IMG/VR virus record: IMGVR_UViG_3300035454_000441
DNA from: a virus
Reading direction: 5' to 3' (one strand)
Length of the DNA: 64,000 bases
In this document: positions 1 to 64,000 of the stretch, piece by piece
Numbering within the stretch: position 1 is the first letter of the stretch
How the letters are laid out: every line of letters starts with the position of its first letter
Made by a program: the position numbers and the translations under genes
The notes under the pieces: generated by a model
The model's input: only the letters and a program-made list of their open reading frames with translations
The model's database searches: none
What the model was told of the DNA's origin: nothing

Positions 1-214
1 CAATTAGCAATAAGTTAAGTTATATTTTAGTTAGAGTGTGGTACTTCTCGCACACTGTTCAGCGAGTTAAGCTAGCCATAGTCGCGTTTCATAAGTGCCT
101 CCATCACCAATTAGCAATAAGTTAAGTTATATTTTAGTTAGAGTGTGGTACTTCTCGCACACTGTTCAGCGAGTTAAGCTAGCCATAGTCGCGTTTCATA
201 AGTGCCTCCATCAC
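1..214. repeat. Tandem direct repeat, 2 x 107 bp (copy 1 at 1-107, copy 2 at 108-214, then a partial 8 bp); each copy carries a 6-bp hairpin AGTGTG/CACACT
   Basis: Near-identical sequence caattagcaataagttaagttat...ccatcac seen twice in a row. Confidence 0.85.
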
Positions 215-256
215 CAATTAGCTTAGTGTTGAACGGATATGTGAAACAATCTGTCC

Positions 257-382
257 TTAGGCAACCAATGCCTTACATTTAGGACAGAGAAAGTTGTGAC
301 CACCACGGTCGCAATGAACCTGACCAATGTTACCCTTCCAACCACACTTCTTACACTCAATCTTTTCTTTTTCGTAACTCAT
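257..382 (-). CDS. Small zinc-ribbon protein (41 aa, CxxC...CxxC); below the ORF-track cutoff
   Basis: ATG overlaps the stop of the upstream gene as ATGA; translation MSYEKEKIECKKCGW...CPKCKALVA. Confidence 0.35.
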   Translation of the reverse strand: MSYEKEKIECKKCGWKGNIGQVHCDRGGHNFLCPKCKALVA

Positions 383-714
383 ACAACAGGCTCAACCTTC
401 ACGCTTAGAGTAATATCAACATAGTAATAAGTGGCAACATGACTACCAAATAAACCAACCTTTGCTTTCCAAGAACTAGCGCCTGGTTGATGGAAAAGTT
501 CTGGCCACGTCTCTGGTATTAATTTATTAAGATTTGCCGCCGCCTTCACTTGAGCATCATCAAGAAAACGTTTGCGTTCGGTTTCTTCCTGCGCTGTTAA
601 AAACAGACCCCTCTTCTTAGGATATTCAACAGTGGGATGATGGAACTCGTTAATAGCCGCGACGACCTCGGGGATATGGTCGACAAACAGCTTATATCGC
701 TTTTTGAGAATCAT
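379..714 (-). CDS. Hypothetical protein (111 aa)
   Basis: ORF track; minus-strand gene train. Confidence 0.5.
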   Translation of the reverse strand: MILKKRYKLFVDHIPEVVAAINEFHHPTVEYPKKRGLFLTAQEETERKRFLDDAQVKAAANLNKLIPETWPELFHQPGASSWKAKVGLFGSHVATYYYVDITLSVKVEPVV

Positions 715-884
715 AACAGACCAGCCTTAATGTCTCTCTTTTTCAAGTCACGGGCAATCTCAACGTCACACCAGTGAAACGAATCGGGATCAGCAATTTC
801 GATGACTCTTTTGAGAAAAGCAGTGGCGTTCGGAGAATCGGAGTACTTGTCAAGAGTGCTTTCGATATCGTAGTATTTCGTCAC
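711..884 (-). CDS. Hypothetical protein; probable GTG start downstream of promoter a (the track start lies inside the promoter spacer)
   Basis: RBS AAAGGAGA 5 nt before GTG; the upstream TTG start falls inside the -35/-10 spacer. Confidence 0.35.
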   Translation of the reverse strand: MTKYYDIESTLDKYSDSPNATAFLKRVIEIADPDSFHWCDVEIARDLKKRDIKAGLL

Positions 885-920
885 TGGTTTCTCCTTTGGG
901 TTTGTCTCAATCACAAATAT

Positions 921-949
921 ACTATACAACACCAAACCAGAGAAGTCAA
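921..949 (-). promoter_or_regulatory. Early sigma70-like promoter, cassette copy a (TTGACT-N17-TATAGT)
   Basis: rc of agtcaa(944-949) ... actata(921-926), 17-nt spacer. Confidence 0.6.
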
Positions 950-958
950 CAGAAATCT

Positions 959-1606
959 TTACACACCGAATCTTTTTTCGTACTCACGACGAAGGGATAG
1001 GAAGCCACCAATCCATGTGTCTCGGCGCTCTTGGAAAACTTGTGGTTCATCATCGTCAACAGCAATGATGATGACAAGTTGATTGATGGGTTTGGCGTAG
1101 AGTTCTTCCCACATAACAGCATAGGCTGCCGCTTGCATAAAGTAGTGGTGAATGGTTTCCATCTTCTTGCGCTTCGTGGAGGTCTTGAAGTCAATAACAG
1201 ACAGACGATTACCATACTGGGCAAAACAGTCCGCAGTACCAGCCGCACGAAGATACTTGGAATAGAGTGGAACTTCCAAGCCATAGACCGTGGTGATGTT
1301 ATTCAGAACGGGTTTAATGGAGTTCCAAATCTCTCTGTCAAACATATTCGGCTTGACTTCATCGTTCTTTAGGTAAGACTCACAGAGGTTGTGGATACGG
1401 GTACCACGACTACCTGCGCGGGCACCAATCTTAGTAGCTTCCTCTGCACCAACACGTTCTTTCCATTCAGCAATAGAAGTCTCGTTGTGAATAGAGGTGA
1501 TGGTTGTTACAGAGGGTAACAGAAGCCCCTCGCAGTCGTAATATCGCTTACCGTCTTGCTCCACTCGCGGTAATCTTTTTGCCTTGACGGGTTGATAATC
1601 AAACAT
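959..1606 (-). CDS. PD-(D/E)xK family nuclease (RecB/Cas4-like exonuclease domain)
   Basis: Motifs D...IDFK (D-x-K) and QAAAY (Q-x-x-x-Y). Confidence 0.5.
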   Translation of the reverse strand: MFDYQPVKAKRLPRVEQDGKRYYDCEGLLLPSVTTITSIHNETSIAEWKERVGAEEATKIGARAGSRGTRIHNLCESYLKNDEVKPNMFDREIWNSIKPVLNNITTVYGLEVPLYSKYLRAAGTADCFAQYGNRLSVIDFKTSTKRKKMETIHHYFMQAAAYAVMWEELYAKPINQLVIIIAVDDDEPQVFQERRDTWIGGFLSLRREYEKRFGV

Positions 1607-2210
1607 TTAGAATCCTAAGAGCCTTTTCATAGATTTGTTGGCGATGGGGTAGACCGTTGGTACCACCGTTTATTCTCTTCGTGAGAAGAACGAAGTTACC
1701 AGAGTCACAGAGGGGATTCAGATTGTTAACTTCCCAGAACCACCCAGCACTTAGTATAGCATTCTCCGGTATCAAAAGCAAGTCGGGGTCTAAGACCAAT
1801 CTATCGTCGCTGAACAAGTATGTGGAACATCTCCCATAGTTGTTCTTACCCGTTACTTGAAGTATTCCACGACCACGATACCTATAACCATCCCCAGACT
1901 CAGGAGGACCGTTTCCCATACGATTTCCATAGACAAGATTACCTATCTTTGCTGGCTTTCTAGAATAGTCAGCCGCCATACCCTCGCTCTTGAAATACTT
2001 TGGGAAGACTCTCAATAGGGCTTGGGCAGAATAGTTCAAGTTCTCTTCCAGAACATTAAAGCCCGCGGACTCATGACCACACTGAGCCAAGAATGCGGCA
2101 ACTCTCTTTGGTGTATTGATATCAAAACACGAAAGAAAGCGTTCAAGTTCGGCAGACCAGATGCCGGGTTGTCTGCACTCAGGAAGAACTTCTGCTACCG
2201 GTATTTGCAT
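1599..2210 (-). CDS. Endolysin, glycoside hydrolase family 19 (chitinase-like lysozyme)
   Basis: GH19 signature YRGRGILQVTGKNNY, plus GHESAGF. Confidence 0.75.
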   Translation of the reverse strand: MQIPVAEVLPECRQPGIWSAELERFLSCFDINTPKRVAAFLAQCGHESAGFNVLEENLNYSAQALLRVFPKYFKSEGMAADYSRKPAKIGNLVYGNRMGNGPPESGDGYRYRGRGILQVTGKNNYGRCSTYLFSDDRLVLDPDLLLIPENAILSAGWFWEVNNLNPLCDSGNFVLLTKRINGGTNGLPHRQQIYEKALRILNV

Positions 2211-2446
2211 TAGCTAAACCAGACCTTCTGGTCCTCCGCAACGTATTCATCATCGCAAGACGAATACTTGGTGTGTGTTGGTAACGCCATCAAAACATCA
2301 CCAAGACATGGCTTGTATGTGTCTAGAGAACTATACCAGACATTCTGACAATCTCTACACTCAATCAATTCTCTAGAAAATCCATCGGAATGAAGACTCA
2401 ACACAACAGCCTTCGTACTACCACAATTTGGACAATTTACTACCAT
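2210..2446 (-). CDS. Small Cys-rich zinc-ribbon protein (78 aa)
   Basis: CPNCGS...CRDCQ. Confidence 0.45.
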   Translation of the reverse strand: MVVNCPNCGSTKAVVLSLHSDGFSRELIECRDCQNVWYSSLDTYKPCLGDVLMALPTHTKYSSCDDEYVAEDQKVWFS

Positions 2447-2484
2447 CTTCTTTTCTCTCTTTCTCTTATTATTTGTATTTATAC

Positions 2485-2511
2485 GAAAAAGCGGGGGATT
2501 TCTCCCCCGCT
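2485..2511 (-). terminator. Rho-independent terminator downstream of phoH (stem AGCGGGGGA/TCCCCCGCT, loop TTTC, U-run on the minus strand)
   Basis: Perfect 9-bp GC-rich hairpin followed by AAAAA on the plus strand (UUUUU on the minus strand). Confidence 0.65.
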
Positions 2512-2515
2512 AGAG

Positions 2516-3292
2516 TTAACAGCGTTTGTCTTCGTATTCCATCTTTGCTATGATGTATTCTTTTACCCTTTGGCTTCGTACTATATCATCAACGTCAAAC
2601 TCAACCTTGAAATTCCCTTCCATACGGTGAGTGATATCAAAGAACTGTTTAAGTCCTGATTTGTCGTTGTTCTTTGTTAAGTCTGTTTGTCTATAGTCAC
2701 CACACCAAACAATCTTGGAGTTATCACCCACACGGGTCATGACCGTATCAAGTTCTTGGAAGTTCATATTCTGGCATTCGTCCACAATGATAATCGTGTC
2801 ATTGAATGAGGTGCCACGCATAAAGGATGTGGACATAAATTCCACTTGTCCTTGCTCTTCCAGACGTTGCCAAGCATCGGACCTATCAAAGAGCATTTCA
2901 CAGATTTGTTGATACGGTTGCTTGAAGATACTCATTTTTTCGTCGGCGTGACCTGGTAGAAATCCCATGTCTCTTGACTGAACAGACGACCTAACAACGA
3001 CAACCTTGCGGAAACTATTGCTTCGGTCTAATACTTCTTCCAGTGCTTTGTAAAGAGCGCAAAAGGTCTTACCAGTGCCGGCGACACCATGGAGCGTGAT
3101 AAAGTCATATCCTTGACGATAAGCGTCAAAGAACGTTTTTTGATTTTGTGTGAGTGGTGAAAACGTTTTAAGTTGGTCTATCTTTAGGACCTTAGGTTGT
3201 TTAGGTACAGCAAAAAGTTGTGCCTTTTGCTTCTTTGGTTGTTCGTTGATATCAAATACGTTTTGCTTCTTTGCCTGTTTATTTCTGGCCAT
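2516..3292 (-). CDS. phoH: PhoH-like ATPase
   Basis: Walker A GVAGTGKTF; PhoH-like overall pattern. Confidence 0.8.
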   Translation of the reverse strand: MARNKQAKKQNVFDINEQPKKQKAQLFAVPKQPKVLKIDQLKTFSPLTQNQKTFFDAYRQGYDFITLHGVAGTGKTFCALYKALEEVLDRSNSFRKVVVVRSSVQSRDMGFLPGHADEKMSIFKQPYQQICEMLFDRSDAWQRLEEQGQVEFMSTSFMRGTSFNDTIIIVDECQNMNFQELDTVMTRVGDNSKIVWCGDYRQTDLTKNNDKSGLKQFFDITHRMEGNFKVEFDVDDIVRSQRVKEYIIAKMEYEDKRC

Positions 3293-3322
3293 TAACTAAT
3301 CCTTTACGGAGATTAGTTGCGC

Positions 3323-3787
3323 TTAAAAAAGCACCTCGCACAATATAGTAATCGGGGTAATGATTATCTGAAACGCTATAATCAGACTCACTAAACCCCA
3401 AGGCCATTGCCAGATACGCCAAATGCCGTATACCCAACTGCCCGTTGGCATTACATATAGATTATGATTATTCATTATGTGCGCAACATAGACATAGATA
3501 CCGATTGGTATCGCGGTTAAGATAGCAGTAAGAATAACAACTATTCCGTCAATTTGTGTGAAGTTGAGCGCAACCAGCCACTTCAAGATATAGAAGTATA
3601 AGACTGGATAGAAACCATACACAAAGAAATCCATTAAGTCAAAAAGAATGCCGTTACTCTCGACAATTTCAAGTCCTTTGACCTCACCTCTTTCTTTTGC
3701 AATCTGGGAGTCAACGCGGCCATCGATGTATTGCTTGGCCAAGTATCCCGCTAGTAATGTCTTCGCATCGATTTTCATAGTAATCAC
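3323..3787 (-). CDS. Integral membrane protein (154 aa, multi-TM)
   Basis: Hydrophobic segments throughout. Confidence 0.5.
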   Translation of the reverse strand: MITMKIDAKTLLAGYLAKQYIDGRVDSQIAKERGEVKGLEIVESNGILFDLMDFFVYGFYPVLYFYILKWLVALNFTQIDGIVVILTAILTAIPIGIYVYVAHIMNNHNLYVMPTGSWVYGIWRIWQWPWGLVSLIIAFQIIITPITILCEVLF

Positions 3788-4026
3788 CTTATCTGTTTCT
3801 TCAATCCCTCGCCGCCGGGAGTACGTTCAGCGATGGAATGAAGCACATCACGAAAGCCACTGTCGATTTTCTTTACACCTAGGCGAACGGGATCGCCAAC
3901 AGCGGGAGCCTCGACACATATTTCCAATTCTGGATGGTCTTTTTTGAAGGGGGCTAACTCCGCAATTTTCATGCGGAGTTCAGTCAGTTCGCCAGTTTCA
4001 ATATTCTTAAACATGTAGGTAGGCAT
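3784..4026 (-). CDS. Hypothetical protein (80 aa)
   Basis: ORF track; ATGA overlap with its neighbour. Confidence 0.45.
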   Translation of the reverse strand: MPTYMFKNIETGELTELRMKIAELAPFKKDHPELEICVEAPAVGDPVRLGVKKIDSGFRDVLHSIAERTPGGEGLKKQIR

Positions 4027-4049
4027 AATGTTCCTTGAGATCAGTTCTA

Positions 4050-4406
4050 TTATTTAGCTTTCCGACCCGCTAAGGACTTCTGATGATTGAGCAGGCGCAA
4101 CGCATTCTTACGCTCACGGTTCTCCTTGGCAGCGTCAATATACTTCTGCTGTACTTCCGCGGGGATACGGTCACGAAGCTTGACCTTGGGACGAACCTTG
4201 CGGAGTGCTTTGCGAAGAAACGCCTGCCCTGACCCCGGACCGTTGATGGCTTCCACATACTCCATCATCTGGGCGAGTGCCGTGATATCTTCGTCATTAT
4301 CATAGACGTTCTTCAACTCAACTTCGCCTGTGGTGATACCAGCCTCGGCAAGTTCTTGGGCCAGCACCTCATCCGTTGTTACGATTTTCATTTCTTGGTC
4401 TTGCAT
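4050..4406 (-). CDS. Hypothetical protein (118 aa)
   Basis: ORF track. Confidence 0.45.
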   Translation of the reverse strand: MQDQEMKIVTTDEVLAQELAEAGITTGEVELKNVYDNDEDITALAQMMEYVEAINGPGSGQAFLRKALRKVRPKVKLRDRIPAEVQQKYIDAAKENRERKNALRLLNHQKSLAGRKAK

Positions 4407-4775
4407 TTAAGCCTCCAAATCATCGGGGTGAATGTTAAAAACCTTGGGAACCAATACCTTCAAAAGTTTTCTTACTTCTGAAAGTTTTTCTTCAAGAGCA
4501 ATAATCCTTGCTTGTTCATCGGTGATACCAAGAGCATACTTGTTGTTAGCTGCCTCATATGCATCATCAGTGACATACGAAAGTTCACCGAAACCACTAA
4601 GACTGTAACCAATCAACTGGGCAAACTGAATGCGGTCTTCCTGTGGAAAATCAACAACAGCCAAATCGTTCAAGTCGATGTTTCCGTGGTCCAAAAGATA
4701 CTGAACCAGCTTGTTCCCCTTGAAGCGAATCGTCCCAACGTCCGTGAGATAGAGGGGCTGAATTGGTTGCATCAC
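4407..4775 (-). CDS. Hypothetical protein (122 aa)
   Basis: ORF track. Confidence 0.45.
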   Translation of the reverse strand: MMQPIQPLYLTDVGTIRFKGNKLVQYLLDHGNIDLNDLAVVDFPQEDRIQFAQLIGYSLSGFGELSYVTDDAYEAANNKYALGITDEQARIIALEEKLSEVRKLLKVLVPKVFNIHPDDLEA

Positions 4776-5275
4776 TTCACTCCTGTACTGTTATAGGCAC
4801 CAGTGCCGCGTTCTGTTTCATTAAGTTCTTCGACCATCTGGAAATCAGCGTGAAATACCATGGTGAAAACACCTTGGGCAATCCTCTCGCCTGGCTCAAA
4901 GAATACTGGCTTATGTGAGAAGTTATACACGATAACACCCACCTCACCACGATAGCCACTATCAACAGTGCCGGGACTATTAGCGACGATGAAACCCTTC
5001 TTTAGGGCAGAACCCGACCGGGTACGAACTTGCATCTCCCAACCAGTGGGCACAGCCACTTTGATGCCCGTGGGAATAACAGCGACACCACCCGCCGCAA
5101 TAATCCACTTGTCATAACCAGCAAGTTTCATATCAGCGGGCAATTCGGCTGCCCTCAAGTCATAACCCGAGTCACCCGGCATAGCAAGTTCAAGAGGATT
5201 CCCAACATAGTTGTCAAGATAAACAATCTTAACGGGAAGTCTGTTTGGATACATTATATCTCCTTGGGTGGACAA
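4772..5275 (-). CDS. dut: dUTPase (dUTP/dCTP pyrophosphatase family)
   Basis: Motifs SGYDL and GTVDSGYRGEVGVIVYN. Confidence 0.75.
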   Translation of the reverse strand: MSTQGDIMYPNRLPVKIVYLDNYVGNPLELAMPGDSGYDLRAAELPADMKLAGYDKWIIAAGGVAVIPTGIKVAVPTGWEMQVRTRSGSALKKGFIVANSPGTVDSGYRGEVGVIVYNFSHKPVFFEPGERIAQGVFTMVFHADFQMVEELNETERGTGAYNSTGVK

Positions 5276-5616
5276 ACAATCCTCAGAATGGCAGAGAGTT
5301 GTTCTGGTTTAAATGGTTTTTGGAGCCAAGCAGAAGCACCACACGTTTTCGCTTGTTCTTTGCCAACTGTTGTTAACATCAGAATTGGTGTGAATCTATA
5401 ACCAGGTGTTTTTCTTAGTTCCTGGCAGAGAGTACAACCATCCATATTCGGCATGTTTAAATCAGTAATAATGAGGTCAAACTTGTGTTCTTTGGCAAGA
5501 CGTAGCGCCATGACACCATCACTTGCTTCCATGACTTTATAGCGCATCTCTGTTAGAGTCATATTTATAACGCTTCTAACTGTAGCAGAATCATCAACAA
5601 CTAAAACCAATTTCAT
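5254..5616 (-). CDS. Stand-alone CheY-like response-regulator receiver domain
   Basis: VLVVDDS, phospho-acceptor ITDLNMP, T/K pair ...AWLQKPF; 120 aa. Confidence 0.65.
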   Translation of the reverse strand: MKLVLVVDDSATVRSVINMTLTEMRYKVMEASDGVMALRLAKEHKFDLIITDLNMPNMDGCTLCQELRKTPGYRFTPILMLTTVGKEQAKTCGASAWLQKPFKPEQLSAILRIVCPPKEI

Positions 5617-6929
5617 TTCTTTACTCGTTTGAATGGAATGTTGTCGATGGAGTCAGCTTCGTCTTTATCAAACCTACGACCAAGAAAGCGCGGAAGATAG
5701 AGAGACCATTTAGCATCATTCGTCTTGGCTTTAATTCTCTCGTTGTACGCGACTTCAACGATTGACCCTTTCCACTCAGAGAAAGGAATGTCTCGGTCTT
5801 TATCAGAGAGTCCCGAACCAACAGAGACTTCAACTAAACCATCAGAAGAGACACACTCAAGGGAACCGATTTTGCCGGCATACTTACCAGTACCCTCAAG
5901 ATAACCAACCACTTGGAGATCGCAGGTGATGACGCCCTTGTACTTGATTTGCGTCTTAGACCGCTTACCTTCCCAGACGTTTTTCTTGTCCTTGAGGATA
6001 GTGCCCTCTTCGCCACCTTCATACAACTCGGTGAAGTGCTTGTAGGCTTCTCGCTCGTTGTTTACAATCTTCGTGTTAACGATAGAGAAATTATAACGTT
6101 TGTTGGAGCATTTGTCAACCAACAATCTTAGACGATCCTCATAGGGTGTGGCGCAATAACCCGCGTTCCAGTCGGCAATCGGAATGATATCGAAGATGAT
6201 GAAGTGAACCCGTTTAGCGACTTCATAGGGCAGAGTGCCGTGAATGGCTTTGTTGATTAGACCATTTCCCTTCTTACGGTCCATCAGCTTACCATCGCCT
6301 TCAACGACTACCAGTTCCCCATCCAACACATAGTCAGTACCAAAGTCATCAGCAAGACCAGCGTTAAACATATCGTGAAGGTCAAACGGTCGTCCATTCG
6401 AGGAGTGGAGTACAAACGCCCCGTTAATCGGGATTGCCTGACACCTCGACCCATCAACCTTGGTCTGACTGTATGCGGGGAATGTGATATTCTTAATACT
6501 CTTTTCGTCATAAGCAGTCGCCTTCATAACAGGAAACTCGGGAATGAGGTTGGGCCAAATCTCATTGACAGTAGACTCGGCCACACCACACTTCGGATCC
6601 TTAGCAATGATACGCTTGATAAGTTCACCTGTATCTTCACTTGCTATATTGAGGATGGTGTTCAAGTAATTAATTGCGGCAGTACCAGTGACTTGCCGAG
6701 TGGACAAAGCACCCAACATATTCATGGCATCATAATCTGTTAGAGTTGATACCGGATTATACAGATACTTCGGTATCTTTTTGATGTAGAAGTTGGTGAA
6801 CGGATCCAGTGCCAGCTTGAAGAACAGTTTGAGTTCCTCGTTCATACCATATCGACCGAGAATAAGTTTCTTCTCATTACGGCTGGCAGTAGCGGCAAGT
6901 TCATTCAGAATGTCAAGGTTTGTTTTCAT
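5613..6929 (-). CDS. ATP-dependent DNA ligase (T4 gp30-like); start trimmed to MKTNLDILNEL
   Basis: KxDG motif SQTKVDGSRC; N-terminus aligns with T4 ligase MILKILNEIA. Confidence 0.85.
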   Translation of the reverse strand: MKTNLDILNELAATASRNEKKLILGRYGMNEELKLFFKLALDPFTNFYIKKIPKYLYNPVSTLTDYDAMNMLGALSTRQVTGTAAINYLNTILNIASEDTGELIKRIIAKDPKCGVAESTVNEIWPNLIPEFPVMKATAYDEKSIKNITFPAYSQTKVDGSRCQAIPINGAFVLHSSNGRPFDLHDMFNAGLADDFGTDYVLDGELVVVEGDGKLMDRKKGNGLINKAIHGTLPYEVAKRVHFIIFDIIPIADWNAGYCATPYEDRLRLLVDKCSNKRYNFSIVNTKIVNNEREAYKHFTELYEGGEEGTILKDKKNVWEGKRSKTQIKYKGVITCDLQVVGYLEGTGKYAGKIGSLECVSSDGLVEVSVGSGLSDKDRDIPFSEWKGSIVEVAYNERIKAKTNDAKWSLYLPRFLGRRFDKDEADSIDNIPFKRVKK

Positions 6930-7377
6930 ACCAAACAGGCCTTTCACGATTTTTCCAAGTAGCGATATGCCGCTTGGCACCATTATAATAGTTGCGATAG
7001 GATTGAACAGCGTCTTGTGTCTTGTATTCGTCGGGCATTGCAAGGGCGAACGGAGTTAACCCACTGTCTGAAATGCGTGGCAACGGTAGATTGGCCGCGA
7101 CCACAAACGACTTGTGAACTTTACCGTACCTGTAATTATACTCTGTTTGTAACTCACTTGTCAAGTCACGAAGATAAAGCCAGTTAGATAGGGAAGCACG
7201 ACACCATTTGGCGCAGGGGTGATTTTGGTGAGTCACCCGATATCCTTCGTTGATGCCGGATAGGCGAACGGTGGTAGACAGAAGTTGCGCGTACTCCGTA
7301 ATCATCTTGACCACATGCTTATCAAGATGGGCTTGAGCGCACAACGTTTTGTCCTCGTCAAGGAGAAAGATGTTCAA
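6913..7377 (-). CDS. Hypothetical protein (154 aa)
   Basis: ORF track. Confidence 0.5.
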   Translation of the reverse strand: MNIFLLDEDKTLCAQAHLDKHVVKMITEYAQLLSTTVRLSGINEGYRVTHQNHPCAKWCRASLSNWLYLRDLTSELQTEYNYRYGKVHKSFVVAANLPLPRISDSGLTPFALAMPDEYKTQDAVQSYRNYYNGAKRHIATWKNRERPVWYENKP

Positions 7378-7655
7378 AAGTGCCTCTTATAGACATGGAA
7401 GACCAGACCACAGTCAAGGAAGAATGTACCGAAGTACTCTCGACTCACACCCATATCATACACGATTTCCTGCCCCGTGGCAAATATTTCAAAGTAACGG
7501 GGAACAGTTTTCTCTTCCGGGTCGATTTCTGCCCACAGATAGGCCTTGTTCCCTTGAGCATGAACAGTCAAGAGATTAGCAAATTGCGGAAGGTCGATTT
7601 TGCAGAGGTTGGTGTTACCCTCAGGCTTCAAGTGATACTTATAGATCACACTCAT
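7374..7655 (-). CDS. Hypothetical protein (93 aa)
   Basis: ORF track. Confidence 0.45.
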   Translation of the reverse strand: MSVIYKYHLKPEGNTNLCKIDLPQFANLLTVHAQGNKAYLWAEIDPEEKTVPRYFEIFATGQEIVYDMGVSREYFGTFFLDCGLVFHVYKRHF

Positions 7656-7766
7656 AATTTACCTCACCTGGGACCGGTAGTACCTTCCCAGTTGCGAAGG
7701 TCGAAGTAAGCAATAACGGCACTCAAGATGAAGATGCCAACAAACCACCAAATCATTTTTATCTCC

Positions 7767-7976
7767 TTAAGCCACGATGTTGAAGTGGAAGTGGATGCCG
7801 TTCGAGGCAGCATCAGCACCGACGAAAATCGGGAAGCAACGACCCTCTTTCGTCCAAGCAGTGAAGAAACGAACGTGACCCGTCACCTCGAAGTTGAGAG
7901 CCTTAGCAACAGCCTTCAACATATTCGCTTCGTTGGCGTAGGTCTTGGTGGGCGTCACTTCAACATGATTCAACAT
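7767..7976 (-). CDS. Hypothetical protein (69 aa)
   Basis: Follows promoter b and RBS AGGAGG. Confidence 0.45.
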   Translation of the reverse strand: MLNHVEVTPTKTYANEANMLKAVAKALNFEVTGHVRFFTAWTKEGRCFPIFVGADAASNGIHFHFNIVA

Positions 7977-8004
7977 TAGAAAGCCTCCTGGTTAGTGTTT
8001 CTCA

Positions 8005-8033
8005 ATTACAGATACACTATACAAGAGGCTGAG
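8005..8033 (-). promoter_or_regulatory. Early promoter, cassette copy b (TTGACA-N17-TATAGT + GTATCTGTAAT)
   Basis: tgtcaa 8028-8033 / actata 8005-8010. Confidence 0.6.
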
Positions 8034-8063
8034 GTTAATGTCAACAGAAAAAAGAGAGGGGCG

Positions 8064-8507
8064 TTACTTTTTCTCCCACCAAAAATCAATCCACTCGGAG
8101 TTTAACCGCTTGTCGATTTTTCGGCCGAAGAAATCCACGGGTACATGATTTCCTTGATTGTATACACAACAGACAATATCCACTTGGTCGCGAGTGCATT
8201 CCCATTGCTCTAGAACCTCTTCAACGGTCTTACCAGTGTCAACATACTCGCAGACAAGCAGGATTTTCGCGCCAGCTTTAATCACGGCTTTAAGTGCTTC
8301 GTTATGCTCACGTAACTTTTCTTGATGACACCAATAGAGCAGGGTGGGTCTAGAGTGACGACCACAAAGCTTATGAGATAGAATGATAGAGGGGACACAT
8401 CCACCCTTAACCAATCCAACAATGCGGTCATACTTCTTACCACATGCCCTAATCTCCCAAGCGATACGTTCTATATCCTCGGAGAAATCTTGAAAAGTGT
8501 ATTCCAT
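8064..8507 (-). CDS. Phosphoribosyltransferase-domain protein (type I PRTase PRPP-binding motif)
   Basis: ILLVCEYVDTGKT resembles the PRPP-binding loop. Confidence 0.5.
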   Translation of the reverse strand: MEYTFQDFSEDIERIAWEIRACGKKYDRIVGLVKGGCVPSIILSHKLCGRHSRPTLLYWCHQEKLREHNEALKAVIKAGAKILLVCEYVDTGKTVEEVLEQWECTRDQVDIVCCVYNQGNHVPVDFFGRKIDKRLNSEWIDFWWEKK

Positions 8508-8523
8508 GGTCAGCCTTAAAACA

Positions 8524-8805
8524 TTATTTTCTTGTGCTGTACATATTATTTAGGAACTTTTCAGTCTGTGAAATATAACGTTGTTGATCCTCAGTGAGAG
8601 GTGGATTGCTGGCTTTCAAGCGAGTCAAACAAAACAAGGCACCGTTCATCTGCTGAAACACGAAGTTTGTGCCGTTGTCGCGAAACTGGTTGAATCTTTT
8701 CAACAGAACACCATCAGGAACACCCGCTGTAGCAAGTTTCAGGATAGTCTGCTCCGCGTTGTATTCTGGTTTCTTTGTGTTAAAATCAAACGACAGTTGT
8801 TCCAT
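8524..8805 (-). CDS. Hypothetical protein (93 aa)
   Basis: ORF track. Confidence 0.4.
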   Translation of the reverse strand: MEQLSFDFNTKKPEYNAEQTILKLATAGVPDGVLLKRFNQFRDNGTNFVFQQMNGALFCLTRLKASNPPLTEDQQRYISQTEKFLNNMYSTRK

Positions 8806-9092
8806 TATAGCTCCTCCAAGGCGTTATCAAACCATTCATTTTCGTCATAGAGGGCAATCCTCTTCTCCTGCATTGTGACTTCACCAAAGAACTTGCGGGG
8901 ATTACCACACATACAACATTTGGAACTACCACAGTTCAAGGCATGCCGCTTGGCAAGACGATGGGGTTCTTCAACGATACTGGGTCGACCGTTGTAGATG
9001 TACAGAAGTTTCTTGGCGATACCAAGCTGTTTACGAATGTGATTCTTCTTTTGTCTGATCCGCGACTGGCGTTTCCGTTTCTCCGTGAACAT
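8805..9092 (-). CDS. Hypothetical basic protein (95 aa)
   Basis: ORF track. Confidence 0.35.
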   Translation of the reverse strand: MFTEKRKRQSRIRQKKNHIRKQLGIAKKLLYIYNGRPSIVEEPHRLAKRHALNCGSSKCCMCGNPRKFFGEVTMQEKRIALYDENEWFDNALEEL

Positions 9093-9324
9093 CGACCTCT
9101 CCTTGGTAGTTTACTCCTGCGATCCGAACACAACCATATTGGGCCTGACTGTCAAAACATTTATGAGTGAAAAACTTGGTCTTTCCACCGTTGAAAATCG
9201 ACCAGGCGCCCTTTTCGGAACTAGCGTGATAGCGACTTAATAACTTAACGGGTTCAACAAGGACCAACAAACCACAAGCTGAACACTTCCATTGGACTTG
9301 ATACTTATAAAATCTCTCAGCCAT
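9031..9324 (-). CDS. Hypothetical Zn-finger protein (97 aa)
   Basis: ORF track; CSACG motif. Confidence 0.35.
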   Translation of the reverse strand: MAERFYKYQVQWKCSACGLLVLVEPVKLLSRYHASSEKGAWSIFNGGKTKFFTHKCFDSQAQYGCVRIAGVNYQGEVDVHGETETPVADQTKEESHS

Positions 9325-10042
9325 GCACCACCCCCGTTGACTCTATATCAAAGATTTCTTGGATTGCTTGCGCTATTGCAACAGCAAGTTCTCTGTGTTC
9401 CTGTTGTGTTCCTTCGTCCGTTCTAACATCAATGTAGTGAATGAATGAACGAATTGTTCCCTGCACATACAGGCGGCTGGGTGTACAACCCTCGGGTAGA
9501 ACGCACCTTGCTTGCTCTTTTGCAATCCCGTTATCAAGTGCCCACTGATACACTTGTTTGGCATGTTCAATCAGGGCTTTCTGTCTGTCAATGAAACGGG
9601 ATTGAATACTAACGTGGTCTAGATTACAGGGGTCAAGTGGGACACTCTTCTGCCTGTTCTTGGGGTCCTGCATTCGTGCTTCGCGAATAACGAACTCCAT
9701 TTGTGTTGGGTCCGCATATCGCTGGCTGAACTCTTGAAAGGTGAATGACCTGTGCCTCAAGAGTTGTCTGGCAATGTCTCTCGTTGTTTCAATCTCAACA
9801 GTGATTGAACACATTTCAAAAGGAGAGAAGTGTTTATGTTTTAATAGATAATCTATTAGTTTTTCTGATGTATCTTTGTTGAGTTGATTTGTTGGATTGC
9901 TAATTCTAGCGCAATACGCTATAAGTTCTTTTATGGACTGTATGCCCGTTTTCTCAAAGAACTCTTCGATGGGTTGTGAGTAACAGACCAACGATGCCCG
10001 CATGTTTTCATACCTTTCAAAGTTGTATGGATCCATACACAT
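9317..10042 (-). CDS. thyX: Flavin-dependent thymidylate synthase ThyX
   Basis: ThyX motif RHRSFTFQEFSQRY. Confidence 0.85.
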   Translation of the reverse strand: MCMDPYNFERYENMRASLVCYSQPIEEFFEKTGIQSIKELIAYCARISNPTNQLNKDTSEKLIDYLLKHKHFSPFEMCSITVEIETTRDIARQLLRHRSFTFQEFSQRYADPTQMEFVIREARMQDPKNRQKSVPLDPCNLDHVSIQSRFIDRQKALIEHAKQVYQWALDNGIAKEQARCVLPEGCTPSRLYVQGTIRSFIHYIDVRTDEGTQQEHRELAVAIAQAIQEIFDIESTGVVHG

Positions 10043-10072
10043 TTTTTACGGATCCATACAATTATTTGTACA

Positions 10073-10306
10073 TTACTCCACGGGTGTAGTGGGAGTAACC
10101 TGCGGAATTGCCTGACCACGAATCTTACCAATGAGATCCGCGACACGCACATAAGGACCGGCTGCCAGCGCATCAAGCGCCAGGTTGACTTCATCAACAG
10201 TCAGAACAAGGGTGATTAGCTTTGGCTCAACGACTTCCTGAGTATTCTCTTCTTTTCCTTCTGTCATCTTCTTACCTTTCATGGTTACAACGTTATTTTT
10301 CTTCAT
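10073..10306 (-). CDS. Small hypothetical protein (77 aa), immediately downstream of the radical-SAM gene
   Basis: ORF track; 14-nt overlap with the upstream gene. Confidence 0.4.
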   Translation of the reverse strand: MKKNNVVTMKGKKMTEGKEENTQEVVEPKLITLVLTVDEVNLALDALAAGPYVRVADLIGKIRGQAIPQVTPTTPVE

Positions 10307-11354
10307 CTGTTTTGATCCATTTCAGTTCTGCTGAGGATGTGGTTGTTATGTGTGAATCTCGAAAACCCGGCGGATACGTCTGTACTGCATACATCATAAC
10401 TTGATTGTCCATCCACGGTGGTCTGATGTTATCACTTTGTTTTGGGAATGGTGTTTCAATCGGTTGTAGTCTCATTATCTTTTGAACCAGAGACGGGGAT
10501 TGTTCAAAACACACACGATTGCAATGGTCCTTACAACACTTGGGTGTACCAAATCGCCAATCACGGAAACCAGTCTCCCAGATTTGCCCCATGCTTTCCT
10601 TTAGGAGATTGCCTTGAACCGGCGCATCCGTCCAAGAAACCATAGACAGACAAGGAATAACATCGCCGTTGCAAAGAACACCCAGAGAAGACATTCCCGC
10701 GCCGCAGGCACCGCCGTTAAAGTTGTCAGCAACAATAACATCTTTGTATCCCTTCATGGCACTATTAATCTTATCACACAACGTCTTGGTTGCATACTCG
10801 GATTCATAGATGGCGTTAGAGTTTTTGTCTTTGTACATGGTCAACTGAATCTGCCAAAGCAACCCCCTCTGCTGAACAACGTCAAAGATGGTTTCAAACA
10901 TCCATAGATTTGTTTTGTTGAAGTTGGTGATGATGGTCGGGCGATACTTGGTATCCTTGAAGTACTTCGTATACAGTTCACACTCTCGTTCGGTGTTAAT
11001 AGAGACGCCGATACCATCATAAAGGTCAAGAATGGCACCCCACTCGGATTCACCATAGGGCATAGAACCATCGGTCTTAGGCAAAGACTGGGGATTAACC
11101 AAAATCTTCGACTTGATACCTTTACATTTGAAGATATCGGTAATTTCGTAGTGTGCTTTCCAAGGTACAAGCATAGGATCACCACCAGAAATATTCACCT
11201 CTTTGGGTGGATACTTAGCAATCGCTTGTGCAATCTCAGCATACTTTTCGGGATCACGCGACACTCTTATTCCATGTTCCTTGGAACCACAATAGTCACA
11301 GTTGTTGGTGCATCGGTCGGTAATCTCCCAGATTACTTCATTCAGTCTAATCAT
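10293..11354 (-). CDS. Radical SAM enzyme with a C-terminal SPASM/twitch-like Cys cluster
   Basis: CTNNCDYCGS (Cx3Cx2C), GGDPML, C-terminal CGAG...CNGDVIPC...CCKDHCNRVC. Confidence 0.7.
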   Translation of the reverse strand: MIRLNEVIWEITDRCTNNCDYCGSKEHGIRVSRDPEKYAEIAQAIAKYPPKEVNISGGDPMLVPWKAHYEITDIFKCKGIKSKILVNPQSLPKTDGSMPYGESEWGAILDLYDGIGVSINTERECELYTKYFKDTKYRPTIITNFNKTNLWMFETIFDVVQQRGLLWQIQLTMYKDKNSNAIYESEYATKTLCDKINSAMKGYKDVIVADNFNGGACGAGMSSLGVLCNGDVIPCLSMVSWTDAPVQGNLLKESMGQIWETGFRDWRFGTPKCCKDHCNRVCFEQSPSLVQKIMRLQPIETPFPKQSDNIRPPWMDNQVMMYAVQTYPPGFRDSHITTTSSAELKWIKTDEEK

Positions 11355-11394
11355 TATTTTCTCCTTAGTTAAAACGGGGAAGTAGCCCAGTTAA

Positions 11395-11703
11395 TTACGA
11401 CTCTAGCTTGTCAATTATTGACAACATCTTTTTGGCAACTTCTGTTTGTACTTCAATTGAGGGTCCCTTTTCACACCGATAGATGGAAGTGAGAACCTCA
11501 AGGTTACGCCGATACATCTCCTGCTCTGCTACTTTCTTATTAAGGGGAATCCAGATTTCCCTCTCTTCCATGTCTTTTGCATGGGTCTCTGTTGCTTGTT
11601 TGAGGTTGTGTTCCTCAAATTGTAATTCCAACGATTTTTGTTCCATATAGTACCTTTCTATTCTTCGTCTTCCCCAACGAAGTTCATAGGGGCTACTTCC
11701 CAC
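11395..11703 (-). CDS. Hypothetical protein (102 aa)
   Basis: ORF track. Confidence 0.4.
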   Translation of the reverse strand: MGSSPYELRWGRRRIERYYMEQKSLELQFEEHNLKQATETHAKDMEEREIWIPLNKKVAEQEMYRRNLEVLTSIYRCEKGPSIEVQTEVAKKMLSIIDKLES

Positions 11704-11714
11704 ACCGTATATAG

Positions 11715-11996
11715 CTATTTTGGTAAAGTCTCTGGATTGAAGGTTGGAGTCCCGAACAACAGTCGCTTGTATTCACCTTCATAGTATTGCGCATTCTCTC
11801 TAAGCTGTTTGTTCATCTCCCGAAGTTCTTCTAGCTTTTCGATGACTTCCCTAATAGTATCGACATTGTACGTTTGGAGGAGCATCAAGGGTACGTCTTT
11901 ACCCTTGTAACATTGATTCGTTGTATGGTTACAACGGAATTTCAGTATAGCAATGATTTCATTTATCAATGGACAAGTCTGTTCCACTTTGTTCAT
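11715..11996 (-). CDS. Hypothetical protein (93 aa)
   Basis: ORF track. Confidence 0.4.
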   Translation of the reverse strand: MNKVEQTCPLINEIIAILKFRCNHTTNQCYKGKDVPLMLLQTYNVDTIREVIEKLEELREMNKQLRENAQYYEGEYKRLLFGTPTFNPETLPK

Positions 11997-12330
11997 CTTT
12001 ACTCTGCTTTCGTCTGGGATACATGGGAGGTTCTGGAAAGTACATCCAGTGTGTAATCTCTTCTAGAACAGGCATCCAAGAAACACCACCCTTCATACTA
12101 ATGGTCATCTGAATGAAGTCACATTCTGGTGCCTCGGGAGAGTCATAGTATTCGGAGATGGGATTACCGTTTCTGTCCTTAGTCTTTGAGTAGTGACCAG
12201 CGCGGACAGTGTAACCTTTGCCGGGTCTAATCTCTTCATAAACGTGGTCGAACTCGGCTACTAATACGGAGACGCCGTACTTGCCCTCAGGGATTTCAGG
12301 CAGTCTCTTACTAACGGGAATCCATCTCAT
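11959..12330 (-). CDS. Hypothetical protein (123 aa)
   Basis: ORF track. Confidence 0.4.
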   Translation of the reverse strand: MRWIPVSKRLPEIPEGKYGVSVLVAEFDHVYEEIRPGKGYTVRAGHYSKTKDRNGNPISEYYDSPEAPECDFIQMTISMKGGVSWMPVLEEITHWMYFPEPPMYPRRKQSKDEQSGTDLSIDK

Positions 12331-12582
12331 TTATTTGAACCTCAGAATGCCCATCGGTGTTATGTCTGAAAGTGTGAACTCCTCTAAAAACCTATCTCTT
12401 TCGGTATCAGTAACTATGACGACCTGCCAGCCCGCGGGCTCCGTGCGTGGTACCATTACGAATGATAGACGATCCCCCTCTTGATAGACTCTACCAAATA
12501 CCGAACGTGACTGCATCGCTACCGCTTGCTCCTTCAACAGAGGAGCGCCGAACTTAGTATCAAGAATATGTTCTGTTTTCAT
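12331..12582 (-). CDS. Hypothetical protein (83 aa)
   Basis: ORF track. Confidence 0.4.
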   Translation of the reverse strand: MKTEHILDTKFGAPLLKEQAVAMQSRSVFGRVYQEGDRLSFVMVPRTEPAGWQVVIVTDTERDRFLEEFTLSDITPMGILRFK

Positions 12583-12583
12583 A

Positions 12584-13195
12584 TTAGTCCCACCAACCCC
12601 TCATATGCCCGAGATTTTTAATGAACAGCTTCCAGACCTTTTCGTCCATCGCCGCCGCCTTGTACATACCGACGCGATACTCCTCATTCTGCTCTTCGGT
12701 ACGTTTATCTATAAGAGAGTATAACACCGGAATACCATAGGAGTCAACCTGGCAGACCTCACTTTCTAAGTCATTCTTGACGCCATGCTTCTCTTGCATC
12801 TCAAGATAGTTCTTCACAGCATATGTTTCGTCGCGGTGCATTTCAAGCAATCTACGGGTCCATTTGATTCGCTTGGCGTCTCTCTTGGCACTAGCAGACA
12901 TAGTATTGGGACCCTCAAAGAACCGTTGCATTTCTTCAAGTTGTTTGTCCATAATCCGTAGCAGATAGTCGTGGTCAAAAACATCAGTGTTCCAGATGAT
13001 ACCCTTCCAAATCCAGAAGTTACGAACACCGCGCTTCAAGGCGTACCAAGGATGAAACACCAACTCGTCCCAGATTTTACACCAGTGTCTATAAGCGTCC
13101 TGCTTAGATGCTTTTCTGGACGGGTGTTTCAAGAGAACGAATAGTTCCTCAAACATCCACTTGAACTCATACCATGCCCTTCTGATTGCGCCCAT
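12584..13195 (-). CDS. Hypothetical protein (203 aa)
   Basis: ORF track. Confidence 0.45.
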   Translation of the reverse strand: MGAIRRAWYEFKWMFEELFVLLKHPSRKASKQDAYRHWCKIWDELVFHPWYALKRGVRNFWIWKGIIWNTDVFDHDYLLRIMDKQLEEMQRFFEGPNTMSASAKRDAKRIKWTRRLLEMHRDETYAVKNYLEMQEKHGVKNDLESEVCQVDSYGIPVLYSLIDKRTEEQNEEYRVGMYKAAAMDEKVWKLFIKNLGHMRGWWD

Positions 13196-13295
13196 TTATT
13201 TTTGCCTTCCATTAACTTTTTTTAAGAAAAACTAGTGAAATGTTACTATATAATAATGAGAGAACATTAACAATCATTAACGAAAGGGAACCACC

Positions 13296-13436
13296 ATGTT
13301 CACTAAAAAGTTCAAAGACTATCTCCGCGACTCATACATCATTGTCATCCTGATTATCTTGGGTGCATTTGCAACCATCAGCGCAATCCTCATAGCCTGG
13401 CCCGCAATCGCATATCTTGGTGCGAAACTGTTCTAA
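13296..13436 (+). CDS. Possible small membrane protein (46 aa) on the plus strand, convergently overlapping the phosphatase C-terminus
   Basis: RBS AAAGGGAA 7 nt before ATG; hydrophobic core IIVILIILGAFATISAILIAW. Confidence 0.3.
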   Translation: MFTKKFKDYLRDSYIIVILIILGAFATISAILIAWPAIAYLGAKLF

Positions 13437-14174
13437 TTGACCAAAGCGTTTCTCAAAGCCGGGAGTGTTCTGTCCTAGCTTGAGAACGTCCCAATACAGA
13501 CCAACAACGTTGTCCAAGAACTGGTCATCATAGTGCATATGCCCATGGTACCACTTTTTGAAGCCCGAATTGTTTCTGATTTCAAGAAACATATCATTCA
13601 AATGTTGCGCAACCAAGTCCCCCGTCTTAGCACTTGAAGACTCAAACGGACTCATACGTGGCATGGCTCTCAGAGGTGGTACATGGGTGATGACATAGTT
13701 GATGGCCTTACTGCTCCGAATGTTGCTCCAAGCGAGGTCTAGTTCCTGCTCGTTAGGATACTCTCTAGCCCACCAAGAGATATCTTCGGTGCGGTATTGC
13801 TTGTCAATAGACAGACCACCACCAAACACGAATACAGTATCATCACCAAACGTGTAAATGTTTCCACGACGAAGATGATAGATTTCACCCCTTTCGGTCT
13901 TGACTACACCGACCGGTCCACCGAACTTCTCTTCAACTTCGAGGCGGTCAACCATATCGAAGTTCTCATGGTTGCCGTCCACGAAGCAAGTGGTCCAAGG
14001 CTTCTCAGCCAGCCAATCCAACCAGTATCGTTCTTCCTTTGTATTAGCCCAAAGACCACCGAAGTCGCCAGCAATGATGACAACATCCTCTTTAGTCAAA
14101 AGGGTGCCTTGTGGAAAGTTGTCTGTGGTGAATCTATGAAAATCACCATGTGTGTCGCCTGTAATGTAGACCAT
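13332..14174 (-). CDS. Ser/Thr metallophosphatase (calcineurin-like phosphoesterase) with a Cys-rich C-terminal tail
   Basis: GDTHGD, GDFGG, GNHE motifs. Confidence 0.75.
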   Translation of the reverse strand: MVYITGDTHGDFHRFTTDNFPQGTLLTKEDVVIIAGDFGGLWANTKEERYWLDWLAEKPWTTCFVDGNHENFDMVDRLEVEEKFGGPVGVVKTERGEIYHLRRGNIYTFGDDTVFVFGGGLSIDKQYRTEDISWWAREYPNEQELDLAWSNIRSSKAINYVITHVPPLRAMPRMSPFESSSAKTGDLVAQHLNDMFLEIRNNSGFKKWYHGHMHYDDQFLDNVVGLYWDVLKLGQNTPGFEKRFGQLEQFRTKICDCGPGYEDCADGCKCTQDNQDDNDV

Positions 14175-14175
14175 A

Positions 14176-14799
14176 TTAGTTAATCCATTTCAGAGTGGTG
14201 TTACCCTTAAATCCCTTTTCCCAGACAAACCAAGCATAACAGACAGCAGAGCCGCCATCATCGTCTGGTAGAAACTCACCGTTCTTCCTACAAGCAATCC
14301 TTGATGATGAAACATAGATTGTCTTGGGTGGTGCGTGTTCAAACAACATCTTTCGTTTCTTACCCTCACAGAAGGTCAGCTTTAGAAACATCGCTACCTT
14401 GTAACCGGGTGCCACGATATCCAACGACCTCTCTATAAACTCTTGAGCGAACTTATAGGGTGGGTTGGTGATAATGTGTATCTTCTGATTGAGGTCAACA
14501 TCAAAGTCAAACGTGTAAAGGAAGTCCCGAACTTCATCCAACTTGAATGTGCGTTCAATGATATCTGTAGCCTTGACTTCATAACCCTTTTCGCGAAAGA
14601 CGTTGACTAGATGCCCCTCTCCAGCCGCGGGTTCCCAAATTGGCCCATTGAACTCCTCCACTTGAAGTAGAATTTCCGCCGCTATTGGATCTGTAGCATA
14701 AAAGTCTCTTAACTCTCTTTCCTCGTCCGTATGCGAGGACGCGCCAAGCGTTGTATAAATCGCTCGGCGACCTGAACCTACCCAGTCTTTCTTACTCAT
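14176..14799 (-). CDS. DNA N6-adenine methyltransferase (Dam-like)
   Basis: Motif IV NPPY; motif I EPAAGEGHL. Confidence 0.7.
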   Translation of the reverse strand: MSKKDWVGSGRRAIYTTLGASSHTDEERELRDFYATDPIAAEILLQVEEFNGPIWEPAAGEGHLVNVFREKGYEVKATDIIERTFKLDEVRDFLYTFDFDVDLNQKIHIITNPPYKFAQEFIERSLDIVAPGYKVAMFLKLTFCEGKKRKMLFEHAPPKTIYVSSSRIACRKNGEFLPDDDGGSAVCYAWFVWEKGFKGNTTLKWIN

Positions 14800-15080
14800 G
14801 CAAGTGCGTTAGCAATCCTATCTTTCAGTTCTTGGTTCTCTTTGCGTAAGCGTTGAACCTCTTCGACCCACCATGGATTAGGTGATACCATATTGTGCCT
14901 ACAAGCGGGGTTCTTACAGAAGAACGATGCCCTGTCCCACATTGCACCCCATACCTCTGTTTCCTTGGCATAGAGTGCTTTCTTGGTAAGCATATGTAGA
15001 TACTTAGCATCAGTGACAATGGAAATATCCACCATCATACTAACATTTTCTGTACTACATTTAGGGCATTTAAATCCCAT
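14796..15080 (-). CDS. Zinc-ribbon protein (94 aa)
   Basis: CPKCS...CKNPAC. Confidence 0.45.
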   Translation of the reverse strand: MGFKCPKCSTENVSMMVDISIVTDAKYLHMLTKKALYAKETEVWGAMWDRASFFCKNPACRHNMVSPNPWWVEEVQRLRKENQELKDRIANALA

Positions 15081-15082
15081 AA

Positions 15083-15352
15083 CTATTCTTCCGTTTTATA
15101 CATAATCTGGTCTTCTCGTTCATCCAGAAAGTATATCAATTCACGCGCTTCCCTGTATATTCTCATAGTTGTCACCATAGAACACGATTGTTTTGTGTGT
15201 TTTCTTTCGAATGCATCAACCATTGCGCGAGTGACCTCACAATGGTTCACGGTCTTACAGGACAAAATAGTCTTGAGAACTTTCCTGGCGTCCAACTTGA
15301 TTTCATCTGTTTTAAAGAACATACTATCTCCTAGTTGAATTGAGACTGCCAT
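15083..15352 (-). CDS. Hypothetical protein (89 aa)
   Basis: ORF track. Confidence 0.4.
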   Translation of the reverse strand: MAVSIQLGDSMFFKTDEIKLDARKVLKTILSCKTVNHCEVTRAMVDAFERKHTKQSCSMVTTMRIYREARELIYFLDEREDQIMYKTEE

Positions 15353-15461
15353 AGAAAGTCTTGATATTCGTTCTCGAGGAGTTCCAAGAAGAACGTATCG
15401 ATTTCATCAATGGCGGCAAGTTCGCCACGCTCGTCCTCCGAGAGATATGTATCTTCCAAGA

Positions 15462-15650
15462 TTAGACTCCTTCGTAAACGATTTCGTTAGAACGACCGCT
15501 TTCTTTGCCGAGGTAGTAGGCGAACATATCAGCATGGGCCAAGGCGGAACGACCGTGGAAGTCTGCTTTCGCCGTGATTTCTTCGCCCTTGGTGACCAGC
15601 ACAACAACAGCCTCGGGGGAGATTTTCTTGACCAGAATCATCTTAGGCAA
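15462..15650 (-). CDS. Hypothetical protein (62 aa)
   Basis: ORF track. Confidence 0.35.
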   Translation of the reverse strand: MPKMILVKKISPEAVVVLVTKGEEITAKADFHGRSALAHADMFAYYLGKESGRSNEIVYEGV

Positions 15651-16002
15651 TTCCTTTCAGGTAGCCGTAGGGGAGATTGTAGGTGTATTCGAAGTAGTCA
15701 TCATCGTGCATCAAGTATTCATCGTTTTCAGCTTGACGGAGCCAGCGAAGAGCAGTCGCTTTGTCTTCCGCACCCGAGGCGATCATGGTGGTCAAGAGAA
15801 CTTCGAAGCGATTGACCGCCTCGTTCCGCATTTCCTTTTCGCGTTCGATTTCCGCGTCAAGGTCGACCAGAAGAGCGTCCCAGATGGCTTGCTTCTCTTC
15901 CGGTGTCGCATCATCAGCATAGAAGCGACCACCACGGGGACGAAAGCCATAAGCATCTTTGTGGAGGTCAGAGTAGATGTTTTCGTCGTAGGTGAAAGTC
16001 AT
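15643..16002 (-). CDS. Hypothetical protein (119 aa)
   Basis: ORF track. Confidence 0.45.
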   Translation of the reverse strand: MTFTYDENIYSDLHKDAYGFRPRGGRFYADDATPEEKQAIWDALLVDLDAEIEREKEMRNEAVNRFEVLLTTMIASGAEDKATALRWLRQAENDEYLMHDDDYFEYTYNLPYGYLKGIA

Positions 16003-16088
16003 TACTTGCTCACTTTCGCTTTAGCCGGGAGGTAGGAAAGAAGACAGGGAATGAAGAAGCCGAGCAACATCACGATTTCGTATTTCAT
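16003..16088 (-). CDS. Small hydrophobic peptide (28 aa) directly after promoter c; below the ORF-track cutoff
   Basis: RBS AAGGAG + ATG; TAATG overlap with the next gene. Confidence 0.3.
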
Positions 16089-16121
16089 AGAGTCTCCTTG
16101 GTTAGCGTCGATTACAGATAC

Positions 16122-16150
16122 ATCTTACACCAACCAAGAAGTTGTGTCAA
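16122..16150 (-). promoter_or_regulatory. Early promoter, cassette copy c (TTGACA-N17-TAAGAT + GTATCTGTAAT, inverted repeat CTTGGTTGG/CTAACCAAGG)
   Basis: tgtcaa 16145-16150 / atctta 16122-16127. Confidence 0.6.
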
Positions 16151-16153
16151 CAC

Positions 16154-16501
16154 TTATTTTTGTTCGGGACGTGTTTTCATCATTTTTTCTGCGATTGTCC
16201 AAGCTAACTTACAACGGTCTTCGTTGTTGCCCGCTCCAGCATAGTCTTTGTAGCAAGAGAGAATGCCTTGGAGGGCGCCTAGGGCGAACTGGTCCCTGAG
16301 GCGGGTTTCATACTGCTCTTGATTCAACTCATGGTTCTTCCGATTGCGTTCGGCTTCCTCTTCCGCCAGCACCATCAGCTTGTCAACCATTTCGCCCAAG
16401 AGACGCCTGTTCTGCTCCTCAAGGCGCTTGGCATGGGCTTCATTCAAACGATTAATCTCTTCAATGTATCTGTCAAGGTCAGTCACGGGGATCCTCCTCA
16501 C
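16154..16501 (-). CDS. Coiled-coil hypothetical protein (115 aa)
   Basis: ORF track. Confidence 0.4.
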   Translation of the reverse strand: MRRIPVTDLDRYIEEINRLNEAHAKRLEEQNRRLLGEMVDKLMVLAEEEAERNRKNHELNQEQYETRLRDQFALGALQGILSCYKDYAGAGNNEDRCKLAWTIAEKMMKTRPEQK

Positions 16502-16703
16502 CGGGTTCCAGTTTCTCTTCCAAGAGGTTTACACCCCTTCGCATCATATGAACTTCTGTAGCCCAAGGATAGTGTTTTAAACAACCTAGTGCCCGTTGTC
16601 TAATCGTCTTGGGTATTCTGGGGTATTTGGTGAAGTCGGCAATGTCATAAAGAAACTGCCTGACTTCATCAATAGACCTTGCTCTTTCCGCGGGTGTTGT
16701 CAT
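16479..16703 (-). CDS. Hypothetical protein (74 aa)
   Basis: ORF track. Confidence 0.4.
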   Translation of the reverse strand: MTTPAERARSIDEVRQFLYDIADFTKYPRIPKTIRQRALGCLKHYPWATEVHMMRRGVNLLEEKLEPGEEDPRD

Positions 16704-17293
16704 TGTTCACCCTTCTGTTCCAACAACTCAATCCGCTTGTTCAAGTACCACTGGGCTTTCTTAAGGTCTTCAAGATACTTGTTCGGGTCTTTCTTACCAG
16801 CCCGAGAAACGTACTTGATGACGTTGCCGAGAAAGTAGTCCTTGTCCAATCCCCAAGCAATGATGACCTTAACTGTCTCATAGACGTTGTTGATGCCGCC
16901 GTAGTGCGCGGGACTATTGACTGGATCAGTTGCGATAATATCTTTACCTGCCCAACTTGCGGAGGGCTTTTGTGCTTGACTCATAGAGTATATACGCTCC
17001 TTATATCTGTAGTATTCTTCAAACTTCAAAGCCGAGGGTCCGACTAAATCAAAAGAACTGATAATGTGTTCTAAACCATACTCAAAAATGTCCATGTAGT
17101 GGCCAAAATCTACGAGACTATGGGCCATCAACAGATCGTTATCGTAAAAGAAATCATTTGCCTCATTGTAGCAAATGACATGGTCCCCGTTATAGAGAAT
17201 GGTATCACATCGTTTATCTATAAACTCAGTAAGTGCATACTCTAAACAGTTCATTGTTTCCTCACACAGGCGGGGCAAGCAACATACAACCAT
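16700..17293 (-). CDS. DUF3310-like phage protein (197 aa)
   Basis: C-terminal block SPAHYGG...WGLDKDYFLGNVIKYVSRAGKK...KKAQWYL recalled as DUF3310-like. Confidence 0.4.
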   Translation of the reverse strand: MVVCCLPRLCEETMNCLEYALTEFIDKRCDTILYNGDHVICYNEANDFFYDNDLLMAHSLVDFGHYMDIFEYGLEHIISSFDLVGPSALKFEEYYRYKERIYSMSQAQKPSASWAGKDIIATDPVNSPAHYGGINNVYETVKVIIAWGLDKDYFLGNVIKYVSRAGKKDPNKYLEDLKKAQWYLNKRIELLEQKGEQ

Positions 17294-17664
17294 CCACCCT
17301 TTTGCATCGTTCCACGTTCGCCGCAGTTCTCACACGTTATAGCTGAAAGAGAGGATGCCATATCGATAACACCAGCGGTGTATTCATCACCGCCGTTGTA
17401 ATATATTCGCAAGGTGCCGAACTTCTCTTTGACTTGAACAAAGACCACGGGCATGTACTCGGTGGTGTCAACACCACTTTCCTTATACCGCGTCTTCCAC
17501 TTTTCGTGTTGGGCTATACAGTCGCAAGCATTCCAGAGAATATCAAACCAACCATCACCATGAGTACATCCCCAACACATACACGTTTCTTGGGGTGTCT
17601 TTTCGTGTTGCTGAAAGATAGATGGAAACTCTTTGTATAACTTTTCTTCTAGTTCTTTTCTCAC
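17251..17664 (-). CDS. Cys-rich hypothetical protein (137 aa)
   Basis: CMCWGC...CENCG...CPAC. Confidence 0.45.
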   Translation of the reverse strand: MRKELEEKLYKEFPSIFQQHEKTPQETCMCWGCTHGDGWFDILWNACDCIAQHEKWKTRYKESGVDTTEYMPVVFVQVKEKFGTLRIYYNGGDEYTAGVIDMASSLSAITCENCGERGTMQKGGWLYVACPACVRKQ

Positions 17665-17942
17665 TTGTATTCCTCGCTGATACGGAATGAATGAATCAAG
17701 TCCCGCCGCACGGTGTAACTGCCCTTATTGTAAGGGATAGTGAATGTCGGGGATTGAGGTCGACAATGATACCATTTGACGAAATCCCTCCACGGCAACG
17801 CCAACGAACCCCTCTCAGGCACTTTGCAGGCATAGCTAACTGTAGAACCCACCGTGAAAAATATGTACAGGGCAGATTCGCGTTGTCTAACTATCGGACT
17901 CGCTACAGGACCGTCTTTCTTCTTGGGTGGCCAGAGTGCCAT
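17661..17942 (-). CDS. Hypothetical protein (start trimmed to the internal Met)
   Basis: Avoids a 150-nt overlap with the next ORF. Confidence 0.3.
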   Translation of the reverse strand: MALWPPKKKDGPVASPIVRQRESALYIFFTVGSTVSYACKVPERGSLALPWRDFVKWYHCRPQSPTFTIPYNKGSYTVRRDLIHSFRISEEYK

Positions 17943-18147
17943 CAGTTTTCTCCTCAATGAAGGTTTCAAGTGCTTTGATGACTGCCCACTCAATGAGCAG
18001 TTCATTAAGTTTCTGTTCTGGTATGTTACGCTTGGCAAAGTCGAGTAGCGCGTTGTACTCTTCCTCCGTGAAGTCGCATTCCCAGTTGACTGTTGCCGAC
18101 TCTGTTTCCTTTAGTATTTCCATGATATTCCTAATGCAGAAGCGCAC
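17887..18147 (-). CDS. Hypothetical protein (86 aa)
   Basis: ORF track. Confidence 0.35.
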   Translation of the reverse strand: MRFCIRNIMEILKETESATVNWECDFTEEEYNALLDFAKRNIPEQKLNELLIEWAVIKALETFIEEKTDGTLATQEERRSCSESDS

Positions 18148-18404
18148 CGAAATCGGTCGTTCTTTTTAAACAGATGGTCATTTAGCTTGAACTCTTTCAA
18201 GACGTAATCACCATTCCAGCCACCTTCCCAAGTCTGAATGAACCCGGTTTCTTTGAGATACATTCGGAGGGCATGGAAGGCGGGATGGTCCACCTGCGTC
18301 TGTGTTGTGCAGAATGTTCCTAGACAATCCGTGTATCCATATTCAACGGTCACGGAAGTTAGGAACTCGGGTCTAACTGTGAAGATTGGTATATTCTTAG
18401 TCAT
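18111..18404 (-). CDS. Hypothetical protein (97 aa)
   Basis: ORF track. Confidence 0.4.
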   Translation of the reverse strand: MTKNIPIFTVRPEFLTSVTVEYGYTDCLGTFCTTQTQVDHPAFHALRMYLKETGFIQTWEGGWNGDYVLKEFKLNDHLFKKNDRFRCASALGISWKY

Positions 18405-18687
18405 TGATGATTAGTACATTCACACCCAGTAGCTTGAAGCGGTCGGTCGAACCCAGAACAGCGAAGCGATAACCAGCAACCTCACCATCGGGAGTGCGGT
18501 CAACGGTCTCAAGAAAGAATTGGACTTCCTTACCCGTCAAGTGACTTTCCAGAGTGATGGTATCAACGAACTTACCGAAACGAAGCCCGCGTTCAACATT
18601 AAGCTTCCCGCCAGGCAACTCAGACAGTTCAGCGACGAAAGTTTTGGTGGTCGGGTTGAACGTGAACAGACTGGTCGACAGACTCAT
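18397..18687 (-). CDS. Hypothetical protein (96 aa)
   Basis: ORF track. Confidence 0.4.
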   Translation of the reverse strand: MSLSTSLFTFNPTTKTFVAELSELPGGKLNVERGLRFGKFVDTITLESHLTGKEVQFFLETVDRTPDGEVAGYRFAVLGSTDRFKLLGVNVLIIND

Positions 18688-18959
18688 TTCAGAAACTCCT
18701 TGATTTTGTAGTTCCAGACGGTGTATTTGGCAGTCTTGATATTCAAGTTGAAACCGTAGTTGATACGATCATGAGCAGTTTCGTGAATGTAACTGTCAGC
18801 AAGGCCAACTTCGACCAGTTTGTCTAGACGATAGCGAGTTTGGGAAACAGTCAAACCCAAGTGTTTTGCCCAATCGCGAAGAGAAAGCGATTTGCTTTCC
18901 GCATCCTCAAAGAGAAAAACGTTTTCTCGGACGATACTTTCAACAGTAATCTTGGGCAT
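18684..18959 (-). CDS. Putative HTH DNA-binding protein (91 aa)
   Basis: HTH-like segment DWAKHLGLTVSQTRYRLDKL; follows promoter d. Confidence 0.45.
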   Translation of the reverse strand: MPKITVESIVRENVFLFEDAESKSLSLRDWAKHLGLTVSQTRYRLDKLVEVGLADSYIHETAHDRINYGFNLNIKTAKYTVWNYKIKEFLK

Positions 18960-18991
18960 TGTGTCTCCTTGGTTGGTGTCGATTACATATA

Positions 18992-19020
18992 CATCCTACA
19001 CCAACCAAGGAGAGAAGTCA
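18992..19020 (-). promoter_or_regulatory. Early promoter, cassette copy d (TTGACT-N17-TAGGAT, inverted repeat CTCCTTGGTTGGTG/CACCAACCAAGGAG)
   Basis: agtcaa 19015-19020 / atccta 18992-18997. Confidence 0.6.
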
Positions 19021-19027
19021 ACCATTA

Positions 19028-19261
19028 TTATATAATCAGCGGAGATTTTTCTTCTTGGGGTTCCGCCGACCAAGGCATACGGGGGCGACCACAGCTTGCA
19101 CACACGAAGATTTGGACGGGTTGCTCAATATCTTTGCTTGATCCCACCATGACTCCGGGCACTCGTTTGATGATGACAGCATCCCCGAAATAGGGACAAC
19201 CACACTCACAGGTGATGTTTTCACACTGGGAGATATCCATCTTAACCGACATTTTATCCAT
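19028..19261 (-). CDS. Cys-rich zinc-binding protein (77 aa)
   Basis: CENITCECGC...CASCG. Confidence 0.4.
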   Translation of the reverse strand: MDKMSVKMDISQCENITCECGCPYFGDAVIIKRVPGVMVGSSKDIEQPVQIFVCASCGRPRMPWSAEPQEEKSPLII

Positions 19262-19429
19262 TTCTCAATTCTCTTTCTATGTAATAGTGTGTTGAAATTG
19301 GCACAACAAAGAAACTAATGATATAAACAAACCAAAAGGGAATAACGTGCCACGATAGGTGCATTATGAACAGAAAGAGAAATGCAATGATTATTCCCAA
19401 GAGTTGACAAAACATATATTCTTGCCACT

Positions 19430-19855
19430 TCATTCCAACGTCTCCCTCTCAAGCATATACGTTTTGTCAGTACAGACGATTGAGCATCTTTCCTGCTTGA
19501 ACATGGTCATCAACAAATGTGCTATAGAATATGCATCATTCTTGATATGTTGAATAGACTTTGGAAATCGGGGATATTGAATGAGTTCAACACACACGCC
19601 GGGTTCTTGACCGCCTGTATAGACAAAGTTGATATCAGTTATATTGCAACCAAGACCTACTTCGTCACAATACATCCTGACCCAATAGATAGCCTCATGA
19701 TACTGATGTGTTCCTCCATTATATCCTTCTCTTCGCCCCACAAACACTCTAGCCGAAAATGTCTCACTTGTCTTCATAGGAAGGTTCTTTCTCTTGAAAC
19801 TCACACGTACCTCTTTCGAGGAGGCAACCATAGTGAGAGGTATTGGGAACGTCAA
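19430..19855 (-). CDS. Hypothetical protein (141 aa)
   Basis: ORF track. Confidence 0.45.
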   Translation of the reverse strand: MTFPIPLTMVASSKEVRVSFKRKNLPMKTSETFSARVFVGRREGYNGGTHQYHEAIYWVRMYCDEVGLGCNITDINFVYTGGQEPGVCVELIQYPRFPKSIQHIKNDAYSIAHLLMTMFKQERCSIVCTDKTYMLERETLE

Positions 19856-19918
19856 CCATCAACTCTTCTATCAGACGTTTCTTGAACTTCTGATAGAGAT
19901 ATTCAATCTCGGAGTCTC

Positions 19919-20107
19919 TCATATACGGGAAGAGTTCTCAAGCAAGTCGGCAACGCTTGTCGTAAACGCGGCGACAATACGTCCGCGGGCTTCAATACAC
20001 GCCACACTCAAACTACCGTTATATCTTGCTGGTTGAAAAGCGAGAAGTTGGTTTTCAAAGTAATTGACTGCCTTAGCAACTTCCTCTATTTGCCTTGCTG
20101 AAAGCAT
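19919..20107 (-). CDS. Hypothetical protein (62 aa)
   Basis: ORF track. Confidence 0.3.
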   Translation of the reverse strand: MLSARQIEEVAKAVNYFENQLLAFQPARYNGSLSVACIEARGRIVAAFTTSVADLLENSSRI

Positions 20108-20439
20108 TATAGTCCTCCTAGATACGCCACAAGCGCAATCGTTAGAATGTGTGAAATGTTATCAACGATGATGATTGACCAAGGGTAGCAAGGTCCAGTA
20201 GCGAACTTCTCACTACCCTTGGCTTTCATAAACCACATAACAACGTTTGTTCTATCAACGATGTAGTGTTGTCCTGCGATAATTGATAGTTGCCACCAAT
20301 TGAAACCACAGAACAGGAAGGGCAACATATAGGTTAAAACGTGGATGGCGCAATGAAAGCTTGAGGACTTTTTGTTTTGCGCCATCCAGTCATTCTGGAT
20401 GATATAGTCCCCGATTAGATGGGCATATATCCAGTGCAT
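20107..20439 (-). CDS. Membrane protein (110 aa)
   Basis: Hydrophobic segments. Confidence 0.45.
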   Translation of the reverse strand: MHWIYAHLIGDYIIQNDWMAQNKKSSSFHCAIHVLTYMLPFLFCGFNWWQLSIIAGQHYIVDRTNVVMWFMKAKGSEKFATGPCYPWSIIIVDNISHILTIALVAYLGGL

Positions 20440-20449
20440 AGTGTATTCC

Positions 20450-21377
20450 TTACTTCGTCACATCGATGAAGGGCATCGGAGCATTCCCACCCATATACGC
20501 GGGTAGCTTACCATCCCACTTCTCAATAGCTTTCAGTTGCACGTATTCCTTACCACCCTGCTTCTGAATAGCCTCTGCCTGAATGCGAATCTGTTCTGCC
20601 TCTGCTTCTGCCATCGCTACCTTCTGCTCGGCTTCGACCTTCACACGCTCAAGGTCATTTCGTGCCTTCATAGCTTGCTGTTCGGCAGTCTGCTTTGCTT
20701 CAATAGCGGCATTGAACGATTGTGAGAAGTGGAAGTTTGTAATCTGAATGTCTTCCACGACCACGTTATACTCAGAGATAGACCGACGGAGGGCAGCCGC
20801 AATCTCATTCTTTACAGCTTCACGCATGGAAAGCAATTGCTCAGCAGAATACTTCGCTACGACTGCCTTTACAACCTCTTGAATACGTGGAGCGATAATC
20901 TTGTTCTCAACGTCTGTACCGATGGTGGAATAAATCTCCGACAGTTTGTTTTCATTGAGGTGATAGTTCAACGCTACCTCAGTATCAACATTTTGAAGGT
21001 CTTTCGTGCCAGCGTTTCGCCGGCGCTTGTGCTTTCTGTGTCTTTACGTCAATGAACACAATGCGGTCACGAATAGGTACTCGGAAGTTCAGACCAGAAC
21101 TAGCAACATTGGAAACAGAGCCGAACGATAGAACGACCGCGCGTTGACCAGCATCAACAGTGTAGAAACAGTTGGTTGCCACCATAATCAGCAATCCCGC
21201 AAGGATGCCGAAGAGTAGATAGCGAACCTTCAACGGAAACACGAACGGCGTCTCCGCTCGTTTGGAAGTGGGAAGAGCATTGTATTCTGCTTTCTCTTCA
21301 ATATACGCCCACACATAAAAACCAATACCCAACAACACAAGCACAATCACGAGGATATTCACGACCAAAGCCAACAT
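20450..21377 (-). pseudogene. SPFH/band-7 (prohibitin/HflKC-like) gene split by a +1 frameshift near 20985-21045; N-terminal part 20985-21377, C-terminal part 20450-21043
   Basis: The N-terminal ORF has a TM segment plus YTVDAGQRAVVLSFG...IDVKTQK. The C-terminal frame continues ...TKDLQNVDTEVALNYH... without a start codon of its own. Confidence 0.5.
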
Positions 21378-21402
21378 TATCTTGTTTCCTTTCTGTTAGG
21401 GG

Positions 21403-21618
21403 TTAATCTTCAAATTGCTCAAGCCTAAAAACAGAGTTTGCACAAACAACCTTCGGTATGAGAATAGTGTTTCCACTACAATCATAAAAGGTCTTGTAAC
21501 CTTGACCCGCGTTCTTTAGACGTTCAATAGTACGTTCCAATTCAACGTCATCCAACTTTTCTGGTTTACTGTAAAATGTACCAACCGGCGTAAACGCCAC
21601 TATCCTGAACTTTCTCAT
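21403..21618 (-). CDS. Hypothetical protein (71 aa)
   Basis: ORF track. Confidence 0.35.
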   Translation of the reverse strand: MRKFRIVAFTPVGTFYSKPEKLDDVELERTIERLKNAGQGYKTFYDCSGNTILIPKVVCANSVFRLEQFED

Positions 21619-21620
21619 TT

Positions 21621-21809
21621 CTATTCCTTAGCGAAAGAGGTGCAACCTGGCGCCCAGTTCGCCTTGAAGTCAATCTTGGCCATACGGCGATCAACGTCAT
21701 ATGCCCACGATGCCTTACAGAAACCAACTGGAGCCTGACCGAAGTCGAGATTTTTACATTCGTAGCAAGTACGATCGGTCGGAGTCTTTTCAGCGTCGAG
21801 AATGGTCAT
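21621..21809 (-). CDS. Hypothetical Cys-containing protein (62 aa)
   Basis: ORF track. Confidence 0.35.
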   Translation of the reverse strand: MTILDAEKTPTDRTCYECKNLDFGQAPVGFCKASWAYDVDRRMAKIDFKANWAPGCTSFAKE

Positions 21810-21810
21810 C

Positions 21811-22032
21811 TTAGGCTCCGCAGTATTCCGAGAGAAGGAACTTGGCCCGGTTCAGAGTCTTCCGGGCGGCTTCAACATCACCCATCGCCATTTCTTCCTG
21901 AGCATCGCTCAAGAGCGACATAACGACAAACGAAGCCCCGTTATGCTTGAACCCGAAAGTCATCTCAACCGCTTTTGCATAGGCAGTGATATCTTCACAC
22001 CCAAACATCTCAAGCATCGCTTCTTTCGTCAT
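21811..22032 (-). CDS. Hypothetical protein (73 aa)
   Basis: Follows promoter l. Confidence 0.4.
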   Translation of the reverse strand: MTKEAMLEMFGCEDITAYAKAVEMTFGFKHNGASFVVMSLLSDAQEEMAMGDVEAARKTLNRAKFLLSEYCGA

Positions 22033-22071
22033 CTCAGTTCCTTTCGTGGTGGGAGTGTCAACTACAGTTAC

Positions 22072-22100
22072 AATATACAGTAAAGCGTGGTGACTGTCAA
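22072..22100 (-). promoter_or_regulatory. Early promoter, cassette copy l (TTGACA-N17-TATATT); the -35 box lies in the loop of the 22084-22124 hairpin
   Basis: tgtcaa 22095-22100 / aatata 22072-22077. Confidence 0.5.
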
Positions 22101-22130
22101 GAAAAATCTTTCAATCACCACGCTTTTTTG
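22084..22130 (+). terminator. Hairpin AGCGTGGTGA...TCACCACGCT followed by TTTTTTG (plus-sense intrinsic terminator shape; may act bidirectionally or as a promoter-associated stem-loop)
   Basis: 10-bp perfect stem, 21-nt loop, T-run 22124-22129. Confidence 0.4.
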
Positions 22131-22211
22131 TTTTGGCGGAGGACTTTGGCGCAACCCGCTTATCTCGCGACTTCCACGGAGCCCGGTTATTTCATCCACC
22201 AGCCTGAATTG

Positions 22212-23597
22212 TTAGATAACAACCTCGTACTTGCTGACAGTGTTCAGCATAACATTACGTGGATTAGTAATGTCGCCAGAAAGTACACCCTTAAGGACCT
22301 GCGGGCTGTAACCACCAATCAACGCGGTGTTACCGTCGTTGCGGAGAACAGGTAGATTGGAACCACGCCCGTTCACGTTCCAGAACACAACAGCCGGCAT
22401 CTTGTAACCGGAAGCCTCATACTGCTTACGGATACGATGATAGGTCGAGTCATCCGCCCCATTGATACAACCATCGAACTGCATATCCGAAACAATCAGG
22501 ATAGCATCAGGTAGTTCCGACTGGTCAAGACGGTTCTTCACTGCCGTGTTGAGGATGGTAGCGAACACTGCATCCAGATTAGTGTTCATACCCCATTCCG
22601 AACGCTCAATATAGTGCATCTTCTGCCCGAGCGTGGTGTACTTGGAAATGTCCTTGAACTCAGGACGCTCGGAGAACGTCACGAACTGGTTCTTGAACTG
22701 ACCCTCATTGCGTTCAGCACAATAGATACCCAGACCAACAGCAATATCGATTGCCTGAATAGACCCCGAGACCGGCGTGAACATGGAACCAGAAACGTCG
22801 ATGACAGGCAGAATGTTACGTTGCTTGCCTTCGAACAGGTCAGGAAGAGCATTCCACTGAACATCCGCGGAAGCATTGTGTTGACGGAGACCACGGACGA
22901 TATCGTGGGGGAATACAGCACCCGCCTTGATAGTGTCCTTACCTTCCTTCACACGATTGATGAAGGCAACAAAACGCTCGTTGTCGTTACGTCCGAACGC
23001 CTTACCGTAGCGAGACATAGCCACAGAAGGGACCGAGGAATACTTGATAACATCCCAACGCTTCGCGCACATGTCCTGCTCAACAGTCCTGGACAGACCA
23101 ACAATCAGCTTACGGAAGCGAGACTCGGAGAGACCCATTTCCTTCGCCAGCTTGAAGAACGAAGCCTTACGGCGTGGAACCCACTTTGCCGCCAGACCAT
23201 TGCCTTCGCGAAGAGCGTTAGCATAGACACGGATCGCGTTAGCCTCACAAGGAGTACCAACGAGTTCCAGAACGTCATCCCAACGACCGTACTTCGGCAC
23301 CAGGTCGATGTTGCGATTGACGTAGGTAGGATGGGTGTTAGCCAGATACTTGAGAGCCTTACGGAAGGCAGAACGCTCCCCCGCGCCGCCGCGGCAGTCA
23401 CGACCCCAGAACACGACCTGCAGGGCAGTCTTCGCGTCTTCGGTCAGAGCCGAACGAAGGTCATTGGTGATATCCTCACGACGGTACTGAACCATCTTGA
23501 AGAACAGATCCACGCATGGATCAAGGGAGGAACGATTGGTGACCGAACCGTTTTCGGTCAGAGTGGTGTTGTTGACGGCATTGAACAGAGTGGACAT
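22212..23597 (-). CDS. vWA-domain protein with an uncharacterised N-terminal domain (DUF2828-like); MIDAS motif DVSGSM
   Basis: LPVIDVSGSMFTPVSGS and IVSDMQF typical of vWA; N-terminal TENGSV...LDPCVDLFF. Confidence 0.6.
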   Translation of the reverse strand: MSTLFNAVNNTTLTENGSVTNRSSLDPCVDLFFKMVQYRREDITNDLRSALTEDAKTALQVVFWGRDCRGGAGERSAFRKALKYLANTHPTYVNRNIDLVPKYGRWDDVLELVGTPCEANAIRVYANALREGNGLAAKWVPRRKASFFKLAKEMGLSESRFRKLIVGLSRTVEQDMCAKRWDVIKYSSVPSVAMSRYGKAFGRNDNERFVAFINRVKEGKDTIKAGAVFPHDIVRGLRQHNASADVQWNALPDLFEGKQRNILPVIDVSGSMFTPVSGSIQAIDIAVGLGIYCAERNEGQFKNQFVTFSERPEFKDISKYTTLGQKMHYIERSEWGMNTNLDAVFATILNTAVKNRLDQSELPDAILIVSDMQFDGCINGADDSTYHRIRKQYEASGYKMPAVVFWNVNGRGSNLPVLRNDGNTALIGGYSPQVLKGVLSGDITNPRNVMLNTVSKYEVVI

Positions 23598-23960
23598 GAT
23601 ATGTCACCTTTCATAATAAGCTGGCTGGTCTTGGACAGTTTAAAGTGATATCCATCACTTGCGGTCGGATGACCTTCTCAGTAGGAGAGTTGCTGAACCC
23701 AGCCATGGGTTAACGTTCTGAGTGTACTTTCTTTTCCAGTAGTATGAATGGTAGTTAAGTTGCTGTAGACACTCACTTTAGCCAAGATGAAGCTGTTCTG
23801 GATGGTTTATCGATACCGTGTGTTCAGTCATACCGATAGATGGCGTTATTGCCAATTACTTCATTGCCGATAGGTTAGATGTTTCTCTTAGCCATGTCTT
23901 TAAGTAGTAGTAATTGCTGTACCCATCCAAGGTTTATTTGTTGCTCTTCAATACATAGAC

Positions 23961-23989
23961 ACTATAACATCACCATTTTTTCGTGTCAA
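23961..23989 (-). promoter_or_regulatory. Early promoter, cassette copy n (TTGACA-N17-TATAGT), about 360 nt upstream of the vWA gene start
   Basis: tgtcaa 23984-23989 / actata 23961-23966. Confidence 0.5.
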
Positions 23990-24004
23990 ACTTTCTCTAA
24001 AAAA

Positions 24005-24307
24005 TTAATTTAATTGTACATTTCCCGAACCTGTAACGACTACACCAACGGGGCATCCCGCTACAGGGTCAGACATTCGTCCTGCGCCACGCGAAGAAAT
24101 CTGGACGTTCGGCGAAAACCCCACCATAAGAGTTGGATGACCGCAAGTGCAAATTGCCATATCACCTGCACGAACCGTGCCCAGATTGTTGGTCAAAACA
24201 GTAGTATCGCCGGTGATGAAGAAACCCACAACACCGCGGCAGGTCGGATCAGCATGGCAACAACACACCGCGGTGACAATATCACCAACTCTAGCTTGAC
24301 CTAACAT
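24005..24307 (-). CDS. PAAR-repeat spike-tip protein (T4 gp5.4-like)
   Basis: Gly-rich beta-repeat and a Zn site CCCHADPTC...CTCGHP; 100 aa. Confidence 0.55.
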   Translation of the reverse strand: MLGQARVGDIVTAVCCCHADPTCRGVVGFFITGDTTVLTNNLGTVRAGDMAICTCGHPTLMVGFSPNVQISSRGAGRMSDPVAGCPVGVVVTGSGNVQLN

Positions 24308-25014
24308 TAGATGACGCCCGGAGTAATGATACTCATAACTTCGGCAAGAGTACCCGTGGCATTCTGTCCGAACGCAACATATGCATAAGAACTGATGAAA
24401 GCCATTGCACTAGCATTAGCCGAGACCTCACCGCTTCCGGTAGTCTCAAACGTAGCAGTCAACGTGGCGATATCCGCAACAAGAGCCTCGTGGAGTGGTG
24501 TAAAGTTCTCTAGAAGATAACCAACGTCCGGACCTTCACCAATTTCCGGCTGATTGGCAATCAACGCGGCAAACTCCGCCTCATAGCTTGAGTATATAGC
24601 CACTTCGCTGGCTTGATAGTCGGCATCGAAAGTTTTTGTACCCAGAAACATATAGGTACTTTGTTCAGCAACTGGCGGCAGACCATCTAGATTGTTAACC
24701 TCATTCTGAACATTAGTGGCGGATGACAGAAACATCAACTTGGTTTTATAAGCATCATTTGCCAACCAAGTATTGTTATAATGGTCAAGATATACTTCTT
24801 TTAACAATTCAAGGGCAGCCAGAACCTCAGCCTTCTCAACGGAGATATCAACAGGCGTCTCAATGGGTTCTGGATCACCAATCATCTCATAAACGTAAAT
24901 CGTTTCATAAGTGGTATTAGCAACAGTCTTTAACGCATCAATCGCGGTAAAGATAGCTGTATACGGATTGGAGACTGGATTACCAGAGGCATCTATTTTA
25001 TCAGAGTAAGACAT
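24307..25014 (-). CDS. Hypothetical (possibly virion-associated) protein (235 aa)
   Basis: ORF track; adjacent to the PAAR gene. Confidence 0.5.
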   Translation of the reverse strand: MSYSDKIDASGNPVSNPYTAIFTAIDALKTVANTTYETIYVYEMIGDPEPIETPVDISVEKAEVLAALELLKEVYLDHYNNTWLANDAYKTKLMFLSSATNVQNEVNNLDGLPPVAEQSTYMFLGTKTFDADYQASEVAIYSSYEAEFAALIANQPEIGEGPDVGYLLENFTPLHEALVADIATLTATFETTGSGEVSANASAMAFISSYAYVAFGQNATGTLAEVMSIITPGVI

Positions 25015-25295
25015 GGAGACTCCTAAAAGGGTAACCCGTTTTTTTCTGTTTCCAAGACAAAACGGGTAAAATCTCAGTCGCGGTTAAGCGGCAAGGGCAA
25101 AGTCATACTCGCCTTTTATTGCTTTTGTCTGATATACGGCCATGACATTCCGGACTGTCCATCTTCGTACTTGTTACCCAGTCGAAACCTTGGCACCCCC
25201 ATCAACAGCATACTAGCAGAAGCCTCTAATCTCGCCCCAGTGGGCATAACACATGGCCTCAGTGCCCCGATGTGTCCGGGATGATAGTATGCTCT

Positions 25296-25340
25296 TGGTG
25301 GAGGTGGCGGGATCGAACCCGCGTCCTAAGCACCTTTCGG
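25296..25340 (-). other. tRNA 3'-half-like element (T-arm GCGGG-TTCGATC-CCCGC, acceptor 3' strand, CCA) with no matching 5' half
   Basis: Minus strand reads ...gacgcgggttcgatcccgccacctccacca. Confidence 0.45.
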
Positions 25341-25376
25341 TTGACTTCATACAGTCATATTGCTATTTAGTTATTA

Positions 25377-25697
25377 CTAGAAACGTATTTCGTGATCAAC
25401 AAGTGGTCCAAGATACTTGTTAATATCAGGATAAGTGCGAATAGTTTTCCACTCACACCACCTCGGTTTATGATATCCTCGTTCCGCGTGTTCACTAGTA
25501 TCAGAAAGATACTCAAACAGGGCGGCGACCATAAGAATCATAAACGGATGGGTCTTTCTATTCACATTATGATGTTTATTAAACTGTGAAAGATACGCTC
25601 TTCCAGTATCACAATGAGCCACAGTTGTGCAGGACTTCACAACCTTTATGACTTTTTTCAAGTCCGAGTGTGCTTTACAGTTGTCATAGAAACTCAT
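25377..25697 (-). CDS. Hypothetical protein (106 aa)
   Basis: ORF track. Confidence 0.4.
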   Translation of the reverse strand: MSFYDNCKAHSDLKKVIKVVKSCTTVAHCDTGRAYLSQFNKHHNVNRKTHPFMILMVAALFEYLSDTSEHAERGYHKPRWCEWKTIRTYPDINKYLGPLVDHEIRF

Positions 25698-26117
25698 TGT
25701 TCGTTCCTTTCATAATGAAGAATAAACACCGTATTACGCACCCCCGTAACCACAGCCTCTTTAAACCCAATACATAACTTTCTTTACTTTAATGTGTATT
25801 GGAGAAGTAGGACCCATTGAACTCTCTGGATGCTTTATGTGCTTACGTAACAACATCTTACGACTTGGCGAAGCTAGACCCTTTTAGTTCTATAAGTATA
25901 GGGTCAATTCAGATTGTTCGGACACGGTGTTTATAAACTTGCTATTAAATCACCTCTAGTGGGCAGAAATCCGGAAAATGTCTGATAAAGACCTTTTGGT
26001 GTGGCAACTCTTTCAGTTGCTGGTCATGGGCGCAACACTCAACCGAACTTTGATTGAGAATGAAATATGGGCACCTCGATGAACACCCACCCAAGGGAAT
26101 AGTCACCTTGCGTTGTG

Positions 26118-26321
26118 TCATACGAACGTTTTATCCTGACAGTCTTGACAGATACCAGAAATCAAAAACTCTTTACGGGAAATAGCGTCACGAAATTCCG
26201 TAGCTGATTTGCCGCAGAACATACAAGTGTTCTGGCTCAACGTCTCGGTGAGAGTTTTACCGAACGTCTCTTTGGCAAAACCATCGATGAATGCTTGCAT
26301 TTCAGGCGTCTTCTGGCTCAT
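26118..26321 (-). CDS. Small zinc-ribbon protein (67 aa; start at MSQKTPEM)
   Basis: RBS AGGAGA; CMFCG...CQDCQ. Confidence 0.4.
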   Translation of the reverse strand: MSQKTPEMQAFIDGFAKETFGKTLTETLSQNTCMFCGKSATEFRDAISRKEFLISGICQDCQDKTFV

Positions 26322-26480
26322 ACATATTCTCCTCTTCGATTTGAAAGGCTTCGCGTTTCTCTTTCCGGCGGGCAGTGCGGAACATCTCGCGGCGCTTTCC
26401 GGGCGGCGGGGCGCAACATGGACAGTTCCAACCACCAACACCCACTTTGAGAAACTTCAAGTATCGTTTTCGTTCCATAA

Positions 26481-27050
26481 TTAGAACCCTTTCACCATTG
26501 GGTACTGATTGAACGCCTTGGCAAGCAACTCAAAATCATCAGTCAGTTCCGGGTTAGCAACTTCAACGTTATTGACGTTGACCCAGACGACCTCGGCCCA
26601 TTTATTGTTGAGGTCTTTCAAACCATCAACAGCCACACCGAGAGTCTTCACAAGCGAGTAACCGAAGCGGCGTTCACCTTCCCAGAAGACAACACCCTTG
26701 GTACCTTTCTTGACCTTACGACCCGCGACGACCACGACTTCGGAGCCCTTGCGAACGCGGTGGGCGCGTTCAAGGTCTTCCGATTTCAGTTTGCGAAAAG
26801 CGAGTTCACGTTTATGCGCGGCATACTTCGCCTTGACTTCATCCGTCGCGTCAATCTTGCACGAAACATCGCCGCAACCGAAGCGAGTGCTGTAGACAAT
26901 ACGCGACTCAGGCGCGTTTTTCTCTTTGTTCCAGACAATCACAAGTTCGTCCCAGTCATCATACCACGACTGGTGACCAGTCTCAAGAACAGCGCCCTCA
27001 AACTCAACAATCTTTTCGCCAGTTTCGTGATTGGTGTAAATGACGGGCAT
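26481..27050 (-). CDS. Hypothetical protein (189 aa; start at MPVIYTNH downstream of promoter e)
   Basis: RBS AAGGAG in the cassette; the track start falls inside the promoter. Confidence 0.5.
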   Translation of the reverse strand: MPVIYTNHETGEKIVEFEGAVLETGHQSWYDDWDELVIVWNKEKNAPESRIVYSTRFGCGDVSCKIDATDEVKAKYAAHKRELAFRKLKSEDLERAHRVRKGSEVVVVAGRKVKKGTKGVVFWEGERRFGYSLVKTLGVAVDGLKDLNNKWAEVVWVNVNNVEVANPELTDDFELLAKAFNQYPMVKGF

Positions 27051-27085
27051 TGAGTCTCTCCTTGGTTGGCGTCGATTACAGATAC

Positions 27086-27114
27086 ATCTTACACCAACCA
27101 AGGAGACTTGTCAA
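27086..27114 (-). promoter_or_regulatory. Early promoter, cassette copy e (TTGACA-N17-TAAGAT + GTATCTGTAAT; inverted repeat TCCTTGGTTGG/CCAACCAAGGA)
   Basis: tgtcaa 27109-27114 / atctta 27086-27091. Confidence 0.6.
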
Positions 27115-27124
27115 CAACTATTTT

Positions 27125-28549
27125 TCACAAAATGGGTTTATTTGCGTTCTCCCGAATCTTCTCAAAGTTAGTCAAGGCAACAAACGGCTCATACAGTTTC
27201 TTCGTCATAGTGTAGACCAAGTTCAGGATAATCTTGTCTTCCCAATTCTGGTCATCCAGACGAACGGTTTTTGCCTTGCCTTCCTCGTCCTCCACGACAG
27301 TGAGGCGACCACGTTTGCTTTCTTTGCCCGGTGCTTCCTTGAAAACATCAATCCATTTACCATTGACAAGCAGGGCGCAACACTTCATGGCGAATCCGTA
27401 GGTGTCGCGGTTAACGTGTTGGAGCAGGGCACCACCCATCCCGAATGCTACGTTGTCAGCACTGAAACCTGCCCACTTGAGAGTAGCTAGGATTTCGTTG
27501 ATGCTGGCTTTGTTGATGCCGTCTCCTTGAATAACGCGAACATAAGGAGGAAGCACTTTGTAACCCTTGCTGTTCCGAGTGGTACCAAACTTCTCTGCAA
27601 GGATTTCAACACAACGGCGTACGGTCGGAGCGGGGTCCCCCGAGTCCGGACGAATAACCAGAGTACCACCAACTGCGCCGAGGGCTTCAACATCTGCCTT
27701 CAACTCGGTACCCCAGAGTTCACAAGCCTTGAAGATATCGTAGCTGTCCGAAACAACAGCCACAAGCTTGCCAGGACCGCCGTATTGTTTCAGCATATTG
27801 CGGTATGCTTCAACTTCGTTGTCTTTACCCCAACTGGTGATGGTGCTATGTTCAGCCGCAGGAATACTGAACCCTGCCATCTCTGCACCGTAGTAGTGAT
27901 TGGCATACTGAACACCCTCAACAGTGTCCGAGCCGAGAAAGTTTACAAGGTGAGCCGCACCGCCGATACCAGCAGTTTCACCCGAAGAGCAACCACGACC
28001 ACCGAAGTCATGGAGTTTGAATGCGACTTGCTCTTGAACGTCACTGGTCCGCTCAAGGAAGTCTTTGATGACTTTCTTGCAGTCATAACTTACAGTGGCG
28101 ACCGAAGACGGGTACCAGATGGCGCGAAGTAGAGCCGTTTCGAGGAAGTTCACGATCCAAAAGCACACAGGATCAGTACAACATATCGTAAGTAAGCAAT
28201 TACGATTTTTAATAACAGTTCCTTCAGGTAAAGCCTTGATAGTGACAGGCATATATCCTTTATACTCGGTTAGTATATACTCAAATCCTTGTTTATTGAA
28301 AGGAACCCCATGTGCTTTACAGAACAGTTCAGCCTCTTCAATATCAGCTTGAGTAATCGGGGTGAGTAGATAGTCCTTGATGAACATCTGTAATCCAAAG
28401 AACACAAGATGATCTCCTCCTCTCGCTTCAATATACGATTGCATCCCCTCGGCTCCCGGAGGATATTGTCCTTGATGTTCAGTGTTATTGATACCGATTG
28501 AATGCGAGAATTTGTATGAATCGGTGGATAGTAGGATATTTCTTTTCAT
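27125..28549 (-). CDS. nadV: Nicotinamide phosphoribosyltransferase (NAMPT/NadV)
   Basis: 474 aa; overall NAMPT pattern (..GGGLLQ..DTVFG..); typical phage NAD+ salvage gene. Confidence 0.8.
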   Translation of the reverse strand: MKRNILLSTDSYKFSHSIGINNTEHQGQYPPGAEGMQSYIEARGGDHLVFFGLQMFIKDYLLTPITQADIEEAELFCKAHGVPFNKQGFEYILTEYKGYMPVTIKALPEGTVIKNRNCLLTICCTDPVCFWIVNFLETALLRAIWYPSSVATVSYDCKKVIKDFLERTSDVQEQVAFKLHDFGGRGCSSGETAGIGGAAHLVNFLGSDTVEGVQYANHYYGAEMAGFSIPAAEHSTITSWGKDNEVEAYRNMLKQYGGPGKLVAVVSDSYDIFKACELWGTELKADVEALGAVGGTLVIRPDSGDPAPTVRRCVEILAEKFGTTRNSKGYKVLPPYVRVIQGDGINKASINEILATLKWAGFSADNVAFGMGGALLQHVNRDTYGFAMKCCALLVNGKWIDVFKEAPGKESKRGRLTVVEDEEGKAKTVRLDDQNWEDKIILNLVYTMTKKLYEPFVALTNFEKIRENANKPIL

Positions 28550-28592
28550 AGTAAGTCTCCCTTACTTTGGTGATGGTGAGTTGTCTATCAAC

Positions 28593-29123
28593 TCACTTAT
28601 TGAATTGGTGTTTATAAGCCCGTTCTAACCAGATTTTCCATTGCTCTAAACTATGTTCTTTCTTGGAGTAGTTACAAGCAGAACAACATGGTACAACGTT
28701 ATCTAGTGTGTAACCCTTGTTATTATCTACCCTATCAATACCGTTATACAGCAACGTATCATAGACCATTCTCATTTCTGTGTTCGGTACTGTACCACAA
28801 TAGTAGCATGACTGTTGCGTAATGTCAACCACATTTTGTAGTGTAAGTTCGAATAATATACCTCTCTTCTTGGCACCGCTTACGTAACGTCTGTACAACT
28901 TTCGTTTGAGACCCATTTGGTCGGGGAATCGACGATTTGGTCTAGGTGGTGAACAATCTTTACACGCCAGGCGTATTGAGTTACGTAAATCCGTAATATG
29001 TGCGTATCTAACACCACCACACTCACACTGACATACCCACTTCTTACGTTCATTATCAAAGTATGTCAGTGTGAGTTTTCCATATTTCTCGCCGCTTGTT
29101 GCTGAGTTATTTGTTCTTGCCAT
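28593..29123 (-). CDS. HNH homing endonuclease
   Basis: C-terminal HNH box DRVDNNKGYTLDNVVPCCSACNYSKK. Confidence 0.75.
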   Translation of the reverse strand: MARTNNSATSGEKYGKLTLTYFDNERKKWVCQCECGGVRYAHITDLRNSIRLACKDCSPPRPNRRFPDQMGLKRKLYRRYVSGAKKRGILFELTLQNVVDITQQSCYYCGTVPNTEMRMVYDTLLYNGIDRVDNNKGYTLDNVVPCCSACNYSKKEHSLEQWKIWLERAYKHQFNK

Positions 29124-29191
29124 TTTGTGTCCGTTTCCAAATAAGTATTTTTATGATTACACTTATTTAGTAACAGTCACTTTTCTAGGCC

Positions 29192-29317
29192 TCACTCCTT
29201 TTCGGTAATCAGGCTCAACTGCCCACAAGCGGCGCCGGCGGCAACTTCGGCTTCTGTAGCGATAGCAACAGCGAAGTCAAAACCGGCTTCTTTAAGTTCC
29301 TGAGCGATTTTCTCCAT
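29192..29317 (-). CDS. Detached C-terminal fragment of the RlmN/Cfr-like enzyme (carries the conserved ...AACGQL Cys motif)
   Basis: MEKIAQELKEAGFDFAVAI...AAGAACGQLS resembles the RlmN C-terminus; strong RBS AAGGAGA. Confidence 0.5.
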   Translation of the reverse strand: MEKIAQELKEAGFDFAVAIATEAEVAAGAACGQLSLITEKE

Positions 29318-29327
29318 GGTATTCTCC

Positions 29328-30131
29328 TTAGATAATGTTAGTTGTGGTAATGATGCCGGCGCCCAGCCCATTCTGGTCGCTAATCTCATTACGATTGATT
29401 GGTGATAGCTTGATGAAGAAATACTTTGGGTCAAAATACCTCTTGAGTTTGTCAATGTCAAAGTCCGCTTCATCGACCAGTGTAAGATTCACAGTGGTCT
29501 TCAACTTGCTTTTGGTGCGAATCTGACCAAGTTCTTCAATGGTCATCAGATTGTTCACTGGAATAAGTTCACGCCTGCGGTCTTCATCTAGTGAATGAAG
29601 ACTAATCTGGAGCGTGATGTTGTCCTTAATCCAAGAGAAGTCCGACCCCCTAACGCCGATAGTGCTGATATAGTGATGAAACAGAATATCATTTCTGTGT
29701 TGCTGGAACATATCAATAGCTTTCCTGACTTCATCAATATTCAGAAAAGGCTCACCCATGCGAGTATAGTTAATCTTGAGTTCCTTGGGATGTTCGAAGC
29801 CAAGAGAATCCAAGAATTCCTCGTTCTTCTCAAGCATAACAAACTTGACTTGGTCTGTAATCTCCTTAGCAGTAAGATTGCGCCAGCCCTTCATCTGCCC
29901 AGTGGCGCAGAACTTACATCCAACAGGACAACCGGACATAGTGGACACACCAATCATCCAGCGTTCTGCTCTGGAGCCGATATTACCATCCCGCAACGCA
30001 TTGGTGCCGTTGACACACTCCTTGGTATAGTAAGGCAGAAATGTGTCCGTAGTCTCAATCAGTCGCCCGTCTTCCAGTTCAAGACAGTAGACGGATCCGT
30101 TTGTGAAATGTCGGCTTCGTAGTTCTTTCAT
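29328..30131 (-). CDS. RlmN/Cfr-family radical SAM RNA methyltransferase (N-terminal and core part; frameshifted relative to the C-terminal fragment)
   Basis: CPVGCKFCATGQ (RlmN GCxxxCxFCxTG), RMGEPFLN, LQISLHSLDEDRRRELIPVN. Confidence 0.65.
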   Translation of the reverse strand: MKELRSRHFTNGSVYCLELEDGRLIETTDTFLPYYTKECVNGTNALRDGNIGSRAERWMIGVSTMSGCPVGCKFCATGQMKGWRNLTAKEITDQVKFVMLEKNEEFLDSLGFEHPKELKINYTRMGEPFLNIDEVRKAIDMFQQHRNDILFHHYISTIGVRGSDFSWIKDNITLQISLHSLDEDRRRELIPVNNLMTIEELGQIRTKSKLKTTVNLTLVDEADFDIDKLKRYFDPKYFFIKLSPINRNEISDQNGLGAGIITTTNII

Positions 30132-30133
30132 CG

Positions 30134-31165
30134 TTAAATTCCTAGCAAGTCGGTAATGATATCGTAGTGATCCTCAAAAAGACGGTCGGGCTCCAGTTCC
30201 GAGATGGGCAGCCAGAAAGCCTTCTCCGCATCATCGGCGCCTTTGACTCGCGGCAGGTCACCACAGTTCGGTAGTTCAATGAGGAATGCGTTAGTCACAG
30301 TACGTCCGCGAAGACTACGTTCAGGAGCATCATACACCTTCTGGCGCTTGATACAACCCCTCAGGACGGGCATGGGAACCTTAATCTTAGTCTCTTCACG
30401 AAGTTCCCGAAGCATACCATCAATAAGCGTTTCCTCTTGATTGAGAAAGCCACCCGGCAAGGCATACAGTCCTTTACCCGGTTCTGCCCGGCGCTTCACC
30501 AGCAGAATATGACCAGACTGAATGACAACAGCATCCGTGGTCAGAAATGTCACGGGATAAGGAGCAACAGCCCATGACTCTTTATATCCCTTGATGTAGA
30601 AATACTCCTGAACCAGTTGCTTGAACTCCGGTGTTTGAGTAAAGCCTTGGAGATACTGGAACACGGTCGGTGGTACAAACTTCTCAAAGTAATCAAACTT
30701 GAAGTATCTATCACGCAAGGCGGTGGCGTGAAGATGGCTCAGTTCTTCATCAAAGCCCGCGGGCGAGATGAAATGCCACTGCGGGAACATATCGATGTAC
30801 CAACTGGTGTAGTCTTCCTTGTTACCCGTGATAGCGATACTCCCAAAGTCCGGATCGCCGTTGTCGGAAAGGATGACTTGGTCCACCACGTTCTGTACAT
30901 GCATGGCCCATTTCTGGTCATTGTAGGTGAAGTCGTTGAGATAACCATACAGAACGCGGCTATCGTTATCAGTGACGCCTCGAATCATAGACACACGTTC
31001 ACTAGCAGTGAACGGGTTCTTGATTGTACGAGGACGATTAGCCGTGCCGATTAAGACAATGACCTTCTCGGAGTACTTCAAGGCGTTTTCTAGAATAGCT
31101 TGATGGTTCTTGTGGAAGGGCTGAAATCGCCCGATGAATACGCAATACTTGTGTTTTTTAAGCAT
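30134..31165 (-). CDS. nadM: Bifunctional NMN adenylyltransferase / Nudix hydrolase (NadM-Nudix, NatV-like)
   Basis: GRFQPFHKNH nucleotidyltransferase motif; Nudix box GGFLNQEETLIDGMLRELREETKI. Confidence 0.85.
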   Translation of the reverse strand: MLKKHKYCVFIGRFQPFHKNHQAILENALKYSEKVIVLIGTANRPRTIKNPFTASERVSMIRGVTDNDSRVLYGYLNDFTYNDQKWAMHVQNVVDQVILSDNGDPDFGSIAITGNKEDYTSWYIDMFPQWHFISPAGFDEELSHLHATALRDRYFKFDYFEKFVPPTVFQYLQGFTQTPEFKQLVQEYFYIKGYKESWAVAPYPVTFLTTDAVVIQSGHILLVKRRAEPGKGLYALPGGFLNQEETLIDGMLRELREETKIKVPMPVLRGCIKRQKVYDAPERSLRGRTVTNAFLIELPNCGDLPRVKGADDAEKAFWLPISELEPDRLFEDHYDIITDLLGI

Positions 31166-31235
31166 AATGGACTCCCCATTAAGATATGATAGTGAGGCGT
31201 CTTTCGCCTCACACTTCTATTTAGTTTAAAATGAA

Positions 31236-31526
31236 TTACTCGTCCAAGAACGGATCTATAACACCAGTCATTCGGCGCAATTGATATGTACACTCATTCG
31301 TGGTTTCTTTGCCGAGAGACACGGATTTACCATAGCACCTCGTTGTTTCTTTGTCGTGGCCGATAACACAAAATCCAGCACCGATGATATCATCTTTGGT
31401 CTTGCCAATATTTCGGGTCATTTGATCATGAGATATAAAATCTGGAAACACAACTAGGGTGTCCAGCCGACCAACACCCGTATTCAAATCACGAACGAAA
31501 ATGTATTTCAATTCACTCACAGTCAT
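31236..31526 (-). CDS. Hypothetical protein (96 aa)
   Basis: ORF track. Confidence 0.4.
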   Translation of the reverse strand: MTVSELKYIFVRDLNTGVGRLDTLVVFPDFISHDQMTRNIGKTKDDIIGAGFCVIGHDKETTRCYGKSVSLGKETTNECTYQLRRMTGVIDPFLDE

Positions 31527-31862
31527 TTATCCTTTAGTGGCTTTGGCTTCCGCCTCTTCCATGAGTTGGCGCCAGTATTTCAGAATGCGCGGTTTCTTAC
31601 CGGGTGCCGCGCTCTGCCAGAACGTAAGTTGTTTAGTTGAGAGGCGTCCCATCTTCTGATAGTAGACCGCCATCGAAGAACCGATTTCAGCGTGGGCTGG
31701 CATGAAACCTCGCCCGTTGTGTTCGACCGTGGCACCCATGACTTGCTCTGATGCCGTTTGACGATTGTGAAGATGAACCAATGCGCGCCCAACTGCAACC
31801 ATACCTACCGCGTCTTTGCGCATCAGAACAGTCTCAATTTTGGTGCGAAGGTCTTTGTTCAT
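31527..31862 (-). CDS. Hypothetical protein (111 aa)
   Basis: ORF track. Confidence 0.4.
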   Translation of the reverse strand: MNKDLRTKIETVLMRKDAVGMVAVGRALVHLHNRQTASEQVMGATVEHNGRGFMPAHAEIGSSMAVYYQKMGRLSTKQLTFWQSAAPGKKPRILKYWRQLMEEAEAKATKG

Positions 31863-31996
31863 TTCTTGGCAGCCTCAACGATTTTGTTAAACGTCTTGTT
31901 AGAAACGGTACGAACACCACAGACGCGGCAGGGAAAGGTTTCAAGAACCTTGGTACCACAACAGAGACATTTGACTTTCTTGAGGTCAGCACTCAT
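31862..31996 (-). CDS. Small zinc-ribbon protein (45 aa); below the ORF-track cutoff
   Basis: CLCCG...CRVCG; ATGA/TAATG overlaps with neighbours. Confidence 0.3.
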
Positions 31997-32121
31997 TAGC
32001 GAGCCGCTTTCTCTTTAAGCAGGGCGATGTTGGAATTGACTTCTTTCGTCGCTTTTTGGGCGGGGACTTTGGTGACTTTACCACCACGCTTCAAGAACTC
32101 TTCAACGCTTTCGATTTTCAT
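31996..32121 (-). CDS. Small Lys-rich protein (41 aa) directly after promoter f
   Basis: ATG 25 nt downstream of the cassette. Confidence 0.3.
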   Translation of the reverse strand: MKIESVEEFLKRGGKVTKVPAQKATKEVNSNIALLKEKAAR

Positions 32122-32160
32122 TTTGTGGTCTCCTTTGGGGTTAGCGTCAATCACAAATAC

Positions 32161-32189
32161 ACTATACACCAGAAGGAGACCACTGTCAA
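32161..32189 (-). promoter_or_regulatory. Early promoter, cassette copy f (TTGACA-N17-TATAGT)
   Basis: tgtcaa 32184-32189 / actata 32161-32166. Confidence 0.6.
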
Positions 32190-32201
32190 CAACAAAATAC
32201 C

Positions 32202-32486
32202 TTATTCCACTTTTTTCTTTCGTACTCGCTTGGGCTTGACTTCCGGTGGTTGGGGCTCCTCAGCGATTTTTTGCTCCGGTTTGGTAGCTGTCTCTAGGGC
32301 AGTCTTCAAATCGGCAACACAATTCTCATAGAATACCACATCCTCCCGCCAGTGCTTTTTCAACTCGGCATTCTGAGAGGTCAGTTCGTTCTCAATATCT
32401 TGGAGTTTGAGAACGTTATTCCGATACACCAAGATCCCAATAACGAAACCAATAGCGATACCCACAAAAAACGCGATAAAACTCAT
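32202..32486 (-). CDS. Membrane-anchored coiled-coil protein (94 aa)
   Basis: N-terminal TM segment. Confidence 0.4.
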   Translation of the reverse strand: MSFIAFFVGIAIGFVIGILVYRNNVLKLQDIENELTSQNAELKKHWREDVVFYENCVADLKTALETATKPEQKIAEEPQPPEVKPKRVRKKKVE

Positions 32487-32499
32487 TCTTTCTTCTCCT

Positions 32500-33084
32500 T
32501 TACATGGACCCGGTAATATAGTTGTATATAGACTTCCAGTTTTTCACAACAGGGCACCCCGTGTGGTGCATATTGTGTTGATGCTCGACCAAAATACCAG
32601 TCAGTCCAATGTCCATGCCAACTTGAACGTTCTGAATGTGGTCTTCAATCCAATAGCATTCTGAATCACGATACTCTTCTAGGGCTTCGTCTTTATCAGC
32701 ACCCGTATCAAGAATAATAAACTTATCGAAAGTCGTTTCACCAAACAGCTTCCGAAGGTTCTTGATTCTAAGTTCCCCCGCATATCGGTCGGTCGATAGC
32801 GAGGTGATAACATGGAAAATGTATCCGTGTTGTTCGTGAAGTTTTTTCACATAATGAACAGAGTCACGGAACGGCGGGAGGAAACCAATAGCGGCAGACT
32901 CGTTAAACATGCGGACGAGGTTGCGCTTCTCACCTTGAGGAATTCCATACTGATCCTCAATGCGATAGAACAGCTTGTGGTTATCACAAACCTTATATCC
33001 CTGTTTAGCCATCCAAGTATGAAAAGCGAACTCCCAGTCCAGAAGTACACCATCACAGTCTGTCAAAATCAATTTGTTGTTCAT
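32500..33084 (-). CDS. HAD-family 5'(3')-deoxyribonucleotidase-like phosphatase
   Basis: Motif I ILTDCDGVLLDW. Confidence 0.6.
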   Translation of the reverse strand: MNNKLILTDCDGVLLDWEFAFHTWMAKQGYKVCDNHKLFYRIEDQYGIPQGEKRNLVRMFNESAAIGFLPPFRDSVHYVKKLHEQHGYIFHVITSLSTDRYAGELRIKNLRKLFGETTFDKFIILDTGADKDEALEEYRDSECYWIEDHIQNVQVGMDIGLTGILVEHQHNMHHTGCPVVKNWKSIYNYITGSM

Positions 33085-33324
33085 TCAATATAGCCTTTGC
33101 TTGGGTGTAGAAACTGCTTTTGGTTGGTAAACGGGACGATAGACTTCACTCATATTGTTATCACACCTCGGACAACCAACATCCTTGAACTCTAGACTAT
33201 TCCACTCAACATCGGATATGGCATAGTTACAGATACCACATTGATAGTGGTCGACCTTATTATGTACCGAACAAGGTAGGGTTGTTTCATCGTAGCATCT
33301 ACAACCATCTTTACTTGGAAACAT
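33085..33324 (-). CDS. Cys-rich hypothetical protein (79 aa)
   Basis: ORF track. Confidence 0.4.
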   Translation of the reverse strand: MFPSKDGCRCYDETTLPCSVHNKVDHYQCGICNYAISDVEWNSLEFKDVGCPRCDNNMSEVYRPVYQPKAVSTPKQRLY

Positions 33325-33451
33325 TTTTTACCTTCTTTTTGTGATTCTTGATGTATTCAATGATGGCCTTGTTAACACACTTGGAACACAATCGATCCTC
33401 ATCCGGATCGTATATCGTTGCTCCACAAACATCACACCCGCAAAATCCCAT
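33311..33451 (-). CDS. Small Cys-rich protein (46 aa); below the ORF-track cutoff
   Basis: MGFCGCDVCG...CSKC. Confidence 0.3.
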   Translation of the reverse strand: MGFCGCDVCGATIYDPDEDRLCSKCVNKAIIEYIKNHKKKVKNVSK

Positions 33452-33454
33452 GAC

Positions 33455-33745
33455 TCACCTCTTCATTCGTTCTAGTTGACCACATAAAACAACAATCGCG
33501 GCATCAATTGCATTATTCCAGATAACAGTTTCTTCCTTCTCATATTGAGAAACAAGTCGGGCATACGCTTGGCGGAGTTTCTCGTTTTCCTGCTCCAGAG
33601 GTGACTTCTGTTTCTCCTCTTCATCGCACCATTCACAAGGAAAGCTTTGTGTTTTAATGCCGTTAGCTACGGTACAGTTTTCGTCGTTATACTTACATCC
33701 ATGAATGATGCAACAATGCTCGGTATGAACGTCTTTTTCACTCAT
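33455..33745 (-). CDS. Cys/His-rich hypothetical protein (96 aa)
   Basis: ORF track. Confidence 0.4.
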   Translation of the reverse strand: MSEKDVHTEHCCIIHGCKYNDENCTVANGIKTQSFPCEWCDEEEKQKSPLEQENEKLRQAYARLVSQYEKEETVIWNNAIDAAIVVLCGQLERMKR

Positions 33746-33952
33746 TTATTCAATCCTCGTGATAATGTTGAAGTCTGTATCAACAGATTGTCCAACGTCT
33801 AACGCTAGAACATAATCTTCCCAGAACCAACGACTGTCCATGGTCGACCCCTTCTTTGTGTACTCACTTGTCAACCAATGCGGAGCATTATATTCGGAGA
33901 AGATTTCTGGCTTCGTCTTAAAAAACTTATGTTGCATCGAAAATCGTTTCAT
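33746..33952 (-). CDS. Hypothetical protein (68 aa)
   Basis: ORF track. Confidence 0.35.
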   Translation of the reverse strand: MKRFSMQHKFFKTKPEIFSEYNAPHWLTSEYTKKGSTMDSRWFWEDYVLALDVGQSVDTDFNIITRIE

Positions 33953-34231
33953 TCAATCCTCGTATTGCTCATAGAGCCGACCATCCTCTAATGGTGTTGT
34001 CCAGATGAACGTGCCCTTTATGGGCTGAACATAAGATGGAAATCTACCGTCAAGTTTAAACCCGGCAATCAACAGGGCTTCTCTGTCAATGTTGTTCGGG
34101 TCAACTATTGCAGAGGCTATTAACTTTTTATCCGCGATAGTCATCACAAACGAGACTGCCGCGCACCACCAGGTTGCCATGCTTCGTACAAAGTAGACAA
34201 GGCGGCACAGCATCACCACGAAGACCAACAA
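33953..34231 (-). CDS. Hypothetical protein (92 aa)
   Basis: ORF track. Confidence 0.4.
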   Translation of the reverse strand: MLVFVVMLCRLVYFVRSMATWWCAAVSFVMTIADKKLIASAIVDPNNIDREALLIAGFKLDGRFPSYVQPIKGTFIWTTPLEDGRLYEQYED

Positions 34232-34285
34232 ACTTGGAGTAGAAGCAGGTCGTACAGCAGTCGGATTCCCTCAGATTGGGTGGAT

Positions 34286-34417
34286 TAGGCGTACTCACAC
34301 TTCCTCCTTCGGCTCGGCATTCTTATGCTTCACCTTGCGATTGTACTTGGTTGAGGTATGCGGACCACCTTTAGGCGGCACGGGAATGCGTATCAAAGCT
34401 TGAAATCTATTTTTCAT
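34286..34417 (-). CDS. Small basic protein (about 43 aa); below the ORF-track cutoff
   Basis: ATG-initiated ORF in the gene train. Confidence 0.3.
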
Positions 34418-34566
34418 CGTCTTTTAGCCTTGAAGTTGAGGGCAGCGTTATAACCTGCCACGAAAGAAACCAGAGAGGGAACACCAGCACCAGAATAACA
34501 CTTTTTGTAGGCAATCCATGCCTTGTAGACTTCGTGGCTGGAAGTTCTGTAATCTTTCTCGATCAT
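34416..34566 (-). CDS. Small protein (50 aa); ATGA overlap with the downstream gene
   Basis: Below the ORF-track cutoff. Confidence 0.3.
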
Positions 34567-34742
34567 ATCTTCTCCACTCGGTAGGTACTCTTCACGCCGA
34601 TTTTCTTGTAGTACTCGTTGAGTATTTCACAGTTAACAAAAGCCGCAATCTCACTGTCATATTGTACAATGGTTTCAGTCTCGTTGTCAACTATAAAATG
34701 AGTTTCACCAGCCTTGGGCTTAACTTTGAGGGGATTATTCAT
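34563..34742 (-). CDS. Small protein (59 aa); ATGA overlaps at both ends
   Basis: Below the ORF-track cutoff. Confidence 0.35.
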   Translation of the reverse strand: MNNPLKVKPKAGETHFIVDNETETIVQYDSEIAAFVNCEILNEYYKKIGVKSTYRVEKI

Positions 34743-34963
34743 CAGAACAACTCCAGGTTCCAGTGTTCAGCGATATCATTTCGGTACTGGTTGAAATCAA
34801 TCATCTCACCATTTCGCCTCAGTACCCATTTACCATTCATGGGATTGCCATTGGGAGTTTTACCATACTCTCGTTCAAGAGTCATATTGTGAGTGATATT
34901 CTCATATCTCTCAACACCATCCTTCAACCCCATGTTGAGCATTCTAATTCTAATTTTGGCCAT
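34742..34963 (-). CDS. Hypothetical protein (start at MAKIRIRM, RBS GGAG)
   Basis: Track ORF trimmed to avoid overlap with 34950..35165. Confidence 0.35.
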   Translation of the reverse strand: MAKIRIRMLNMGLKDGVERYENITHNMTLEREYGKTPNGNPMNGKWVLRRNGEMIDFNQYRNDIAEHWNLELF

Positions 34964-35165
34964 GCTTTTCACTCCAAGGTTTCGGGTCATAGCTACATGC
35001 CATACAGGGTCGAATACCATCCTCTTTAGCGTCTTGCTCACTCATAGTAGTAGAAACAAGAGGCTTACCGTTCACCGTACCGTTCAGACAGGAGCAGTCT
35101 GAATCTTTATGGTACTTTTTACTCATTCGACCAGTGTAAGGTGAAACAGACACAATGACTTTCAT
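34950..35165 (-). CDS. Hypothetical Cys-containing protein (71 aa) after promoter m
   Basis: ATG is 40 nt downstream of the -10 box. Confidence 0.4.
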   Translation of the reverse strand: MKVIVSVSPYTGRMSKKYHKDSDCSCLNGTVNGKPLVSTTMSEQDAKEDGIRPCMACSYDPKPWSEKHGQN

Positions 35166-35204
35166 AGTTATTCCTTTAATATCTCATTTCTTCCTAACAC
35201 AGTT

Positions 35205-35233
35205 ACTATACTAGGTCCACAATAGGTTGTCAA
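35205..35233 (-). promoter_or_regulatory. Early promoter, cassette copy m (TTGACA-N17-TATAGT)
   Basis: tgtcaa 35228-35233 / actata 35205-35210. Confidence 0.55.
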
Positions 35234-35258
35234 GAGAAATCTTTAGAGTTCCAAAAGA

Positions 35259-35283
35259 AAAAGCCCGCTTTAGGCGGGCTTCG
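35259..35283 (-). terminator. Rho-independent terminator (stem AAGCCCGC/GCGGGCTT, loop TTTAG, U-run)
   Basis: 8-bp GC stem followed by TTTTCTTTT on the minus strand; overlaps the stop of 35270..35542. Confidence 0.6.
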
Positions 35284-35542
35284 TTTCGTAGGCGCAGTCG
35301 GCACAGCACCACGCTCTTTTGTCTCCTGTGAAACCTTCTCCACAGGTACGGCAGCGGCACGTGTAGTCGCCTGGTGCCCAACCTCTTTCTAAGACAGGAG
35401 GACGGGTGTCACCATTAGTAAGGCACTGCTCCATGAATGTCTTGTGTTTTTTGTTTCCAAATATGCGTTCCCAGTTCTCTTCATATACATCATGGGGAAC
35501 ACTAAACGGTCTTGGTTTAGATCCCTTTCCATTCTGACTCAT
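35270..35542 (-). CDS. Cys-rich hypothetical protein (90 aa)
   Basis: CRCRTCG...CCADC. Confidence 0.45.
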   Translation of the reverse strand: MSQNGKGSKPRPFSVPHDVYEENWERIFGNKKHKTFMEQCLTNGDTRPPVLERGWAPGDYTCRCRTCGEGFTGDKRAWCCADCAYETKPA

Positions 35543-35721
35543 ACATCAAACTCCTTAATACGTTTTAATGCCTTTGAACCATCACATATGTCCTCAAGAG
35601 GATGCTTGGGAGTCTGTAGTTGTAGCCCAAGGAGATACGTATTCAACTCAAATATTACACCGTTCACCTCAAACGTGGGTTTATCTTCCCCACTCATACG
35701 GCGCATTGACCTCCCGCGCAA
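35539..35721 (-). CDS. Hypothetical protein (60 aa)
   Basis: ORF track. Confidence 0.3.
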   Translation of the reverse strand: MRGRSMRRMSGEDKPTFEVNGVIFELNTYLLGLQLQTPKHPLEDICDGSKALKRIKEFDV

Positions 35722-37544
35722 GCTTGTTCACCTTGTAAATCTGTGTTGTCATCCCGTTCTATAACTTTCTTTATATCAATGTCGTGCATAAACGACATAA
35801 GACGGTCATACTCTTCTTTACTACAATCTTCGAAGGGAGCCTGTGGATAGTCGTGACCATCGTAAGGAAGAACTGAGATGCCATTATAGAACTCACGATT
35901 GTTCCACATCCACTTAGCGACTCTATCCCATTCGTGTTGCTTGATAGAGATAGTGCAAGAGACGTTGTGATGATTGGCACCCGTCCTATAACCAGGTCTG
36001 ACCCACTCTGTATTGAACTTCTTAACACGCTCAAGCAAGTCCATGACCTTCTCATTGCGAAGGATAGAACCTTCTGGAGCTTTCTGTGGGAACGAGATAA
36101 CAGACTCCAAATGTGGTTTGAACTTACAATCTTCCACCAACTCCGGAAAGTTCTCACTCATATAATGGAATAGGGCTTCATTCTTTCCGACTCGCACTCG
36201 ACGGATATAGTAGTCGTTGTGCCATGCGTGAATACCCGAGGAAGAGCCGACCACTAAAGACGATGTACCAGACGGCTTAACTGTCGTTGTTCTAGCCGCC
36301 GGCTGAATGTTCAGAAGATAAGCATACTTCCCGTTCGTTACTCTGACAACCTCGGCTGCCTCGCGAAGGTCTAGCTTGAGTACAGCACCCGAGGCAATAC
36401 CAGTCATACCCACACCAATCAACGCCTCCTTGTCTGTGGTGTCTTTCCAGATGTTTCTCAAGTAGTGAAAGTTAGTGTATGCGGCTTGGAGAGTTCCAAT
36501 AACTGCCGCGGCCTCGCAACGGTCATTGAGGTCCTTCTGGTCTTCAACATCGGAGACATTGACCTCTGTAAGATTACAGAACTGGTAAGGGTTCAAAGAG
36601 ATTTCGCAACAGGGGTTGGTGAATACGTCCTTGTCGTTTGTCCAATAGAAACCGGGCTCACCCGCACCAGAGTTTTTGACAACTTCCCAAAGCTTCTGGA
36701 ATTCTTCTTCTGTGACTTCACCGCGTGGTAGCACAACAGAGTTGTTTGACCTACCGCGTTGGGGGTTCAGTTCGTACCAAGAGTTTGTCTTACAGTAAAG
36801 CATATCAAGATCATCGCGGTCAAATCCACAAATCATGGCTGCCCGACGAATACCACCAGCTAGAACAGCGTCGGCAATGAAGCAACACATATCATAGACT
36901 TCTAGACTAGTGAGTTGGCGTCCGATGGCTCCGTTGAGAATAGAGCGCAAACGTTCAATGCAAATCTTGAGCGGATCGGGTCCAGGTGCCTTGCCACCAG
37001 ATGTGACAAGACGGGCACCTTTCGGACGGATATCGCGGTAGTCAAACTCGGGATTAGACTTGCCCTTGGTATACGCTTTAATCAGGACCTTGATAGCATC
37101 CGCCCAACCTTCAATGCTATCACCAATCAGATAACGGCGTGGTCTGTCTGTTGGTCCGACGATAACAGGTAGCTTGCTGATATGATGCTTCTGAACAGAG
37201 AAACCAACACCCGTACCACCCAGAAGCAAAAACATCAGTTCTGCAAAGGCGAACGGATGCTCCATGGGCATATAGGCGCAATTGAAAATCCTAGAATTGG
37301 AAATCTCAATAGGAGTACCAGCAAACTGCATTGACCTCATAGAGGGAAGCACTTTGCGTGGTATGATGAAGTTGTCGTAGATTTTTGCTATATCTTCGCG
37401 GATATGTGGAAACTTGGAGATATGCATACCCATGTTTCGGTAGCATATCTCTTCCCAAGTTTCTCGGCGGTTTAGTCGTGGATTGTGTTTCGCGTATTTG
37501 TTAAAGACAATAATATCACTCAAAATCTTCTGTGAAATATCCAT
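35694..37544 (-). CDS. Ribonucleotide reductase large subunit, probably class II (NrdJ-like; no NrdB gene adjacent)
   Basis: Active-site TNPCCEISL (NPCxE), C-terminal CAGGQC redox pair, no glycyl-radical motif, no ATP cone. Confidence 0.6.
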   Translation of the reverse strand: MDISQKILSDIIVFNKYAKHNPRLNRRETWEEICYRNMGMHISKFPHIREDIAKIYDNFIIPRKVLPSMRSMQFAGTPIEISNSRIFNCAYMPMEHPFAFAELMFLLLGGTGVGFSVQKHHISKLPVIVGPTDRPRRYLIGDSIEGWADAIKVLIKAYTKGKSNPEFDYRDIRPKGARLVTSGGKAPGPDPLKICIERLRSILNGAIGRQLTSLEVYDMCCFIADAVLAGGIRRAAMICGFDRDDLDMLYCKTNSWYELNPQRGRSNNSVVLPRGEVTEEEFQKLWEVVKNSGAGEPGFYWTNDKDVFTNPCCEISLNPYQFCNLTEVNVSDVEDQKDLNDRCEAAAVIGTLQAAYTNFHYLRNIWKDTTDKEALIGVGMTGIASGAVLKLDLREAAEVVRVTNGKYAYLLNIQPAARTTTVKPSGTSSLVVGSSSGIHAWHNDYYIRRVRVGKNEALFHYMSENFPELVEDCKFKPHLESVISFPQKAPEGSILRNEKVMDLLERVKKFNTEWVRPGYRTGANHHNVSCTISIKQHEWDRVAKWMWNNREFYNGISVLPYDGHDYPQAPFEDCSKEEYDRLMSFMHDIDIKKVIERDDNTDLQGEQACAGGQCAV

Positions 37545-37716
37545 GGTAACAGTCCTTCATTTCAGTTAATAATTTTATCAATCTCACCTTGCCGTGAATG
37601 TGTGGTGTGATAGGTAAGCCATATGTTATTGTGGTATGAACACTTTGTATCTTTATCGCATTGCTTACCCAAACACGATGGCTTATGAGCATCTATACAT
37701 TTGGGTATTCTAACGG

Positions 37717-38037
37717 TCATTGTACTATCTCAATGCCATACTTCTCTTGTATGTAGTTAAGGTTATCGTCGTTGGCATATGCCTCAATCTCAAACGTTTT
37801 CTTCTTGTAAGAGACAAACATCTCCTTGATGAAGTACTTAAACAGAAATCCAACGATGCCGTGTTTTTCGTATTGGACTACATGGATGTTTTCGTGGTTC
37901 TTTTGACGGGCATTCAATCCGACATACTTGTTTTTGACGTAGATGGTTCTTCCTAGCGTAAAGGCAGAAACCCAGTTAGGAAAGAAGTATTTGATTATCT
38001 TTGAGTTGTCCACAGTTTTGATTTTAAGCTGTTTCAT
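37717..38037 (-). CDS. DUF4157-like putative Zn-metallopeptidase-motif protein
   Basis: HENIHVVQ (HExxH...Q). Confidence 0.4.
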   Translation of the reverse strand: MKQLKIKTVDNSKIIKYFFPNWVSAFTLGRTIYVKNKYVGLNARQKNHENIHVVQYEKHGIVGFLFKYFIKEMFVSYKKKTFEIEAYANDDNLNYIQEKYGIEIVQ

Positions 38038-38270
38038 TTTAGCGTTACTCCTAGTACCCTCTTAATCAGGGCCTTGAAACCTTCCCAGTCGTTCTTTTCT
38101 AGAACGTATTCCATCTGCTTTTCGTCTTGGGGTTTAGCTTTCTGATAAAACTTGACCATTTCCTCAAAACCAATATTACCAGCATAAGAGGCTTCTGAAA
38201 TAGTCATCCATGTGGCCATGGCTTTGTTCTCAATGACTAACTTGTTCTCTAGATACGTTTTAAAAGACAT
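38034..38270 (-). CDS. Hypothetical protein (78 aa)
   Basis: ORF track. Confidence 0.4.
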   Translation of the reverse strand: MSFKTYLENKLVIENKAMATWMTISEASYAGNIGFEEMVKFYQKAKPQDEKQMEYVLEKNDWEGFKALIKRVLGVTLK

Positions 38271-38659
38271 TAGTGCAGACTCTTCGAAATCATGGGTTGT
38301 TTATACATTCTCTCCAATTCCTCTGGAGAGCGTGAGGAAACCATTGAACTGAGTTCCTTTTCATCTTCCGCGAGTTGGTTCAGGTTGATACTTTTTATCT
38401 TCTTACCAGTCGCGCCTTCATAAACAGTGACGATTGAACAGATGTTGTTGTAAAGCTTACCAATGCCCTCTAGACCAAGCCGAATAGCACCATTGATTGT
38501 GGCTGCCTCAATGTGAGTTGGAAATGTTAATAGCTTTTTATACTGTTCGTCAACAGGATAGGTGAGAATGACCGAGTAGTACTGGTCATCACCATCCACA
38601 CAATGTATAACATCAAGTATAACATTCCCTTTGGGATGAATCAACTCAAAGGTACTCAT
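38270..38659 (-). CDS. Hypothetical protein (129 aa)
   Basis: ORF track. Confidence 0.4.
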   Translation of the reverse strand: MSTFELIHPKGNVILDVIHCVDGDDQYYSVILTYPVDEQYKKLLTFPTHIEAATINGAIRLGLEGIGKLYNNICSIVTVYEGATGKKIKSINLNQLAEDEKELSSMVSSRSPEELERMYKQPMISKSLH

Positions 38660-38663
38660 ACTC

Positions 38664-39092
38664 TTAGTCGATTTCTACAAAGTGGTGAATCTGATGCTCA
38701 ACGATTGAGCCATCATCCATACTCTCTGTTACCACTTTCTTGGTATCGTCTTTAGCGAAAGACTTACCCGGTGGTAGGAACGTGATTAGATGAATGCCGT
38801 CCTTGGCGATAGAGGACACAAAGCCTTGATTGAGACTACGGCTAAAGAATAGGATATTCTCTCCCACTTTGGCGCCGATGCTCTTGGCTTTCTCAATGGC
38901 ACTCTTGAACAGCTTTTTCAGTTGTTCCGGTTTCAGAGTAGACCTCTGGAGAATACGCTCTAGACCATGCTTCGTATTCAGTACCCAAGTGTCTTTCCAG
39001 AAATAGAGATACTTGGAGCCCAGATTTAGAACGTCATTAAGAATGTTCTCCTCAAGATAATCCTTGAACGTGACTTTACGACCTTTTTCCAT
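38664..39092 (-). CDS. Hypothetical protein (142 aa)
   Basis: ORF track. Confidence 0.4.
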   Translation of the reverse strand: MEKGRKVTFKDYLEENILNDVLNLGSKYLYFWKDTWVLNTKHGLERILQRSTLKPEQLKKLFKSAIEKAKSIGAKVGENILFFSRSLNQGFVSSIAKDGIHLITFLPPGKSFAKDDTKKVVTESMDDGSIVEHQIHHFVEID

Positions 39093-39697
39093 TAGTTCTT
39101 CTCTTTCTTTGGTCGACCACGACCGCGTTTCTTGACAGCCTCAACGACTTGTTCAACGATAGTTTGTTTAGCAGGTTCTTCCACCACGGGAGGGGCACCA
39201 AAACTTTCGGTGGTGGTGATATCATTCTCCACAAGGTTGATGACCAAGTGTTGTCCTTCTTCGCTTGGTTCGACTTCTGTGGAGGCAACGGGAAACGGAA
39301 GAGGCTGTACGATGCCCGCCTCCTCTACCGCTGTTCTGGTGATATTCGGATAAAGACTTGTGATATTCTGGTCTTTAATAGCCAGAATCAATTTTGCTTC
39401 GGTGGGGTGGATGTTCTCAAGCAACTGAATGAAAAGTTGCTCCCTGCGAACCCTCTGGATATCCTCTCTTGTGAAGACATACAGCTTGCGGACCTGTTGG
39501 TATAGATTGGCAGGTGTCATACCAATAGGCTCAGCCGCGGGCTTGAATGGGGGTTCACCGGGTGGAAGAATGAACTTGATGCTCGGATTATATGCGTAAG
39601 ACAACAGTGCCCTAATAGCATAGTTGTCAGCATACCCCTTTAGCCTGCGTGGGTCCTCGTTGATTTCCGCGAGTATTTCAGTAATGTATTTCGTCAT
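39092..39697 (-). CDS. Hypothetical protein with a C-terminal AT-hook (KKRGRGRPKK)
   Basis: ORF track. Confidence 0.45.
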   Translation of the reverse strand: MTKYITEILAEINEDPRRLKGYADNYAIRALLSYAYNPSIKFILPPGEPPFKPAAEPIGMTPANLYQQVRKLYVFTREDIQRVRREQLFIQLLENIHPTEAKLILAIKDQNITSLYPNITRTAVEEAGIVQPLPFPVASTEVEPSEEGQHLVINLVENDITTTESFGAPPVVEEPAKQTIVEQVVEAVKKRGRGRPKKEKN

Positions 39698-40599
39698 GCC
39701 GTAAAGTCCTCAATATTTTCGATTAGGTTGCGGCAACGGTGTTCGAACAGATAGTCCTTAACCGTGCGCTTGTTACCCTTGGGTACAGTCTCTTTATATG
39801 TAGTGATAATGTTATCGCTCAACCAAGCGGGTATCTTATCATAAGAGACCAACAGTTCATTGCGGTGATAGTTGCGCCGCTCGGTATCGTTCTTACAAGC
39901 ATCGATGCCGTGTTTGTAGAACTCTTCCAACCGCTTCGTGGCGAATGGTGATTGACGTTTGCTGGCATCAACAAAAACGTCATCGGGCGAAAGGATGTTA
40001 GGAACACCATCGCCTGAGTCGCCCGTACAGATTTTCTCAATCAACGCCTTAACGGGTCCATTCTCGGGCTTAATGTATTTCTTACCCTTGGGACTCCACT
40101 GCTTGACGTTGCGATACGTCTGGAGTTGAAAGTTGTCTTGGTCAGCCGAGAGGATTAGAATCTTCTGTGGCTCTTCGTCCAGTCCCACCTGTACCAAGTC
40201 ATTTGTCTGCAAGTATTTAGTTACAACACCGATTATGTCATCCGCTTCCGCGCGGTCGACCTTCATGACCTTATAAGGGAAGTGTTCCTTAAGGTCGTCC
40301 CCGAGGTGACGAATGATACTGAACAGTAGCTTCCAGTCAAGGTCGGAACCAGCCCGCGCGGCGGCACGATTCGCTTTGTAATTAGGAAACTCTTCCTTGC
40401 GCCAGTAGTCGGTAGCATCGGTGCAGATAATCAGTTCGCCATACTCCCGCCCGAACTTCCGTTTATTGTACAGAAGACTTGAAAGGATGACATGGCGAAT
40501 AAGGTCGGTGATTTTCGCATCCGACCCTGTCTTCAAATCACGCTGAAATGGAAAGATACCAGCACAAGCTATCTGGGAGAAATCAACTAGGATTGGCAT
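39694..40599 (-). CDS. rnh: RNase H / 5'-3' flap exonuclease (T4 rnh-like)
   Basis: 301 aa (T4 RnaseH is 305 aa); CTGDSGDGVPNI motif. Confidence 0.75.
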   Translation of the reverse strand: MPILVDFSQIACAGIFPFQRDLKTGSDAKITDLIRHVILSSLLYNKRKFGREYGELIICTDATDYWRKEEFPNYKANRAAARAGSDLDWKLLFSIIRHLGDDLKEHFPYKVMKVDRAEADDIIGVVTKYLQTNDLVQVGLDEEPQKILILSADQDNFQLQTYRNVKQWSPKGKKYIKPENGPVKALIEKICTGDSGDGVPNILSPDDVFVDASKRQSPFATKRLEEFYKHGIDACKNDTERRNYHRNELLVSYDKIPAWLSDNIITTYKETVPKGNKRTVKDYLFEHRCRNLIENIEDFTA

Positions 40600-40605
40600 G
40601 TTTAT

Positions 40606-40776
40606 CTATTTCTCCTCCACGATTATGGTGTTTACCAGTTGCCAGATTTCTGTGAACTTCGTTCCACACGTGCCGCAAATCAACGTGAACTTCATAAAAT
40701 CACCATCGAAGTCCTCATCCCATAGTTCTGCACCGGTTTCACCACAATCCTCTTTGGGGCACGTACCGTTATACAT
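40606..40776 (-). CDS. Small zinc-ribbon protein (57 aa)
   Basis: CPKEDCG...CGTCG. Confidence 0.35.
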   Translation of the reverse strand: MYNGTCPKEDCGETGAELWDEDFDGDFMKFTLICGTCGTKFTEIWQLVNTIIVEEK

Positions 40777-40945
40777 CGATTGGTGCTCCAGTAACCAGAT
40801 AGCTTTCGCCCTTAACCCAGAGGATGGTCCACTCTTTCTCACAGGACACACATTCAAATACATCACCGAAAACGTCTTCGTTCATCGTCTCGGTCCTAAC
40901 GGGGTTACTCTCTTCACTTCCACAATGGGGACATTTGTAAATCAT
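40769..40945 (-). CDS. Small zinc-ribbon protein (59 aa); below the ORF-track cutoff
   Basis: CPHCGS...CVSCE; overlaps the downstream ATG. Confidence 0.35.
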   Translation of the reverse strand: MIYKCPHCGSEESNPVRTETMNEDVFGDVFECVSCEKEWTILWVKGESYLVTGAPIDV

Positions 40946-40955
40946 AATCTCTCCT

Positions 40956-41204
40956 TTACCAGTTGAAACACCGGTGTTGTTTGTATTGGTCTTCCAAGTC
41001 CATACTCATATTGTAGACTTCCATGATCCGTTGCATATTCTTTCCATCAAACTCTTCTGCTACGGTGCGGGCATTCTCGCCGGGCATAACGTAAACGGGA
41101 TAGTCTTCGTGGTCGAATGTATCACAAACAACGATGACATGGGTAGCTTTCTCTCGTTTAGCAGTCTCAAACCATCTACCGAACGGTTCTCTTGGAATAG
41201 GCAT
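40956..41204 (-). CDS. Hypothetical protein (82 aa)
   Basis: ORF track. Confidence 0.4.
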   Translation of the reverse strand: MPIPREPFGRWFETAKREKATHVIVVCDTFDHEDYPVYVMPGENARTVAEEFDGKNMQRIMEVYNMSMDLEDQYKQHRCFNW

Positions 41205-41214
41205 GGCAGTCTCC

Positions 41215-42327
41215 TTAGAAGATGGCGTAGATAATCAGGCGGTCGTTGGTTCGTCCATTCAACGTCTGAGGCTTGCTCTTGATCCCTTTGAACGCGGTGT
41301 TCAGTGACTTCTTATTGAACTTGGTCTTAAAGAACTCCTCGGGCTTCCTGAGCGTCTTGGATACGCTATTCTTAACATCGAAGTTGAGAATGGTGGTACC
41401 CTTGATGGTCAGCTTGTCATCATCAGTGGCGCGATAGCAGACCAGCTTTCGCTTCTCGGTGTCATACAACCACGCCTCACTAGCACCAATGATATCAGCC
41501 GGCTTCTCACTTGTCAAGCGGAGAGTGGGAAACTCTTTCAAGTATTTCAGCTTGGCGGCAATGACGGTCGGCGGCTTCGCTTTACGGGCACGAGGCTTCC
41601 GTTCAGTCTTTGCGGCTTGCTCCCGCTGTTTGCAATCGTTAAGCATACCCTCAACGAAGGCGAAGAACCGCTTCTGTTTGACCTTGCCGAGGAACGAGTA
41701 ACCTTCCTTGAGTTGGTCATCCTTACCCGTGAGCAGTTCATCCAGTTCACGATAGCGCGGCAGGAGTCCGTTTGCGATTTCCTTGGCAACAGCGCCAGAG
41801 ACATTATTGGCAGTCAGGTAGGTCTTCAAGGAGAAGTCTTTACCCGTGGTCAAGTAGTCATCAATGGCACCCTCGACTTCGGTGAGGTGCAGTCGTGCCA
41901 GAGCCTGAACCCTATCTTGCACACTAACGACTGGTTTGGCAACGGCTTCTGCCGTCTCCTCCTTCGCTATAGTGTACTTTTTACAGAGAGTTTTCACCTC
42001 AGTGTCAAGCTTGAAGAGGTGTTCCTCCGCCAGATAGTAGTCGTTCAGTTTGGCATGACCAAGGAGACCCACCAGCCGCAGTTCGAAGTCGGTCGCCTTG
42101 TTCAGCCCACCAGAAATCTTCTTATGTTCTTTCTGGACGAACTTCAACGCCCACTTACGGATGACCGAAATGTCGGTATAAGCGTTGTGGTAGTTCAGAT
42201 AGTGGAGCAGATCCAGACGATAGTTGGAGTCCGAGATAGTGGGCTCCGAACCTTGGGTCTGTTTTTTGACGAAGGCTTGGCGCTCACCAGTGGTTTTCAA
42301 CTTTTTGTTCTTACGAACTTTCATCAT
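41215..42327 (-). CDS. Hypothetical protein (370 aa)
   Basis: ORF track. Confidence 0.5.
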   Translation of the reverse strand: MMKVRKNKKLKTTGERQAFVKKQTQGSEPTISDSNYRLDLLHYLNYHNAYTDISVIRKWALKFVQKEHKKISGGLNKATDFELRLVGLLGHAKLNDYYLAEEHLFKLDTEVKTLCKKYTIAKEETAEAVAKPVVSVQDRVQALARLHLTEVEGAIDDYLTTGKDFSLKTYLTANNVSGAVAKEIANGLLPRYRELDELLTGKDDQLKEGYSFLGKVKQKRFFAFVEGMLNDCKQREQAAKTERKPRARKAKPPTVIAAKLKYLKEFPTLRLTSEKPADIIGASEAWLYDTEKRKLVCYRATDDDKLTIKGTTILNFDVKNSVSKTLRKPEEFFKTKFNKKSLNTAFKGIKSKPQTLNGRTNDRLIIYAIF

Positions 42328-42330
42328 AAT

Positions 42331-42483
42331 TAATTATCTTCCTTTGAGAGGGTAAGCAACCAGATACCGACGATAAGATAGAAGGTAGCTTCCGACCAGT
42401 TTTCGAAAGGAAACTTGAAAAGACTGGCAAGAGGTCCGTGAAAAACAGCGAAAAACAGATTGATAAACGCAAGGAACTTCATC
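42331..42483 (-). CDS. Small membrane protein (about 50 aa); below the ORF-track cutoff
   Basis: MMKFLAFINLFFAVF... Confidence 0.3.
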
Positions 42484-42883
42484 ATTTCACCATCTCATAG
42501 GCTTTGTCCCATTTGCCGATATTGATGGCGATGTAATGGGAACAGTGAAAGTAGTCGGACTGGATATCAGACTTGTCGAAGTAGCGCGGACCATGCATCG
42601 CCTTGTTGACTTCGTGAAGAAACTTAGCAGACTTGCCAGACCAACTGGAGTCGATGTGATACTGATTGACTTGCTCATGCCCGCGGAAGGGGATGGGAGC
42701 GTGACCGTTGTAGTGGTCAGTGGCTTTGTAATCTTTGGCGAAGTCAAGCTTCCCGCTCTTGACCGTGAGAGTCAAACACGTATGGTTGTGAACAGAAAGC
42801 GAACCCTTCACGCCGTACTTTTTCAGGATGGGTTTGACAACAGCGGCGATTTCGGCTTTGTGATCTTGACTCATGAAGGCCAT
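42482..42883 (-). CDS. Hypothetical protein (start at MAFMSQDHK; RBS AAGGAG in cassette g)
   Basis: The track start lies 4 nt from the predicted +1. Confidence 0.45.
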   Translation of the reverse strand: MAFMSQDHKAEIAAVVKPILKKYGVKGSLSVHNHTCLTLTVKSGKLDFAKDYKATDHYNGHAPIPFRGHEQVNQYHIDSSWSGKSAKFLHEVNKAMHGPRYFDKSDIQSDYFHCSHYIAINIGKWDKAYEMVK

Positions 42884-42884
42884 T

Positions 42885-43235
42885 TTAGTCTCCTTGGTTT
42901 GGGTTAGCGTCAATTACAGATACACTATACACCATGCGGAACCAGAAGTCAACAAAATTATTCAACAGACTTCCAAGCGGCATCCCTAGCAGACATAGCA
43001 AGCTTGCCTTTGTTCTTCCCTTTAGAGAAGAACCGATCGAAGAACCGACCCCAAACGATGATTTTGCTTTCGGGGTACAGGGGTGAAAGTCAACAAACAC
43101 CATGTACTCGGAAGGGGTAACCCGATGTACTTCGAAGTACATTCCATCCCGATTTCCACGGGTTTCAAGAACCCATTCTTCGGGCACTTCAATCATATCA
43201 ACGTTCCATTTGTTCTTTTTGTACTTGAGTTCCAT
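42885..43235 (-). CDS. Hypothetical protein (116 aa); its low-complexity C-terminus reads through promoter g
   Basis: Follows cassette h. Confidence 0.4.
   Translation of the reverse strand: MELKYKKNKWNVDMIEVPEEWVLETRGNRDGMYFEVHRVTPSEYMVFVDFHPCTPKAKSSFGVGSSIGSSLKGRTKASLLCLLGMPLGSLLNNFVDFWFRMVYSVSVIDANPNQGD
42924..42952 (-). promoter_or_regulatory. Early promoter, cassette copy g (TTGACT-N17-TATAGT + GTATCTGTAAT)
   Basis: agtcaa 42947-42952 / actata 42924-42929. Confidence 0.6.
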
Positions 43236-43266
43236 TCTCTTCTCTCTTTCTCTTGATTACAGATAC

Positions 43267-43295
43267 ATCCTACACCAACCAAGGAGAGAAGTCAA
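43267..43295 (-). promoter_or_regulatory. Early promoter, cassette copy h (TTGACT-N17-TAGGAT)
   Basis: agtcaa 43290-43295 / atccta 43267-43272. Confidence 0.6.
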
Positions 43296-43317
43296 CAGAA
43301 AAATGAGCCAAGGACAA

Positions 43318-43563
43318 TTATTTTGCCGACTGCACTAGAGCGATACCCGGAATGAGCAGGAGCATGCCGGAAATCCAACCGATGGCAGTTGCAAAGATGA
43401 CTTTGGCGATACCGATGGCGAGCGTCGAAGCCACCATTGTTTCAGCTTTAACTACAGTGATGATATCAACAATACCACCAATGAACGCCCACCAGACACC
43501 CATGTACAGGCCCAGAACGATGCCGACGATAATCATCAGAACACCAAGAAGTAAACGAATCAT
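43318..43563 (-). CDS. Three-TM membrane protein (81 aa)
   Basis: Hydrophobic throughout. Confidence 0.5.
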   Translation of the reverse strand: MIRLLLGVLMIIVGIVLGLYMGVWWAFIGGIVDIITVVKAETMVASTLAIGIAKVIFATAIGWISGMLLLIPGIALVQSAK

Positions 43564-43696
43564 TGTATAGTTTTCCTTTCAAGACGATAGTTTGGGTTTT
43601 CGCGTAATAGTGCTTGGGCATAACCATAGTACCAGCACCGACAGATGAAATCTTGACCTAGGTATATATCGTAGTACGTGTTATTGGAATTCATAG

Positions 43697-44077
43697 CTAG
43701 TTACAGAACGGGGTGTAACCCGTAATCTGCCCATTGATAGTATTGGGTACCCAAACACAGACGCGAGGAGGCGGAGTGTAGGTGTTGACGGGAACATAGA
43801 CCACGTTGTTGACAGCACCCTGCCCATGAGAAACGCTACCTCCGTAACCCTCCGAGCCGTAGTACCCATTTCCACCACCATAATAGGATGCTTGCCCCTT
43901 CGACCCCGCGGCTGAACCAAGAGCGAAGAGATTGAGAACCAGACCACCGACAGCATTGGTCATGGCCACATCCTTATCATAGTTGTAGTTGTTATTGTAC
44001 GTGTATTCGTGACTACCCGCAAAGGCAGTACCGGTGAGTAAAACAACAGTCAATAGAACAACGAAGAACTTTAGCAT
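43697..44077 (-). CDS. Secreted Gly/Tyr/Asn-rich low-complexity protein with a signal peptide
   Basis: MLKFFVVLLTVVLLTGTAFA | GSHE...; YYGGGNGYYGSEGYGG. Confidence 0.5.
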   Translation of the reverse strand: MLKFFVVLLTVVLLTGTAFAGSHEYTYNNNYNYDKDVAMTNAVGGLVLNLFALGSAAGSKGQASYYGGGNGYYGSEGYGGSVSHGQGAVNNVVYVPVNTYTPPPRVCVWVPNTINGQITGYTPFCN

Positions 44078-44088
44078 GGTTTTCTCCT

Positions 44089-44481
44089 TTAGATGGTTGA
44101 ACCGAGTTGACGAAACTTGGGTTTATAGTTTGGATCGTTATACTTCTTCCGTAAGAACTCAAAGAACTCCGTGATATCTTCGTTTATGTCCGTATTGATG
44201 CTTCCATTAGCATCACCCGAGATACTAATAGGTAATGGGTGGTCTTGAGTTACTTTACCGTCCTTACAATATGTACACTTTTTATCGTGTTCACAAGACC
44301 ATCCGAAACAATATGGATCAGTACACTTCTGCGTTCCTGTACCGCGACAAACGGGACACTCTTTGAATATCGGGTCTTTATCTTTCCAAGACCCAGTGAT
44401 TCTTAGGTTCAACTCAAAACCATCTTTTTCAATGAGCGCCATAATACTCGCCTTAGCGATAGAGGTCAACGAAGTAACCAA
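44089..44481 (-). CDS. Cys-rich zinc-binding protein (130 aa)
   Basis: CPVCRGTGTQKC...CFGWSCEHDKKCTYC. Confidence 0.45.
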   Translation of the reverse strand: MVTSLTSIAKASIMALIEKDGFELNLRITGSWKDKDPIFKECPVCRGTGTQKCTDPYCFGWSCEHDKKCTYCKDGKVTQDHPLPISISGDANGSINTDINEDITEFFEFLRKKYNDPNYKPKFRQLGSTI

Positions 44482-44689
44482 AGTTATTATCGAACACCCT
44501 TAACAGGTTTTCATAGTCACCACTGGTCATTTCCTTCTCAATCTTCGGCCAGTTCATTTCCAGTTTCTTGGAGAGGTCCGCCGCGACTGCCAGCAAGTAA
44601 TATGCGTTGCCTTGAGGACCTCGCAAGTCAATCTTCATCTTGCCACTGTCTAGTTCATGCGCGTCTTTGAAAGCCATTAGAAATAGCAC
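44453..44689 (-). CDS. Hypothetical protein (78 aa)
   Basis: ORF track. Confidence 0.4.
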   Translation of the reverse strand: MLFLMAFKDAHELDSGKMKIDLRGPQGNAYYLLAVAADLSKKLEMNWPKIEKEMTSGDYENLLRVFDNNFGYFVDLYR

Positions 44690-44946
44690 CTCCGGGTAGA
44701 GTCGGTGTCGGCGAAACTCACACCGTTATCAGTGTAGTAGATGCCGGCTTGGCCGCTGGCGATTTCGTCCCACTCAAGCCAGCGAAAACCGCGATAGTTG
44801 CCAGTGACATGGAGCGTCTCCTCGAGGAGAAGATAAAGAGCGATTCGCGTCTCCTTCTCGCCCGCCTCGGTCAACTTGAGGCGTTCATTGACGTAAGTTT
44901 TAAGCATCTCAACTTCAACAGTCTTGCGAGTCGCGACTTTACCCAT
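44677..44946 (-). CDS. Hypothetical protein (start at MGKVATRK after cassette i)
   Basis: RBS AAGGAG 8 nt upstream. Confidence 0.4.
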   Translation of the reverse strand: MGKVATRKTVEVEMLKTYVNERLKLTEAGEKETRIALYLLLEETLHVTGNYRGFRWLEWDEIASGQAGIYYTDNGVSFADTDSTRRCYF

Positions 44947-44991
44947 AACGAAAAGACTCCTTGGAAAGTGGTATCTCTTAACTACAGATAC

Positions 44992-45020
44992 ACTATACAA
45001 GGAGTCTTTGGTGTTGTCAA
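44992..45020 (-). promoter_or_regulatory. Early promoter, cassette copy i (TTGACA-N17-TATAGT)
   Basis: tgtcaa 45015-45020 / actata 44992-44997. Confidence 0.6.
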
Positions 45021-45081
45021 CAACTATTTTCACTAAAATGGGCGATTTCACAAATTTGTGAAACCCATCAATTTCGTGAAG

Positions 45082-45381
45082 TTACTTTTTCCAGGTCAGT
45101 TCGCCGGTCACCTGCTCATACAGGGTTTGAAACTCTTCCGTCTCCGCGACCTCTTCGCCGAAGTTCTGCTTGTGATAGACCTTAATCATCTTACGAACGG
45201 TCTTTTTAGGAATGTCAAACTCGTCCGATAGGTCATCAATGATTTCCTTGATACTGTCACGTTCCGCTTCAATCTGGGTCATACAAATTGACGCTTCACT
45301 GAGGGCCTTCTTAATCTTCTCTTTTGCTGTTTTGTCTTCAATAGTGGGCATAATGATTTCCTTTGGTTGTAATGAACTCAA
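45082..45381 (-). CDS. Hypothetical acidic protein (99 aa)
   Basis: ORF track. Confidence 0.4.
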   Translation of the reverse strand: MSSLQPKEIIMPTIEDKTAKEKIKKALSEASICMTQIEAERDSIKEIIDDLSDEFDIPKKTVRKMIKVYHKQNFGEEVAETEEFQTLYEQVTGELTWKK

Positions 45382-45823
45382 AATGTGACTTGTCGCCAGC
45401 CGGCAAGTCCATGTGGGGACAAATGTTAGTGGTTGTTACTGTCTTCTGAACAACTGTTTCAATAGGAATGGTATCATATTGAACGGGATATTTCTTAGTG
45501 AACCACGCGGGTGCGTATACTTGTTTGAAGAATTCCCAAGGGGTTCTGGGAATGTTGATGACTTTGGTTGTCTTTTTGTCTTCCGTCTTATTAGTGGTTG
45601 TTCGACCTGCCACGTATGTCTGGAGTTGAATCATCAATTGGTCAGCAGTCATATCCATACAAGTGCGGATATTCATTTCCATAAGCATACTATTCGGAAT
45701 TCTAGTACCAACTGCTACCTTGATTTTCTCAAGGATAACCCGCTGAAAGACCTTTTCATCGGGCATAGGATAGAAGGGATTCACATTAGACATAATGTGG
45801 TCCGATGGTGAAAGTCTAGCCAT
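45338..45823 (-). CDS. Hypothetical protein (161 aa)
   Basis: ORF track. Confidence 0.4.
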   Translation of the reverse strand: MARLSPSDHIMSNVNPFYPMPDEKVFQRVILEKIKVAVGTRIPNSMLMEMNIRTCMDMTADQLMIQLQTYVAGRTTTNKTEDKKTTKVINIPRTPWEFFKQVYAPAWFTKKYPVQYDTIPIETVVQKTVTTTNICPHMDLPAGDKSHFEFITTKGNHYAHY

Positions 45824-45824
45824 A

Positions 45825-46313
45825 TTATCGCTCCGCGTTATTGTAAGTGTAGACCGCTTGGTCCCACGCTTGGTCGTGAACGTTTTTTAGCATACCAAAC
45901 ATCTCTGGGTTATCAATGAACGTATGCGATCCGGTGTACTGTCTAAAGACGGACCTCCAGCTTTCTTCCTTGCTCAAAGCACTTCTCATTGGTATTGGTG
46001 ACATAGGACCGGGCATAGTTGTTTTCTCACTTTCAATGGCAATGGTTTTTGGTATGCAAAAGTGTGTTTGGAGTTCGTCAGTGAAAACAAACACCCTTCT
46101 ACCCCTCACCGAAAGGGCATAATATGGCGTCTTACTTCTGGCTTTATTCAGATGGTTTGAATTAAACATCCACCGAGGATAGTATCTATGAGTCTTCATC
46201 TTTTTAAGGATACCAGACTTAATAGAGTAAATCGCTCCATCGTCCTGTCTGAAAAAGTATCCGTCGTGTTTCAACGCATGGAAACCATCAGGAAAGGTCA
46301 CACTAGATTTCAT
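45825..46313 (-). CDS. Hypothetical protein (162 aa)
   Basis: ORF track. Confidence 0.4.
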   Translation of the reverse strand: MKSSVTFPDGFHALKHDGYFFRQDDGAIYSIKSGILKKMKTHRYYPRWMFNSNHLNKARSKTPYYALSVRGRRVFVFTDELQTHFCIPKTIAIESEKTTMPGPMSPIPMRSALSKEESWRSVFRQYTGSHTFIDNPEMFGMLKNVHDQAWDQAVYTYNNAER

Positions 46314-46690
46314 ACTAAAATCAACCTCGTTTTGCCAAACTTCAAGTATTTCTTAATAGTATCCTCGGTTCCTCCACGGCGGTCTGGGGCCACACAAGCA
46401 ATGAGTATATCAGAATCCCTAGCAATAAGAGTATTGCGTTCATAGTTAATCCTAGCAAAGTCCCACTTGTAGGCTGGTCTAGGAAGACTGTCTTTATCGG
46501 GATAGTGAATAACTATGGGTATCTTAAACCATCCAGCTATAATCTCCGCGAATCTATCTCCACCCTTAGGACAACCACCCGAAATGATGATATCTCCAAT
46601 TTCGTAGATATCAAAGAAGGCTTCCTCTATCGTATCATAGTCCTCTTCTGCGTTTCGGCGTCTAGAGCCGATTATACCAATACGCTTCAT
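46310..46690 (-). CDS. Rossmann-like SLOG/DprA-like (DUF2493-like) protein
   Basis: IGIIGSRRR...IISGGCPKGGD...IPIVIH. Confidence 0.3.
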   Translation of the reverse strand: MKRIGIIGSRRRNAEEDYDTIEEAFFDIYEIGDIIISGGCPKGGDRFAEIIAGWFKIPIVIHYPDKDSLPRPAYKWDFARINYERNTLIARDSDILIACVAPDRRGGTEDTIKKYLKFGKTRLILV

Positions 46691-46803
46691 GATATCACCA
46701 GAACAGCATATCAAGTAAGGCGGGCCAAAACATCGGATGGGGGAACGGGAGAACGTACTTGACTTCCTTCATAATATAAACTCCCTAATAGAATAATGCT
46801 ATT

Positions 46804-47043
46804 TCACTTAGAGAATGTCACGTTGACCTTCTCATAGAGGAAAGTGAATAGTTTCTTGGAGAGATTGTAAATCAGCACTGCTATCCAAGACATATACAGT
46901 GTATCAGGCACCACCTGCAATGTCAACCAAAAATAAGACATATACGCTAAGAGAATCCAGAAAGACACTCGCCCGATTGAGACGAAACCTTGGAGGGTAC
47001 CATCAACAGAATGCTCTTCGCAAATGAGAGAACGCCAGGTCAT
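46804..47043 (-). CDS. Membrane protein (79 aa)
   Basis: ORF track. Confidence 0.4.
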   Translation of the reverse strand: MTWRSLICEEHSVDGTLQGFVSIGRVSFWILLAYMSYFWLTLQVVPDTLYMSWIAVLIYNLSKKLFTFLYEKVNVTFSK

Positions 47044-47354
47044 TCTAGTCCCAAGTCCTTGCGCAATTTGGCGCGGCGCGCCTCGAGGTTGTCCAGTTCA
47101 CGTTTTGCCTCTAGGTCATCGGGATTTTGGCGAAGATAATCCCTGAGTTTATAATATCGCTCGTCCAGAAAGTCGTAACGAATCATATTGAATTGAACAT
47201 TCTGGCGATACTCCAGTTGCTCAAGAGACTTTGCCGCCTCTTGTTGATCCACGTATCTATCTTCGGCAGCAATCACACCACCAACAATGGCAGCTACCAA
47301 TGAAACAGAAGCCGCGGTCACCTTGAACCAGTTTGGAAGATCCGAAACCCTCAT
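47040..47354 (-). CDS. Hypothetical protein (104 aa), N-terminal TM segment
   Basis: ORF track. Confidence 0.4.
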   Translation of the reverse strand: MRVSDLPNWFKVTAASVSLVAAIVGGVIAAEDRYVDQQEAAKSLEQLEYRQNVQFNMIRYDFLDERYYKLRDYLRQNPDDLEAKRELDNLEARRAKLRKDLGLE

Positions 47355-47357
47355 TGA

Positions 47358-47609
47358 TTACTCCTTAATCCACCTAACGGTCCAACCCTTAGGCTTTACA
47401 TAACTGTTTATTTCATTGAAGTGTTTACCGACCATCCACTTGATGATTGGTGCGGCTTGTATACAGTCACCATAGGTATCGAAGACCGCGCCCGCTACGA
47501 AGTGTGGTGCCGTCACCTGAACGATGTAAGTCACTTCTGATTTCTGGTCAGATAGTAAATCATCGCACCGTATAATATGAGAACTAGTACACCGCCCATC
47601 GCTGGTCAT
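47358..47609 (-). CDS. Hypothetical protein (83 aa)
   Basis: ORF track. Confidence 0.4.
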   Translation of the reverse strand: MTSDGRCTSSHIIRCDDLLSDQKSEVTYIVQVTAPHFVAGAVFDTYGDCIQAAPIIKWMVGKHFNEINSYVKPKGWTVRWIKE

Positions 47610-48061
47610 TTGATAAGTCCCTCTAAGACTTTCAACTCCGCTACGTGTTCTTCGTCACCACGACACAACGCCTCAAATACTGATTTGATTCTCCCGAACT
47701 TGAACTTGAGTGCATTGAGGGCATGAATCTCAACAAACTTGTCCTCTAGTGTTATAGCAAGTTCCAGAATACAAGTCAAACTGCATTCCTTATCTCTCAG
47801 GAGTTGGAGCAACGCCTTGATTTCCACCAAGAGACTTTCAGCATACAGACCATCAATCATAGAAAGGTCATATCTATCATACTCGGCTATCTGGATTGCC
47901 ATGTTCAGTTGATGACTGTGAAGTTCTTCATCAAGCATCAGTCTGAACAAAACGTCCGCCACATCTACACGTCCCAAACGAATGGCCTCTTTTCTGAGCC
48001 GATAATAAATCTCCTCGGCAGTCTCTTCTATCTCTTTGTATACGTGCAGGACATTTTTCAT
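47606..48061 (-). CDS. Hypothetical protein (151 aa)
   Basis: ORF track. Confidence 0.4.
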   Translation of the reverse strand: MKNVLHVYKEIEETAEEIYYRLRKEAIRLGRVDVADVLFRLMLDEELHSHQLNMAIQIAEYDRYDLSMIDGLYAESLLVEIKALLQLLRDKECSLTCILELAITLEDKFVEIHALNALKFKFGRIKSVFEALCRGDEEHVAELKVLEGLIK

Positions 48062-48456
48062 TTTAATGCCTTTATGTGATTAGTGGTCACTCTAGCCATG
48101 ATCCATTTGTTATAATAGGTTTCGTCTTCTAATACTCTTCGGTCGATCTGTTCACGGAGTTCAATGTAAGTCATCAATCCCTTGTTCTTACAATAGTGGA
48201 GAATGACTCTCTTGAAGTTGTCTTTACCAAGCTTCTCCACATCCGCGAGGAGTTCATCATTAGAACCGTAGTAATCTTTCCAATCAGACTCTACCTTGAT
48301 GCGTTTCTTTTTGCCCTTGACTTGTTTGGTCTTGGAGAAGTAAAACAGCTTTTTCCCGATGTAACGCTTTCCTGTGACTGTGTTTGTTATCTCATAAACA
48401 AAGCCGATGAAGCCGTCTGGTATCAGAGTCACAGGACCATTCTGATCCTGCCACAT
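48058..48456 (-). CDS. Small GIY-YIG nuclease-domain protein (132 aa)
   Basis: GFVYEITNTVTGKRYIGKK. Confidence 0.55.
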   Translation of the reverse strand: MWQDQNGPVTLIPDGFIGFVYEITNTVTGKRYIGKKLFYFSKTKQVKGKKKRIKVESDWKDYYGSNDELLADVEKLGKDNFKRVILHYCKNKGLMTYIELREQIDRRVLEDETYYNKWIMARVTTNHIKALK

Positions 48457-48620
48457 CACTCTTCATCCAGTTCTTCATCTTCATCTTCTGGTTCTGGTTC
48501 AGAGATATCTCCACCACAAACAGGACAAATGATAATGTCCGAGAATACAAACTGGTCATCCCTAAATGTTAGCTTACCTAAGAAGCCACAGTTTTCGCAA
48601 TCAATCTTTTTCTTAATCAT
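48457..48620 (-). CDS. Small zinc-ribbon protein with an acidic tail (54 aa); below the ORF-track cutoff
   Basis: CENCG...CPVCGG; GTGATG overlap. Confidence 0.3.
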
Positions 48621-48624
48621 ATGA

Positions 48625-48667
48625 AAATACCTCTGAATGTAATGTAGACTACTCAGAGGTATTTATA
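48625..48667 (-). promoter_or_regulatory. T4 late-promoter-like TATAAATA (48660-48667) followed by an 11-bp-stem hairpin and a U-run upstream of the 48620 start
   Basis: rc of tatttata; inverted repeat atacctctga/tcagaggtat. Confidence 0.35.
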
Positions 48668-48929
48668 TCACAGAATGGTGGTCTTCTCTTTAAATGAAGT
48701 CCAATAGGTCCCCCAACAAATAAAGTTCCAAGAAAATCTAATCACCAAACACCGAAAACCCCATTCTCTTATGGGTTCATCATAGAATAGTTCCATCATA
48801 TCAACATCTTTATAGACAAGAGGGAGTGGTAGATGTAACTGAACGAATGTCTTTGCCCTATCTGCTACCCAATTCTTTCCGACAGCAAGACCAAAGGGCA
48901 TTCTACAACCCGCTTGTAAAACTGGTAGC

Positions 48930-49565
48930 TTAAACATTTGGTAACATCCCGAAGTAAGTAATGATATGCCAAATAAGTTGCTTCTGGTCCTTGGCGAACA
49001 ACCAACGTTTATCAATCATCTGATTAGCCCAGTCACCCGCTCTGGTGCCACGCTCTTGCCCGATGGAGACCCAGTCACAAGTCATAACGGCAACCCAAGT
49101 TAAAGGCATGTTAGTAGCATCAACCGGTGTATCTGGAATACCATCCCGATTTGTAACGTTGAACTTGTTACCCACCAAAAAATCTGGGTCCCAGTATTCC
49201 GGATGGTGTTTCTCGCTGATGATATGATGTATCGTGGCGTTACTCTGCATCACCTGATTAAGTGGATACGGCTTGTTCAGGTCAAGCTTTTGATAGTAAG
49301 ACCAAGAGATTTCAATGTATGCCCTATATTGCGGGTCCTCGAACTTGGTTCTATCGTGTTCCCTAGACTCCTTGAGAAGTGTTTCCTTTTCAAGCTGATA
49401 AGAGTCAACAATGCTAATCAGGTGTTCGCCAGCATCAATAGACGGTGTGAACAGGTCTAGAATGTTGCTCTGTACCCGGTGAATATGCTTATTGGTGCGA
49501 TTGTGGAAGTGAAGTTGTTTCTCCCTCCATTCTCGCTCAAGTTTATAAATCGATCCCACATCCAT
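48930..49565 (-). CDS. Hypothetical protein (211 aa)
   Basis: ORF track. Confidence 0.45.
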   Translation of the reverse strand: MDVGSIYKLEREWREKQLHFHNRTNKHIHRVQSNILDLFTPSIDAGEHLISIVDSYQLEKETLLKESREHDRTKFEDPQYRAYIEISWSYYQKLDLNKPYPLNQVMQSNATIHHIISEKHHPEYWDPDFLVGNKFNVTNRDGIPDTPVDATNMPLTWVAVMTCDWVSIGQERGTRAGDWANQMIDKRWLFAKDQKQLIWHIITYFGMLPNV

Positions 49566-49926
49566 CAGTAATTTCCTCTTCTTTTAATGGCACCCATTTG
49601 CCATTCTGTTTGCCTTCGACCTTGAGATTTTCGGGTTTCATCATACGCTCAACAACGACTTCTGGTGACTCTTGACCAAGGCGTTCAAATGACTCACGCT
49701 TTAACCAAAGTTGAAATCGTGTACTATTCGCCATCTTCTTAAAGGCTGATACTTTGTTGTCAAATTGGCTTCTCTGCTCCCTGCTTTCACCCACAGCACC
49801 AGATGGTGGATGAATGACGCGAACACCAGAAGAAGTCTTGTTTTGGTGTTGACCGCCGGGACCACCAGACCGAAAGGTTTGTACCCCACAGTCTTTGATG
49901 GTCACCCGCAAAAGCAACTCTTTCAT
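49543..49926 (-). CDS. GGQ-motif peptidyl-tRNA hydrolase domain protein (ArfB/PrfH-like release-factor catalytic domain)
   Basis: FRSGGPGGQHQNKTSSGVRVIH...RSQFDNK matches the RF-1 domain; start at MKELLL one nt after the primase stop. Confidence 0.7.
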   Translation of the reverse strand: MKELLLRVTIKDCGVQTFRSGGPGGQHQNKTSSGVRVIHPPSGAVGESREQRSQFDNKVSAFKKMANSTRFQLWLKRESFERLGQESPEVVVERMMKPENLKVEGKQNGKWVPLKEEEITDGCGIDL

Positions 49927-49927
49927 A

Positions 49928-50956
49928 TTAGCACAACTTCCATTCTGCGAAACGGGCAATAGCCTCCAGTCCGCCAAAGGTATTATTGTTGATGACTTCA
50001 ACGATTTCAGCAACAGTCTTTCCAGACTTCACCATATCGTTGATATCCTTCTCCGCAATCGTATGAGGCCAGAGACATACAGAGTAACCAAGCTTGATTG
50101 TATCACTGATAATTCTGGTAATCTCTCGGCTCCTAGGCTCATTATCCGGAACTACGGTCAAGTTCGTCTTGAGTGCTTCAAGTGTCGGCGTTGCAAACGA
50201 CGAACCAGAAACCGCAATTCCATTAGGGATAAAAAGACTGTCAATCTGCCCCTCAAACGCATAAATCCTCTTCGCATAATCTACCCTCTCCAGACCGTAA
50301 ACACGTTCCGCGCTTTCATCAATCTTAATCGTGAAGTATTTTGGCTCTTCATTTTTGAATGCCCTAGCAGAGAACGCATAGACTCTTCCATGTGTATCAA
50401 AGTATGGAAACAATAGCCTAGGATGGTCATTGTCGAGTTTTGAAAACTTGCCGGGGATAATGTTATTAGTAAACTGTTTAATCTTCGTTGTATAGTAGAT
50501 TAGACTCCACTTGTCTTTTGGAATGAGACGCTTCGCCAGATACTTAGCAACAGGATGACCGGGCTTTAAATCAGCACAACATTTGGTACCGTCGAGAACA
50601 GAGTCCGTTCCAATGAAATTGGTAGCTTGCTTAACTTCCTCCACAATCTCAGTGATATCTGTATGCGGGGTATGTTTGCTAGTGGACTCCTTGTAACGTT
50701 CCATGACAAACTCTTTATAGATGTTGGGTGCAATCTCCTTCAGGAAGTTACCCAAACTCATAGAGGCGCCGCAATGATGACACTTGTAGGAAATATGTGT
50801 CTTGCCCCGATAGAAGTATCCACGGGTCTTTTGGCGTCCCTTGGATACATCACCACAAATTGGGCAAGAGCAGTTCCACAGATATGCGGACTTCTGTTTG
50901 AAGTTCTTCACATAAGGTGAAACCCTCGGCACATATGACTGTTCAATCCAAAGCAT
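49928..50956 (-). CDS. DNA primase (T4 gp61-like; Zn-ribbon + TOPRIM)
   Basis: CPICGDVSKGRQKTRGYFY...CHHCG; 342 aa (same as T4 gp61). Confidence 0.75.
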   Translation of the reverse strand: MLWIEQSYVPRVSPYVKNFKQKSAYLWNCSCPICGDVSKGRQKTRGYFYRGKTHISYKCHHCGASMSLGNFLKEIAPNIYKEFVMERYKESTSKHTPHTDITEIVEEVKQATNFIGTDSVLDGTKCCADLKPGHPVAKYLAKRLIPKDKWSLIYYTTKIKQFTNNIIPGKFSKLDNDHPRLLFPYFDTHGRVYAFSARAFKNEEPKYFTIKIDESAERVYGLERVDYAKRIYAFEGQIDSLFIPNGIAVSGSSFATPTLEALKTNLTVVPDNEPRSREITRIISDTIKLGYSVCLWPHTIAEKDINDMVKSGKTVAEIVEVINNNTFGGLEAIARFAEWKLC

Positions 50957-50957
50957 T

Positions 50958-51098
50958 CTATTTTTTAATCATCGCTTGATAGAAGCCGTTACCCGAGGCA
51001 GTCATACCACCTTGCGGCAACCAACCTTCGCTAATAAACAGATTAACCATGGCTTCTAGTTTTTGAGTGGAAGTAGCACCCACGATTTGATATTTCAT
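50958..51098 (-). CDS. DUF1737-like small protein (46 aa)
   Basis: MKYQIVGATS...EGWLPQGG. Confidence 0.35.
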   Translation of the reverse strand: MKYQIVGATSTQKLEAMVNLFISEGWLPQGGMTASGNGFYQAMIKK

Positions 51099-51099
51099 A

Positions 51100-51371
51100 T
51101 TAGATCCAGAGGATGAACCATCCGAAGAGTTTGCCAAATCCGTAACCAACAGGCACAGACAGAAGAGCCGACGCCCAGAGCAACACATTGTTAGACTTGT
51201 ATTTGTATGAAAAACACTTGTCAAAAACCATGTAGATTGCCACGAAAGCCAACAGCATCGCGAAAATGTATCCCATAACAGCGATACTTGAACCATCGCC
51301 ATCCCAGATAAGACGGTCGAATTCCTGTTCGGTGCGACTGCGATAGATGATGATAGAGTTCGAAGCAAGCA
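51100..51371 (-). CDS. Membrane protein (90 aa)
   Basis: TAATG overlap with the upstream gene. Confidence 0.35.
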
Positions 51372-51818
51372 TTAGAGTTTCCCTTTCATTTTCCAAGTCA
51401 TCCAGAGGAGGTCAAGTACCCAGTCATTCGGAATGATGCCGGGATTATCAGAAACGAATTGAACATCATCAACGTCCAGAACAACACGAAGAAAGTCAAC
51501 CACTGCACCGGAGCGACAAATACCCGCGGTGCAGTGGACAAAGATAAAGTCAATCTCTGGTGGCAGAGTCTTGATGAAGTTGATAATCTTCTTGGCATCA
51601 TCGAAATCGGCTGCCTTGCAATCCATACAGGATGCAAGGGTCATGGTTGTCTTCGGATGAATGTCATCGAACCAGACGGTCAGCACCTTACCGCGAATAT
51701 CATCAACAATTCGTTTGGCATCAGTGTCCAGAATAGAGATGACAGCCACATTCGGTTGAGACAGAATGTATGCAAACTTGTTTTGGAAAACAACTTTTGG
51801 TATCGCTTTAACTCTCAT
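51372..51818 (-). CDS. Cys-based (CX5R) dual-specificity / PTP-like phosphatase
   Basis: VHCTAGICRSGAV. Confidence 0.65.
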   Translation of the reverse strand: MRVKAIPKVVFQNKFAYILSQPNVAVISILDTDAKRIVDDIRGKVLTVWFDDIHPKTTMTLASCMDCKAADFDDAKKIINFIKTLPPEIDFIFVHCTAGICRSGAVVDFLRVVLDVDDVQFVSDNPGIIPNDWVLDLLWMTWKMKGKL

Positions 51819-51833
51819 AGTGTGTATACTTTA

Positions 51834-52439
51834 TCACACCATTGGAAGATTGTCAACGGTATTCTTCGTCATCACCGAAATTACTTTTGACTTCGGCACT
51901 TCATCGTTCTTGATGGTTTTCTTGAAACCAAAGTTACCTGCGGTGTGCCAGACGATGATGCCTTCCGGGTTCATAAATCCGGGTGCCGCAACGGAGCCAC
52001 CATGCGCAAGACCTTGTAGAACAGAATTAACGATATTGGTATCAAACTCAGCCTTGAACAGAATCGGTACAACACCAAGGCCTTGAATAGAAGGAAGAGC
52101 CGTTAAGACGGGCGCATCTGAACAACAAGTTTTCCAGCGAGACACATTGAACAGACTGAAACGCTTTTCTTTCAGCCCATAGCCACGCTGAATCCCCTGA
52201 CCCCACCACTCACCGAAGTGACGACCCGGACCCATCTTGAGAAGTTCGTCCTTGTTACCAAAGCACCAGCGGGCAAAGCCGTAGTTGTCATCCTCGGGTG
52301 TAATGAAACGTGTCCGAGAACCGACGAACAGGTCCCCGTCTTCGGTGATGATAATCTGACCATTTGTACCGTCAATCTTCTCCGTGATAATCATCTCACG
52401 GCTCAAGCGAGGCATCTTTGGAAACTCTGTAAATTCCAT
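51834..52439 (-). CDS. Rnl2-like RNA ligase nucleotidyltransferase domain (KxDG)
   Basis: Motif I EKIDGTN, FGEWWG, motif IV EGIIVW, motif V GFKKTIK. Confidence 0.6.
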   Translation of the reverse strand: MEFTEFPKMPRLSREMIITEKIDGTNGQIIITEDGDLFVGSRTRFITPEDDNYGFARWCFGNKDELLKMGPGRHFGEWWGQGIQRGYGLKEKRFSLFNVSRWKTCCSDAPVLTALPSIQGLGVVPILFKAEFDTNIVNSVLQGLAHGGSVAAPGFMNPEGIIVWHTAGNFGFKKTIKNDEVPKSKVISVMTKNTVDNLPMV

Positions 52440-53740
52440 TATTCTTCTCCCTTAAAGTTCATGACCGGCTTGATCCGGTCAACGATGTATGCAGTAGGCT
52501 CAATCGCGGCTTCGATGATAACAGAGTCCTTATAGGCGCCCGGTGCTTCATCAATTGGAATGCAGGAAGTCCAAATACCCTTCATCTGCTCCTTCGCGTC
52601 CTGAGTGTTCAGAGTCGCCTTAGCCTGTGAACGGGACAACACACGGCCAGCCCCATGAGGCGCAGAACAGTTCCATTCCATGTTATCACGACCCATGGTG
52701 ATTAACAGACCATCACGCATATTGAACGGGATGATAGACAACTCACCATGGTAAGACCGGATAGCACCCTTACGGATAATCCAATCATCAAAGTCAACGA
52801 AGTTGTGAGTGGTCTCAATCATCTGAGACCAATCAATGTCAGCAAACTTGTTGATTTCAGTTAAGATGGCTTCGCGGTTGATTTCAGCGTATTCCTGAGC
52901 AATCAACATATCAACCATGTAGCCGTACATATCAACACCAGTCAAGTATTCCATGCCCTTCGGAACACCAGTCGCCTTCTTTTCTTCCGTGAAAGCGGCA
53001 ATCATATGCCCCCAATCCTTCTTAGGGAAGTTCATCTTAATCATCTCAACATACTCATGCTTTGAGATGGTATCGGTCATGGCGGCAACAGCCCGCTTCT
53101 GCCAGTATTCAGCAACACACTTCCCGAAGTTACGGGAACCAGAGTGAATGGTAATCCAGTAACGCCCATCAGTGACAGACTTACCGACCTCGATGAAGTG
53201 ATTACCCCCACCCAAGGTACCGATAGACTTCATAACGCGGTCATGCTTCACCGCGATCCGATCACACATCTTTTCGAATGCGCCATCGGACATAACGACA
53301 GGCAAGACAGGCAATCCGGTGCGGCTCTTGAACTCAGTGGCGAAACGGGTCAACACTGTGTTGACCTCATTCCAACGAAATCCCACCTTGGATACAGTAG
53401 AACGGGTATCGGTGCCGAACGGAACACCAAGGCGAACTGCCTTGTTGAACAACTTCATACGCTCTTCGGTTGCAAAAATAGTTTCGGTCTCAACCTTAAA
53501 GGGTGCCGAAACCATACCACACCCGATATCAACACCCACCACATTAGGGATAATCTTGTCATTCAGTTCCATGGTGAAACCGATAACAGAACCCTTACCC
53601 GCGTGGGTATCGGGCATGATAGCAATGGGCTTAGTGAATGCGGGGTGGTTGACCATCTGCACGATTTGTGCAACACAGGACTCCTCAACGTCATCAATCA
53701 TGACCTTAGCAGTCGTATATTTACCCTTGATTTCGAACAT
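52439..53740 (-). CDS. rtcB: RtcB RNA 3'-phosphate/2',3'-cyclic-phosphate ligase
   Basis: 433 aa; ...NCSAPHGAGR; overall RtcB pattern. Confidence 0.85.
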   Translation of the reverse strand: MFEIKGKYTTAKVMIDDVEESCVAQIVQMVNHPAFTKPIAIMPDTHAGKGSVIGFTMELNDKIIPNVVGVDIGCGMVSAPFKVETETIFATEERMKLFNKAVRLGVPFGTDTRSTVSKVGFRWNEVNTVLTRFATEFKSRTGLPVLPVVMSDGAFEKMCDRIAVKHDRVMKSIGTLGGGNHFIEVGKSVTDGRYWITIHSGSRNFGKCVAEYWQKRAVAAMTDTISKHEYVEMIKMNFPKKDWGHMIAAFTEEKKATGVPKGMEYLTGVDMYGYMVDMLIAQEYAEINREAILTEINKFADIDWSQMIETTHNFVDFDDWIIRKGAIRSYHGELSIIPFNMRDGLLITMGRDNMEWNCSAPHGAGRVLSRSQAKATLNTQDAKEQMKGIWTSCIPIDEAPGAYKDSVIIEAAIEPTAYIVDRIKPVMNFKGEE

Positions 53741-53800
53741 TACATCTCCCAGAGAATATAACCGAGTAATAAACCCAATAAAAAGGAACTTGCGTCCATG

Positions 53801-54028
53801 TCAATGCTCCCTCATTACGATTTCTTTGCGTTCACCACAGATAGGACAGCGAACAGTAACAGACAGATGGTCATGCGAACCACACAAGTCACACGGGTCG
53901 GATGAAAACGAGAAGGCGTCCTCAGGGACTTCAACTGTGGAAGTCTGATTACAACCAACAGTTTTTCTACCGTTCCAGTGTTTGCGTCGGTCACATTCAA
54001 ACATAACGAAGAACTTTGCCATTACCAT
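53801..54028 (-). CDS. Zinc-ribbon protein (75 aa)
   Basis: CDLCGS...CPICG. Confidence 0.4.
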   Translation of the reverse strand: MVMAKFFVMFECDRRKHWNGRKTVGCNQTSTVEVPEDAFSFSSDPCDLCGSHDHLSVTVRCPICGERKEIVMREH

Positions 54029-54151
54029 TTCTCAATAGCATCTTTTTGAGAGCATTGTGGGCCCGCTCAGGGGCAATCATAGCAGTAACAAAGAACAGAA
54101 CTGCTAACACTGTAGCCGAGATACGCAACATAATTTGTTTATAGATGAATA

Positions 54152-54310
54152 TCATCCCATTGCCTTTGCGACTAGCGCCAGAAGTTTAACACCACAGAGA
54201 GCAAACGATTTGAGAGTAATCGTTCCGTCTCCAATCCACAACACCATTAGAGCAATACCCAGACCCCAACAACCAAGAGTCCCGACCCACCACCAAAAAT
54301 TGTTAGGCAT
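54152..54310 (-). CDS. Small membrane protein
   Basis: Trimmed start MPNNFWWW. Confidence 0.3.
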   Translation of the reverse strand: MPNNFWWWVGTLGCWGLGIALMVLWIGDGTITLKSFALCGVKLLALVAKAMG

Positions 54311-54530
54311 AGAGATCCCAACCTTTATGCGAAGGACAGGCGTGAGTGCTTTCACAGTAAGGCCACCAGATGGCGCGAGAAATGGCTTCCTCTCTCAAGT
54401 CATCGTAGCGGTCGACCAGTTCGTATTTGCGGTTCAAAGCAACGTTGTAGCCACCAGAGTTGATGGAATTTTTCGTCTTGTTCAGCCAGTGAATAACTTG
54501 GGCATTCGTCATACTGGAAAGTTGTTTCAT
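54303..54530 (-). CDS. Hypothetical protein (75 aa) after cassette j
   Basis: RBS GAGGAG. Confidence 0.45.
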   Translation of the reverse strand: MKQLSSMTNAQVIHWLNKTKNSINSGGYNVALNRKYELVDRYDDLREEAISRAIWWPYCESTHACPSHKGWDLYA

Positions 54531-54558
54531 AATTTCTCCTCTCGTTAGCTACAGAAAC

Positions 54559-54587
54559 ACTATACACTAACGAGAGGAGCAAGTCAA
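54559..54587 (-). promoter_or_regulatory. Early promoter, cassette copy j (TTGACT-N17-TATAGT)
   Basis: agtcaa 54582-54587 / actata 54559-54564. Confidence 0.6.
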
Positions 54588-54590
54588 CAA

Positions 54591-55793
54591 CTATTTTTTC
54601 AGAGATTTGTAGTAAGAAGTCATCTGGCCCAGAACTTCGGCCCTCTTGTCACCAGCACTCTTGACGCGGGTGGCATCAACCTTAAACGATTTCAGCATCA
54701 GCAGTTTGGTGACGATTTTAGCATCTTCAACACTGAACGGATGGTCATGACCAGCCACACGAACCAGGTCTTTCAGCGTATCCAGTCGAGTCTCATAAGC
54801 CAGACGGGCCAGCTTGCGCGGGCTCAGTTTGTCCAGTATCCGAAACCGCATATGCAGTCTAGCCGCAACGGGAACGAAATTGTTCACGTGGGCAGAGAAC
54901 CGATGGTCAGCCAGAAACGCCTCAGCGATTTCAGCAGACCGACGTTCATGCTCATAGTGATGCGGCAGAACATCTTCCGGAGTCTCGCCCTTCCCAACAT
55001 CATGGAACAGGACAGCCATGAAGATATGAAACTTCTCTTCGGCATCCTTAGCACGACGAACAGCGTCCATGGTGTGTTCGAACGCCGTCTTCCCGTGATG
55101 GTGTTCATGAGGACCAGCAGTCACTTTCGCCAGCTTCGCAACAGGCGGGAACAGTACTTCAAGCGCACCAGTCTCAAGCATCAGTTCAAAGTAGCGAACC
55201 AGTTGGTCACCCGTGGTGAACTGCTTGTATGCTTTCTCCAGTTCCTTCACGATACGTTCCTTGGTGATAGCACCAAGGTCGGGAACAGACACTTTCATCA
55301 GTTCAAGGGTCTCGGCTTCAATCTCAAAACCGAACTTGGCGGCGAAGCGGAAACCTCGAAGAATGCGGACTGGATCTTCCGAGAAGGCTTTCTTGAACAC
55401 TGTCACCAGTTTCTTCTCTTTGATATGCTCGCCGCCATTGAACGGGTCAATCAGACGCCGATTGGTGATTTTCATCGCCATAGAGTTGATGGTGAAGTCA
55501 CGGCGGGCAAGGTCTTCCTCGATATCAACACCAACCGCAGTCAGTTCGAAGTCGTGATAACCACTACCAGTCGAAGCTTCCTGGCGAGTCAGAGCGACCT
55601 CGTTGCTTTCGATGATGTAAATGGGAAAACGTTCACCGACAGTCTTGAGATTGAAGTGAGCCTCAAACTCTTCAACTGTGGCTTCAACCACATAGTCAGC
55701 ATCGTCGGGGGTCAGACCCATGAGAGTGTCACGGACGAAACCACCGACAACGAAAGACTTTTCAGCGAAAGGTGAATTGAGCAGGGATTTCAT
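54591..55793 (-). CDS. cca: tRNA nucleotidyltransferase (CCA-adding enzyme) with an HD domain
   Basis: GGFVRD, DDAD; HD domain ...LFHDVGK. Confidence 0.8.
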   Translation of the reverse strand: MKSLLNSPFAEKSFVVGGFVRDTLMGLTPDDADYVVEATVEEFEAHFNLKTVGERFPIYIIESNEVALTRQEASTGSGYHDFELTAVGVDIEEDLARRDFTINSMAMKITNRRLIDPFNGGEHIKEKKLVTVFKKAFSEDPVRILRGFRFAAKFGFEIEAETLELMKVSVPDLGAITKERIVKELEKAYKQFTTGDQLVRYFELMLETGALEVLFPPVAKLAKVTAGPHEHHHGKTAFEHTMDAVRRAKDAEEKFHIFMAVLFHDVGKGETPEDVLPHHYEHERRSAEIAEAFLADHRFSAHVNNFVPVAARLHMRFRILDKLSPRKLARLAYETRLDTLKDLVRVAGHDHPFSVEDAKIVTKLLMLKSFKVDATRVKSAGDKRAEVLGQMTSYYKSLKK

Positions 55794-55822
55794 TTTTAAC
55801 CTTTCTCGTTAGGTACAGATAC

Positions 55823-55851
55823 ACTATACACTAGTGGTGGAGAGAAGTCAA
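55823..55851 (-). promoter_or_regulatory. Early promoter, cassette copy k (TTGACT-N17-TATAGT + GTATCTGTA)
   Basis: agtcaa 55846-55851 / actata 55823-55828. Confidence 0.6.
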
Positions 55852-55897
55852 TGAAAAAACGCCAGACCTCAACAAGCGCCTGACGTTTTTCTTTTAA

Positions 55898-55991
55898 TGG
55901 AGGAGAGATAGAGAATCGAACTCTATCCGTGGTCTTAGCACGAACAATTGGTTTAGCAAACCATTCTAGGACCCATCCTAGTTAACTCTCC
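55898..55991 (-). tRNA. tRNA-Ser (anticodon GCU), long variable arm
   Basis: Acceptor ggagagt/tctctcc, T-loop TTCGATT, anticodon loop TTGCTAA, CCA encoded. Confidence 0.6.
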
Positions 55992-55992
55992 A

Positions 55993-56124
55993 TGGCTGGC
56001 TAGTCGGGAGTCGAACCCAACATCTACTTGCATACCGGTACACTTTCGATGTTCCGCTTAGAAAGGCCTGCCCCGGAAGCAGTATCTCCTATCCTGAACC
56101 GTCAGGTTGAAAGCGGTCTAGCCG
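55993..56124 (-). ncRNA. Unusual tRNA-like gene of about 132 nt (canonical T-arm + acceptor 3' strand + CCA; complementary 5' strand only about 130 nt upstream)
   Basis: TTGGG-TTCGACT-CCCGA, ctagcca-g-CCA; cggctag at 56118-56124; internal CCG anticodon-like hairpin. Confidence 0.35.
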
Positions 56125-56133
56125 ATAAACTTT

Positions 56134-56208
56134 TGGTACCCCCTAGTGGAATTGAACCACTTTCTTCGCTTTGTAAGAGCGACATAATGCCCATTATACG
56201 AAGGGGGC
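56134..56208 (-). tRNA. tRNA-Val (anticodon UAC)
   Basis: Acceptor gccccct/agggggt, anticodon stem tcgct/agcga, loop CTTACAA, T-loop TTCAATT, CCA. Confidence 0.65.
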
Positions 56209-56214
56209 TTAAAA

Positions 56215-56292
56215 TGGTCAGGCGGGTGGGAGTCGAACCCACATTGTCCGGGTCACAGCCGAACCGATTTATTCCTTTAATCTTACCACCTG
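56215..56292 (-). tRNA. tRNA-His (anticodon GUG)
   Basis: Acceptor caggtgg/ccgcctg, anticodon loop CTGTGAC, T-arm GTGGG-TTCGACT-CCCAC, CCA. Confidence 0.6.
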
Positions 56293-56452
56293 ATGAAACG
56301 GTAACCGTAGCTTATTTCCAGGTCACTACTGACAAGGTCAAGCGAACACACCCAACAGAGGATGGGCCCTACCTCGTTGCTGTGGTCATCTAGTACACTG
56401 GGGCTATGCTGGAAAGTATTCCCCAATCTCGTAAGGTATCACCACACACACG

Positions 56453-56965
56453 TTACCAAATTCCGTATTCTACAAGCAAGTCATAGGCATTCATATTCTG
56501 AGCCTTAATCTGGAGAAACTCCATGATTGTAGGCTGAGTTGGTCTCTTCTTGAGGTACATCTTAGCCTCAGAACAGGTCATGTCTGCCTTTGCTGAGTTA
56601 CACTCGGAACACGCGGTAGCAGTGTTTGTCCAAGTGTTTCCACCACCCTTTGACTTTGGAAGAACATGGTCAATTGTTGGCTTCTCAACATACTTGCCAC
56701 AGTACTGACAAATATATCCGTCACGAATGAAGACGTTACGCTTGTTCCACTTGACAGCACGACCATAGAACTTGCGAACTGCCTTGATTAGCTGAATGAC
56801 CAATGGCTTGAAATACTTCTCATTCAACTTCTCGCCTGTTTCCTTGAGCGCAACAGCGGAGCCGTTAGCTATCTTAATCATAGCCTTCTTAACCGTTGTA
56901 AAACCCATGAAGGTCATATCATAGTTGAGTACAAGTACATTCTTCTTTGTCTTCTGCTTTGCCAT
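56453..56965 (-). CDS. HNH homing endonuclease
   Basis: HVLPKSKGGGNTWTNTATACSECNSAK. Confidence 0.75.
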   Translation of the reverse strand: MAKQKTKKNVLVLNYDMTFMGFTTVKKAMIKIANGSAVALKETGEKLNEKYFKPLVIQLIKAVRKFYGRAVKWNKRNVFIRDGYICQYCGKYVEKPTIDHVLPKSKGGGNTWTNTATACSECNSAKADMTCSEAKMYLKKRPTQPTIMEFLQIKAQNMNAYDLLVEYGIW

Positions 56966-57012
56966 AAGTCACCATAGTTTAGAATACAATTGAATATAGA
57001 CTATAAAATATA

Positions 57013-57699
57013 CTACTTCAACCTTCTGCCTTTTCGCCATCCATCTGGAATTGTTTCCCCAATCTTTAACTTTTTGTTATCGATTTCGTTTGTAATCCAA
57101 AATGAACCATATTGCGAATTGAGTTTACCCGAGTGTTTGCCCATAGCAGATTCACTCATTTTCTTTTTTGTTTCCTCTGTGTGTTTTTTACCCAAAAAGC
57201 TTTTGCGATTAACAAGGACTTCTTTATTGTTGTTCCAATACTCTTTCATAGCAAGAAGACCTTTTAATCTCCCGACATTTTTCCCATCAATGATACGTTT
57301 TCGTGTCGCTTCGTCTAATTCTAAAAATCGTTCTTGATTGCTAAACGGTGAAACGAGTTTTTGGTAGTTATCATCATATCTTTTATTTTTATCTGAACAA
57401 CAACCCGTGTTAACATGATCCCAACCACCTTCCCCACCCACTTTGAGATTGTAACATTCACCTGATTCAAGTAAATCAACAGTGACTAGTTCCTTCTCTT
57501 TAGTGAATGCTTCCTCAGGTGTACCAAAGATGAATAGAACTTCTTTAGTGAAATGTTCTATGCCATACTTTTCTATGGCTCTTTTCAGTAACTTACCCGA
57601 ACCCACGTAATCATCATACGGATTAGTTGTTTTATGAACACCGATATAATAACGTTCATTAACTTTGTTTGTTGTTTTATATACGGTATAAACGTACAT
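57013..57699 (-). CDS. GIY-YIG homing endonuclease (Seg-like), paralog of 59582..60295
   Basis: YVYTVYKTTNKVNERYYIGVHKT... Confidence 0.8.
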   Translation of the reverse strand: MYVYTVYKTTNKVNERYYIGVHKTTNPYDDYVGSGKLLKRAIEKYGIEHFTKEVLFIFGTPEEAFTKEKELVTVDLLESGECYNLKVGGEGGWDHVNTGCCSDKNKRYDDNYQKLVSPFSNQERFLELDEATRKRIIDGKNVGRLKGLLAMKEYWNNNKEVLVNRKSFLGKKHTEETKKKMSESAMGKHSGKLNSQYGSFWITNEIDNKKLKIGETIPDGWRKGRRLK

Positions 57700-57770
57700 A
57701 CTTTAGAGAGTCCTTTCGCCCACGGAACTTCACTTCTATTTAGTGAAGTTCAACTCTCTAAAGTATGTCA
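57700..57770 (-). promoter_or_regulatory. Nested inverted repeats immediately 5' of the seg-like start codon (possible translational control hairpin)
   Basis: ctttagagagt...actctctaaag enclosing gaacttcac...gtgaagttc. Confidence 0.4.
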
Positions 57771-57774
57771 AAAG

Positions 57775-57861
57775 CGGAAGAGGGGTGGATTTGAACCCCC
57801 ATCGGTTTTGAGACCTACACTGACTTTCGAGGTCAGCCGCTTACCGTTAGCGTACTCTTCC
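57775..57861 (-). tRNA. tRNA-Ser (anticodon CGA), CCA not encoded
   Basis: Acceptor ggaagag/ctcttcc, anticodon stem ctgac/gtcag, loop CTCGAAA, long variable arm. Confidence 0.55.
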
Positions 57862-58113
57862 GTTGTTGGTGCCCTATGCACCAAGCGTAATTTTGTTCGT
57901 ATTCGTCAAAAAAGTTATATGGGTTCACATCACTTTCAGATAGTATACCCTCTTTGAACTCTTTTGTCAAGTGCAAAGCCATTGCTTTGCCTTTTGGCAC
58001 AATTGGACTTCTCATAATCACTTTCTCTAAATGAATTGACGATTGAATATAGCCGAGGGAGTGTTAGTTCCAGAGTGGTCGGCAATAGCCACGTTTCAAC
58101 CGTCAAATTAAAA

Positions 58114-58206
58114 TGGAGGAGCAGGACGGATTCGAACCCTCAGTCCGCTTCTTACACGGACACTTGTTTTCAAGACAAGGCCCCGACCACTGGGGTCAAC
58201 TGCTCC
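58114..58206 (-). tRNA. tRNA-Ser (anticodon UGA)
   Basis: Acceptor ggagcag/ctgctcc, anticodon stem cttgt/acaag, loop CTTGAAA, T-loop TTCGAAT, CCA. Confidence 0.6.
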
Positions 58207-58211
58207 TTAAA

Positions 58212-58652
58212 TTACCAAAGCTTATATTCTAGTTCCACACCCGCACCATCGTATCCCCTTTCATCTTCACTGAACGCGCAAGAGTGGTGTGTGTACTTCA
58301 AGTTTGTTCTGAACCTGGAGTCCTCTGATTGATAGAGATGATACCTCAATCCAAGATTACTTGTTGTGTGAGTATCGTTTCCATCATCGTCACACATAGG
58401 ACTAATTTTTTTCGTGTAGTCCAAGCCAGCGTAAACAGAAGCCCCGTTGTTAAACTTACCAGAACAACCAAACATCATTGATAAAAGAACCAAGAGAAGT
58501 GGTATAGTGACTGCTAACACAATTCCCTTTAAAATACCTTTACCCGTGTCTGTCTTGAAATACTCTTTCAGGTTTACGTCTCGCAAAGACCAAAGCATCC
58601 AGACGATTAGAATGGCCAATGCTGTTGCTACAAACTCAATACCACTAAACAT
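58212..58652 (-). CDS. Membrane/secreted protein (start at MFSGIEFV; RBS AGGAG) located inside the tRNA array
   Basis: N-terminal TM/signal segment; C-terminal ...GAGVELEYKLW. Confidence 0.45.
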   Translation of the reverse strand: MFSGIEFVATALAILIVWMLWSLRDVNLKEYFKTDTGKGILKGIVLAVTIPLLLVLLSMMFGCSGKFNNGASVYAGLDYTKKISPMCDDDGNDTHTTSNLGLRYHLYQSEDSRFRTNLKYTHHSCAFSEDERGYDGAGVELEYKLW

Positions 58653-58691
58653 AGTTGTTACTCCTTTTGGTGTTAGTGATATATTTAGTTT

Positions 58692-58766
58692 TGGTACTCC
58701 CAAGTGGAGTCGAGCCACTATCTTTGCCGTGTCGAGGCAATGTAATTTCCCTTATACGATGGGAGT
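58692..58766 (-). tRNA. tRNA with anticodon loop TCGACAC (anticodon GAC, Val-like; atypical C33)
   Basis: Acceptor actccca/tgggagt, T-arm AGTGG-CTCGACT-CCACT, CCA. Confidence 0.45.
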
Positions 58767-58847
58767 AAAGACGACCGCACATTCTTCTGAATGATTATTC
58801 CTTGTGGGATTTTAGACTTACGCCGAGTTGGTTGTGGTCATCAAAAC

Positions 58848-58940
58848 TGGAGGAAGGCTAGATACTCGAAATCTATACGGAGTCTTAGTCCGTACTCACC
58901 GCTTTCCAAGCGGGACCTGCTCCTCGCTGGTTAACCTTCC
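58848..58940 (-). tRNA. tRNA-Ser (anticodon GGA)
   Basis: Acceptor ggaaggt/gccttcc, anticodon loop TTGGAAA, T-arm TAGAT-TTCGAGT-ATCTA, long variable arm, CCA. Confidence 0.55.
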
Positions 58941-58945
58941 GAAAC

Positions 58946-59020
58946 TGGAGCCCACACCGAGAATCGAACTCGGAACTTCTCCTTACCAAAGAGATGTTTT
59001 ACCACTAGAACTATGCGGGC
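58946..59020 (-). tRNA. tRNA-Thr (anticodon GGU)
   Basis: Acceptor gcccgca/tgtgggc, D-loop AGTGGTA, anticodon loop TTGGTAA, T-arm CCGAG-TTCGATT-CTCGG, CCA. Confidence 0.6.
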
Positions 59021-59062
59021 ATATCTGAGTACTCTAAAAGGACCACTGTTCTGCCACTGAAC

Positions 59063-59200
59063 TACCTGCACACTATTGATGCAGAATGGGAGTCGAACCC
59101 ATGACGCGCGGTTTGGGATTAAATTGCTGTAGGTACTCATTGAAATTATACTGGATGCTTTTCTTCGTGCCTCTACCAGTTGGGCTACCAGTGCATAGTT
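59063..59200 (-). ncRNA. Degenerate tRNA-like element (T-arm ATGGG-TTCGACT-CCCAT; D-arm-like GTTC-AGTGGCA-GAAC lies 3' of it; no CCA)
   Basis: No consistent cloverleaf could be drawn. Confidence 0.3.
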
Positions 59201-59300
59201 GGCGCACTGGGTAGGATTCGAACCTACACTTGCCGGCTTTCACAGAGCGAGTTTTTGTTGCTGAATGCATCCATTTTTGTTTTTACTGTTTGCGTTGAGA
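59200..59300 (-). ncRNA. Degenerate tRNA-like element (T-arm GTAGG-TTCGAAT-CCTAC, acceptor 3' strand ccagtgc, CCA at 59200; 5' half unrecognisable)
   Basis: 3' module canonical; only a 5/7-pairing 5' strand found. Confidence 0.3.
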
Positions 59301-59387
59301 CCTTCTCTCAATAGGGCGGAGTCGAACCGTTCCTTGCCTGATTTTGGTGGCAAATTAAAATTGCTGTATGCAAACAAAAGTTGTAAT
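59300..59387 (-). ncRNA. Degenerate tRNA-like element (T-loop TTCGACT with a weak stem; no acceptor pairing, no CCA)
   Basis: ggcggagtcgaaccg on the plus strand. Confidence 0.25.
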
Positions 59388-59461
59388 TGGCAGGGGATAC
59401 AGGAGTCAAACCCGTACTTGTCGCTTCAAAGGCGCCTGTGCTATCGCTACACCAATCCCCA
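59388..59461 (-). tRNA. tRNA-Gln (anticodon UUG)
   Basis: Acceptor tggggat/atcccct (U1.U72 mismatch), anticodon loop CTTTGAA, T-loop TTTGACT, CCA. Confidence 0.5.
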
Positions 59462-59466
59462 TCAAA

Positions 59467-59550
59467 TGGCAGTCCGTGTGGGAGTCAAACCCACCAAGAA
59501 TTGTTTCAGAGACACTTCCGTACATCGGTACCCGGACAACAAATGGTAGC
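59467..59550 (-). ncRNA. tRNA-like element (T-arm GTGGG-TTTGACT-CCCAC, acggact-g-CCA) with an unresolved 5' half
   Basis: 3' module canonical; no complementary 5' acceptor strand found. Confidence 0.3.
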
Positions 59551-59581
59551 TAGTGTGAGTGCTGATCTCACCTAGTCATTC

Positions 59582-60295
59582 TTATGAGGAACGACCGTTC
59601 ACCGGAACCCTAGCCATATATCTTCCTTTAACCCATCCCTGTTCAAGATAGGTTTGTAAATCGTCTTTTTTTATAGTTTTGTTCTGTTGACTACTTGGGT
59701 TATGTATAAAACATTTTCCATACATGGGATTATTGGGACCCGAACGCTCAACTTCTTTTTGTGCTTTCTTCAAATGTTGTAATGTTTCTTCTGTGTGTTT
59801 TCTTCCCTTAAAAGGATTAGAAGTGTCTAGTGTTGGGCGTATTTCTTCATTCCATCGCTTTAAACCACTACGTTCATATGTCAATTTACCCACAACTGTT
59901 CTCCAAGACTCCCCGTAACGTTCTTTTAGAATTCTATCAGTCGTTTCTCTACCTCGTTTACACAATTCTTGATTTACAACAAATGGATTACCCAGTTTAT
60001 CGTTGATGTAGTCAAACCCACCTTCACCCCCACACTTCAAGTTGTAACACAATCCCTCTTCAAGTATGTCATCTGTTACTAGTTGTGCTTCCATGGCAAA
60101 GGCGTCTTCTGGTGTATCAAATATGAATAGTATATCTTTGGTAAAGTTTTCTATTCCATGTTTGTTGATTGCTAGTTTAAGTAACTTACCAGAACCCATA
60201 TAATTGTCATATGGATTAGTTGTCTTATGAACACCAATATAAAAGCGATTGTTTAACTTATTCGTAGTCTTATAGACTGTGTAAACTGCGGACAT
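59582..60295 (-). CDS. GIY-YIG homing endonuclease (Seg-like), paralog of 57013..57699
   Basis: SAVYTVYKTTNKLNNRFYIGVHKT... Confidence 0.8.
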   Translation of the reverse strand: MSAVYTVYKTTNKLNNRFYIGVHKTTNPYDNYMGSGKLLKLAINKHGIENFTKDILFIFDTPEDAFAMEAQLVTDDILEEGLCYNLKCGGEGGFDYINDKLGNPFVVNQELCKRGRETTDRILKERYGESWRTVVGKLTYERSGLKRWNEEIRPTLDTSNPFKGRKHTEETLQHLKKAQKEVERSGPNNPMYGKCFIHNPSSQQNKTIKKDDLQTYLEQGWVKGRYMARVPVNGRSS

Positions 60296-60360
60296 ACTCC
60301 AGAGTACCTTTCTAATGGAACTTCACTTTTATTTAGTGAAGTTCGATACTCTGGAGTATG
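60296..60360 (-). promoter_or_regulatory. Nested inverted repeats 5' of the seg-like start codon (same architecture as 57700-57770)
   Basis: ctccagagta...tactctggag enclosing gaacttcac...gtgaagttc. Confidence 0.4.
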
Positions 60361-60367
60361 TCAAAGG

Positions 60368-60434
60368 AGCGGGTGTGGGTAACGATCCCACTAATTCGGG
60401 GTTATGAACCCCGACGGCCTCCTAGGCTACCCGC
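60368..60434 (-). ncRNA. Short (67 nt) tRNA-Met(CAU)-like element. Anticodon stem has three G-C pairs (CGGGG/CCCCG), D-arm truncated, T-loop atypical (ATCGTTA), no CCA
   Basis: gcgggta...cgggg-TTCATAA-ccccg...gtggg-atcgtta-cccac-acccgc. Confidence 0.4.
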
Positions 60435-60547
60435 ATCATTTAAAAAGAGAAGTCTTGACTGGGTGGATTGCCTCCCCACCTCTAGTTTGGTCTGTTGTTA
60501 ATAACGGTCGACCGGCATCTAGTGTTTTGTTTCGTCAAGACTTCAAT

Positions 60548-60625
60548 TGGTAGGAACGGAGGGAGTCGAACCCTCAGTATACTTGGCCCTCAACCAAGCC
60601 CGTATGCCAATTCCGGCACGTTCCC
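60548..60625 (-). tRNA. tRNA with anticodon GAG (Leu codons) but a short variable arm (class-I shape)
   Basis: Acceptor gggaacg/cgttcct, D-arm tgcc-ggaatt-ggca, anticodon loop TTGAGGG, T-arm GAGGG-TTCGACT-CCCTC, CCA. Confidence 0.45.
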
Positions 60626-60629
60626 ATAA

Positions 60630-60705
60630 TGGCACCCCGTGAGAGATTCGAACTCCCATCTAAGAGGGTAGAAGCCTCTTGCCTTATCCAGTAGACTAAC
60701 GGGGC
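60630..60705 (-). tRNA. tRNA-Arg (anticodon UCU)
   Basis: Acceptor gccccgt/acggggt, anticodon stem agagg/cctct, loop CTTCTAC, T-loop TTCGAAT, CCA. Confidence 0.6.
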
Positions 60706-60706
60706 A

Positions 60707-61615
60707 TTAAACTTTCCACTTGTTAGTATATTTCATGCCGTAGTTGTTGACGCCTTTCGGTATAACGATGCCAGGTTTCAAGCGCAATTTGTTACCTTTG
60801 AAAGGACTGTAATCTACGTGATGGTGCCAGCGTCCATATCTCCAAACGAGTCTAGCAACATCGGGGTGCATATCTACTAACATTTGTGACTTGTTGATTG
60901 TACCTGTGGGATTAAGCTGTTTCTCTCTCCACTTCTCTTTGTCCAACTCTCCTTCAACGTGGTAGAACTCTTGTGTATTACCACCTTTGACAGTTTGGGT
61001 AGCACACTTACCTTGAAGGAATGCGTTAAATTGAATGGTACAGTCACCATCTTTTAAAACACGAAGACAAATATCGGTATCTTCGTTGTAACGTCCACGC
61101 CAACGATGCTTACACTCATTATGAATGAGCAGGGTGGAATAGATACGTGTATTAGCTACAAAAGCAGGATACTTGGTATTAGGTGCAATAAAGAACCGAT
61201 ACTGAAATCCCGAAATGGGTACGTTTTCATATCTGTCCACAAAGTCTTCGGCAGCCCTAAAGATTGCACCAGACTCAACCCTAACACGTTCATTCTTGTG
61301 AAGTCGATAGAAGTCTTGAATGTTGTCATCCATTACCCAGTGACGTTCAGCACCAAGAAGAATGGAATGGTCCCAACACCAGTTTCTAGCCCGACCCGGA
61401 CCATCGCCGTGATTACTGAAAGGCAGAACGAGAAGAGTTACATAGTCTCTGATACCAAAGTTGTCAAGCGCCTGATCATACAGTTCATAGTCTTGTGGTT
61501 CGACAGAAATGTAATGAGGTACTTTCATTCGCGAAAGGGACCGAGACGTAAACATTGACTCATGGCGACCCTTACTGATGATATAAACTGGGTATCTTGG
61601 ATTAGTCATCTTCAA
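60707..61615 (-). CDS. Hypothetical protein (302 aa; contains a DxD-like VMDDN)
   Basis: ORF track. Confidence 0.5.
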   Translation of the reverse strand: MKMTNPRYPVYIISKGRHESMFTSRSLSRMKVPHYISVEPQDYELYDQALDNFGIRDYVTLLVLPFSNHGDGPGRARNWCWDHSILLGAERHWVMDDNIQDFYRLHKNERVRVESGAIFRAAEDFVDRYENVPISGFQYRFFIAPNTKYPAFVANTRIYSTLLIHNECKHRWRGRYNEDTDICLRVLKDGDCTIQFNAFLQGKCATQTVKGGNTQEFYHVEGELDKEKWREKQLNPTGTINKSQMLVDMHPDVARLVWRYGRWHHHVDYSPFKGNKLRLKPGIVIPKGVNNYGMKYTNKWKV

Positions 61616-61949
61616 ACCACCTCTTCAAGCTATTCGCGTCTTTGTCTAGACCCGGATACCAGATTGTCTTGGTCTTTTCAGTCAACTTCTGGTCGACCAG
61701 TTTAGCGAACTCAAGATAGTCTTCTTTTGACCGGAAAGAAACGATGATCTTCTTAAAGCAGGGATTGTCTTCCTGCTCAAACTCTGGCATACCAACCCAG
61801 TGCTTTTTCCACGCTTCATCTTCCGTGTCTTGCACCTCAATGAAGTCTTCAAGAGTTGGCGGAAGATACTCAACGTCCTTCTTACCGAGGAAGTTCTCAT
61901 ACTCTGTAGACTCGGGCACAACAACAGCAGGGACATTCTTTTTAGTCAT
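61602..61949 (-). CDS. Hypothetical protein (115 aa)
   Basis: ORF track. Confidence 0.45.
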   Translation of the reverse strand: MTKKNVPAVVVPESTEYENFLGKKDVEYLPPTLEDFIEVQDTEDEAWKKHWVGMPEFEQEDNPCFKKIIVSFRSKEDYLEFAKLVDQKLTEKTKTIWYPGLDKDANSLKRWFEDD

Positions 61950-62233
61950 AGATAAATCACTTTCTTGTTGAATATGTAGATATCATATCCTACTTTTCTC
62001 ATAATGTCAATGAATGACTTTTAGAGTAAATCCTGTCATCGGTTCCACCCGTTCGTTCTTTTGCAGAGAACGTAGCCTAGACAGAGACTACCCGACAATC
62101 TTGGCTTGTCGGCATTCCAAGGATTCAACTAACATCAATCCTCAAAGCATTTTGATGTTTTTCGGGCGAAACATCTTAACCCTGTGTTTACGTCACAATC
62201 GACCACCTGCTGACCCGTGTGGTTGGGGGAAAC

Positions 62234-62307
62234 TGGAGCGGTATGAGAGAATCGAACTCTCGTTATCACGTTGGCAACGTGAAGTTTTACCATTAAACTA
62301 ATACCGC
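62234..62307 (-). tRNA. tRNA-Gly (anticodon GCC)
   Basis: Acceptor gcggtat/ataccgc, D-arm gttt-aatggtaa-aac, anticodon loop TTGCCAA, T-arm GAGAG-TTCGATT-CTCTC, CCA. Confidence 0.7.
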
Positions 62308-62308
62308 A

Positions 62309-62384
62309 TGGTGCCTTGTCTCGGAGTCGAACCAAGTTGTCTAGTGCTTCAAACTAGCGCATTGACCGCAATTGCTTACAAGGC
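62309..62384 (-). tRNA. tRNA-Phe (anticodon GAA)
   Basis: Acceptor gccttgt/acaaggc, anticodon stem ctagt/actag, loop TTGAAGC, CCA. Confidence 0.7.
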
Positions 62385-62526
62385 ATAAAAGATTATCTAG
62401 TCCCAACGGAGCCGCGCGGTACGTTGTTTGTAGTAGGTTGACTGAACGAGTCGAGTGGCCAAACCCAACATCTAGTGTCATTTAACTCACGCCGTCGGTC
62501 GTTGACTCCGTGGTGAGACCTATAGA

Positions 62527-62609
62527 CTAGACAAATTGGCACGGACGTGAGGAATCGAACCCCTTACAAATGGTTTTGGAGGCCATCTCAGTTCCCAAAC
62601 TGATTCAAG
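62527..62609 (-). tRNA. tRNA-Trp (anticodon CCA)-like, with about 8 extra nt between the acceptor and D stems
   Basis: Anticodon loop CTCCAAA, T-loop TTCGATT, acceptor acgggcg/cgtccgt, CCA. Confidence 0.45.
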
Positions 62610-62615
62610 TTACGC

Positions 62616-62694
62616 CCGTATTAAATGGTCAGGGAGACAGGATTCGAACCTGCGTGTTCCTCGCTCCAAACGAGACCGGACGCCCAGACTGCCG
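62616..62694 (-). tRNA. tRNA-Pro (anticodon UGG)
   Basis: Anticodon stem tctcg/cgagg, loop TTTGGAG; T-arm GCAGG-TTCGAAT-CCTGT; CCA. Confidence 0.55.
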
Positions 62695-62701
62695 GCACAC
62701 C

Positions 62702-62775
62702 CTGATGAAATTGGTTCCCACACCCGGTTACGATCCGAGGTCGGTCGGTTATCAGCCGACTGCTCTACCATTGAG
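62702..62775 (-). tRNA. tRNA-Ile (anticodon GAU), atypical T-loop ATCGTAA
   Basis: Acceptor tcccgca/tgtggga, D-arm gctc-aatggtaga-gc, anticodon stem gtcgg/ccgac, loop CTGATAA, CCA. Confidence 0.6.
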
Positions 62776-62912
62776 CTATGCGGGAATAAAAGCTGGCAGA
62801 CCATTGAACTGCCGTACCGTTTTGTTTCCAAGTCCGTCCTCCCACACTAAAGTGGCACTTCTTAGAGGCACCTCGTCCCAGTTCCGGTACTGGTTTGGAA
62901 TGGTTTTAATCT

Positions 62913-62988
62913 TGGCGACCTTGACGGGGATCGAACCCGCCGCGACTTGATAGACAGTCAAGCATCACCACCAGGTGGTCTCAAGGCC
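62913..62988 (-). tRNA. tRNA-Asp (anticodon GUC)
   Basis: Anticodon stem cttga/tcaag, loop CTGTCTA; T-arm GCGGG-TTCGATC-CCCGT; CCA. Confidence 0.6.
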
Positions 62989-63334
62989 ATAATAAGTTGA
63001 CACACTCCCAAAACGTCTTTCGGGCGATACTGGTTATCCAGTCCAATGGTGCGCTATACTTCTCACTTTGCGTCAAAGGCTCATAGGAGGAATAAGAAGC
63101 GTCGGTGTCGATTTTGGTAGAGTGTTCGCCCTTAGCAGTACAGGGTCGACCGATTTTTCACTCGCTAATGACTTTATCCGATTATTCAGCCCCACGGCAT
63201 CGCGTTTACCGGACGCTGAGGTCTATCATTAGACGAACTGCTTAACACTCCGTTTCTGGCAAGCACCCTAGGACTCTCACCTAGACCTCCCGTCATGAGC
63301 GGGCGTTCATCAACTAGAACTTGATGCTTATAAT

Positions 63335-63411
63335 TGGTAGGGAAGGCGGGAGTCGAACCCGCAGGACCTAGTTTCTAAGACTAGTATGTATGCCAATTCC
63401 ATCACAACCCC
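63335..63411 (-). tRNA. tRNA with anticodon UAG (Leu codons) but a short variable arm and an imperfect acceptor stem
   Basis: Anticodon stem ctagt/actag, loop CTTAGAA; D-loop aattggcat shared with 60548..60625; T-arm GCGGG-TTCGACT-CCCGC; CCA. Confidence 0.4.
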
Positions 63412-63456
63412 ATAATTCGCTCCGCCATGAAGCCCGTCTTTCAACATATTGAGAAT

Positions 63457-63512
63457 TACCCCAACTCGGAGTCGAACCGATTAAGAACCGTGCGCCACGG
63501 TCAGCGGAATTT
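63457..63512 (-). ncRNA. tRNA 3'-half-like fragment (T-loop TTCGACT, acceptor 3' strand ttggggt); too short for a tRNA
   Basis: Bounded by the next tRNA's CCA at 63513. Confidence 0.3.
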
Positions 63513-63588
63513 TGGTACTCCCAACGGGATTCGAACCCGTGTCTTCGCCTTGAGAGGGCGACCACCTGACCGCTAGTGAGATGGGAGC
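63513..63588 (-). tRNA. tRNA-Glu (anticodon CUC)
   Basis: Acceptor gctccca/tgggagt, anticodon stem tcgcc/ggcga, loop CTCTCAA, T-arm ACGGG-TTCGAAT-CCCGT, CCA. Confidence 0.55.
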
Positions 63589-64000
63589 GAAATGACTCTT
63601 CCCTTATACCATCCATCCGGTATAAGTTCTGTTTTCTTTATTTTTCTACTAGAAACACCATCTGTTATCCACATAGAACCAAATTGTGAGTTGCCTTCGC
63701 CTGTTTGGTGTAACGAGTTTTTCTTTCCAATGGAAGCTTTTGTTTCTTCTGTGTGTTTCTTACCTAGAAAGTTGGCACTATGTTGTTTAGCCCACTCACG
63801 ATAATGTTTTTGACCTTCCTCTGTATAACGCCAAGCTGTATTCTTGCCACCGCGGGCACGTTGTTCTTTTGTCACCACTCGATTTAGCCTGGTACCCTGA
63901 TTACCACAATTCTCGTTGATATAGTCCCAGCCACCATGACCGCCAACTTTGATGTTATATGTTGAGTTATCAGCAACAAACTCTCTACTCACCAGTACAC
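63573..64000 (-). CDS. C-terminal part of a third Seg-like GIY-YIG homing endonuclease (5' end lies beyond the window)
   Basis: NIKVGGHGGWDYIN...KKHTEETKASIGKK...GSMWITDG...IPDGWYKGR parallels the other two paralogs. Confidence 0.5.
   Translation of the reverse strand, partial: VLVSREFVADNSTYNIKVGGHGGWDYINENCGNQGTRLNRVVTKEQRARGGKNTAWRYTEEGQKHYREWAKQHSANFLGKKHTEETKASIGKKNSLHQTGEGNSQFGSMWITDGVSSRKIKKTELIPDGWYKGRVISLPSH

Follow-up and report, generated by a model that had tools for sequence, protein, structure and literature searches.

What might a virulent phage gain from a bacterial signalling protein that carries no output domain? This question is raised by a small gene lodged between a DNA ligase gene and a dUTPase gene in a 64,000-nt window (the whole stretch of viral DNA analysed here; IMG/VR record IMGVR_UViG_3300035454_000441). 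Essentially all genes of the window lie on one strand, and they include homologues of the T4-like genes gp32, gp59, gp33-like, DsbA, RNase H, PhoH and Thy1 as well as 18 tRNA genes, a content that points to a virulent-type T4-like phage. Its gp32 is nearest to a cyanophage gp32, at only 47–48% identity. A megablast search with the 4 kb around the receiver gene returned no match among GenBank phages, and the window is therefore considered to represent a new phage. Two independent assemblies (JGI 3300035557 and Logan SRR36367033) contain the receiver DNA with 100% identity, and all copies of the gene that were found are identical.

Table 1. Features of the receiver locus, in window coordinates.
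Feature	Position	Strand	Remark
Stand-alone CheY-like receiver gene	5254..5616	minus	ATG-started ORF, 120 aa; Pfam, AF2, Foldseek
Acidic metal-binding pair, D8-D9 codons	5590..5595	minus	Invariant in 120 aligned sequences
D52 codon, predicted phospho-acceptor	5461..5463	minus	Invariant; aligns with VcCheY4 D52 (PMC3774744)
T82 codon, in LMLTT	5371..5373	minus	Sequence motif
beta4-alpha4 loop, alpha4 and beta5 (residues 83–99, TVGKEQAKTCGASAWLQ)	5320..5370	minus	Remodelled output face
K100 codon, conserved Lys in QKPF, followed by cis-Pro P101	5317..5319	minus	Alignment
ATGA overlap of ligase stop and receiver start	5613..5616	minus	Sequence
dUTPase Shine-Dalgarno AAGGAG (5260–5265) and TAATG overlap (5252–5256)	5252..5265	minus	Couples receiver to dUTPase
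T4-type ATP-dependent DNA ligase, upstream neighbour	5613..6929	minus	438 aa from JGI-called ATG
dUTPase, downstream neighbour	4772..5254	minus	ATGA-coupled directly to ligase in closest relative
Perfect sigma70-type promoter TTGACA-N17-TATAAT, within ligase gene	6090..6118	minus	474 nt upstream of receiver start
Second perfect sigma70-type promoter, N18	7135..7164	minus	About 200 nt upstream of ligase start
Intrinsic-terminator-like hairpin, 9 pairs (7 G-C), then T run	2490..2511	minus	After PhoH

The receiver and its bacterial family

A preliminary description, made from the sequence alone, had assigned positions 5254–5616 to a stand-alone CheY-like receiver. This open reading frame is borne out, with an ATG start and 120 codons on the minus strand, and all quoted receiver motifs are in place: the acidic pair DD, the phospho-acceptor Asp in LIITDLNMPNMDG, the Thr in LMLTT and the Lys in QKPF. 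The protein also has P56 (D+4), G60 (D+8), P101 (K+1) and the aromatic W97 (K-3). The Pfam profile PF00072 (Response_reg) matches residues 4–111 over profile positions 1–110 of 111 with E=4.9e-27 and 94.7 bits (cut-off 30.2), which is far beyond chance. The AF2 model (pLDDT 93.5) adopts a (beta/alpha)5 fold with five strands and five helices, and Foldseek superimposes it on many solved receivers with TM values of 0.84–0.90, among them Vibrio cholerae CheY4 (4hnr; TM 0.90, 45% identity). The absence of an output domain likewise holds, as the receiver domain fills the whole 120 aa and the gene runs from the ligase stop to the dUTPase start. Membership in another flavodoxin-like family had been named beforehand as the outcome that would speak against this identity; in profile searches the protein falls into the true receiver family instead, and the non-receiver candidates (Pfam PDE8A_N, FleQ and Spermine_synth) all score far below their own cut-offs. 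Conservation of the phospho-acceptor Asp was also checked, and it is invariant in 119 homologues. With true receivers and pseudo-receivers defined as in PMC12632262, the gene is identified as a genuine single-domain response regulator that is predicted to be phosphorylatable.

The best 120 homologues are all receiver-only proteins of 116–165 aa with 49–59% identity to the phage protein, and their loci follow the order STAS-CheY-CheA-CheW-CheW-(globin/PAS)MCP-CheR-CheD-CheB. CheA lies at most 1.5 kb downstream in 64 of the 74 GTDB loci with enough downstream sequence. Judged by these comparisons, the phage receiver is a member of the CheY family whose genes directly precede that of CheA in F7-type chemosensory clusters, such as V. 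cholerae cluster III (CheY4), P. aeruginosa Che2 (CheY2) and S. oneidensis Che1 (CheY1). The family is spread across many phyla at 44–55% identity with no outstanding donor in a GTDB scan, and no orthologue above 59% identity to the phage receiver was found among 5.8 billion clustered proteins. F7-type clusters have been tied to non-flagellar, stress or RpoS-related signalling (PMC3774744, PMC11940527, PMC9855816), and CheY4 does not bind FliM and has been proposed as a possible phosphate sink (PMC3774744). The output of F7-type systems is still unknown, and deletion or overexpression of the CheY gives no clear phenotype (PMC11940527).

CheY4 is the best PDB match of the phage receiver (E=8e-25), whereas the E. 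coli and V. cholerae CheY3 structures match more weakly (1e-15 to 1e-16). Both proteins are single domains of 120 aa (45% identity, TM 0.90), number their pocket residues alike (D9/D52/N54/T82/K), have a Trp at switch position K-3 (PMC3774744), and carry the family motifs DLNMPNMDG and F75-x-P77. The phage receiver differs from CheY4 in lacking four residues of the beta4-alpha4 loop and alpha4, a region whose conformation differs between the free and the sulfate-bound structure of CheY4 (PMC3774744), and in having replaced G25, E84, S85, G89, A92, G96 and V99, each of which is at least 92% conserved in the family. An identity as a flagellar-motor CheY is not borne out, the NCBIfam CheY equivalog giving 65.7 bits against a cut-off of 189 and the better match being CheY4, which does not bind FliM (PMC3774744), rather than CheY3.

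Operon context, insertion and receivers of other phages

In contrast to CheY4, the phage receiver is encoded by a viral gene within a replication-gene operon, with no adjacent STAS, CheA, CheW, MCP, CheR, CheD or CheB. The overlap of its start with the ligase stop, described earlier as ATGA, is real (5613–5616). At the other end, the AAGGAG of the dUTPase gene sits within the last codons of the receiver gene, whose stop codon TAA overlaps the ATG of dUTPase. Neither type of junction is exceptional in this genome, ATGA occurring at 12 and TAATG at 7 of 96 junctions. In the closest relative (L013), with a 70% identical ligase, the ligase gene is ATGA-coupled straight to the dUTPase gene with no receiver gene between them, and three further relatives (L014, L096 and L095) contain no Response_reg while keeping the synteny ligase...PhoH-GH19...ClpP...gp32. 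This comparison identifies the receiver gene as a lineage-specific insertion between ligase and dUTPase. Its GC3 of 0.32 ranks third from the bottom among 103 genes (genome mean 0.48, z=-2.2), but its codon-usage fit to the genome is no outlier (z=0.35), so that the compositional evidence for a foreign origin is modest. The low GC3 resembles that of likely mobile endonuclease genes.

Ten sigma70-like promoters with at most one mismatch were found, all on the coding strand, where chance would give 0.4. Just two of them are perfect; they precede the receiver gene by 474 nt and about 1.5 kb, and the nearer of these, within the ligase gene, is missing from the homologous site in the relative without the receiver. 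The strong hairpin downstream of PhoH probably marks the end of the transcription unit. Due to its position in a sigma70-driven operon, the receiver would be made early, alongside the enzymes of replication and nucleotide metabolism.

The preliminary description had suggested looking for a cognate kinase or Hpt; none was found in the window and 4.7 kb of extra contig. With tblastn, the window and contig L001 yielded no CheA, CheW, MCP, CheR, CheD, STAS or SpoIIE. The window genes were annotated by batch Pfam scans, and no HK or Hpt family appeared among the best 25 families per batch in the window and extra contig, a setting in which weak matches could escape. The phage receiver is not encoded next to a CheA, unlike its counterparts in 64 of 74 bacterial loci, and it is classed as an orphan within the roughly 69 kb examined, which form part of a larger genome that could encode a kinase elsewhere.

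The view that such proteins are unusual in lytic phages stands as far as rarity is concerned: 158 of 50,697 GenBank phage records match by tblastn, all below 41% identity and many of them contaminated assemblies, prophages or hybrid kinases. It needs amending with regard to precedent, as stand-alone CheY-like genes had already been annotated in the lytic Alteromonas phages V22, A5 and P24 (PMC7289586, PMC10579305), of which the phage receiver is a further case. These proteins (gp30 of V22, gp11 of A5 and that of P24) are also stand-alone and receiver-type, and their phages are virulent and tailed. They are, however, only about 28–29% identical to the phage receiver, longer (147–149 aa), not of the CheY4/F7 subfamily, and encoded in a host-recognition/tail-fibre module rather than a replication operon. 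They have been annotated as signalling AMGs with no mechanism known (PMC7289586, PMC10579305), and a literature search found no functional study of phage-captured CheY-type proteins.

Neither the receiver nor the ligase, each used on its own in IMG/VR scans, turned up relatives, and distant phage receivers in that collection were recovered only by an alignment-based scan. Two jumbo contigs, L006 (172 kb) and L007 (359 kb), also encode orphan single-domain receivers, with no Che partner within 8 kb on either side. Both are classical flagellar-type CheYs with DWNMPNMDG and a Tyr at K-3, that of L006 matching H. pylori CheY1 at E=1e-44. Since they are of other subfamilies and 38–41% identical to the window receiver, they represent independent captures, and large phages have acquired CheY-type proteins on several occasions, drawing on different subfamilies (see also PMC7289586). 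A further group, the cREC proteins of jumbo phages, shares the receiver fold and the occurrence in large phages; cREC is divergent, never associated with histidine-kinase signalling and linked to NAD+/ADP-ribose enzymes (Iyer et al., 2021, PMC7824862). This identity is not supported for the window receiver, which is canonical, has CheA-linked homologues and lies beside ligase and dUTPase.

The remodelled output face

In receivers, the alpha1 helix is the usual docking site of the kinase or Hpt, and the alpha4-beta5 face is the usual output surface. The phage receiver retains all 19 fully invariant columns of the family and the N-terminal half of alpha1, and in the active-site loops it agrees fully (100%) with the family consensus. 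Nine columns with a conservation of 92% or more carry other residues in the phage, namely M24, R25, C61, V84, G85, A89, C92, A96 and Q99. Position 25, which adjoins alpha1, is a Gly in all 119 homologues and an Arg in the phage. Residues 83–99 combine a four-residue deletion with E84V, S85G, G89A, A92C, G96A and V99Q, and alpha4 is reduced to 6 residues compared with 10 in the nearest bacterial homologue (AF2 models). Identity to the family consensus drops to 23% in the beta4-alpha4 loop and alpha4, where the family averages 75% and no member scores lower, and to 25% in beta5 (family mean 89%). In alpha5, identity to the sister consensus is 64%. The output face is uniquely remodelled while the active-site loops are fully conserved. 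Overall, the phage receiver is the most divergent of the 120 sequences, with a distance to non-sister members of 0.466 as opposed to 0.364 +/- 0.019 for its sisters. Because the kinetics of phosphotransfer and dephosphorylation also depend on the beta4-alpha4 loop and on T+2, the site of E84V (PMC12632262), the remodelled face could also alter donor specificity rather than output.

Possible roles during infection

Among the roles considered, the one tentatively judged the most likely is that the protein, expressed early, acts on a host F7 CheA as a competitor or phosphate sink, since the machinery for phosphorylation is kept, as is the N-terminal half of alpha1, while the alpha4-beta5 face is rebuilt. 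The suggestion of the preliminary description that a host phosphorelay could be titrated would thereby gain a likely partner, a non-flagellar CheA of F7 type. According to this model, a virulent T4-like phage captured a CheY from the bacterial F7-type family, which would have become inserted between ligase and dUTPase of an early, sigma70-driven operon. The phage receiver would then compete with the host CheY for phosphoryl groups from the F7-type CheA of the host (or from acetyl phosphate) and would not pass on the normal output. Such a sink or decoy could silence or re-route a stress-associated, non-flagellar chemosensory pathway. A more specific form of the model, in which the captured, early-expressed F7-type CheY shuts down or re-routes a pathway feeding the general stress response (an RpoS partner switch), is rather doubtful. 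The Arg at the otherwise invariant position 25, beside the usual docking helix, and the possible effect of the remodelled face on donor specificity speak against the sink model. Any benefit to the phage is speculative because the natural output of F7 CheYs is unknown (PMC11940527).

The same conserved machinery could serve the opposite purpose. A phosphorylated phage CheY might bind the normal target of the host F7 CheY and force the pathway on or into one state, the changes in alpha4 only tuning affinity or the lifetime of the phosphoryl group. The complete catalytic site, the retained family-specific W97 at K-3 and the 64% identity of alpha5 to the sister consensus are in line with such active mimicry, as is the location of E84V at T+2, a known kinetic tuning position (PMC12632262). 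Yet the alpha4-beta5 face is the least conserved part of the protein, no bacterial member being as divergent there, and with six residues of at least 92% conservation replaced and one helical turn deleted, this role seems unlikely. Alternatively, the rebuilt face may have acquired a new partner, either a phage or another host protein, with the phage reading CheA~P or acetyl phosphate, and thereby the energy or stress state of the host, to regulate its own programme. Accelerated evolution concentrated on one surface around a fixed active site, a pattern typical of neofunctionalisation, is in line with such a switch, and the gene is tightly coupled into the phage operon. No candidate partner was found, however: the neighbours are ordinary enzymes, there is no co-inherited gene, and the closest relative lacks only the receiver gene at the junction, which leaves a retargeted switch quite improbable.

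A sink could also drain a two-component-like abortive-infection system instead of a chemosensory pathway. The model for this is DtcB of Detocs, like the phage receiver a single receiver domain, but encoded by bacteria within a three-gene defence operon. A phage-encoded DtcB homologue reportedly blocks Detocs in the published work on that system. Phosphate buffering is the role proposed for the stand-alone DtcB (bioRxiv 10.1101/2023.01.24.525353), and the predicted early expression of the phage receiver fits an anti-defence gene. On the other hand, PADLOC-DB v2.0.0, a release that may not contain Detocs models, gave no DtcB or DtcC match and only marginal hits to unrelated models (best E>=4e-4), and the CheA-linked CheYs, at 50–59% identity, are far closer than any defence-system receiver. 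A Detocs-type identity is thus not supported, and an anti-defence sink is very unlikely. The gene may finally be a horizontally acquired passenger that has no role in infection and has not yet been lost. Among the relatives examined it is confined to a single phage lineage; it has no orthologue above 59% identity in the 5.8 billion clustered proteins, and shares its low GC3 with the likely mobile endonuclease genes. However, despite about 41% divergence from the nearest homologue, the open reading frame is intact with all 19 invariant columns, the losses cluster on one surface, and both junctions are re-engineered for translational coupling, including a Shine-Dalgarno sequence for the next gene in the 3' end; there is accordingly little to recommend a mere passenger.

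That a phage has kept a catalytically intact CheY with a rebuilt output face suggests that the F7 pathway matters in infection. With its phospho-acceptor kept and its output face altered, the phage receiver represents a natural separation-of-function variant, and its locus is tractable, since the insertion boundary is precise, a near-isogenic relative lacks the gene and the early promoters are strong. If the sink model is true, the protein would be a viral counterpart to bacterial sink CheYs and buffer receivers. Should the RpoS-linked form of the sink also prove true, it would be the first time that a virus is shown to interfere directly with a chemosensory phosphorelay of bacteria, and a natural tool to find the output of F7 (Che2/cluster III) systems.

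The receiver gene and its insertion point

The receiver gene is a 120-codon ORF with an ATG start on the minus strand (translation MKLVLVVDDSATVRSVINMTLTEMRYKVMEASDGVMALRLAKEHKFDLIITDLNMPNMDGCTLCQELRKTPGYRFTPILMLTTVGKEQAKTCGASAWLQKPFKPEQLSAILRIVCPPKEI), lying between the genes for a T4-type ATP-dependent DNA ligase and a dUTPase. The preliminary description had read it as a stand-alone CheY-like receiver translationally coupled to the ligase, and both parts of this reading hold: Pfam Response_reg covers residues 4–111 (profile positions 1–110 of 111; E = 4.9e-27; 94.7 bits against a cut-off of 30.2), the signature residues D8/D9, D52 in ITDLNMP, T82 and K100-P-F are all found in the ORF, and its start overlaps the ligase stop as ATGA. 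Searches of NCBIfam and PHROGs matched 99 response-regulator families and several phage receiver families, respectively. At the 3′ end, the TAA stop overlaps the ATG of the dUTPase (TAATG), whose AAGGAG Shine-Dalgarno sequence sits within the last receiver codons (PPKEI). The coupling is real and not special: of 96 junctions in this genome, 12 are ATGA and 7 are TAATG, so both types are routine. The receiver DNA is 100% identical between contigs of JGI 3300035557 and Logan SRR36367033.

The nearest database ligase, P0121 with 70% identity, is encoded on the short contig L013, where the ligase stop is ATGA-coupled straight to a dUTPase homologous to that of the window. Compared with this relative, the window phage carries 363 additional bases exactly at the ligase/dUTPase junction. 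Its ligase also bears a C-terminal extension (...NIPFKRVKK versus ...NIA in the L013 homologue), which arose at the insertion boundary and provides sequence upstream of the receiver start codon. The order ligase ... PhoH–GH19 ... ClpP is kept in three further, more distant relatives (ligases 54, 52 and 48% identical), with synteny reaching gp32 in L095, and the contig stretches read of these three hold no Response_reg gene. At 0.32, the GC3 of the receiver ranks third-lowest of 103 genes (mean 0.48, z = −2.2), and both genes with lower values sit in the tRNA region; by codon fit to the genome the receiver does not stand out. The receiver gene is a horizontal insertion into the phage operon.

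Locations of the receiver gene, its junctions and further features (window coordinates unless a contig is named)
Feature	Location	Strand
Receiver gene	5254–5616	minus
Receiver start/ligase stop overlap	5613–5616	minus
Ligase C-terminal extension	5613–5640	minus
Counterpart of the extension	L013 1370–1399	
Sigma70-type promoter starts	6090, 8016, 22072, 23961, 32161, 35205, 41489, 44992, 57942, 61982	minus
Perfect promoter match, intragenic in ligase	6090–6118	
Perfect promoter match, upstream of ligase	7135–7164	
Terminator-like hairpin after PhoH	2490–2511	
Permuted tmRNA (Rfam)	25084–25356	minus
tmRNA (ARAGORN)	24993–25387	
tRNA cluster	56134–63588	minus
Lowest-GC3 ORFs, inside tRNA cluster	57013–57699; 59582–60295	
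Tandem duplication of a 107-bp unit	1–222	
Same repeat in JGI contig	L001 15395–15609	
~45–53 bp repeated element	16109–16161; 27073–27125; 43255–43297	
NAMPT gene	27125–28549	minus
Radical SAM/SPASM enzyme	10293–11354	
ClpP	L001 15953–16546	
Orphan CheY, IMGVR_UViG_3300026484_000295 (172 kb)	L006 7995–8354	
Orphan CheY, IMGVR_UViG_3300015606_001334 (359 kb)	L007 7986–8381	

Family membership and divergence of the receiver

In a search space of 5.8 billion clustered proteins, an identical protein was found (carried by three contigs); apart from identical copies, the closest homologue stands at 58% (BLASTP) or 59% (alignments). The next 119 matches are receiver-only proteins of 116–165 aa, with 49–58% identity by BLASTP and 50–59% in alignment. 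The genes for these homologues share a uniform genomic setting. A metagenomic homologue locus, which has MCPs on either side, and Brumicola nitratireducens have the order STAS–CheY–CheA–CheW in common, and CheA comprises Hpt, dimerisation, HATPase and CheW domains at both. In Brumicola, the next genes encode another CheW, a globin/PAS-type MCP, CheR, CheD and CheB, and a PAS-SpoIIE phosphatase gene lies upstream. Across GTDB species genomes, CheA is present in 70 of 80 homologue loci and lies at most 1.5 kb downstream on the same strand in 64 of the 74 loci with enough downstream sequence.

The best solved structure by sequence is Vibrio cholerae CheY4 (E = 8e-25), which is also near-best by fold (TM 0.90, 45% identity). 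CheY4 is the CheY of V. cholerae chemotaxis cluster III (PMC3774744; PMC11940527), the same cluster type as the S. oneidensis Che1 F7 array, which has a genetic link to the CrsR/CrsA partner switch over RpoS (PMC9855816). Even when activated, CheY4 does not bind FliM, and a possible phosphate sink was proposed (PMC3774744); neither deletion nor overexpression of F7-cluster CheYs produced a clear phenotype (PMC11940527). Because its relatives are of this CheA-linked F7/CheY4 type and CheY4 lacks FliM binding, the phage receiver is not a motor-type CheY and belongs to a stress-associated, non-flagellar chemosensory lineage. With the NCBIfam CheY equivalog it scores 65.7 bits, well short of the cut-off of 189.

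The proposed phospho-acceptor D52 is indeed invariant in the alignment with 119 homologues, and none of the 19 invariant columns (among them D8, D9, D52, N54, P56, G60, W97, K100, P101 and F102) is altered in the phage protein. Its identity to the family consensus is 100% in the beta1-alpha1, beta3-alpha3 and beta5-alpha5 loops and in beta4, 23% in the beta4-alpha4 loop and alpha4 (family mean 75%, no member as low) and 25% in beta5 (family mean 89%). Nine columns conserved to at least 92% are substituted (A24M, G25R, I61C, E84V, S85G, G89A, A92C, G96A and V99Q), six of them in residues 84–99, and alpha4 has lost four residues at its start. In matched AlphaFold models, this helix spans six residues in the phage protein (86–91; pLDDT 93.5) versus ten (88–97) in P0002, the nearest bacterial homologue. 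Against the consensus of the 12 nearest relatives, the K loop is 100%, the beta3 loop 75%, the N-terminal half of alpha1 73% and the stretch 83–99 just 33% identical. The phage protein is the most divergent among the 120 aligned, and a relative-rate comparison (distance to non-sister members 0.466 versus 0.364 ± 0.019 for its sisters) shows that its evolution has accelerated.

The usual output face of receivers is alpha4-beta5-alpha5, which is joined to the phosphorylation site via T, T+2 and K-3 (PMC12632262), and free and sulfate-bound CheY4 structures differ precisely in the beta4-alpha4 loop and alpha4 (PMC3774744). Given a conserved active site and changes in alpha4 and beta5 on the output face, the pattern reads as phosphorylation chemistry held by purifying selection and a signalling face that was remodelled.

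The phage genome and expression context

The window has a G+C content of 45% and carries nearly all ORFs on the minus strand, with 18 tRNA genes and a tmRNA. The T4-like functions encoded here are ligase, dUTPase, PhoH, Thy1, RNase H, DsbA, ribonucleotide reductase, RtcB, SegE-type endonucleases, a CCA-adding enzyme and a set for NAD+ salvage, joined by ClpP, a gp33-like coactivator, gp59 and gp32 on the contig just past the window. Since megablast against GenBank phages gave no match and identity to isolated-phage counterparts is at most 40.5% for the ligase and 48% for gp32, the genome represents a new, deep-branching, virulent-type T4-like phage.

The tmRNA is of the permuted, two-piece type (Rfam tmRNA_permuted scores 104.6 bits, with a gathering score of 47), with the predicted tag peptide GEYDFALAA. 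Since this type typically occurs in alphaproteobacteria, cyanobacteria and some betaproteobacteria, it may be a clue to the host. The tRNA genes are clustered, with ORFs scattered between them. SegE GIY-YIG, NUMOD3 and HNH families were detected among the ORFs of 25,377–63,992, where RtcB, the CCA-adding enzyme, a dual-specificity phosphatase-like ORF (E = 1.4e-4) and the NAD+ salvage set (NAMPT/NAPRTase, NUDIX and a cytidylyltransferase-like NMNAT candidate) are also located; a TET-associated glycosyltransferase from the same region suggests hypermodified phage DNA. Among the early-region genes, ORFs within 379–25014 encode two SPFH/Band_7 proteins, a PAAR-motif protein, a DUF7788/DUF2828 protein and a radical SAM/SPASM enzyme. 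A perfect tandem duplication (2.1 copies, 100% identical) marks the left edge, and a short element with three copies near gene ends (89–91% identical) may have a common role in regulation or termination. The phage's own ClpP lies just beyond this left end, a few kb from the receiver, and is also found in the related phages L095 and L096. In E. coli, the receiver-domain adaptor RssB hands RpoS to ClpXP; by analogy, a link between phage ClpP and phage receiver is conceivable, as pure speculation.

Sigma70-type promoters (TTGACA-N17-TATAAT, at most one mismatch) number 10 in the window, where chance would give 0.4. Every one is on the coding strand, often with TATAGT, and together they probably form the early promoter set of the phage. 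Just two matches in the window are perfect: one is ~200 nt upstream of the ligase and the other lies inside that gene, 474 nt before the receiver start. The intragenic one is not present at the homologous position in receiver-less L013. The hairpin following PhoH is strong. This arrangement suggests that the receiver would be expressed early by host RNA polymerase, together with replication and nucleotide-metabolism genes.

Possible roles and relation to other phage CheYs

The cognate kinase or HPt that the preliminary description proposed to look for did not emerge from Pfam scans of the 102 window ORFs, with HisKA, HATPase_c, Hpt, CheW and CheZ-type families absent among the best 25 families per batch. 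Furthermore, over the window and a further 4.7 kb of contig past its start, tblastn with CheA, CheW, MCP, CheR, CheD, STAS and SpoIIE queries from two bacterial clusters gave no match other than the receiver. The receiver is without a nearby kinase, a call that covers ~69 kb of a certainly larger phage genome.

The receiver is a canonical, intact member of the F7 CheY family in an early-type operon; its active site is conserved and its output face rebuilt. It could be phosphorylated by the host's putative F7-type CheA or by acetyl phosphate, and the rebuilt face would not deliver the normal output. Because phosphorylation would then proceed without that output, the receiver may act as a competitor or phosphate sink for the host F7 pathway, a role proposed tentatively and at somewhat less than even odds. 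The chief weakness of this reading is that the remodelling is ambiguous as evidence for an output change, since the beta4-alpha4 loop, T+2 and the alpha1-adjacent G25R can also alter donor specificity and kinetics. An active mimic of the host CheY is considered unlikely, and a switch that has turned to a new partner, from phage or host, slightly more so. By analogy with Detocs DtcB, the protein might serve as a sink for a phosphorelay-type defence system, but no specific similarity to DtcB was detected and this seems improbable. The same low weight is given to a passenger without function, against which stand the catalytic core, intact despite ~41% divergence, and the engineered junctions on both sides.

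Stand-alone CheY-like genes have already been annotated in virulent phages (Alteromonas V22 gp30, A5 gp11 and P24; PMC7289586; PMC10579305), and chemotaxis and two-component genes have been reported in ammonia-oxidiser phages (bioRxiv 10.64898/2026.05.02.722434). Two more orphan stand-alone CheYs, both of the classical flagellar type, were found on the jumbo IMG/VR contigs L006 and L007; the L006 protein matches H. pylori CheY1 (E = 1e-44) at a locus of 29% G+C, and the two are independent captures of a motor-type CheY. None of the Alteromonas, L006 and L007 proteins exceeds 41% identity to the window protein; they come from other subfamilies, so phages have captured CheY repeatedly. The cREC of jumbo phages (PMC7824862) is a divergent domain and a different entity. 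No functional study of any phage CheY was found in the literature. The window receiver is the first F7/CheY4-type phage example found, distinguished by its well-defined insertion point, a near-isogenic comparator and the truncation of alpha4.

Follow-up and report, generated by a model that had tools for sequence, protein, structure and literature searches.

Large lytic phages carry hundreds of co-oriented genes and few terminators, so how the dose and timing of an early gene are set amid pervasive read-through is a real question. It is raised here by a promoter cassette whose −35 box starts at position 27114 of the window, the 64,000-nucleotide (64-kb) stretch of viral DNA that we analysed. 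T4-type phages are known to have two partial answers: PeSL (promoter-early stem-loop) terminator/promoter cassettes, which act on transcription, and single-locus hairpins that mask a ribosome-binding site (RBS) and delay late genes. The cassette family described below suggests a third solution that merges both, in which the promoter itself carries the masking arm and the choice of promoter would govern translation at many loci at once.

The window encodes a gp61-type primase with 2,430 T4-like phage matches (best 40% identity) as well as SegE-like GIY-YIG genes, and a sister contig from the same sample carries gp44 clamp-loader and gp46-like genes; by this gene content the phage is T4-type. 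Among GenBank phages, megablast with 4 kb of the window returned nothing and distant blastn returned NAMPT genes only; the phage is without a close sequenced relative.

An earlier note on this DNA had described a family of 14 or more cassettes and proposed a genome-wide pattern search. Run over the 64-kb window, the search found 23 matches to TTGACW-N17-TANNNT, all of them on the minus strand, which is the coding strand at every site; the opposite strand had none, and shuffles gave an expectation of 2.0. Searching with a profile of the cassettes returned exactly the 14 listed members at E ≤ 4e-4, with the next match at E = 0.15, and the repeat family is thereby borne out (Table 1). Twelve of the coordinates given were exact; of the other two, 18993-19021 had been placed 1 nt away and 8016-8044 11 nt away. 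A cassette spans about 65 nt and consists of an A/T-rich lead-in, TTGAC(A/T), a 17-nt spacer and TATAGT/TAAGAT/TAGGAT, usually followed by GTATCTGTAAT, then AAGGAG and the start codon; the distance from −35 to start codon is 57–74 nt in 13 of the 14. Flanking genes are co-oriented at 14/14 cassettes. The first genes encode 28–189 aa, and a comparison with Pfam gave no family above threshold and no transposase domains. The layout supports the view that the cassettes are putative sigma-70-type early-promoter elements of a T4-type phage. Closer inspection modified several details of the original description. The block GTATCTGTAAT after the −10 is exact in five cassettes and has at most two mismatches in 10/14, and what was called a conserved transcribed block is probably so only in part, its GTATCT portion lying upstream of the presumed +1. 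The sequence CCTTGGTTGG, said to occur in at least six spacers, is found in three, plus one near-copy. Finally, CCAACCAAGG, named as the arm that provides the RBS, is exact in two leaders only, whereas a general complementarity of spacer to Shine–Dalgarno (SD) region holds in half of the family and is stronger than had been claimed.

Table 1. The 14 cassettes of the window, each named by the position at which its −35 box starts.
Cassette	Extent	Strand	Promoter and start	5′ arm	3′ arm	Fold	Remarks
55851	55791–55851	−					no significant spacer–SD hairpin; terminator-like hairpin and T-run directly upstream
54587	54528–54587	−		54566–54579 CTCCTCTCGTTAGT	54536–54549 GCTAACGAGAGGAG	z −7.04	stop codon of upstream gene 3 nt before −35
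45020	44944–45020	−		44998–45009 AAAGACTCCTTG	44952–44963 CAAGGAGTCTTT	z −4.18	loop 34 nt
43295	43233–43295	−				p 0.02, z −0.27	chimera; weak TTCTCTC/GAGAGAA pairing only
42952	42881–42952	−					conserved leader GTAATTGACGCTAACC...AAGGAG; no significant hairpin
35233	35163–35233	−					no hairpin; strong intrinsic-terminator-like site 35260–35282 just upstream
32189	32119–32189	−		32167–32183 GTGGTCTCCTTCTGGTG	32125–32140 CCCCAAAGGAGACCAC	z −3.79	arm sequence unlike those of other cassettes
27114	27048–27114	−	−35 TTGACA 27109–27114; −10 TAAGAT 27086–27091; ATG 27048–27050	27092–27106 TCTCCTTGGTTGGTG, in spacer	27057–27071 CGCCAACCAAGGAGA	MFE −33.9, z −6.0	copy that raised the question
23989	23961–23989	−					weakest family member; followed by ~360 nt without ORF
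22100	22030–22100	−					no SD pairing; inverted repeat AAAGCGTGGTGA...TCACCACGCTTT across −35
19021	18957–19021	−	−10 TAGGAT	18999–19013 TCTCCTTGGTTGGTG	18964–18978 CACCAACCAAGGAGA	z −5.35	
16150	16086–16150	−		16128–16141 CTTCTTGGTTGGTG	16094–16107 CGCTAACCAAGGAG	z −4.18	
8044	7974–8044	−		8022–8040	7974–7990	z −5.46	
949	882–949	−	GTG start codon				pairing moderate, non-significant

The spacer is complementary to the SD region in seven of the 14 cassettes (54587, 45020, 32189, 27114, 19021, 16150 and 8044). These seven use five different arm sequences and form stems of 12–19 pairs, each with a duplex p ≤ 0.002, and when the whole region was folded they gave z scores of −3.8 to −7.0, with 0/200 shuffles as good. 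The remaining seven showed no significant structure in the same fold-versus-shuffle tests. Hairpin loops measure 16–34 nt, and the position of the arm in the spacer, loop length, stem length and register all vary among copies; the 3′ arm lies over the SD in every one of the five independent arm designs. In cassette 8044, AGCCTCTTG of the spacer is paired with CCAGGAGGCT, and the −35 region is paired with the start-codon region. In the minimum-energy fold modelled for read-through RNA, 9–11 of the 11 SD-region nucleotides are predicted to be paired in the seven hairpin cassettes, and own-promoter leaders, beginning at the presumed start site about 7 nt past the −10, are predicted to fold with only 0 to −6 kcal/mol.

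The complementarity is in clear statistical excess. When the match of each spacer to its own leader was compared with cross-leader matches, 2 of 20,000 permutations reached the observed sum in the full set, and none of 20,000 did so in a non-redundant set (n = 11). Anti-SD 4-mers occur in 8/14 spacers against a 12% background (p = 5e-5), and −14 kcal/mol in the same geometry is reached by 8/14 cassettes versus 4/122 other genes in the window, two of those four being Seg endonuclease genes with RBS hairpins of their own. Outside the window, other T4-type contigs (2.0 Mb) offered 38 cases of a sigma-70-type promoter combined with an SD for comparison: pairing was found in only two, both on the sister contig, and the other 36 had no comparable spacer–SD pairing.

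Variation among copies bears on the molecule in which the pairing acts. In the CCTTGGTTGG subfamily the 15-bp core is paired in 6/6 sequences, and all three variable pairs change to G-U, a pattern that fits a sense-strand RNA; the subfamily keeps one fixed register and shows no two-sided covariation. In cassette 16150, 3/14 pairs of the stem are G-U, and the fold is −23.4 kcal/mol for the sense versus −10.5 kcal/mol for the antisense strand; the means, −19.9 versus −18.1 kcal/mol, differ little. Two relatives extend the comparison; sequences of relatives occur in ERZ27315067, JGI 3300002220 and SRR33638116. In L456 a cassette is 87% identical, versus 46% at third codon positions, its first gene is 65% identical at the amino acid level and its stem measures 17 bp. 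In L455 the orthologue of cassette 32189 has a stem that is extended differently and in which a U-A pair has changed on both sides to C-G; clean two-sided compensatory change between orthologues is limited to this one base pair. In the L455 orthologue of cassette 27114 the hairpin is gone (p = 0.28) and is therefore dispensable there.

Other relatives, identified by RNR and gp46, share genes at 160 loci (2 Mb), from which the cassette is absent and TTGACW-N17-TANNNT sites are nearly so; these loci served solely as a negative control. Scans with the cassette pattern gave 12 loci in IMG/VR, of which only L010 was real, 118 in JGI/ENA metagenomes, none of them real, and 120 in GTDB genomes, none with more than one copy, and a leader-specific pattern again returned L010 alone. 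We rejected the view that L010/L326 is an independent phage; its JGI sample of origin (3300035557) is also that of the window's contig, and it therefore probably belongs to the same genome. No Rfam family matched the cassettes. When the first genes of cassettes 54587 and 45020 were searched against 5.8 billion proteins, each matched nothing but itself, and orthologous cassettes are thus not available for these two stem designs; an association with ORFans, to which these two genes may point, would refer to the window rather than to the whole genome.

Two cassettes are mosaic. The promoter half of cassette 43295 is identical to the CCTTGGTTGG type and its leader diverges after GTAATC; it is a chimera because a promoter half of that type is joined to a different leader. 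In the L455 orthologue of cassette 27114, the central 30 nt have been swapped and the flanks kept, and this cassette lies at the edge of an indel of ~4.4 kb. Both sets of breakpoints (n = 2) fall within conserved blocks, between the −10 and the SD, which suggests exchange between copies as in PeSLs, and the two mosaics are suggestive of PeSL-like shuffling by cassette recombination. The conserved flanking blocks AAAATAGTTGTTGAC and GTATCTGTAATYGAC might also act as homology patches for such cassette-to-cassette exchange. The idea that the palindrome is a recombination hotspot draws some support from the two chimeras, one of them at an indel edge, but their breakpoints indicate the conserved blocks and not the palindrome. 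The mosaics may thus offer a concrete case of regulatory-cassette recombination that breaks and re-forms RNA structure.

The surroundings of the hairpin cassettes are favourable to read-through. Each of the seven adjoins the upstream gene with no terminator between them in a terminator scan, and the upstream stop codon lies 3–61 nt from the −35 (3–19 nt in 6/7). The hairpin-less cassettes 35233 and 55851 have a terminator-like hairpin upstream instead. All seven hairpin cassettes are tightly packed versus 3/7 of the others, which amounts to a trend only, and the tightly packed cassettes 43295, 42952 and 949 have weak pairing only.

Inferring promoter activity, the position of the transcription start, read-through and its translational effect from these features, we favour, with moderate confidence, the explanation that the ribosome site is masked by an RNA hairpin whose 5′ arm precedes the start of transcription from the cassette's own promoter. 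Each cassette would be a self-contained early unit in which a host sigma-70-type promoter and a short leader precede a strong AAGGAG SD and the gene that opens a small module, and in half of the copies the 17-nt −35/−10 spacer would double as the carrier of an anti-SD. An RNA polymerase that had started farther upstream would transcribe both arms, which is to be expected because the genes are co-oriented, the upstream stop codon is close and no terminator intervenes. The read-through RNA would then form a 12–19-pair hairpin of −23 to −34 kcal/mol in which the SD, and in two cassettes the start codon too, is buried, and the first gene would go untranslated from it. The transcript from the cassette's own promoter would start downstream of the 5′ arm, have an almost unstructured leader and be translated. 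Since only this RNA would escape the 5′ arm, translation of the first gene would be tied to initiation at its own promoter, and its expression would be limited to the period in which early promoters fire, independent of upstream context. With masking confined to the first gene, later genes of the module would stay open to translation, barring translational coupling. We also considered that a ribosome terminating upstream might melt the hairpin (translational coupling); this is unlikely, as the 5′ arm lies at least 11–12 nt past the stop codon and so probably just outside the expected reach of such a ribosome.

More tentatively, and as a possibility to which we give less credence, the masking hairpin may make the cassette a portable, self-insulating driver of early genes. 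With the anti-SD arm built into the promoter spacer, a module behind a cassette would be translated only from its own promoter, and modules could shuffle between positions or phages with dose and timing unchanged. Passing polymerases would occlude the promoter while making silent RNA, and promoters so occluded would give a short immediate-early pulse.

Among known systems the closest in layout are the PeSLs of the T4-type phages RB49/phi1, T4/PST and KVP40/nt-1 (Arbiol et al. 2010, PMC2839356; Comeau et al. 2014, PMC4122927). In the published PeSLs a compact stem (G-run/C-run or A3-4G3/C3T3-4) is found upstream of the promoter, between its boxes or over the −10, and transcription termination by such stems has been demonstrated; the elements are preferentially associated with ORFans or hyperplastic regions, and recombination between cassettes yields indels, replacements or mini-circles, the last shown for RB49 (PMC2839356, PMC4122927). 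The resemblance to PeSLs that the earlier note pointed out is real: both are multi-copy intergenic cassettes of T4-type phages with an A/T-rich lead-in, near-consensus sigma-70 −35 and −10 boxes, a 17-nt spacer, SD and start codon at the 3′ end and small ORFans adjoining. Stems of RB49, too, often place their 5′ arm within the spacer. In the window, in contrast, the 3′ arm lies ~20 nt farther downstream, on the SD, and the 16–34-nt loop contains the −10 and the conserved GTATCTGTAATYGAC block; there is no U-run after the stem, the arms are copy-specific and only half of the copies have a stem. The note was also right to single out the SD-containing arm as distinctive, a real departure from the published stems; in our check of RB49 the stems sit tightly around the −10 and do not extend to the SD. 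We found no compact terminator-type PeSL stem in the cassettes; the stems of 7/14 copies pair spacer with SD and went unflagged by the terminator scan.

The predicted mechanism is identical in logic and geometry to that of T4 e, soc, 49, I-TevI/II/III and segB and of Aeh1 mobE, in which a promoter lies inside an RBS-sequestering hairpin with an effect of 100-fold in the case of gene e (PMC3014915, PMC2988022). Here, too, the SD and sometimes the AUG lie in the 3′ arm, own-promoter transcripts would lack the 5′ arm and the long RNA is predicted to be silent. The T4 cases, however, are single loci with a late (or middle) internal promoter and delayed translation, whereas in the window the 5′ arm is the −35/−10 spacer of an early sigma-70 promoter itself, the arrangement is repeated at least seven times in 64 kb, and expression is predicted to be early-only or independent of context rather than delayed. 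The cassettes contain no internal promoter of the late or middle class, TTGAC(A/T)-N17-TATAGT being of the sigma-70 early type. Fold-back inhibition in IS10/IS50 and related insertion sequences reportedly shields transposase translation from outside transcripts, and as an analogy of mechanism only it is apt: a portable element, a translation start masked in outside RNA, and an own-promoter RNA that lacks the 5′ arm and is translated. Unlike those transposons, the cassettes possess neither a transposase nor terminal inverted repeats and appear to drive ordinary phage early genes; their arms, moreover, differ between copies.

The masking hairpin has to be weighed against a PeSL in the published sense, in which the stem-loop would terminate or attenuate upstream transcription, the cassettes would serve mainly as recombination sites and the overlap with the SD would be incidental. 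Such a reading accommodates the T4-type phage and a layout as described for PeSLs (PMC2839356, PMC4122927), the spacer-borne 5′ arm shared with RB49, the chimeric cassettes of the window and of L455, and an RB49-style stem around a −10 box on the sister contig. We nevertheless consider it unlikely, given the long loops, the lack of a U-run after the 3′ arm and a terminator scan that flags none of the hairpins; nor would a terminator need the SD to be covered in all five arm designs, or recombination, which requires conserved blocks, need copy-specific complementary arms. A processing site of the RNase III type, at which long early transcripts would be cut to module-sized mRNAs or the read-through SD destroyed, is distinctly improbable. 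In its favour, the long, near-perfect stems are predicted to arise only in polycistronic RNA, and T7 early mRNAs are processed likewise by a double-strand-specific RNase of this type. Substrates of RNase III, however, typically have about two helical turns, more than most of the stems offer; the stems share neither an internal loop nor a cleavage motif, and their length and register differ among copies.

We think it very unlikely that the inverted repeat acts as DNA, whether as an operator to which a dimeric repressor or an anti-sigma-like factor would bind or as a cruciform/hairpin target of recombination enzymes. It does bracket the −10 box, T4-type phages encode structure-specific nucleases, and antisense folds nearly equal sense folds in most copies, so that energetics alone do not separate a DNA from an RNA hairpin. 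Yet arm position and loop length are both variable, loops of 16–34 nt disfavour cruciform extrusion, and the observed changes go to G-U, a mismatch in DNA (A-C on the other strand). The repressor/anti-sigma operator envisaged in the earlier note finds no support in these comparisons: the arms differ completely between cassettes, so there is no common recognition sequence; conservation is of complementarity alone, which makes a sequence-specific operator unlikely; variation of the commonest stem is to G-U only; and a DNA-level role gives no reason why the 3′ arm should always coincide with the SD. That the complementarity has no selected function, and was inherited from one palindromic ancestor or follows from composition (C/T-rich spacers facing purine-rich SDs), we regard as hardly credible. 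The CCTTGGTTGG-type stem is indeed shared by descent (3–4 copies in the window and two on the sister contig), and half of the cassettes have no hairpin. However, the five arm designs are unrelated, composition-preserving shuffles do not reproduce the pairing, and such an origin is already largely refuted by the own-versus-cross permutations without redundant copies, the 36 control promoters and the conservation of the cassette relative to neutral sites.

If the cassette is such a self-insulating driver, the fold-back principle of T4 e and IS10 would have its first example in multi-copy, early-promoter form, and the cassette would link modular shuffling of the PeSL type to translational insulation. 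Because the cassettes are short, modular and predicted to be sigma-70-compatible, the idea is directly testable in E. coli reporters, and a cassette could find use as an insulating part for synthetic operons.

A similar masking device elsewhere in this phage speaks for the favoured explanation, although its promoter-like motif, unlike that of the cassettes, is of the late kind. In two Seg-like genes the SD and AUG are predicted to lie inside hairpins of −44 and −50 kcal/mol, with a late-promoter-like CTAAATA motif in the loop.

A profile built from the obvious cassette copies finds exactly 14 members in the window (E <= 4e-4; the next match has E = 0.15), and these are the 14 sites of the earlier note, most of them at the coordinates it gave and two slightly displaced, corrected here to 8016-8044 and 18993-19021. 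Each cassette is named by the window position at which its −35 begins on the minus strand. The pattern TTGACW-N17-TANNNT occurs 23 times in the window, which has 45% G+C and densely packed minus-strand genes; all 23 matches are on the minus strand, compared with 2.0 in shuffles. Nine other consensus-type matches and a few perfect TTGACA/TATAAT sites lie outside the cassette family. The aligned cassettes share an A/T-rich lead-in, often AAAATAGTTG and in several copies holding the stop codon of the preceding gene, followed by TTGAC(A/T), a 17-nt spacer usually ending in GTG, and the −10 box TATAGT, or TAAGAT/TAGGAT in the CCTTGGTTGG subfamily. In most cassettes GTATCTGTAAT(C/T)GAC lies downstream of the −10 box (GTATCTGTAAT is exact in five copies and within two mismatches in ten), followed by AAGGAG and by the start codon, which is 57-74 nt past the −35.

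In seven cassettes (54587, 45020, 32189, 27114, 19021, 16150 and 8044) the spacer and the Shine-Dalgarno (SD) region are complementary. The palindrome described earlier was real in substance and overstated in its literal form, since CCTTGGTTGG is present in three spacers plus one near-copy and CCAACCAAGG in two leaders; general spacer-SD pairing is a stronger feature than the one first noticed. The seven hairpins use five unrelated arm sequences (spacer arm/SD arm: CTCCTCTCGTTAG/CTAACGAGAGGAG, AAAGACTCCTTG/CAAGGAGTCTTT, GTGGTCTCCTT/AAGGAGACCAC, AGCCTCTTG/CCAGGAGGCT and CTCCTTGGTTGGTG/CGCCAACCAAGGAG), with stems of 12-19 pairs, loops of 16-34 nt and a 3' arm whose end lies at −3 to +5 nt relative to the start codon. 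Their spacer/SD duplexes reach −15 to −30 kcal/mol (p <= 0.002 against shuffled spacers), and RNA folds of the whole region give z = −3.8 to −7.0, with 0/200 shuffles as good. The remaining seven cassettes show no significant structure when folded against shuffles.

Neither chance nor common ancestry of the copies accounts readily for this pairing. Each spacer pairs better with its own leader than with the leaders of other cassettes; the summed self-pairing was reached in 2/20,000 permutations, and in 0/20,000 once redundant CCTTGGTTGG copies were removed. Anti-SD 4-mers are found in 8/14 spacers, the background frequency being 12% (p = 5e-5). With the same geometry, −14 kcal/mol is reached by 8/14 cassettes versus 4/122 other window genes, two of which, the SegE-like genes described below, carry a separate, known type of ribosome-binding-site (RBS) hairpin. 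Other T4-type viral contigs totalling 2.0 Mb contain 38 sigma-70-type promoter/SD/ORF arrangements, of which only two show spacer-SD pairing, both of them sister-contig copies; the mean for the remaining 36 is about −5 kcal/mol.

The best-supported reading, which we somewhat favor, is that the promoter spacer contributes one arm of a hairpin that masks the RBS. In T4 genes e, soc, 49, I-TevI/II/III and segB and in Aeh1 mobE, a promoter lies inside a hairpin that sequesters the RBS, so that short transcripts are translatable and long ones silent, an effect of 100-fold for gene e (PMC3014915, PMC2988022). The predicted arrangement of the cassettes is the same, and we accordingly propose that first-gene translation would depend on transcription starting at the gene's own early promoter: RNA starting there would be translated, and in RNA arriving from upstream the hairpin would mask the ribosome site. 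The arrangement also matches the fold-back inhibition used by IS10 and IS50. Own-promoter leaders are predicted to be nearly unstructured (0 to −6 kcal/mol), and in RNA entering from upstream 9-11 of 11 SD-region nucleotides are predicted to be paired. Read-through is expected because every gene points the same way, there are few convincing terminators, and the prior stop codon is close to the −35 in all seven hairpin cassettes (3-61 nt; 3-19 nt in six). The hairpin-less cassettes 35233 and 55851 instead have a terminator-like hairpin directly upstream. Promoter activity, start sites, read-through and the outcome for translation are predictions throughout. First genes behind cassettes are small ORFans, which are typical of early host-takeover functions, and a plausible benefit would be that expression is confined to the early phase or shielded from whatever lies upstream. 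The design principle is neat and testable, and is a prediction from one phage lineage.

Two SegE-like genes indicate, on modeled folds, that this phage employs promoter-in-hairpin control of the classical segB/I-TevI type of T4. Nested hairpins (−50 and −44 kcal/mol) precede the two genes; in each, the outer stem encloses the SD and ATG, and CTAAATA lies in the inner loop, CACTAAATA(A/G)AAGTG. This heptamer, which resembles the motif of late promoters in marine T4-like phages, is likely a late promoter, because it occurs nine times on the minus strand of the window and never on the plus strand.

The likeness to promoter-early stem-loop (PeSL) cassettes drawn in the earlier note is apt in layout: both have a T4-type host, a multi-copy early promoter, an A/T-rich lead-in, a 3' SD/ATG and an ORFan neighborhood (PMC2839356, PMC4122927). 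It fails for the stem-loop, and with it membership of the class. PeSL stems are compact and terminate transcription, and they are found ahead of the promoter, between its two boxes or across the −10 (PMC2839356, PMC4122927). In 50 kb of the T4-type phage RB49, stems such as GGGAGTA-TAAAAT-TACTCCC surround the −10 box, with the SD 15-25 nt further on, whereas in the cassettes the 5' arm stays in the spacer, the 3' arm is shifted onto the SD and there is no U-run. The cassette family joins two known T4-type devices in a new variant. The suggestion that the palindrome is an operator is not supported, and that of a recombination hotspot gains modest support for the conserved blocks rather than for the palindrome. 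Evidence for possible exchange between cassettes is thin: in cassette 43295 the CCTTGGTTGG promoter half is joined after GTAATC to an unrelated leader, and in a relative, L455, AAAATAGTTGTTGCC and GTAATCGACACCAACCAAGGAG persist in the orthologue of cassette 27114 around a central 30 nt from a TATAGT-type cassette, and the hairpin is lost (p = 0.28). This chimeric cassette marks the site where the NAD-salvage block of the window (NMNAT-Nudix, radical-SAM protein, 176-aa ORF, NAMPT) is absent from L455, one edge of the indel lying inside cassette 27114.

Independent relatives were found through homologues of the first gene of cassette 27114. Loci L456/L457 are syntenic with the window (NAMPT, cassette, gene); their first gene is 65% identical in amino acids, their cassette is 87% identical versus 46% at third codon positions of the adjacent gene, and their stem is a perfect 17 bp. 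L455 has an orthologue of cassette 32189 (first gene 54% identical) in which, in a common register, one pair changes from U-A to C-G, two pairs are private to each lineage and each lineage has 13/15 pairs. The 15-bp core of the CCTTGGTTGG subfamily is paired in 6/6 sequences, and its three variable pairs are all one-sided changes to G-U. In more distant relatives that share RNR, primase and ThyX, the cassette and sigma-70-consensus sites are both absent, and the device is therefore lineage-specific. The first gene of cassette 32189 may encode an early RNA-polymerase-binding peptide, judging from a match to the SutA RNA-polymerase-binding domain (E = 1.7e-5) whose 24.5 bits fall short of the 29.3-bit threshold, and from an N-terminal VEEFLKRGGKVT motif kept in the L455 orthologue.

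The phage is new, with no megablast match among GenBank phages, and its genes place it as T4-type: the gp61-type primase matches 2,430 T4-like records, the best (40% identity) from Methylophilales phage Melnitz and Pelagibacter phage Mosig, and the window also encodes SegE-like GIY-YIG, PhoH, ThyX, RNR, NAMPT, NMNAT-Nudix, RtcB and CCA-adding enzyme. A permuted tmRNA (ARAGORN tag GEYDFALAA), part of which is 93% conserved in L455, hints at a host among groups using permuted tmRNA, and a glycosyltransferase suggests hypermodified DNA bases.

Coordinates of features in the window
Feature	Position	Strand	Remark
SegE-like GIY-YIG/NUMOD3 endonuclease gene	59582-60400	-	in tRNA cluster
SegE-like GIY-YIG/NUMOD3 endonuclease gene	57013-57800	-	in tRNA cluster
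18-tRNA gene cluster	56134-63588	-	small ORFs and two Seg-like genes interspersed
TET-associated glycosyltransferase	60707-61615	-	PF20691, E = 1.3e-44
Permuted (two-piece) tmRNA gene	25084-25356	-	Rfam RF04321, 104.6 bits
First gene of cassette 32189	31996-32121	-	41 aa
NAD-salvage block indel	27125-31526 vs L455 2566-2975		~4.4 kb
Stretch after cassette 23989	23598-23960	-	~360 nt without ORF of at least 50 aa
Inverted repeat of cassette 22100	22101-22128 with 22082-22094	-	12 bp
Perfect palindrome TTTCACAAATTTGTGAAA	45046-45063	-	18 bp

The window belongs to JGI contig Ga0394029_24239 (69,459 bp, sample 3300035557), and its sequence is also in Logan run SRR36367033 at 100% identity. The cassette-pattern search returned one further contig only, the sister contig IMGVR_UViG_3300035557_000039 (L010/L326), with four clear cassettes and one marginal, two CCTTGGTTGG hairpins (−30 and −37 kcal/mol) and gp44 and gp46 homologues. 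Since both contigs come from sample 3300035557, this one most probably represents a further part of the window's genome and not an independent case.

Other elements lie near the cassettes. In cassette 22100 an inverted repeat, AAAGCGTGGTGA...TCACCACGCTTT, spans the −35 hexamer, instead of SD pairing. The palindrome TTTCACAAATTTGTGAAA precedes the −35 of cassette 45020 by ~25 nt, and a related half-site, TTTTGTGAAAAA, lies upstream of cassette 27114. The stretch after cassette 23989, in which Rfam finds no family, may encode a non-coding RNA driven by that promoter. On the plus strand of L326, at ~6020-6075, an RB49-style element, TTGCAC-N17-TATAAT, has an 18-20-bp hairpin (CACACTAACACTGGTGATG...) with the −10 box as its loop and the SD outside the stem. 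Finally, TCACTATAATGA/TTCACTATAGTGAA motifs are repeated upstream of genes at L326 12057-12130 and, in palindromic form, at 2458-2530 of L327, a locus of a relative, and could represent a different class of promoter or operator.

Follow-up and report, generated by a model that had tools for sequence, protein, structure and literature searches.

To our knowledge, no class A radical-SAM methylases other than RlmN and Cfr have been characterised, and the ping-pong mechanism of these enzymes, with its two cysteines, is a standard textbook example. Both enzymes (RlmN of E. coli, PDB 3RFA, 5HR6/5HR7; Cfr, PDB 9P0P) carry CX3CX2C, MGEP and SLH motifs, and both hold, within a single polypeptide, a cysteine in a C-terminal xAACGQL loop (C355 in RlmN, C338 in Cfr) and a resolving cysteine (C118 and C105, respectively). 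The roles of C355 and C118 in RlmN have been described in a review that calls C118 indispensable (PMC9692996). A second described system with a bearing on this locus is NARP2, a phage NAD+ reconstitution pathway present in ~1.1% of phage genomes, which as described consists of two enzymes (Nampt/NadV and Nmnat/NatV; KVP40) with no radical-SAM component. In the literature we found no description of a phage, split or C118-less RlmN-like enzyme, and the phage NAD+ literature made no mention of a radical-SAM partner.

Here we describe a locus in a 64,000-nt stretch of viral DNA (IMG/VR record IMGVR_UViG_3300035454_000441; hereafter the window) where the parts of an RlmN-like protein are divided between two ORFs. 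We consider it likely that the two ORFs specify a phage enzyme that is related to the class A radical-SAM methylases RlmN and Cfr and is truly made in two pieces.

Large and small genes of the locus

The larger ORF encodes a protein of 267 aa (Table 1) with SGCPVGCKFCATG, TRMGEPF and LQISLHS as recognisable motifs. It matched Pfam PF04055 (E = 3e-8) and the NCBIfam RlmN model TIGR00048 (E = 3e-22, 79.1 bits, model positions 102-244), in agreement with the RlmN/Cfr homology proposed in a first-pass annotation of this DNA. The match starts only at position 102 of the 355-position model, and Pfam gave no match to RlmN_N (PF21016) in the protein; the N-terminal RNA-binding domain is absent. Of 221 distinct members of the family, 220-221 keep the cluster cysteines C68/C72/C75. 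The 267-aa protein is a radical-SAM core, with the CX3CX2C and SAM-binding motifs and without the RlmN N-terminal domain.

The C terminus of this core lies just past the SPINxN strand. As the first-pass annotation had noted, the C-terminal cysteine segment is missing from the large ORF and is carried by a separately initiated 41-aa ORF, MEKIAQELKEAGFDFAVAIATEAEVAAGAACGQLSLITEKE, which has its own ribosome-binding site and lies in the +1 frame relative to the large ORF, starting 10 nt beyond its stop. The sequence AAGGAG (29329-24) stands 6 nt before the peptide ATG at 29317. Adding the peptide extended the TIGR00048 match to position 342 of 355 and contributed 7.8 bits (86.9 bits in total), which bears out the assignment of this segment to the RlmN C terminus; the concatenated sequence aligned with RlmN through AACGQL. 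Scores with and without the peptide both fall far short of the curated cut-offs (290 bits for TIGR00048, 468-550 bits for the Cfr models). The label given automatically to the large subunits, 'rRNA methyltransferase RlmN', is probably wrong.

Aligned by hhalign with one RlmN, the peptide profile matched over just 8 columns (E = 2e-4), and an HMM of canonical RlmN C termini with shuffle controls was used instead. With this model, all 40 distinct family peptides scored 9.9-24.3 bits compared to 5.6 bits for the best of 2,000 shuffles. Taken by itself, the N-terminal half of the peptide showed no significant similarity (4.6 bits; highest-scoring shuffle, 5.7 bits). The peptide cysteine was invariant across 53 distinct sequences and the surrounding residues were almost invariant. 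Substitutions indicate purifying selection on the peptide (pS 0.79, pN 0.22, pN/pS 0.28, with saturated synonymous sites). The 41-aa protein is a detached C-terminal fold element composed of a helix, a beta-strand and a flexible AACGQL loop. A promoter and terminator scan around both genes revealed nothing above chance.

Table 1 Features of the radical-SAM cassette and its flanks in the window
Feature	Position	Strand	Basis
NadV nicotinamide phosphoribosyltransferase gene	27125..28549	(-)	Pfam PF04095, PF18127
176-aa ORF between peptide gene and NadV	28593..29123	(-)	Weak sub-threshold Pfam HNH and zinc-ribbon matches
Small subunit gene, acidic micro-protein, 41 aa	29192..29317 (CDS 29317..29195 + TGA, stop 29194-29192)	(-)	ORF list; homology to RlmN C-terminal helix, strand and Cys loop
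Cys31 codon of peptide (AACGQL), equivalent of methyl-carrying E. coli RlmN Cys355	29225..29227	(-)	Alignment to RlmN AACGQL
TAAGGAG, large-gene stop overlapping peptide-gene Shine-Dalgarno	29324..29330	(-)	Sequence
Large subunit gene, RlmN/Cfr-like radical-SAM core, 267 aa	29328..30131 (CDS 30131..29331 + TAA 29330-29328)	(-)	ORF list, Pfam, NCBIfam
CPVGCKFC, CX3CX2C motif, Cys68/72/75 for radical-SAM [4Fe-4S] cluster	29907..29930	(-)	Sequence
Gly61 codon, aligns with resolving Cys of RlmN (C118) and Cfr (C105)	29949..29951	(-)	phmmer alignments to 9p0p, 6fz6
NatV-type NMN adenylyltransferase-Nudix gene	30134..31165	(-)	Pfam CTP_transf_like and NUDIX; ends 2 nt before large-subunit ATG

Conservation of the two-gene arrangement

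When the region and a 23-kb part of the window were compared by megablast with 50,697 phage records, nothing matched, and by this nucleotide comparison the phage appears to have no close sequenced relative; searches were therefore made at the protein level. At E ≤ 1e-10 the large protein had 2,419 homologues; the 120 best of these were 209-283 aa long, nearly all of them 257-283 aa, and none was fused. Close homologues among the matches listed were ~260-295 aa with a common end residue. Within a 50%-identity library, near-full-length close relatives ending with the match (263-294 aa) had Gly at the C118 position and no C-terminal CGQ.

A stand-alone ~40-aa AACGQ peptide gene was present at 119 of 124 related loci, made up of 81 of the 85 loci from phages and IMG/VR and 38 of the 39 from the genome collection; another was found 5.6 kb away, and none was found in the fetched flanks of four loci. 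In total, 2,835 stand-alone peptide homologues were detected; thousands of ~40-aa genes have been missed or annotated as hypothetical proteins. Short spacers from the large gene to the peptide gene measured 2-59 nt with relative frames of 0, 1 or 2, and long ones (262-1,899 nt and 5.6 kb) contained other genes, dozens of loci having from one to about 15 genes between the two ORFs. The order is reversed at one locus (L119), where the peptide gene lies upstream, and in Moorella phage MTATph1 the peptide ORF is in frame after a stop. Carriers that can be cultivated include Kehishuvirus 'tikkala' (on Bacteroides cellulosilyticus), Pectobacterium phage Arno18 and Vibrio phage D479. Throughout the family the peptide ORF begins with its own ATG, and some phages have tandem or partial peptide duplications. 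The genome collection revealed a clean dichotomy between unfused proteins with Gly and a separate peptide and fused proteins with Cys and no peptide. Judged from these sequences, the split appears to be the ancestral state of the family.

Three explanations had been left side by side in the first-pass annotation, namely a programmed frameshift, a split enzyme and a pseudogene or sequencing error. A programmed +1 ribosomal frameshift or a stop-codon bypass, either of which would fuse the ORFs into an RlmN-length protein, agrees with the +1 frame and short distance seen in the window and with the in-frame arrangement of MTATph1. Across loci, however, there is no fixed frame relation or overlap, genes often intervene or the order is inverted, and the peptide has its own start codon, preceded in the window by a canonical Shine-Dalgarno sequence, all of which makes fusion exceedingly improbable. 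The proposed switch point near 29355-29375 likewise fails, as conservation of the large ORF runs to its final residues (N265 is invariant) and the 93 aa by which the small frame extends upstream are unconserved, no more than open frame. The heading of that annotation, which had the gene split by a frameshift, is rejected with it. An indel in a once-single RlmN gene, whether in a pseudogene or from sequencing or assembly, deserves hardly more credence: a 1-nt error is compatible with a single window and cellular RlmN is one polypeptide, but close homologues from independent assemblies share the identical truncation point, the peptide ORF has saturated synonymous sites and evolves under purifying selection, and the large subunit of one family member (P0122) even carries an intein. 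The option of a split two-piece enzyme is the one that agrees with a two-gene arrangement conserved in more than 100 divergent loci.

Replacement of the resolving cysteine

The large subunit has a glycine where RlmN and Cfr have the resolving cysteine. In a MAFFT alignment, the C118 column contained Gly in 45 of 45 split proteins and Cys in 32 of 45 fused relatives; MAFFT alignments that included the free peptides were discarded because the peptides were misplaced on the large-subunit N terminus. Gly occupied this position in 216 of 221 distinct members, and no cysteine other than those of the cluster was conserved. Because the C118 equivalent is missing, the canonical catalytic cycle cannot be assumed. 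The family tests which parts of the RlmN/Cfr mechanism are essential, and its chemistry may be new: another base might do the resolving, or the peptide might end up in a covalent adduct.

Predicted structure

An AF2 model of the large protein and peptide had a pLDDT of 92.8, compared to 35 from the concatenated sequence alone. The model was built from an artificial concatenation using an alignment with fused natural homologues as anchors, and its placement of the peptide is for these reasons biased toward an RlmN-like position. When the model was searched with Foldseek, each of the top 11 hits was an RlmN or a Cfr (E = 5e-15 to 1.5e-8; TM 0.56-0.69), with the next fold at 1e-3. In P0175, a natural fused relative, the C terminus resembles the peptide.

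Association with NAD+ genes

The radical-SAM cassette is bracketed by NadV and NatV genes, a NARP2-type NAD+ reconstitution pair (Table 1). The 176-aa ORF within this interval is possibly a mobile endonuclease insertion and is not part of the enzyme. Neighbourhood analysis identified the NAD+ salvage genes NatV, NadV and NadE as recurrent family neighbours, NatV being the most widely recurring of all. Eighteen of 50 lineage groups had NAD genes no more than 3-4 kb away, against a NARP2 frequency of ~1.1% among phage genomes. The only neighbours that recurred across lineage groups were NAD genes, a second radical-SAM gene (rSAM2) and a methyltransferase gene. Nine of 50 lineages have an operon in the order large subunit, MoaA/viperin-like radical-SAM protein, class I methyltransferase and peptide; by tblastn, the 64-kb window had no counterpart of either accessory protein, rSAM2 or methyltransferase. 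The tRNA set, described in the first-pass annotation as next to the gene, comprises 18 tRNA genes at 56134-63588, 26 kb from the cassette, and tRNA genes are not recurrent family neighbours. Judged by gene neighbourhood, the cassette may take part in NAD+ metabolism. That the pair is found again and again inside NAD+ salvage modules suggests that it is a so far unrecognised aid to NAD+ reconstitution or serves some other nucleotide-directed counter-defence.

Possible mechanism and substrate

Our best reading is that the catalytic cysteine would be supplied in trans by the 41-aa peptide. The peptide would dock onto the core through strand completion, and a first SAM would methylate Cys31. Cleavage of a second SAM would then yield a 5'-dA radical able to abstract a hydrogen from the S-methyl group, and the resulting thiomethylene radical would add to an sp2 carbon of the substrate. 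Afterwards, either another base would release the methylated product or the peptide would remain attached and be consumed. The substrate seems no less likely to be a free nucleotide or NAD-related molecule than to be RNA. The gene neighbourhood, the charge of the proteins and the domain fusions of relatives (Nudix, HD and isochorismatase, which agree with a nucleotide-directed role) speak for such a molecule at least as much as for RNA.

An ordinary RlmN/Cfr function, in which the heterodimer would methylate adenosine C2 or C8 in host or phage tRNA or rRNA, is unlikely in our view. The nearest relatives in sequence and fold are indeed RlmN and Cfr, the phage encodes 18 tRNAs, and Stenotrophomonas phage BUCTxx99 has a fused RlmN-like protein with C118 within a tRNA cluster. 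Against this stand the glycine in place of a cysteine held to be indispensable, with no other conserved cysteine to replace it, the absent RlmN_N domain, the score far under the family cut-off (87 versus 290 bits) and the acidity of the proteins (median pI: large subunit 6.1, peptide 4.2, canonical RlmN 8.9). The m2A-forming role in tRNA and rRNA raised in the first-pass annotation loses ground on the same evidence, together with the distance of the tRNA genes and the recurrence of NAD+ salvage genes in their stead. We regard as very unlikely that the peptide is the substrate and no subunit, a precursor of RiPP type on which the radical-SAM enzyme acts, joined in some phages by a second radical-SAM protein and a methyltransferase. 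A short acidic peptide encoded beside radical-SAM genes, the nine-lineage operon and the peptide duplications would all fit a precursor, but the peptide is colinear with the structural C terminus of RlmN and has a fused relative, its sequence around the cysteine is near-invariant, unlike variable RiPP cores, and no leader/core architecture was detected; neither SPASM nor RRE was detected above noise with Pfam and NCBIfam, and no protease or exporter recurred among the neighbours.

Within the two-piece enzyme, a more specific and quite improbable possibility is that the 40-aa peptide is the single-use co-substrate of a natural C118-less RlmN, which would conjugate the peptide to a nucleotide within a phage NAD+ counter-defence module. 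The S-methylcysteine-derived radical would add to a ring, adenine or pyridinium, in a nucleotide such as NAD+, ADP-ribose or an immune signal derived from NAD, or in an RNA. With no resolving cysteine, the peptide would stay methylene-bridged to its target. A split gene would allow the consumable part to be made in excess, which would fit the strong ribosome-binding site and the tandem duplications of some phages.

Comparison with known systems

The CX3CX2C, MGEP and SLH motifs are common to RlmN, Cfr and the family, and the peptide cysteine matches C355/C338 of the C-terminal loop. The family differs in being split, in having Gly for C118/C105, in lacking the N-terminal RNA-recognition domain, in an ~18-aa insertion ahead of the cluster strand and in being acidic where RlmN is basic; it is also phage-borne and not a housekeeping gene. 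In relation to NARP2, both enzymes are encoded here and the association recurs in many lineages, with the radical-SAM pair as the added component.

The same minimal core occurs in unsplit RlmN-like proteins without the N-terminal domain, including P0175, a clade of ~300-aa 'GSNCGQ' proteins and a 319-aa protein of phage BUCTxx99. These are single polypeptides, some of them fused to isochorismatase, Nudix or HD domains; several lack C118 (with I, V, T or N instead) and some keep it. We know of none that has been characterised. The BUCTxx99 protein, which keeps C118 and is encoded inside a tRNA cluster, is misannotated as a 'prohibitin', and a link to SPFH/prohibitin proteins was dropped for this reason.

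If the peptide were consumed, sacrificial protein reagents such as the sulfur donor Thi4 and the methyl acceptors Ada/MGMT would offer a conceptual analogy only, with no homology. The C118A and C118S mutants of RlmN, which trap a covalent enzyme-RNA crosslink (PDB entry titles record RlmN C118A crosslinked to tRNA), are like this family in that the resolving cysteine is gone and the methyl-carrying one is still present. Those mutants are engineered, dead-end single polypeptides acting on RNA, whereas in this family the corresponding state is naturally selected and the cysteine resides on a small detachable protein.

An RlmN-like core and a separate cysteine peptide

The 267-aa large-subunit ORF carries the motifs SGCPVGCKFCATG, TRMGEPF and LQISLHS. 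AAGGAG (29329-29324) overlaps its stop codon, and six nucleotides further on lies the ATG of the 41-aa peptide ORF. Pfam returned only the generic Radical_SAM domain for the large ORF, which matched the NCBIfam RlmN model TIGR00048 at model positions 102-244 (E = 3e-22). After concatenation with the peptide, the match reached position 342/355 and rose from 79.1 to 86.9 bits, far under the cut-off of 290 bits, and phmmer aligned the concatenation to the RlmN PDB sequences 6fz6, 4pl1, 5hr6 and 3rf9 as far as AACGQL. The first-pass annotation, which had described an RlmN-type ORF with its cysteine segment on a separately started ORF, agrees with these alignments. Its proposed HMM alignment of the small ORF likewise indicated homology to the RlmN C-terminus: a model made from 34 canonical RlmN C-termini scored 40/40 distinct family peptides at 9.9-24.3 bits, compared with 5.6 bits for the best of 2000 shuffles. 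The helix-strand part of the peptide is colinear with RlmN C-termini, yet alone is not significant. Two other details did not hold: the large ORF is conserved up to its final residues, with no switch point near 29355-29375, and the large tRNA set placed next door lies 26 kb off. A sigma-70-like site precedes the peptide ATG by ~115 nt, with regional site counts not above chance.

AF2 modeled the concatenated window sequence by itself with a pLDDT of 35; when supplied with aligned split large subunits and fused relatives, it reached a pLDDT of 92.8 and a pTM of 0.91. The peptide part was predicted to fold into helix 266-277 and strand 281-284, followed by a short helix, the Cys loop and a helix at the end. 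The first eleven Foldseek matches in the PDB were all RlmN/Cfr (E = 5e-15 to 1.5e-8), followed by TYW1 (1e-3), which supports assignment of the predicted structure to the RlmN/Cfr fold. Because concatenation and the alignment favour the RlmN arrangement, the model is no independent evidence for peptide docking.

Features of the window and their coordinates
Feature	Position	Strand	Remarks
Large-subunit ORF, 267 aa	30131..29331	-	stop TAA 29330-29328
Peptide ORF, 41 aa	ATG 29317, stop 29194-29192	-	MEKIAQELKEAGFDFAVAIATEAEVAAGAACGQLSLITEKE; +1 frame relative to large ORF
NatV (NMNAT-Nudix)	30134-31165	-	half of NARP2-type pair
NadV (Nampt)	27125-28549	-	half of NARP2-type pair
Weakly HNH-like ORF	28593-29123		
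Sigma-70-like site	29433-29461	-	TTGACA, 17 nt, TATTTT; 10/12 matches; inside large-ORF 3' end
SPFH/Band_7 gene	20450-21377	-	two adjacent ORFs
SPFH/Band_7 ORF 1, 130 aa	21377..20985	-	membrane anchor; Band_7 profile positions 2-45
SPFH/Band_7 ORF 2, 173 aa	20971..20450	-	Band_7 profile positions 67-176
DUF2828/DUF7788 protein, 461 aa	22212-23597	-	
Putative permuted 'tmRNA*' (ARAGORN)	24993-25387	-	tag peptide GEYDFALAA*; overlaps start of ORF 24307..25014
616-aa protein	35694-37544	-	phage homologues annotated ribonucleotide reductase
18 tRNA genes	56134-63588		

One gene or two

Among 50,697 phage records the window had no close DNA relative, and comparison was made through proteins. The large protein had 2419 homologues at E<=1e-10 in a 5.8-billion-protein collection; the best 120 of these were 209-283 aa long (nearly all 257-283) with none fused, and an 11-sequence alignment showed a common end point throughout. 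A same-strand ~40-aa AACGQ ORF lay within 3 kb at 81/85 phage and IMG/VR loci; the gap was either 2-59 nt, with all three relative frames (0, 1, 2) represented, or 262-1899 nt. Examples include the crAss-like Bacteroides phage Kehishuvirus 'tikkala' (262 aa + 43 aa), Moorella phage MTATph1 (274 aa + 40 aa, 15-nt spacer, peptide in frame), Vibrio phage D479 (281 aa, plus one ORF with two tandem peptide copies; locus L005, 2800-3081), and Pectobacterium phage Arno18 and Yersinia phage P778, in which the second downstream ORF encodes the peptide. The closest relative (locus L086; 73% identity, syntenic between NatV and NadV) has ~15 genes, over 5.6 kb, between its large-subunit gene and the peptide gene further downstream. 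Among them (13362-13925 and neighbours) are an NT5C nucleotidase, DUF1937, a Tpt1/KptA RNA 2'-phosphotransferase, which is an NAD+ user, and a third radical-SAM gene.

A search with the peptide profile brought up 2835 free-standing homologues (39-48 aa), together with a small number of tandem or partial duplications. Among 53 distinct nucleotide variants, pS was 0.79 (synonymous sites saturated) and pN 0.22, with G12, A18, A20, T21, E24 and A29-Q33 invariant. Some phages carry two tandem Cys-peptide copies per ORF (P0271 and P0272, from different contigs), and in others the Cys loop or strand is partly duplicated; P0273 and P0274 are further proteins with duplications. The peptide belongs to none of the families in Pfam, NCBIfam or PHROG; for the large subunit there is a match to phrog_24834 ('unknown function'), and JGI auto-annotation labels both RlmN.

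Across 185,579 species genomes, the loci found fell into two clearly separate classes. At loci with at least 40% identity, Gly occupied the position of C118, the resolving cysteine of RlmN, and the fused Cys was absent in 39/39, with a stand-alone peptide gene at 38/39 (upstream in one case), whereas 41 more distant matches were cellular RlmN-type with Cys at this position, a fused C-terminal CGQ in most and a nearby family peptide gene in none.

The first-pass annotation had left open a programmed frameshift, a pseudogene or sequencing error, and a genuinely split enzyme. A programmed frameshift would join the two frames, but the frames and spacers vary, genes intervene and the end of the large protein is conserved; an error or pseudogene would have broken one gene, but the same split recurs across related loci and the peptide is under selection. 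Protein searches, locus comparison and peptide selection therefore refute both of these options. In the comparison with related phages that the annotation had called for, two separate genes are found there too, and the large-subunit and peptide genes are two genes kept by selection.

Genomic neighbourhood

We clustered the ORFs of 124 loci; dereplication of the loci at 80% large-subunit identity left 50 groups. Just five kinds of neighbour recurred across groups: NatV (14/50 groups), NadV (10/50), a MoaA/viperin-like second radical-SAM protein (9/50), a small class I methyltransferase (9/50) and NadE (5/50). Of the 50 groups, which are not phylogenetically independent, 18 had at least one same-strand NAD gene within 3-4 kb, often abutting, and NadV and NatV occurred together in 8/50, in several gene orders. 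For reference, a bioRxiv paper (10.1101/2024.02.11.579819) reports NARP2 (Nampt + Nmnat) in ~1.1% of the phage genomes of a dataset other than our groups. The split family is associated with NAD genes, with the caveat that phage accessory genes cluster in islands. A radical-SAM partner is not mentioned in that paper or in the NARP3 or jumbo-phage NAD+ papers. In the window, NatV is followed after 2 nt by the large subunit, then the peptide, the HNH-like ORF and NadV, the middle three interrupting a NARP2-type pair.

The second radical-SAM protein (~255 aa) and methyltransferase (~148 aa) lie between or beside the subunit genes in 9/50 lineage groups (loci L025, 3780-4968, and L086, 9211-11096; also L006, L028, L033, L075 and L120/L121). 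In crAss-like phages, large subunit, second radical-SAM protein, methyltransferase and peptide form a four-gene operon with overlapping starts. Both accessory genes are absent from the window.

Elsewhere in the window, the SPFH/Band_7 pair may represent a further gene that is split, frameshifted or interrupted. The 616-aa protein has a homologue annotated as B12-dependent nrdJ in Sinorhizobium phage phiM6. Top phage matches for this and the 461-aa protein (Oceanospirillum, Vibrio and Microcystis phages) are just ~60% identical, and the window phage is therefore novel.

Single-chain relatives

Among the single-chain relatives that lack C118 are P0175, with a C-terminus like the peptide, and a ~300-aa 'GSNCGQ' clade, none of them at any NCBIfam cut-off. 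Their existence suggests that C118 loss may have come before or along with the gene split. Fusions occur in more distant RlmN-like proteins that lack the N-domain: to isochorismatase (P0192, P0203 and P0250, all C118-less), Nudix (P0213), HD phosphohydrolase (P0194) or a second radical-SAM domain (P0146). They give a hint that small nucleotides are the substrates of this wider branch. For neighbours and fusion partners alike, the targets are nucleotides or small molecules rather than RNA.

P0122 (601 aa), from a 50%-identity library, is a split-family large subunit with an intein (Hint + LAGLIDADG) at or just after CX3CX2C. A different phage RlmN-like lineage is represented by Stenotrophomonas phage BUCTxx99 (OR529408.1; locus L167, 2492-3451), where a 'prohibitin family protein' within a tRNA cluster is a fused 319-aa RlmN-like radical-SAM protein keeping both catalytic Cys.

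Proposed function

By analogy with RlmN, the peptide would dock onto the radical-SAM core and its Cys31 would take the role of C355, being methylated by SAM; a 5'-dA radical would abstract H, and the resulting radical would add to an sp2 carbon of the substrate. We tentatively propose a free nucleotide or NAD-related molecule as substrate; RNA is rather unlikely, and the rest of the probability falls on something else. It is improbable that the peptide is consumed and left methylene-bridged to its target, although a need for excess reagent would be in keeping with its strong RBS and with the tandem duplications that some phages carry. Full-text searches of the literature turned up no account of a phage RlmN-like enzyme that is split or lacks C118. 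The pair is highly interesting for radical-SAM enzymology and perhaps also with regard to phage counter-defence.

Comparison with RlmN and Cfr

The family shows three structural departures from RlmN/Cfr. RlmN C118 and Cfr C105 align by phmmer with Gly61 of the window protein ('MIGVSTMSGC' versus 'TVCVSCQVGC' / 'CISSQCGC'). This column is Gly in 45/45 split proteins, compared with Cys in 32 and I/T/N/V in 13 of 45 fused relatives; Gly also fills it in 216 of 221 distinct large subunits, where conserved Cys are limited to the three cluster ligands. According to a review (PMC9692996), C355 carries the methyl group and C118/C105 is indispensable for resolving the covalent enzyme-RNA crosslink, which the C118A mutation traps; the PDB entry titles of 4pl1, 5hr6 and 5hr7 agree with this. 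Pfam and NCBIfam searches found no RlmN_N domain in the large subunit. Median pI is 6.1 for large subunits and 4.2 for peptides, compared with 8.9 for canonical RlmN (window large subunit, pI 6.11 and net charge -3; window peptide, net charge -5.5). Finally, core and Cys peptide are on separate genes, unlike single-chain RlmN.
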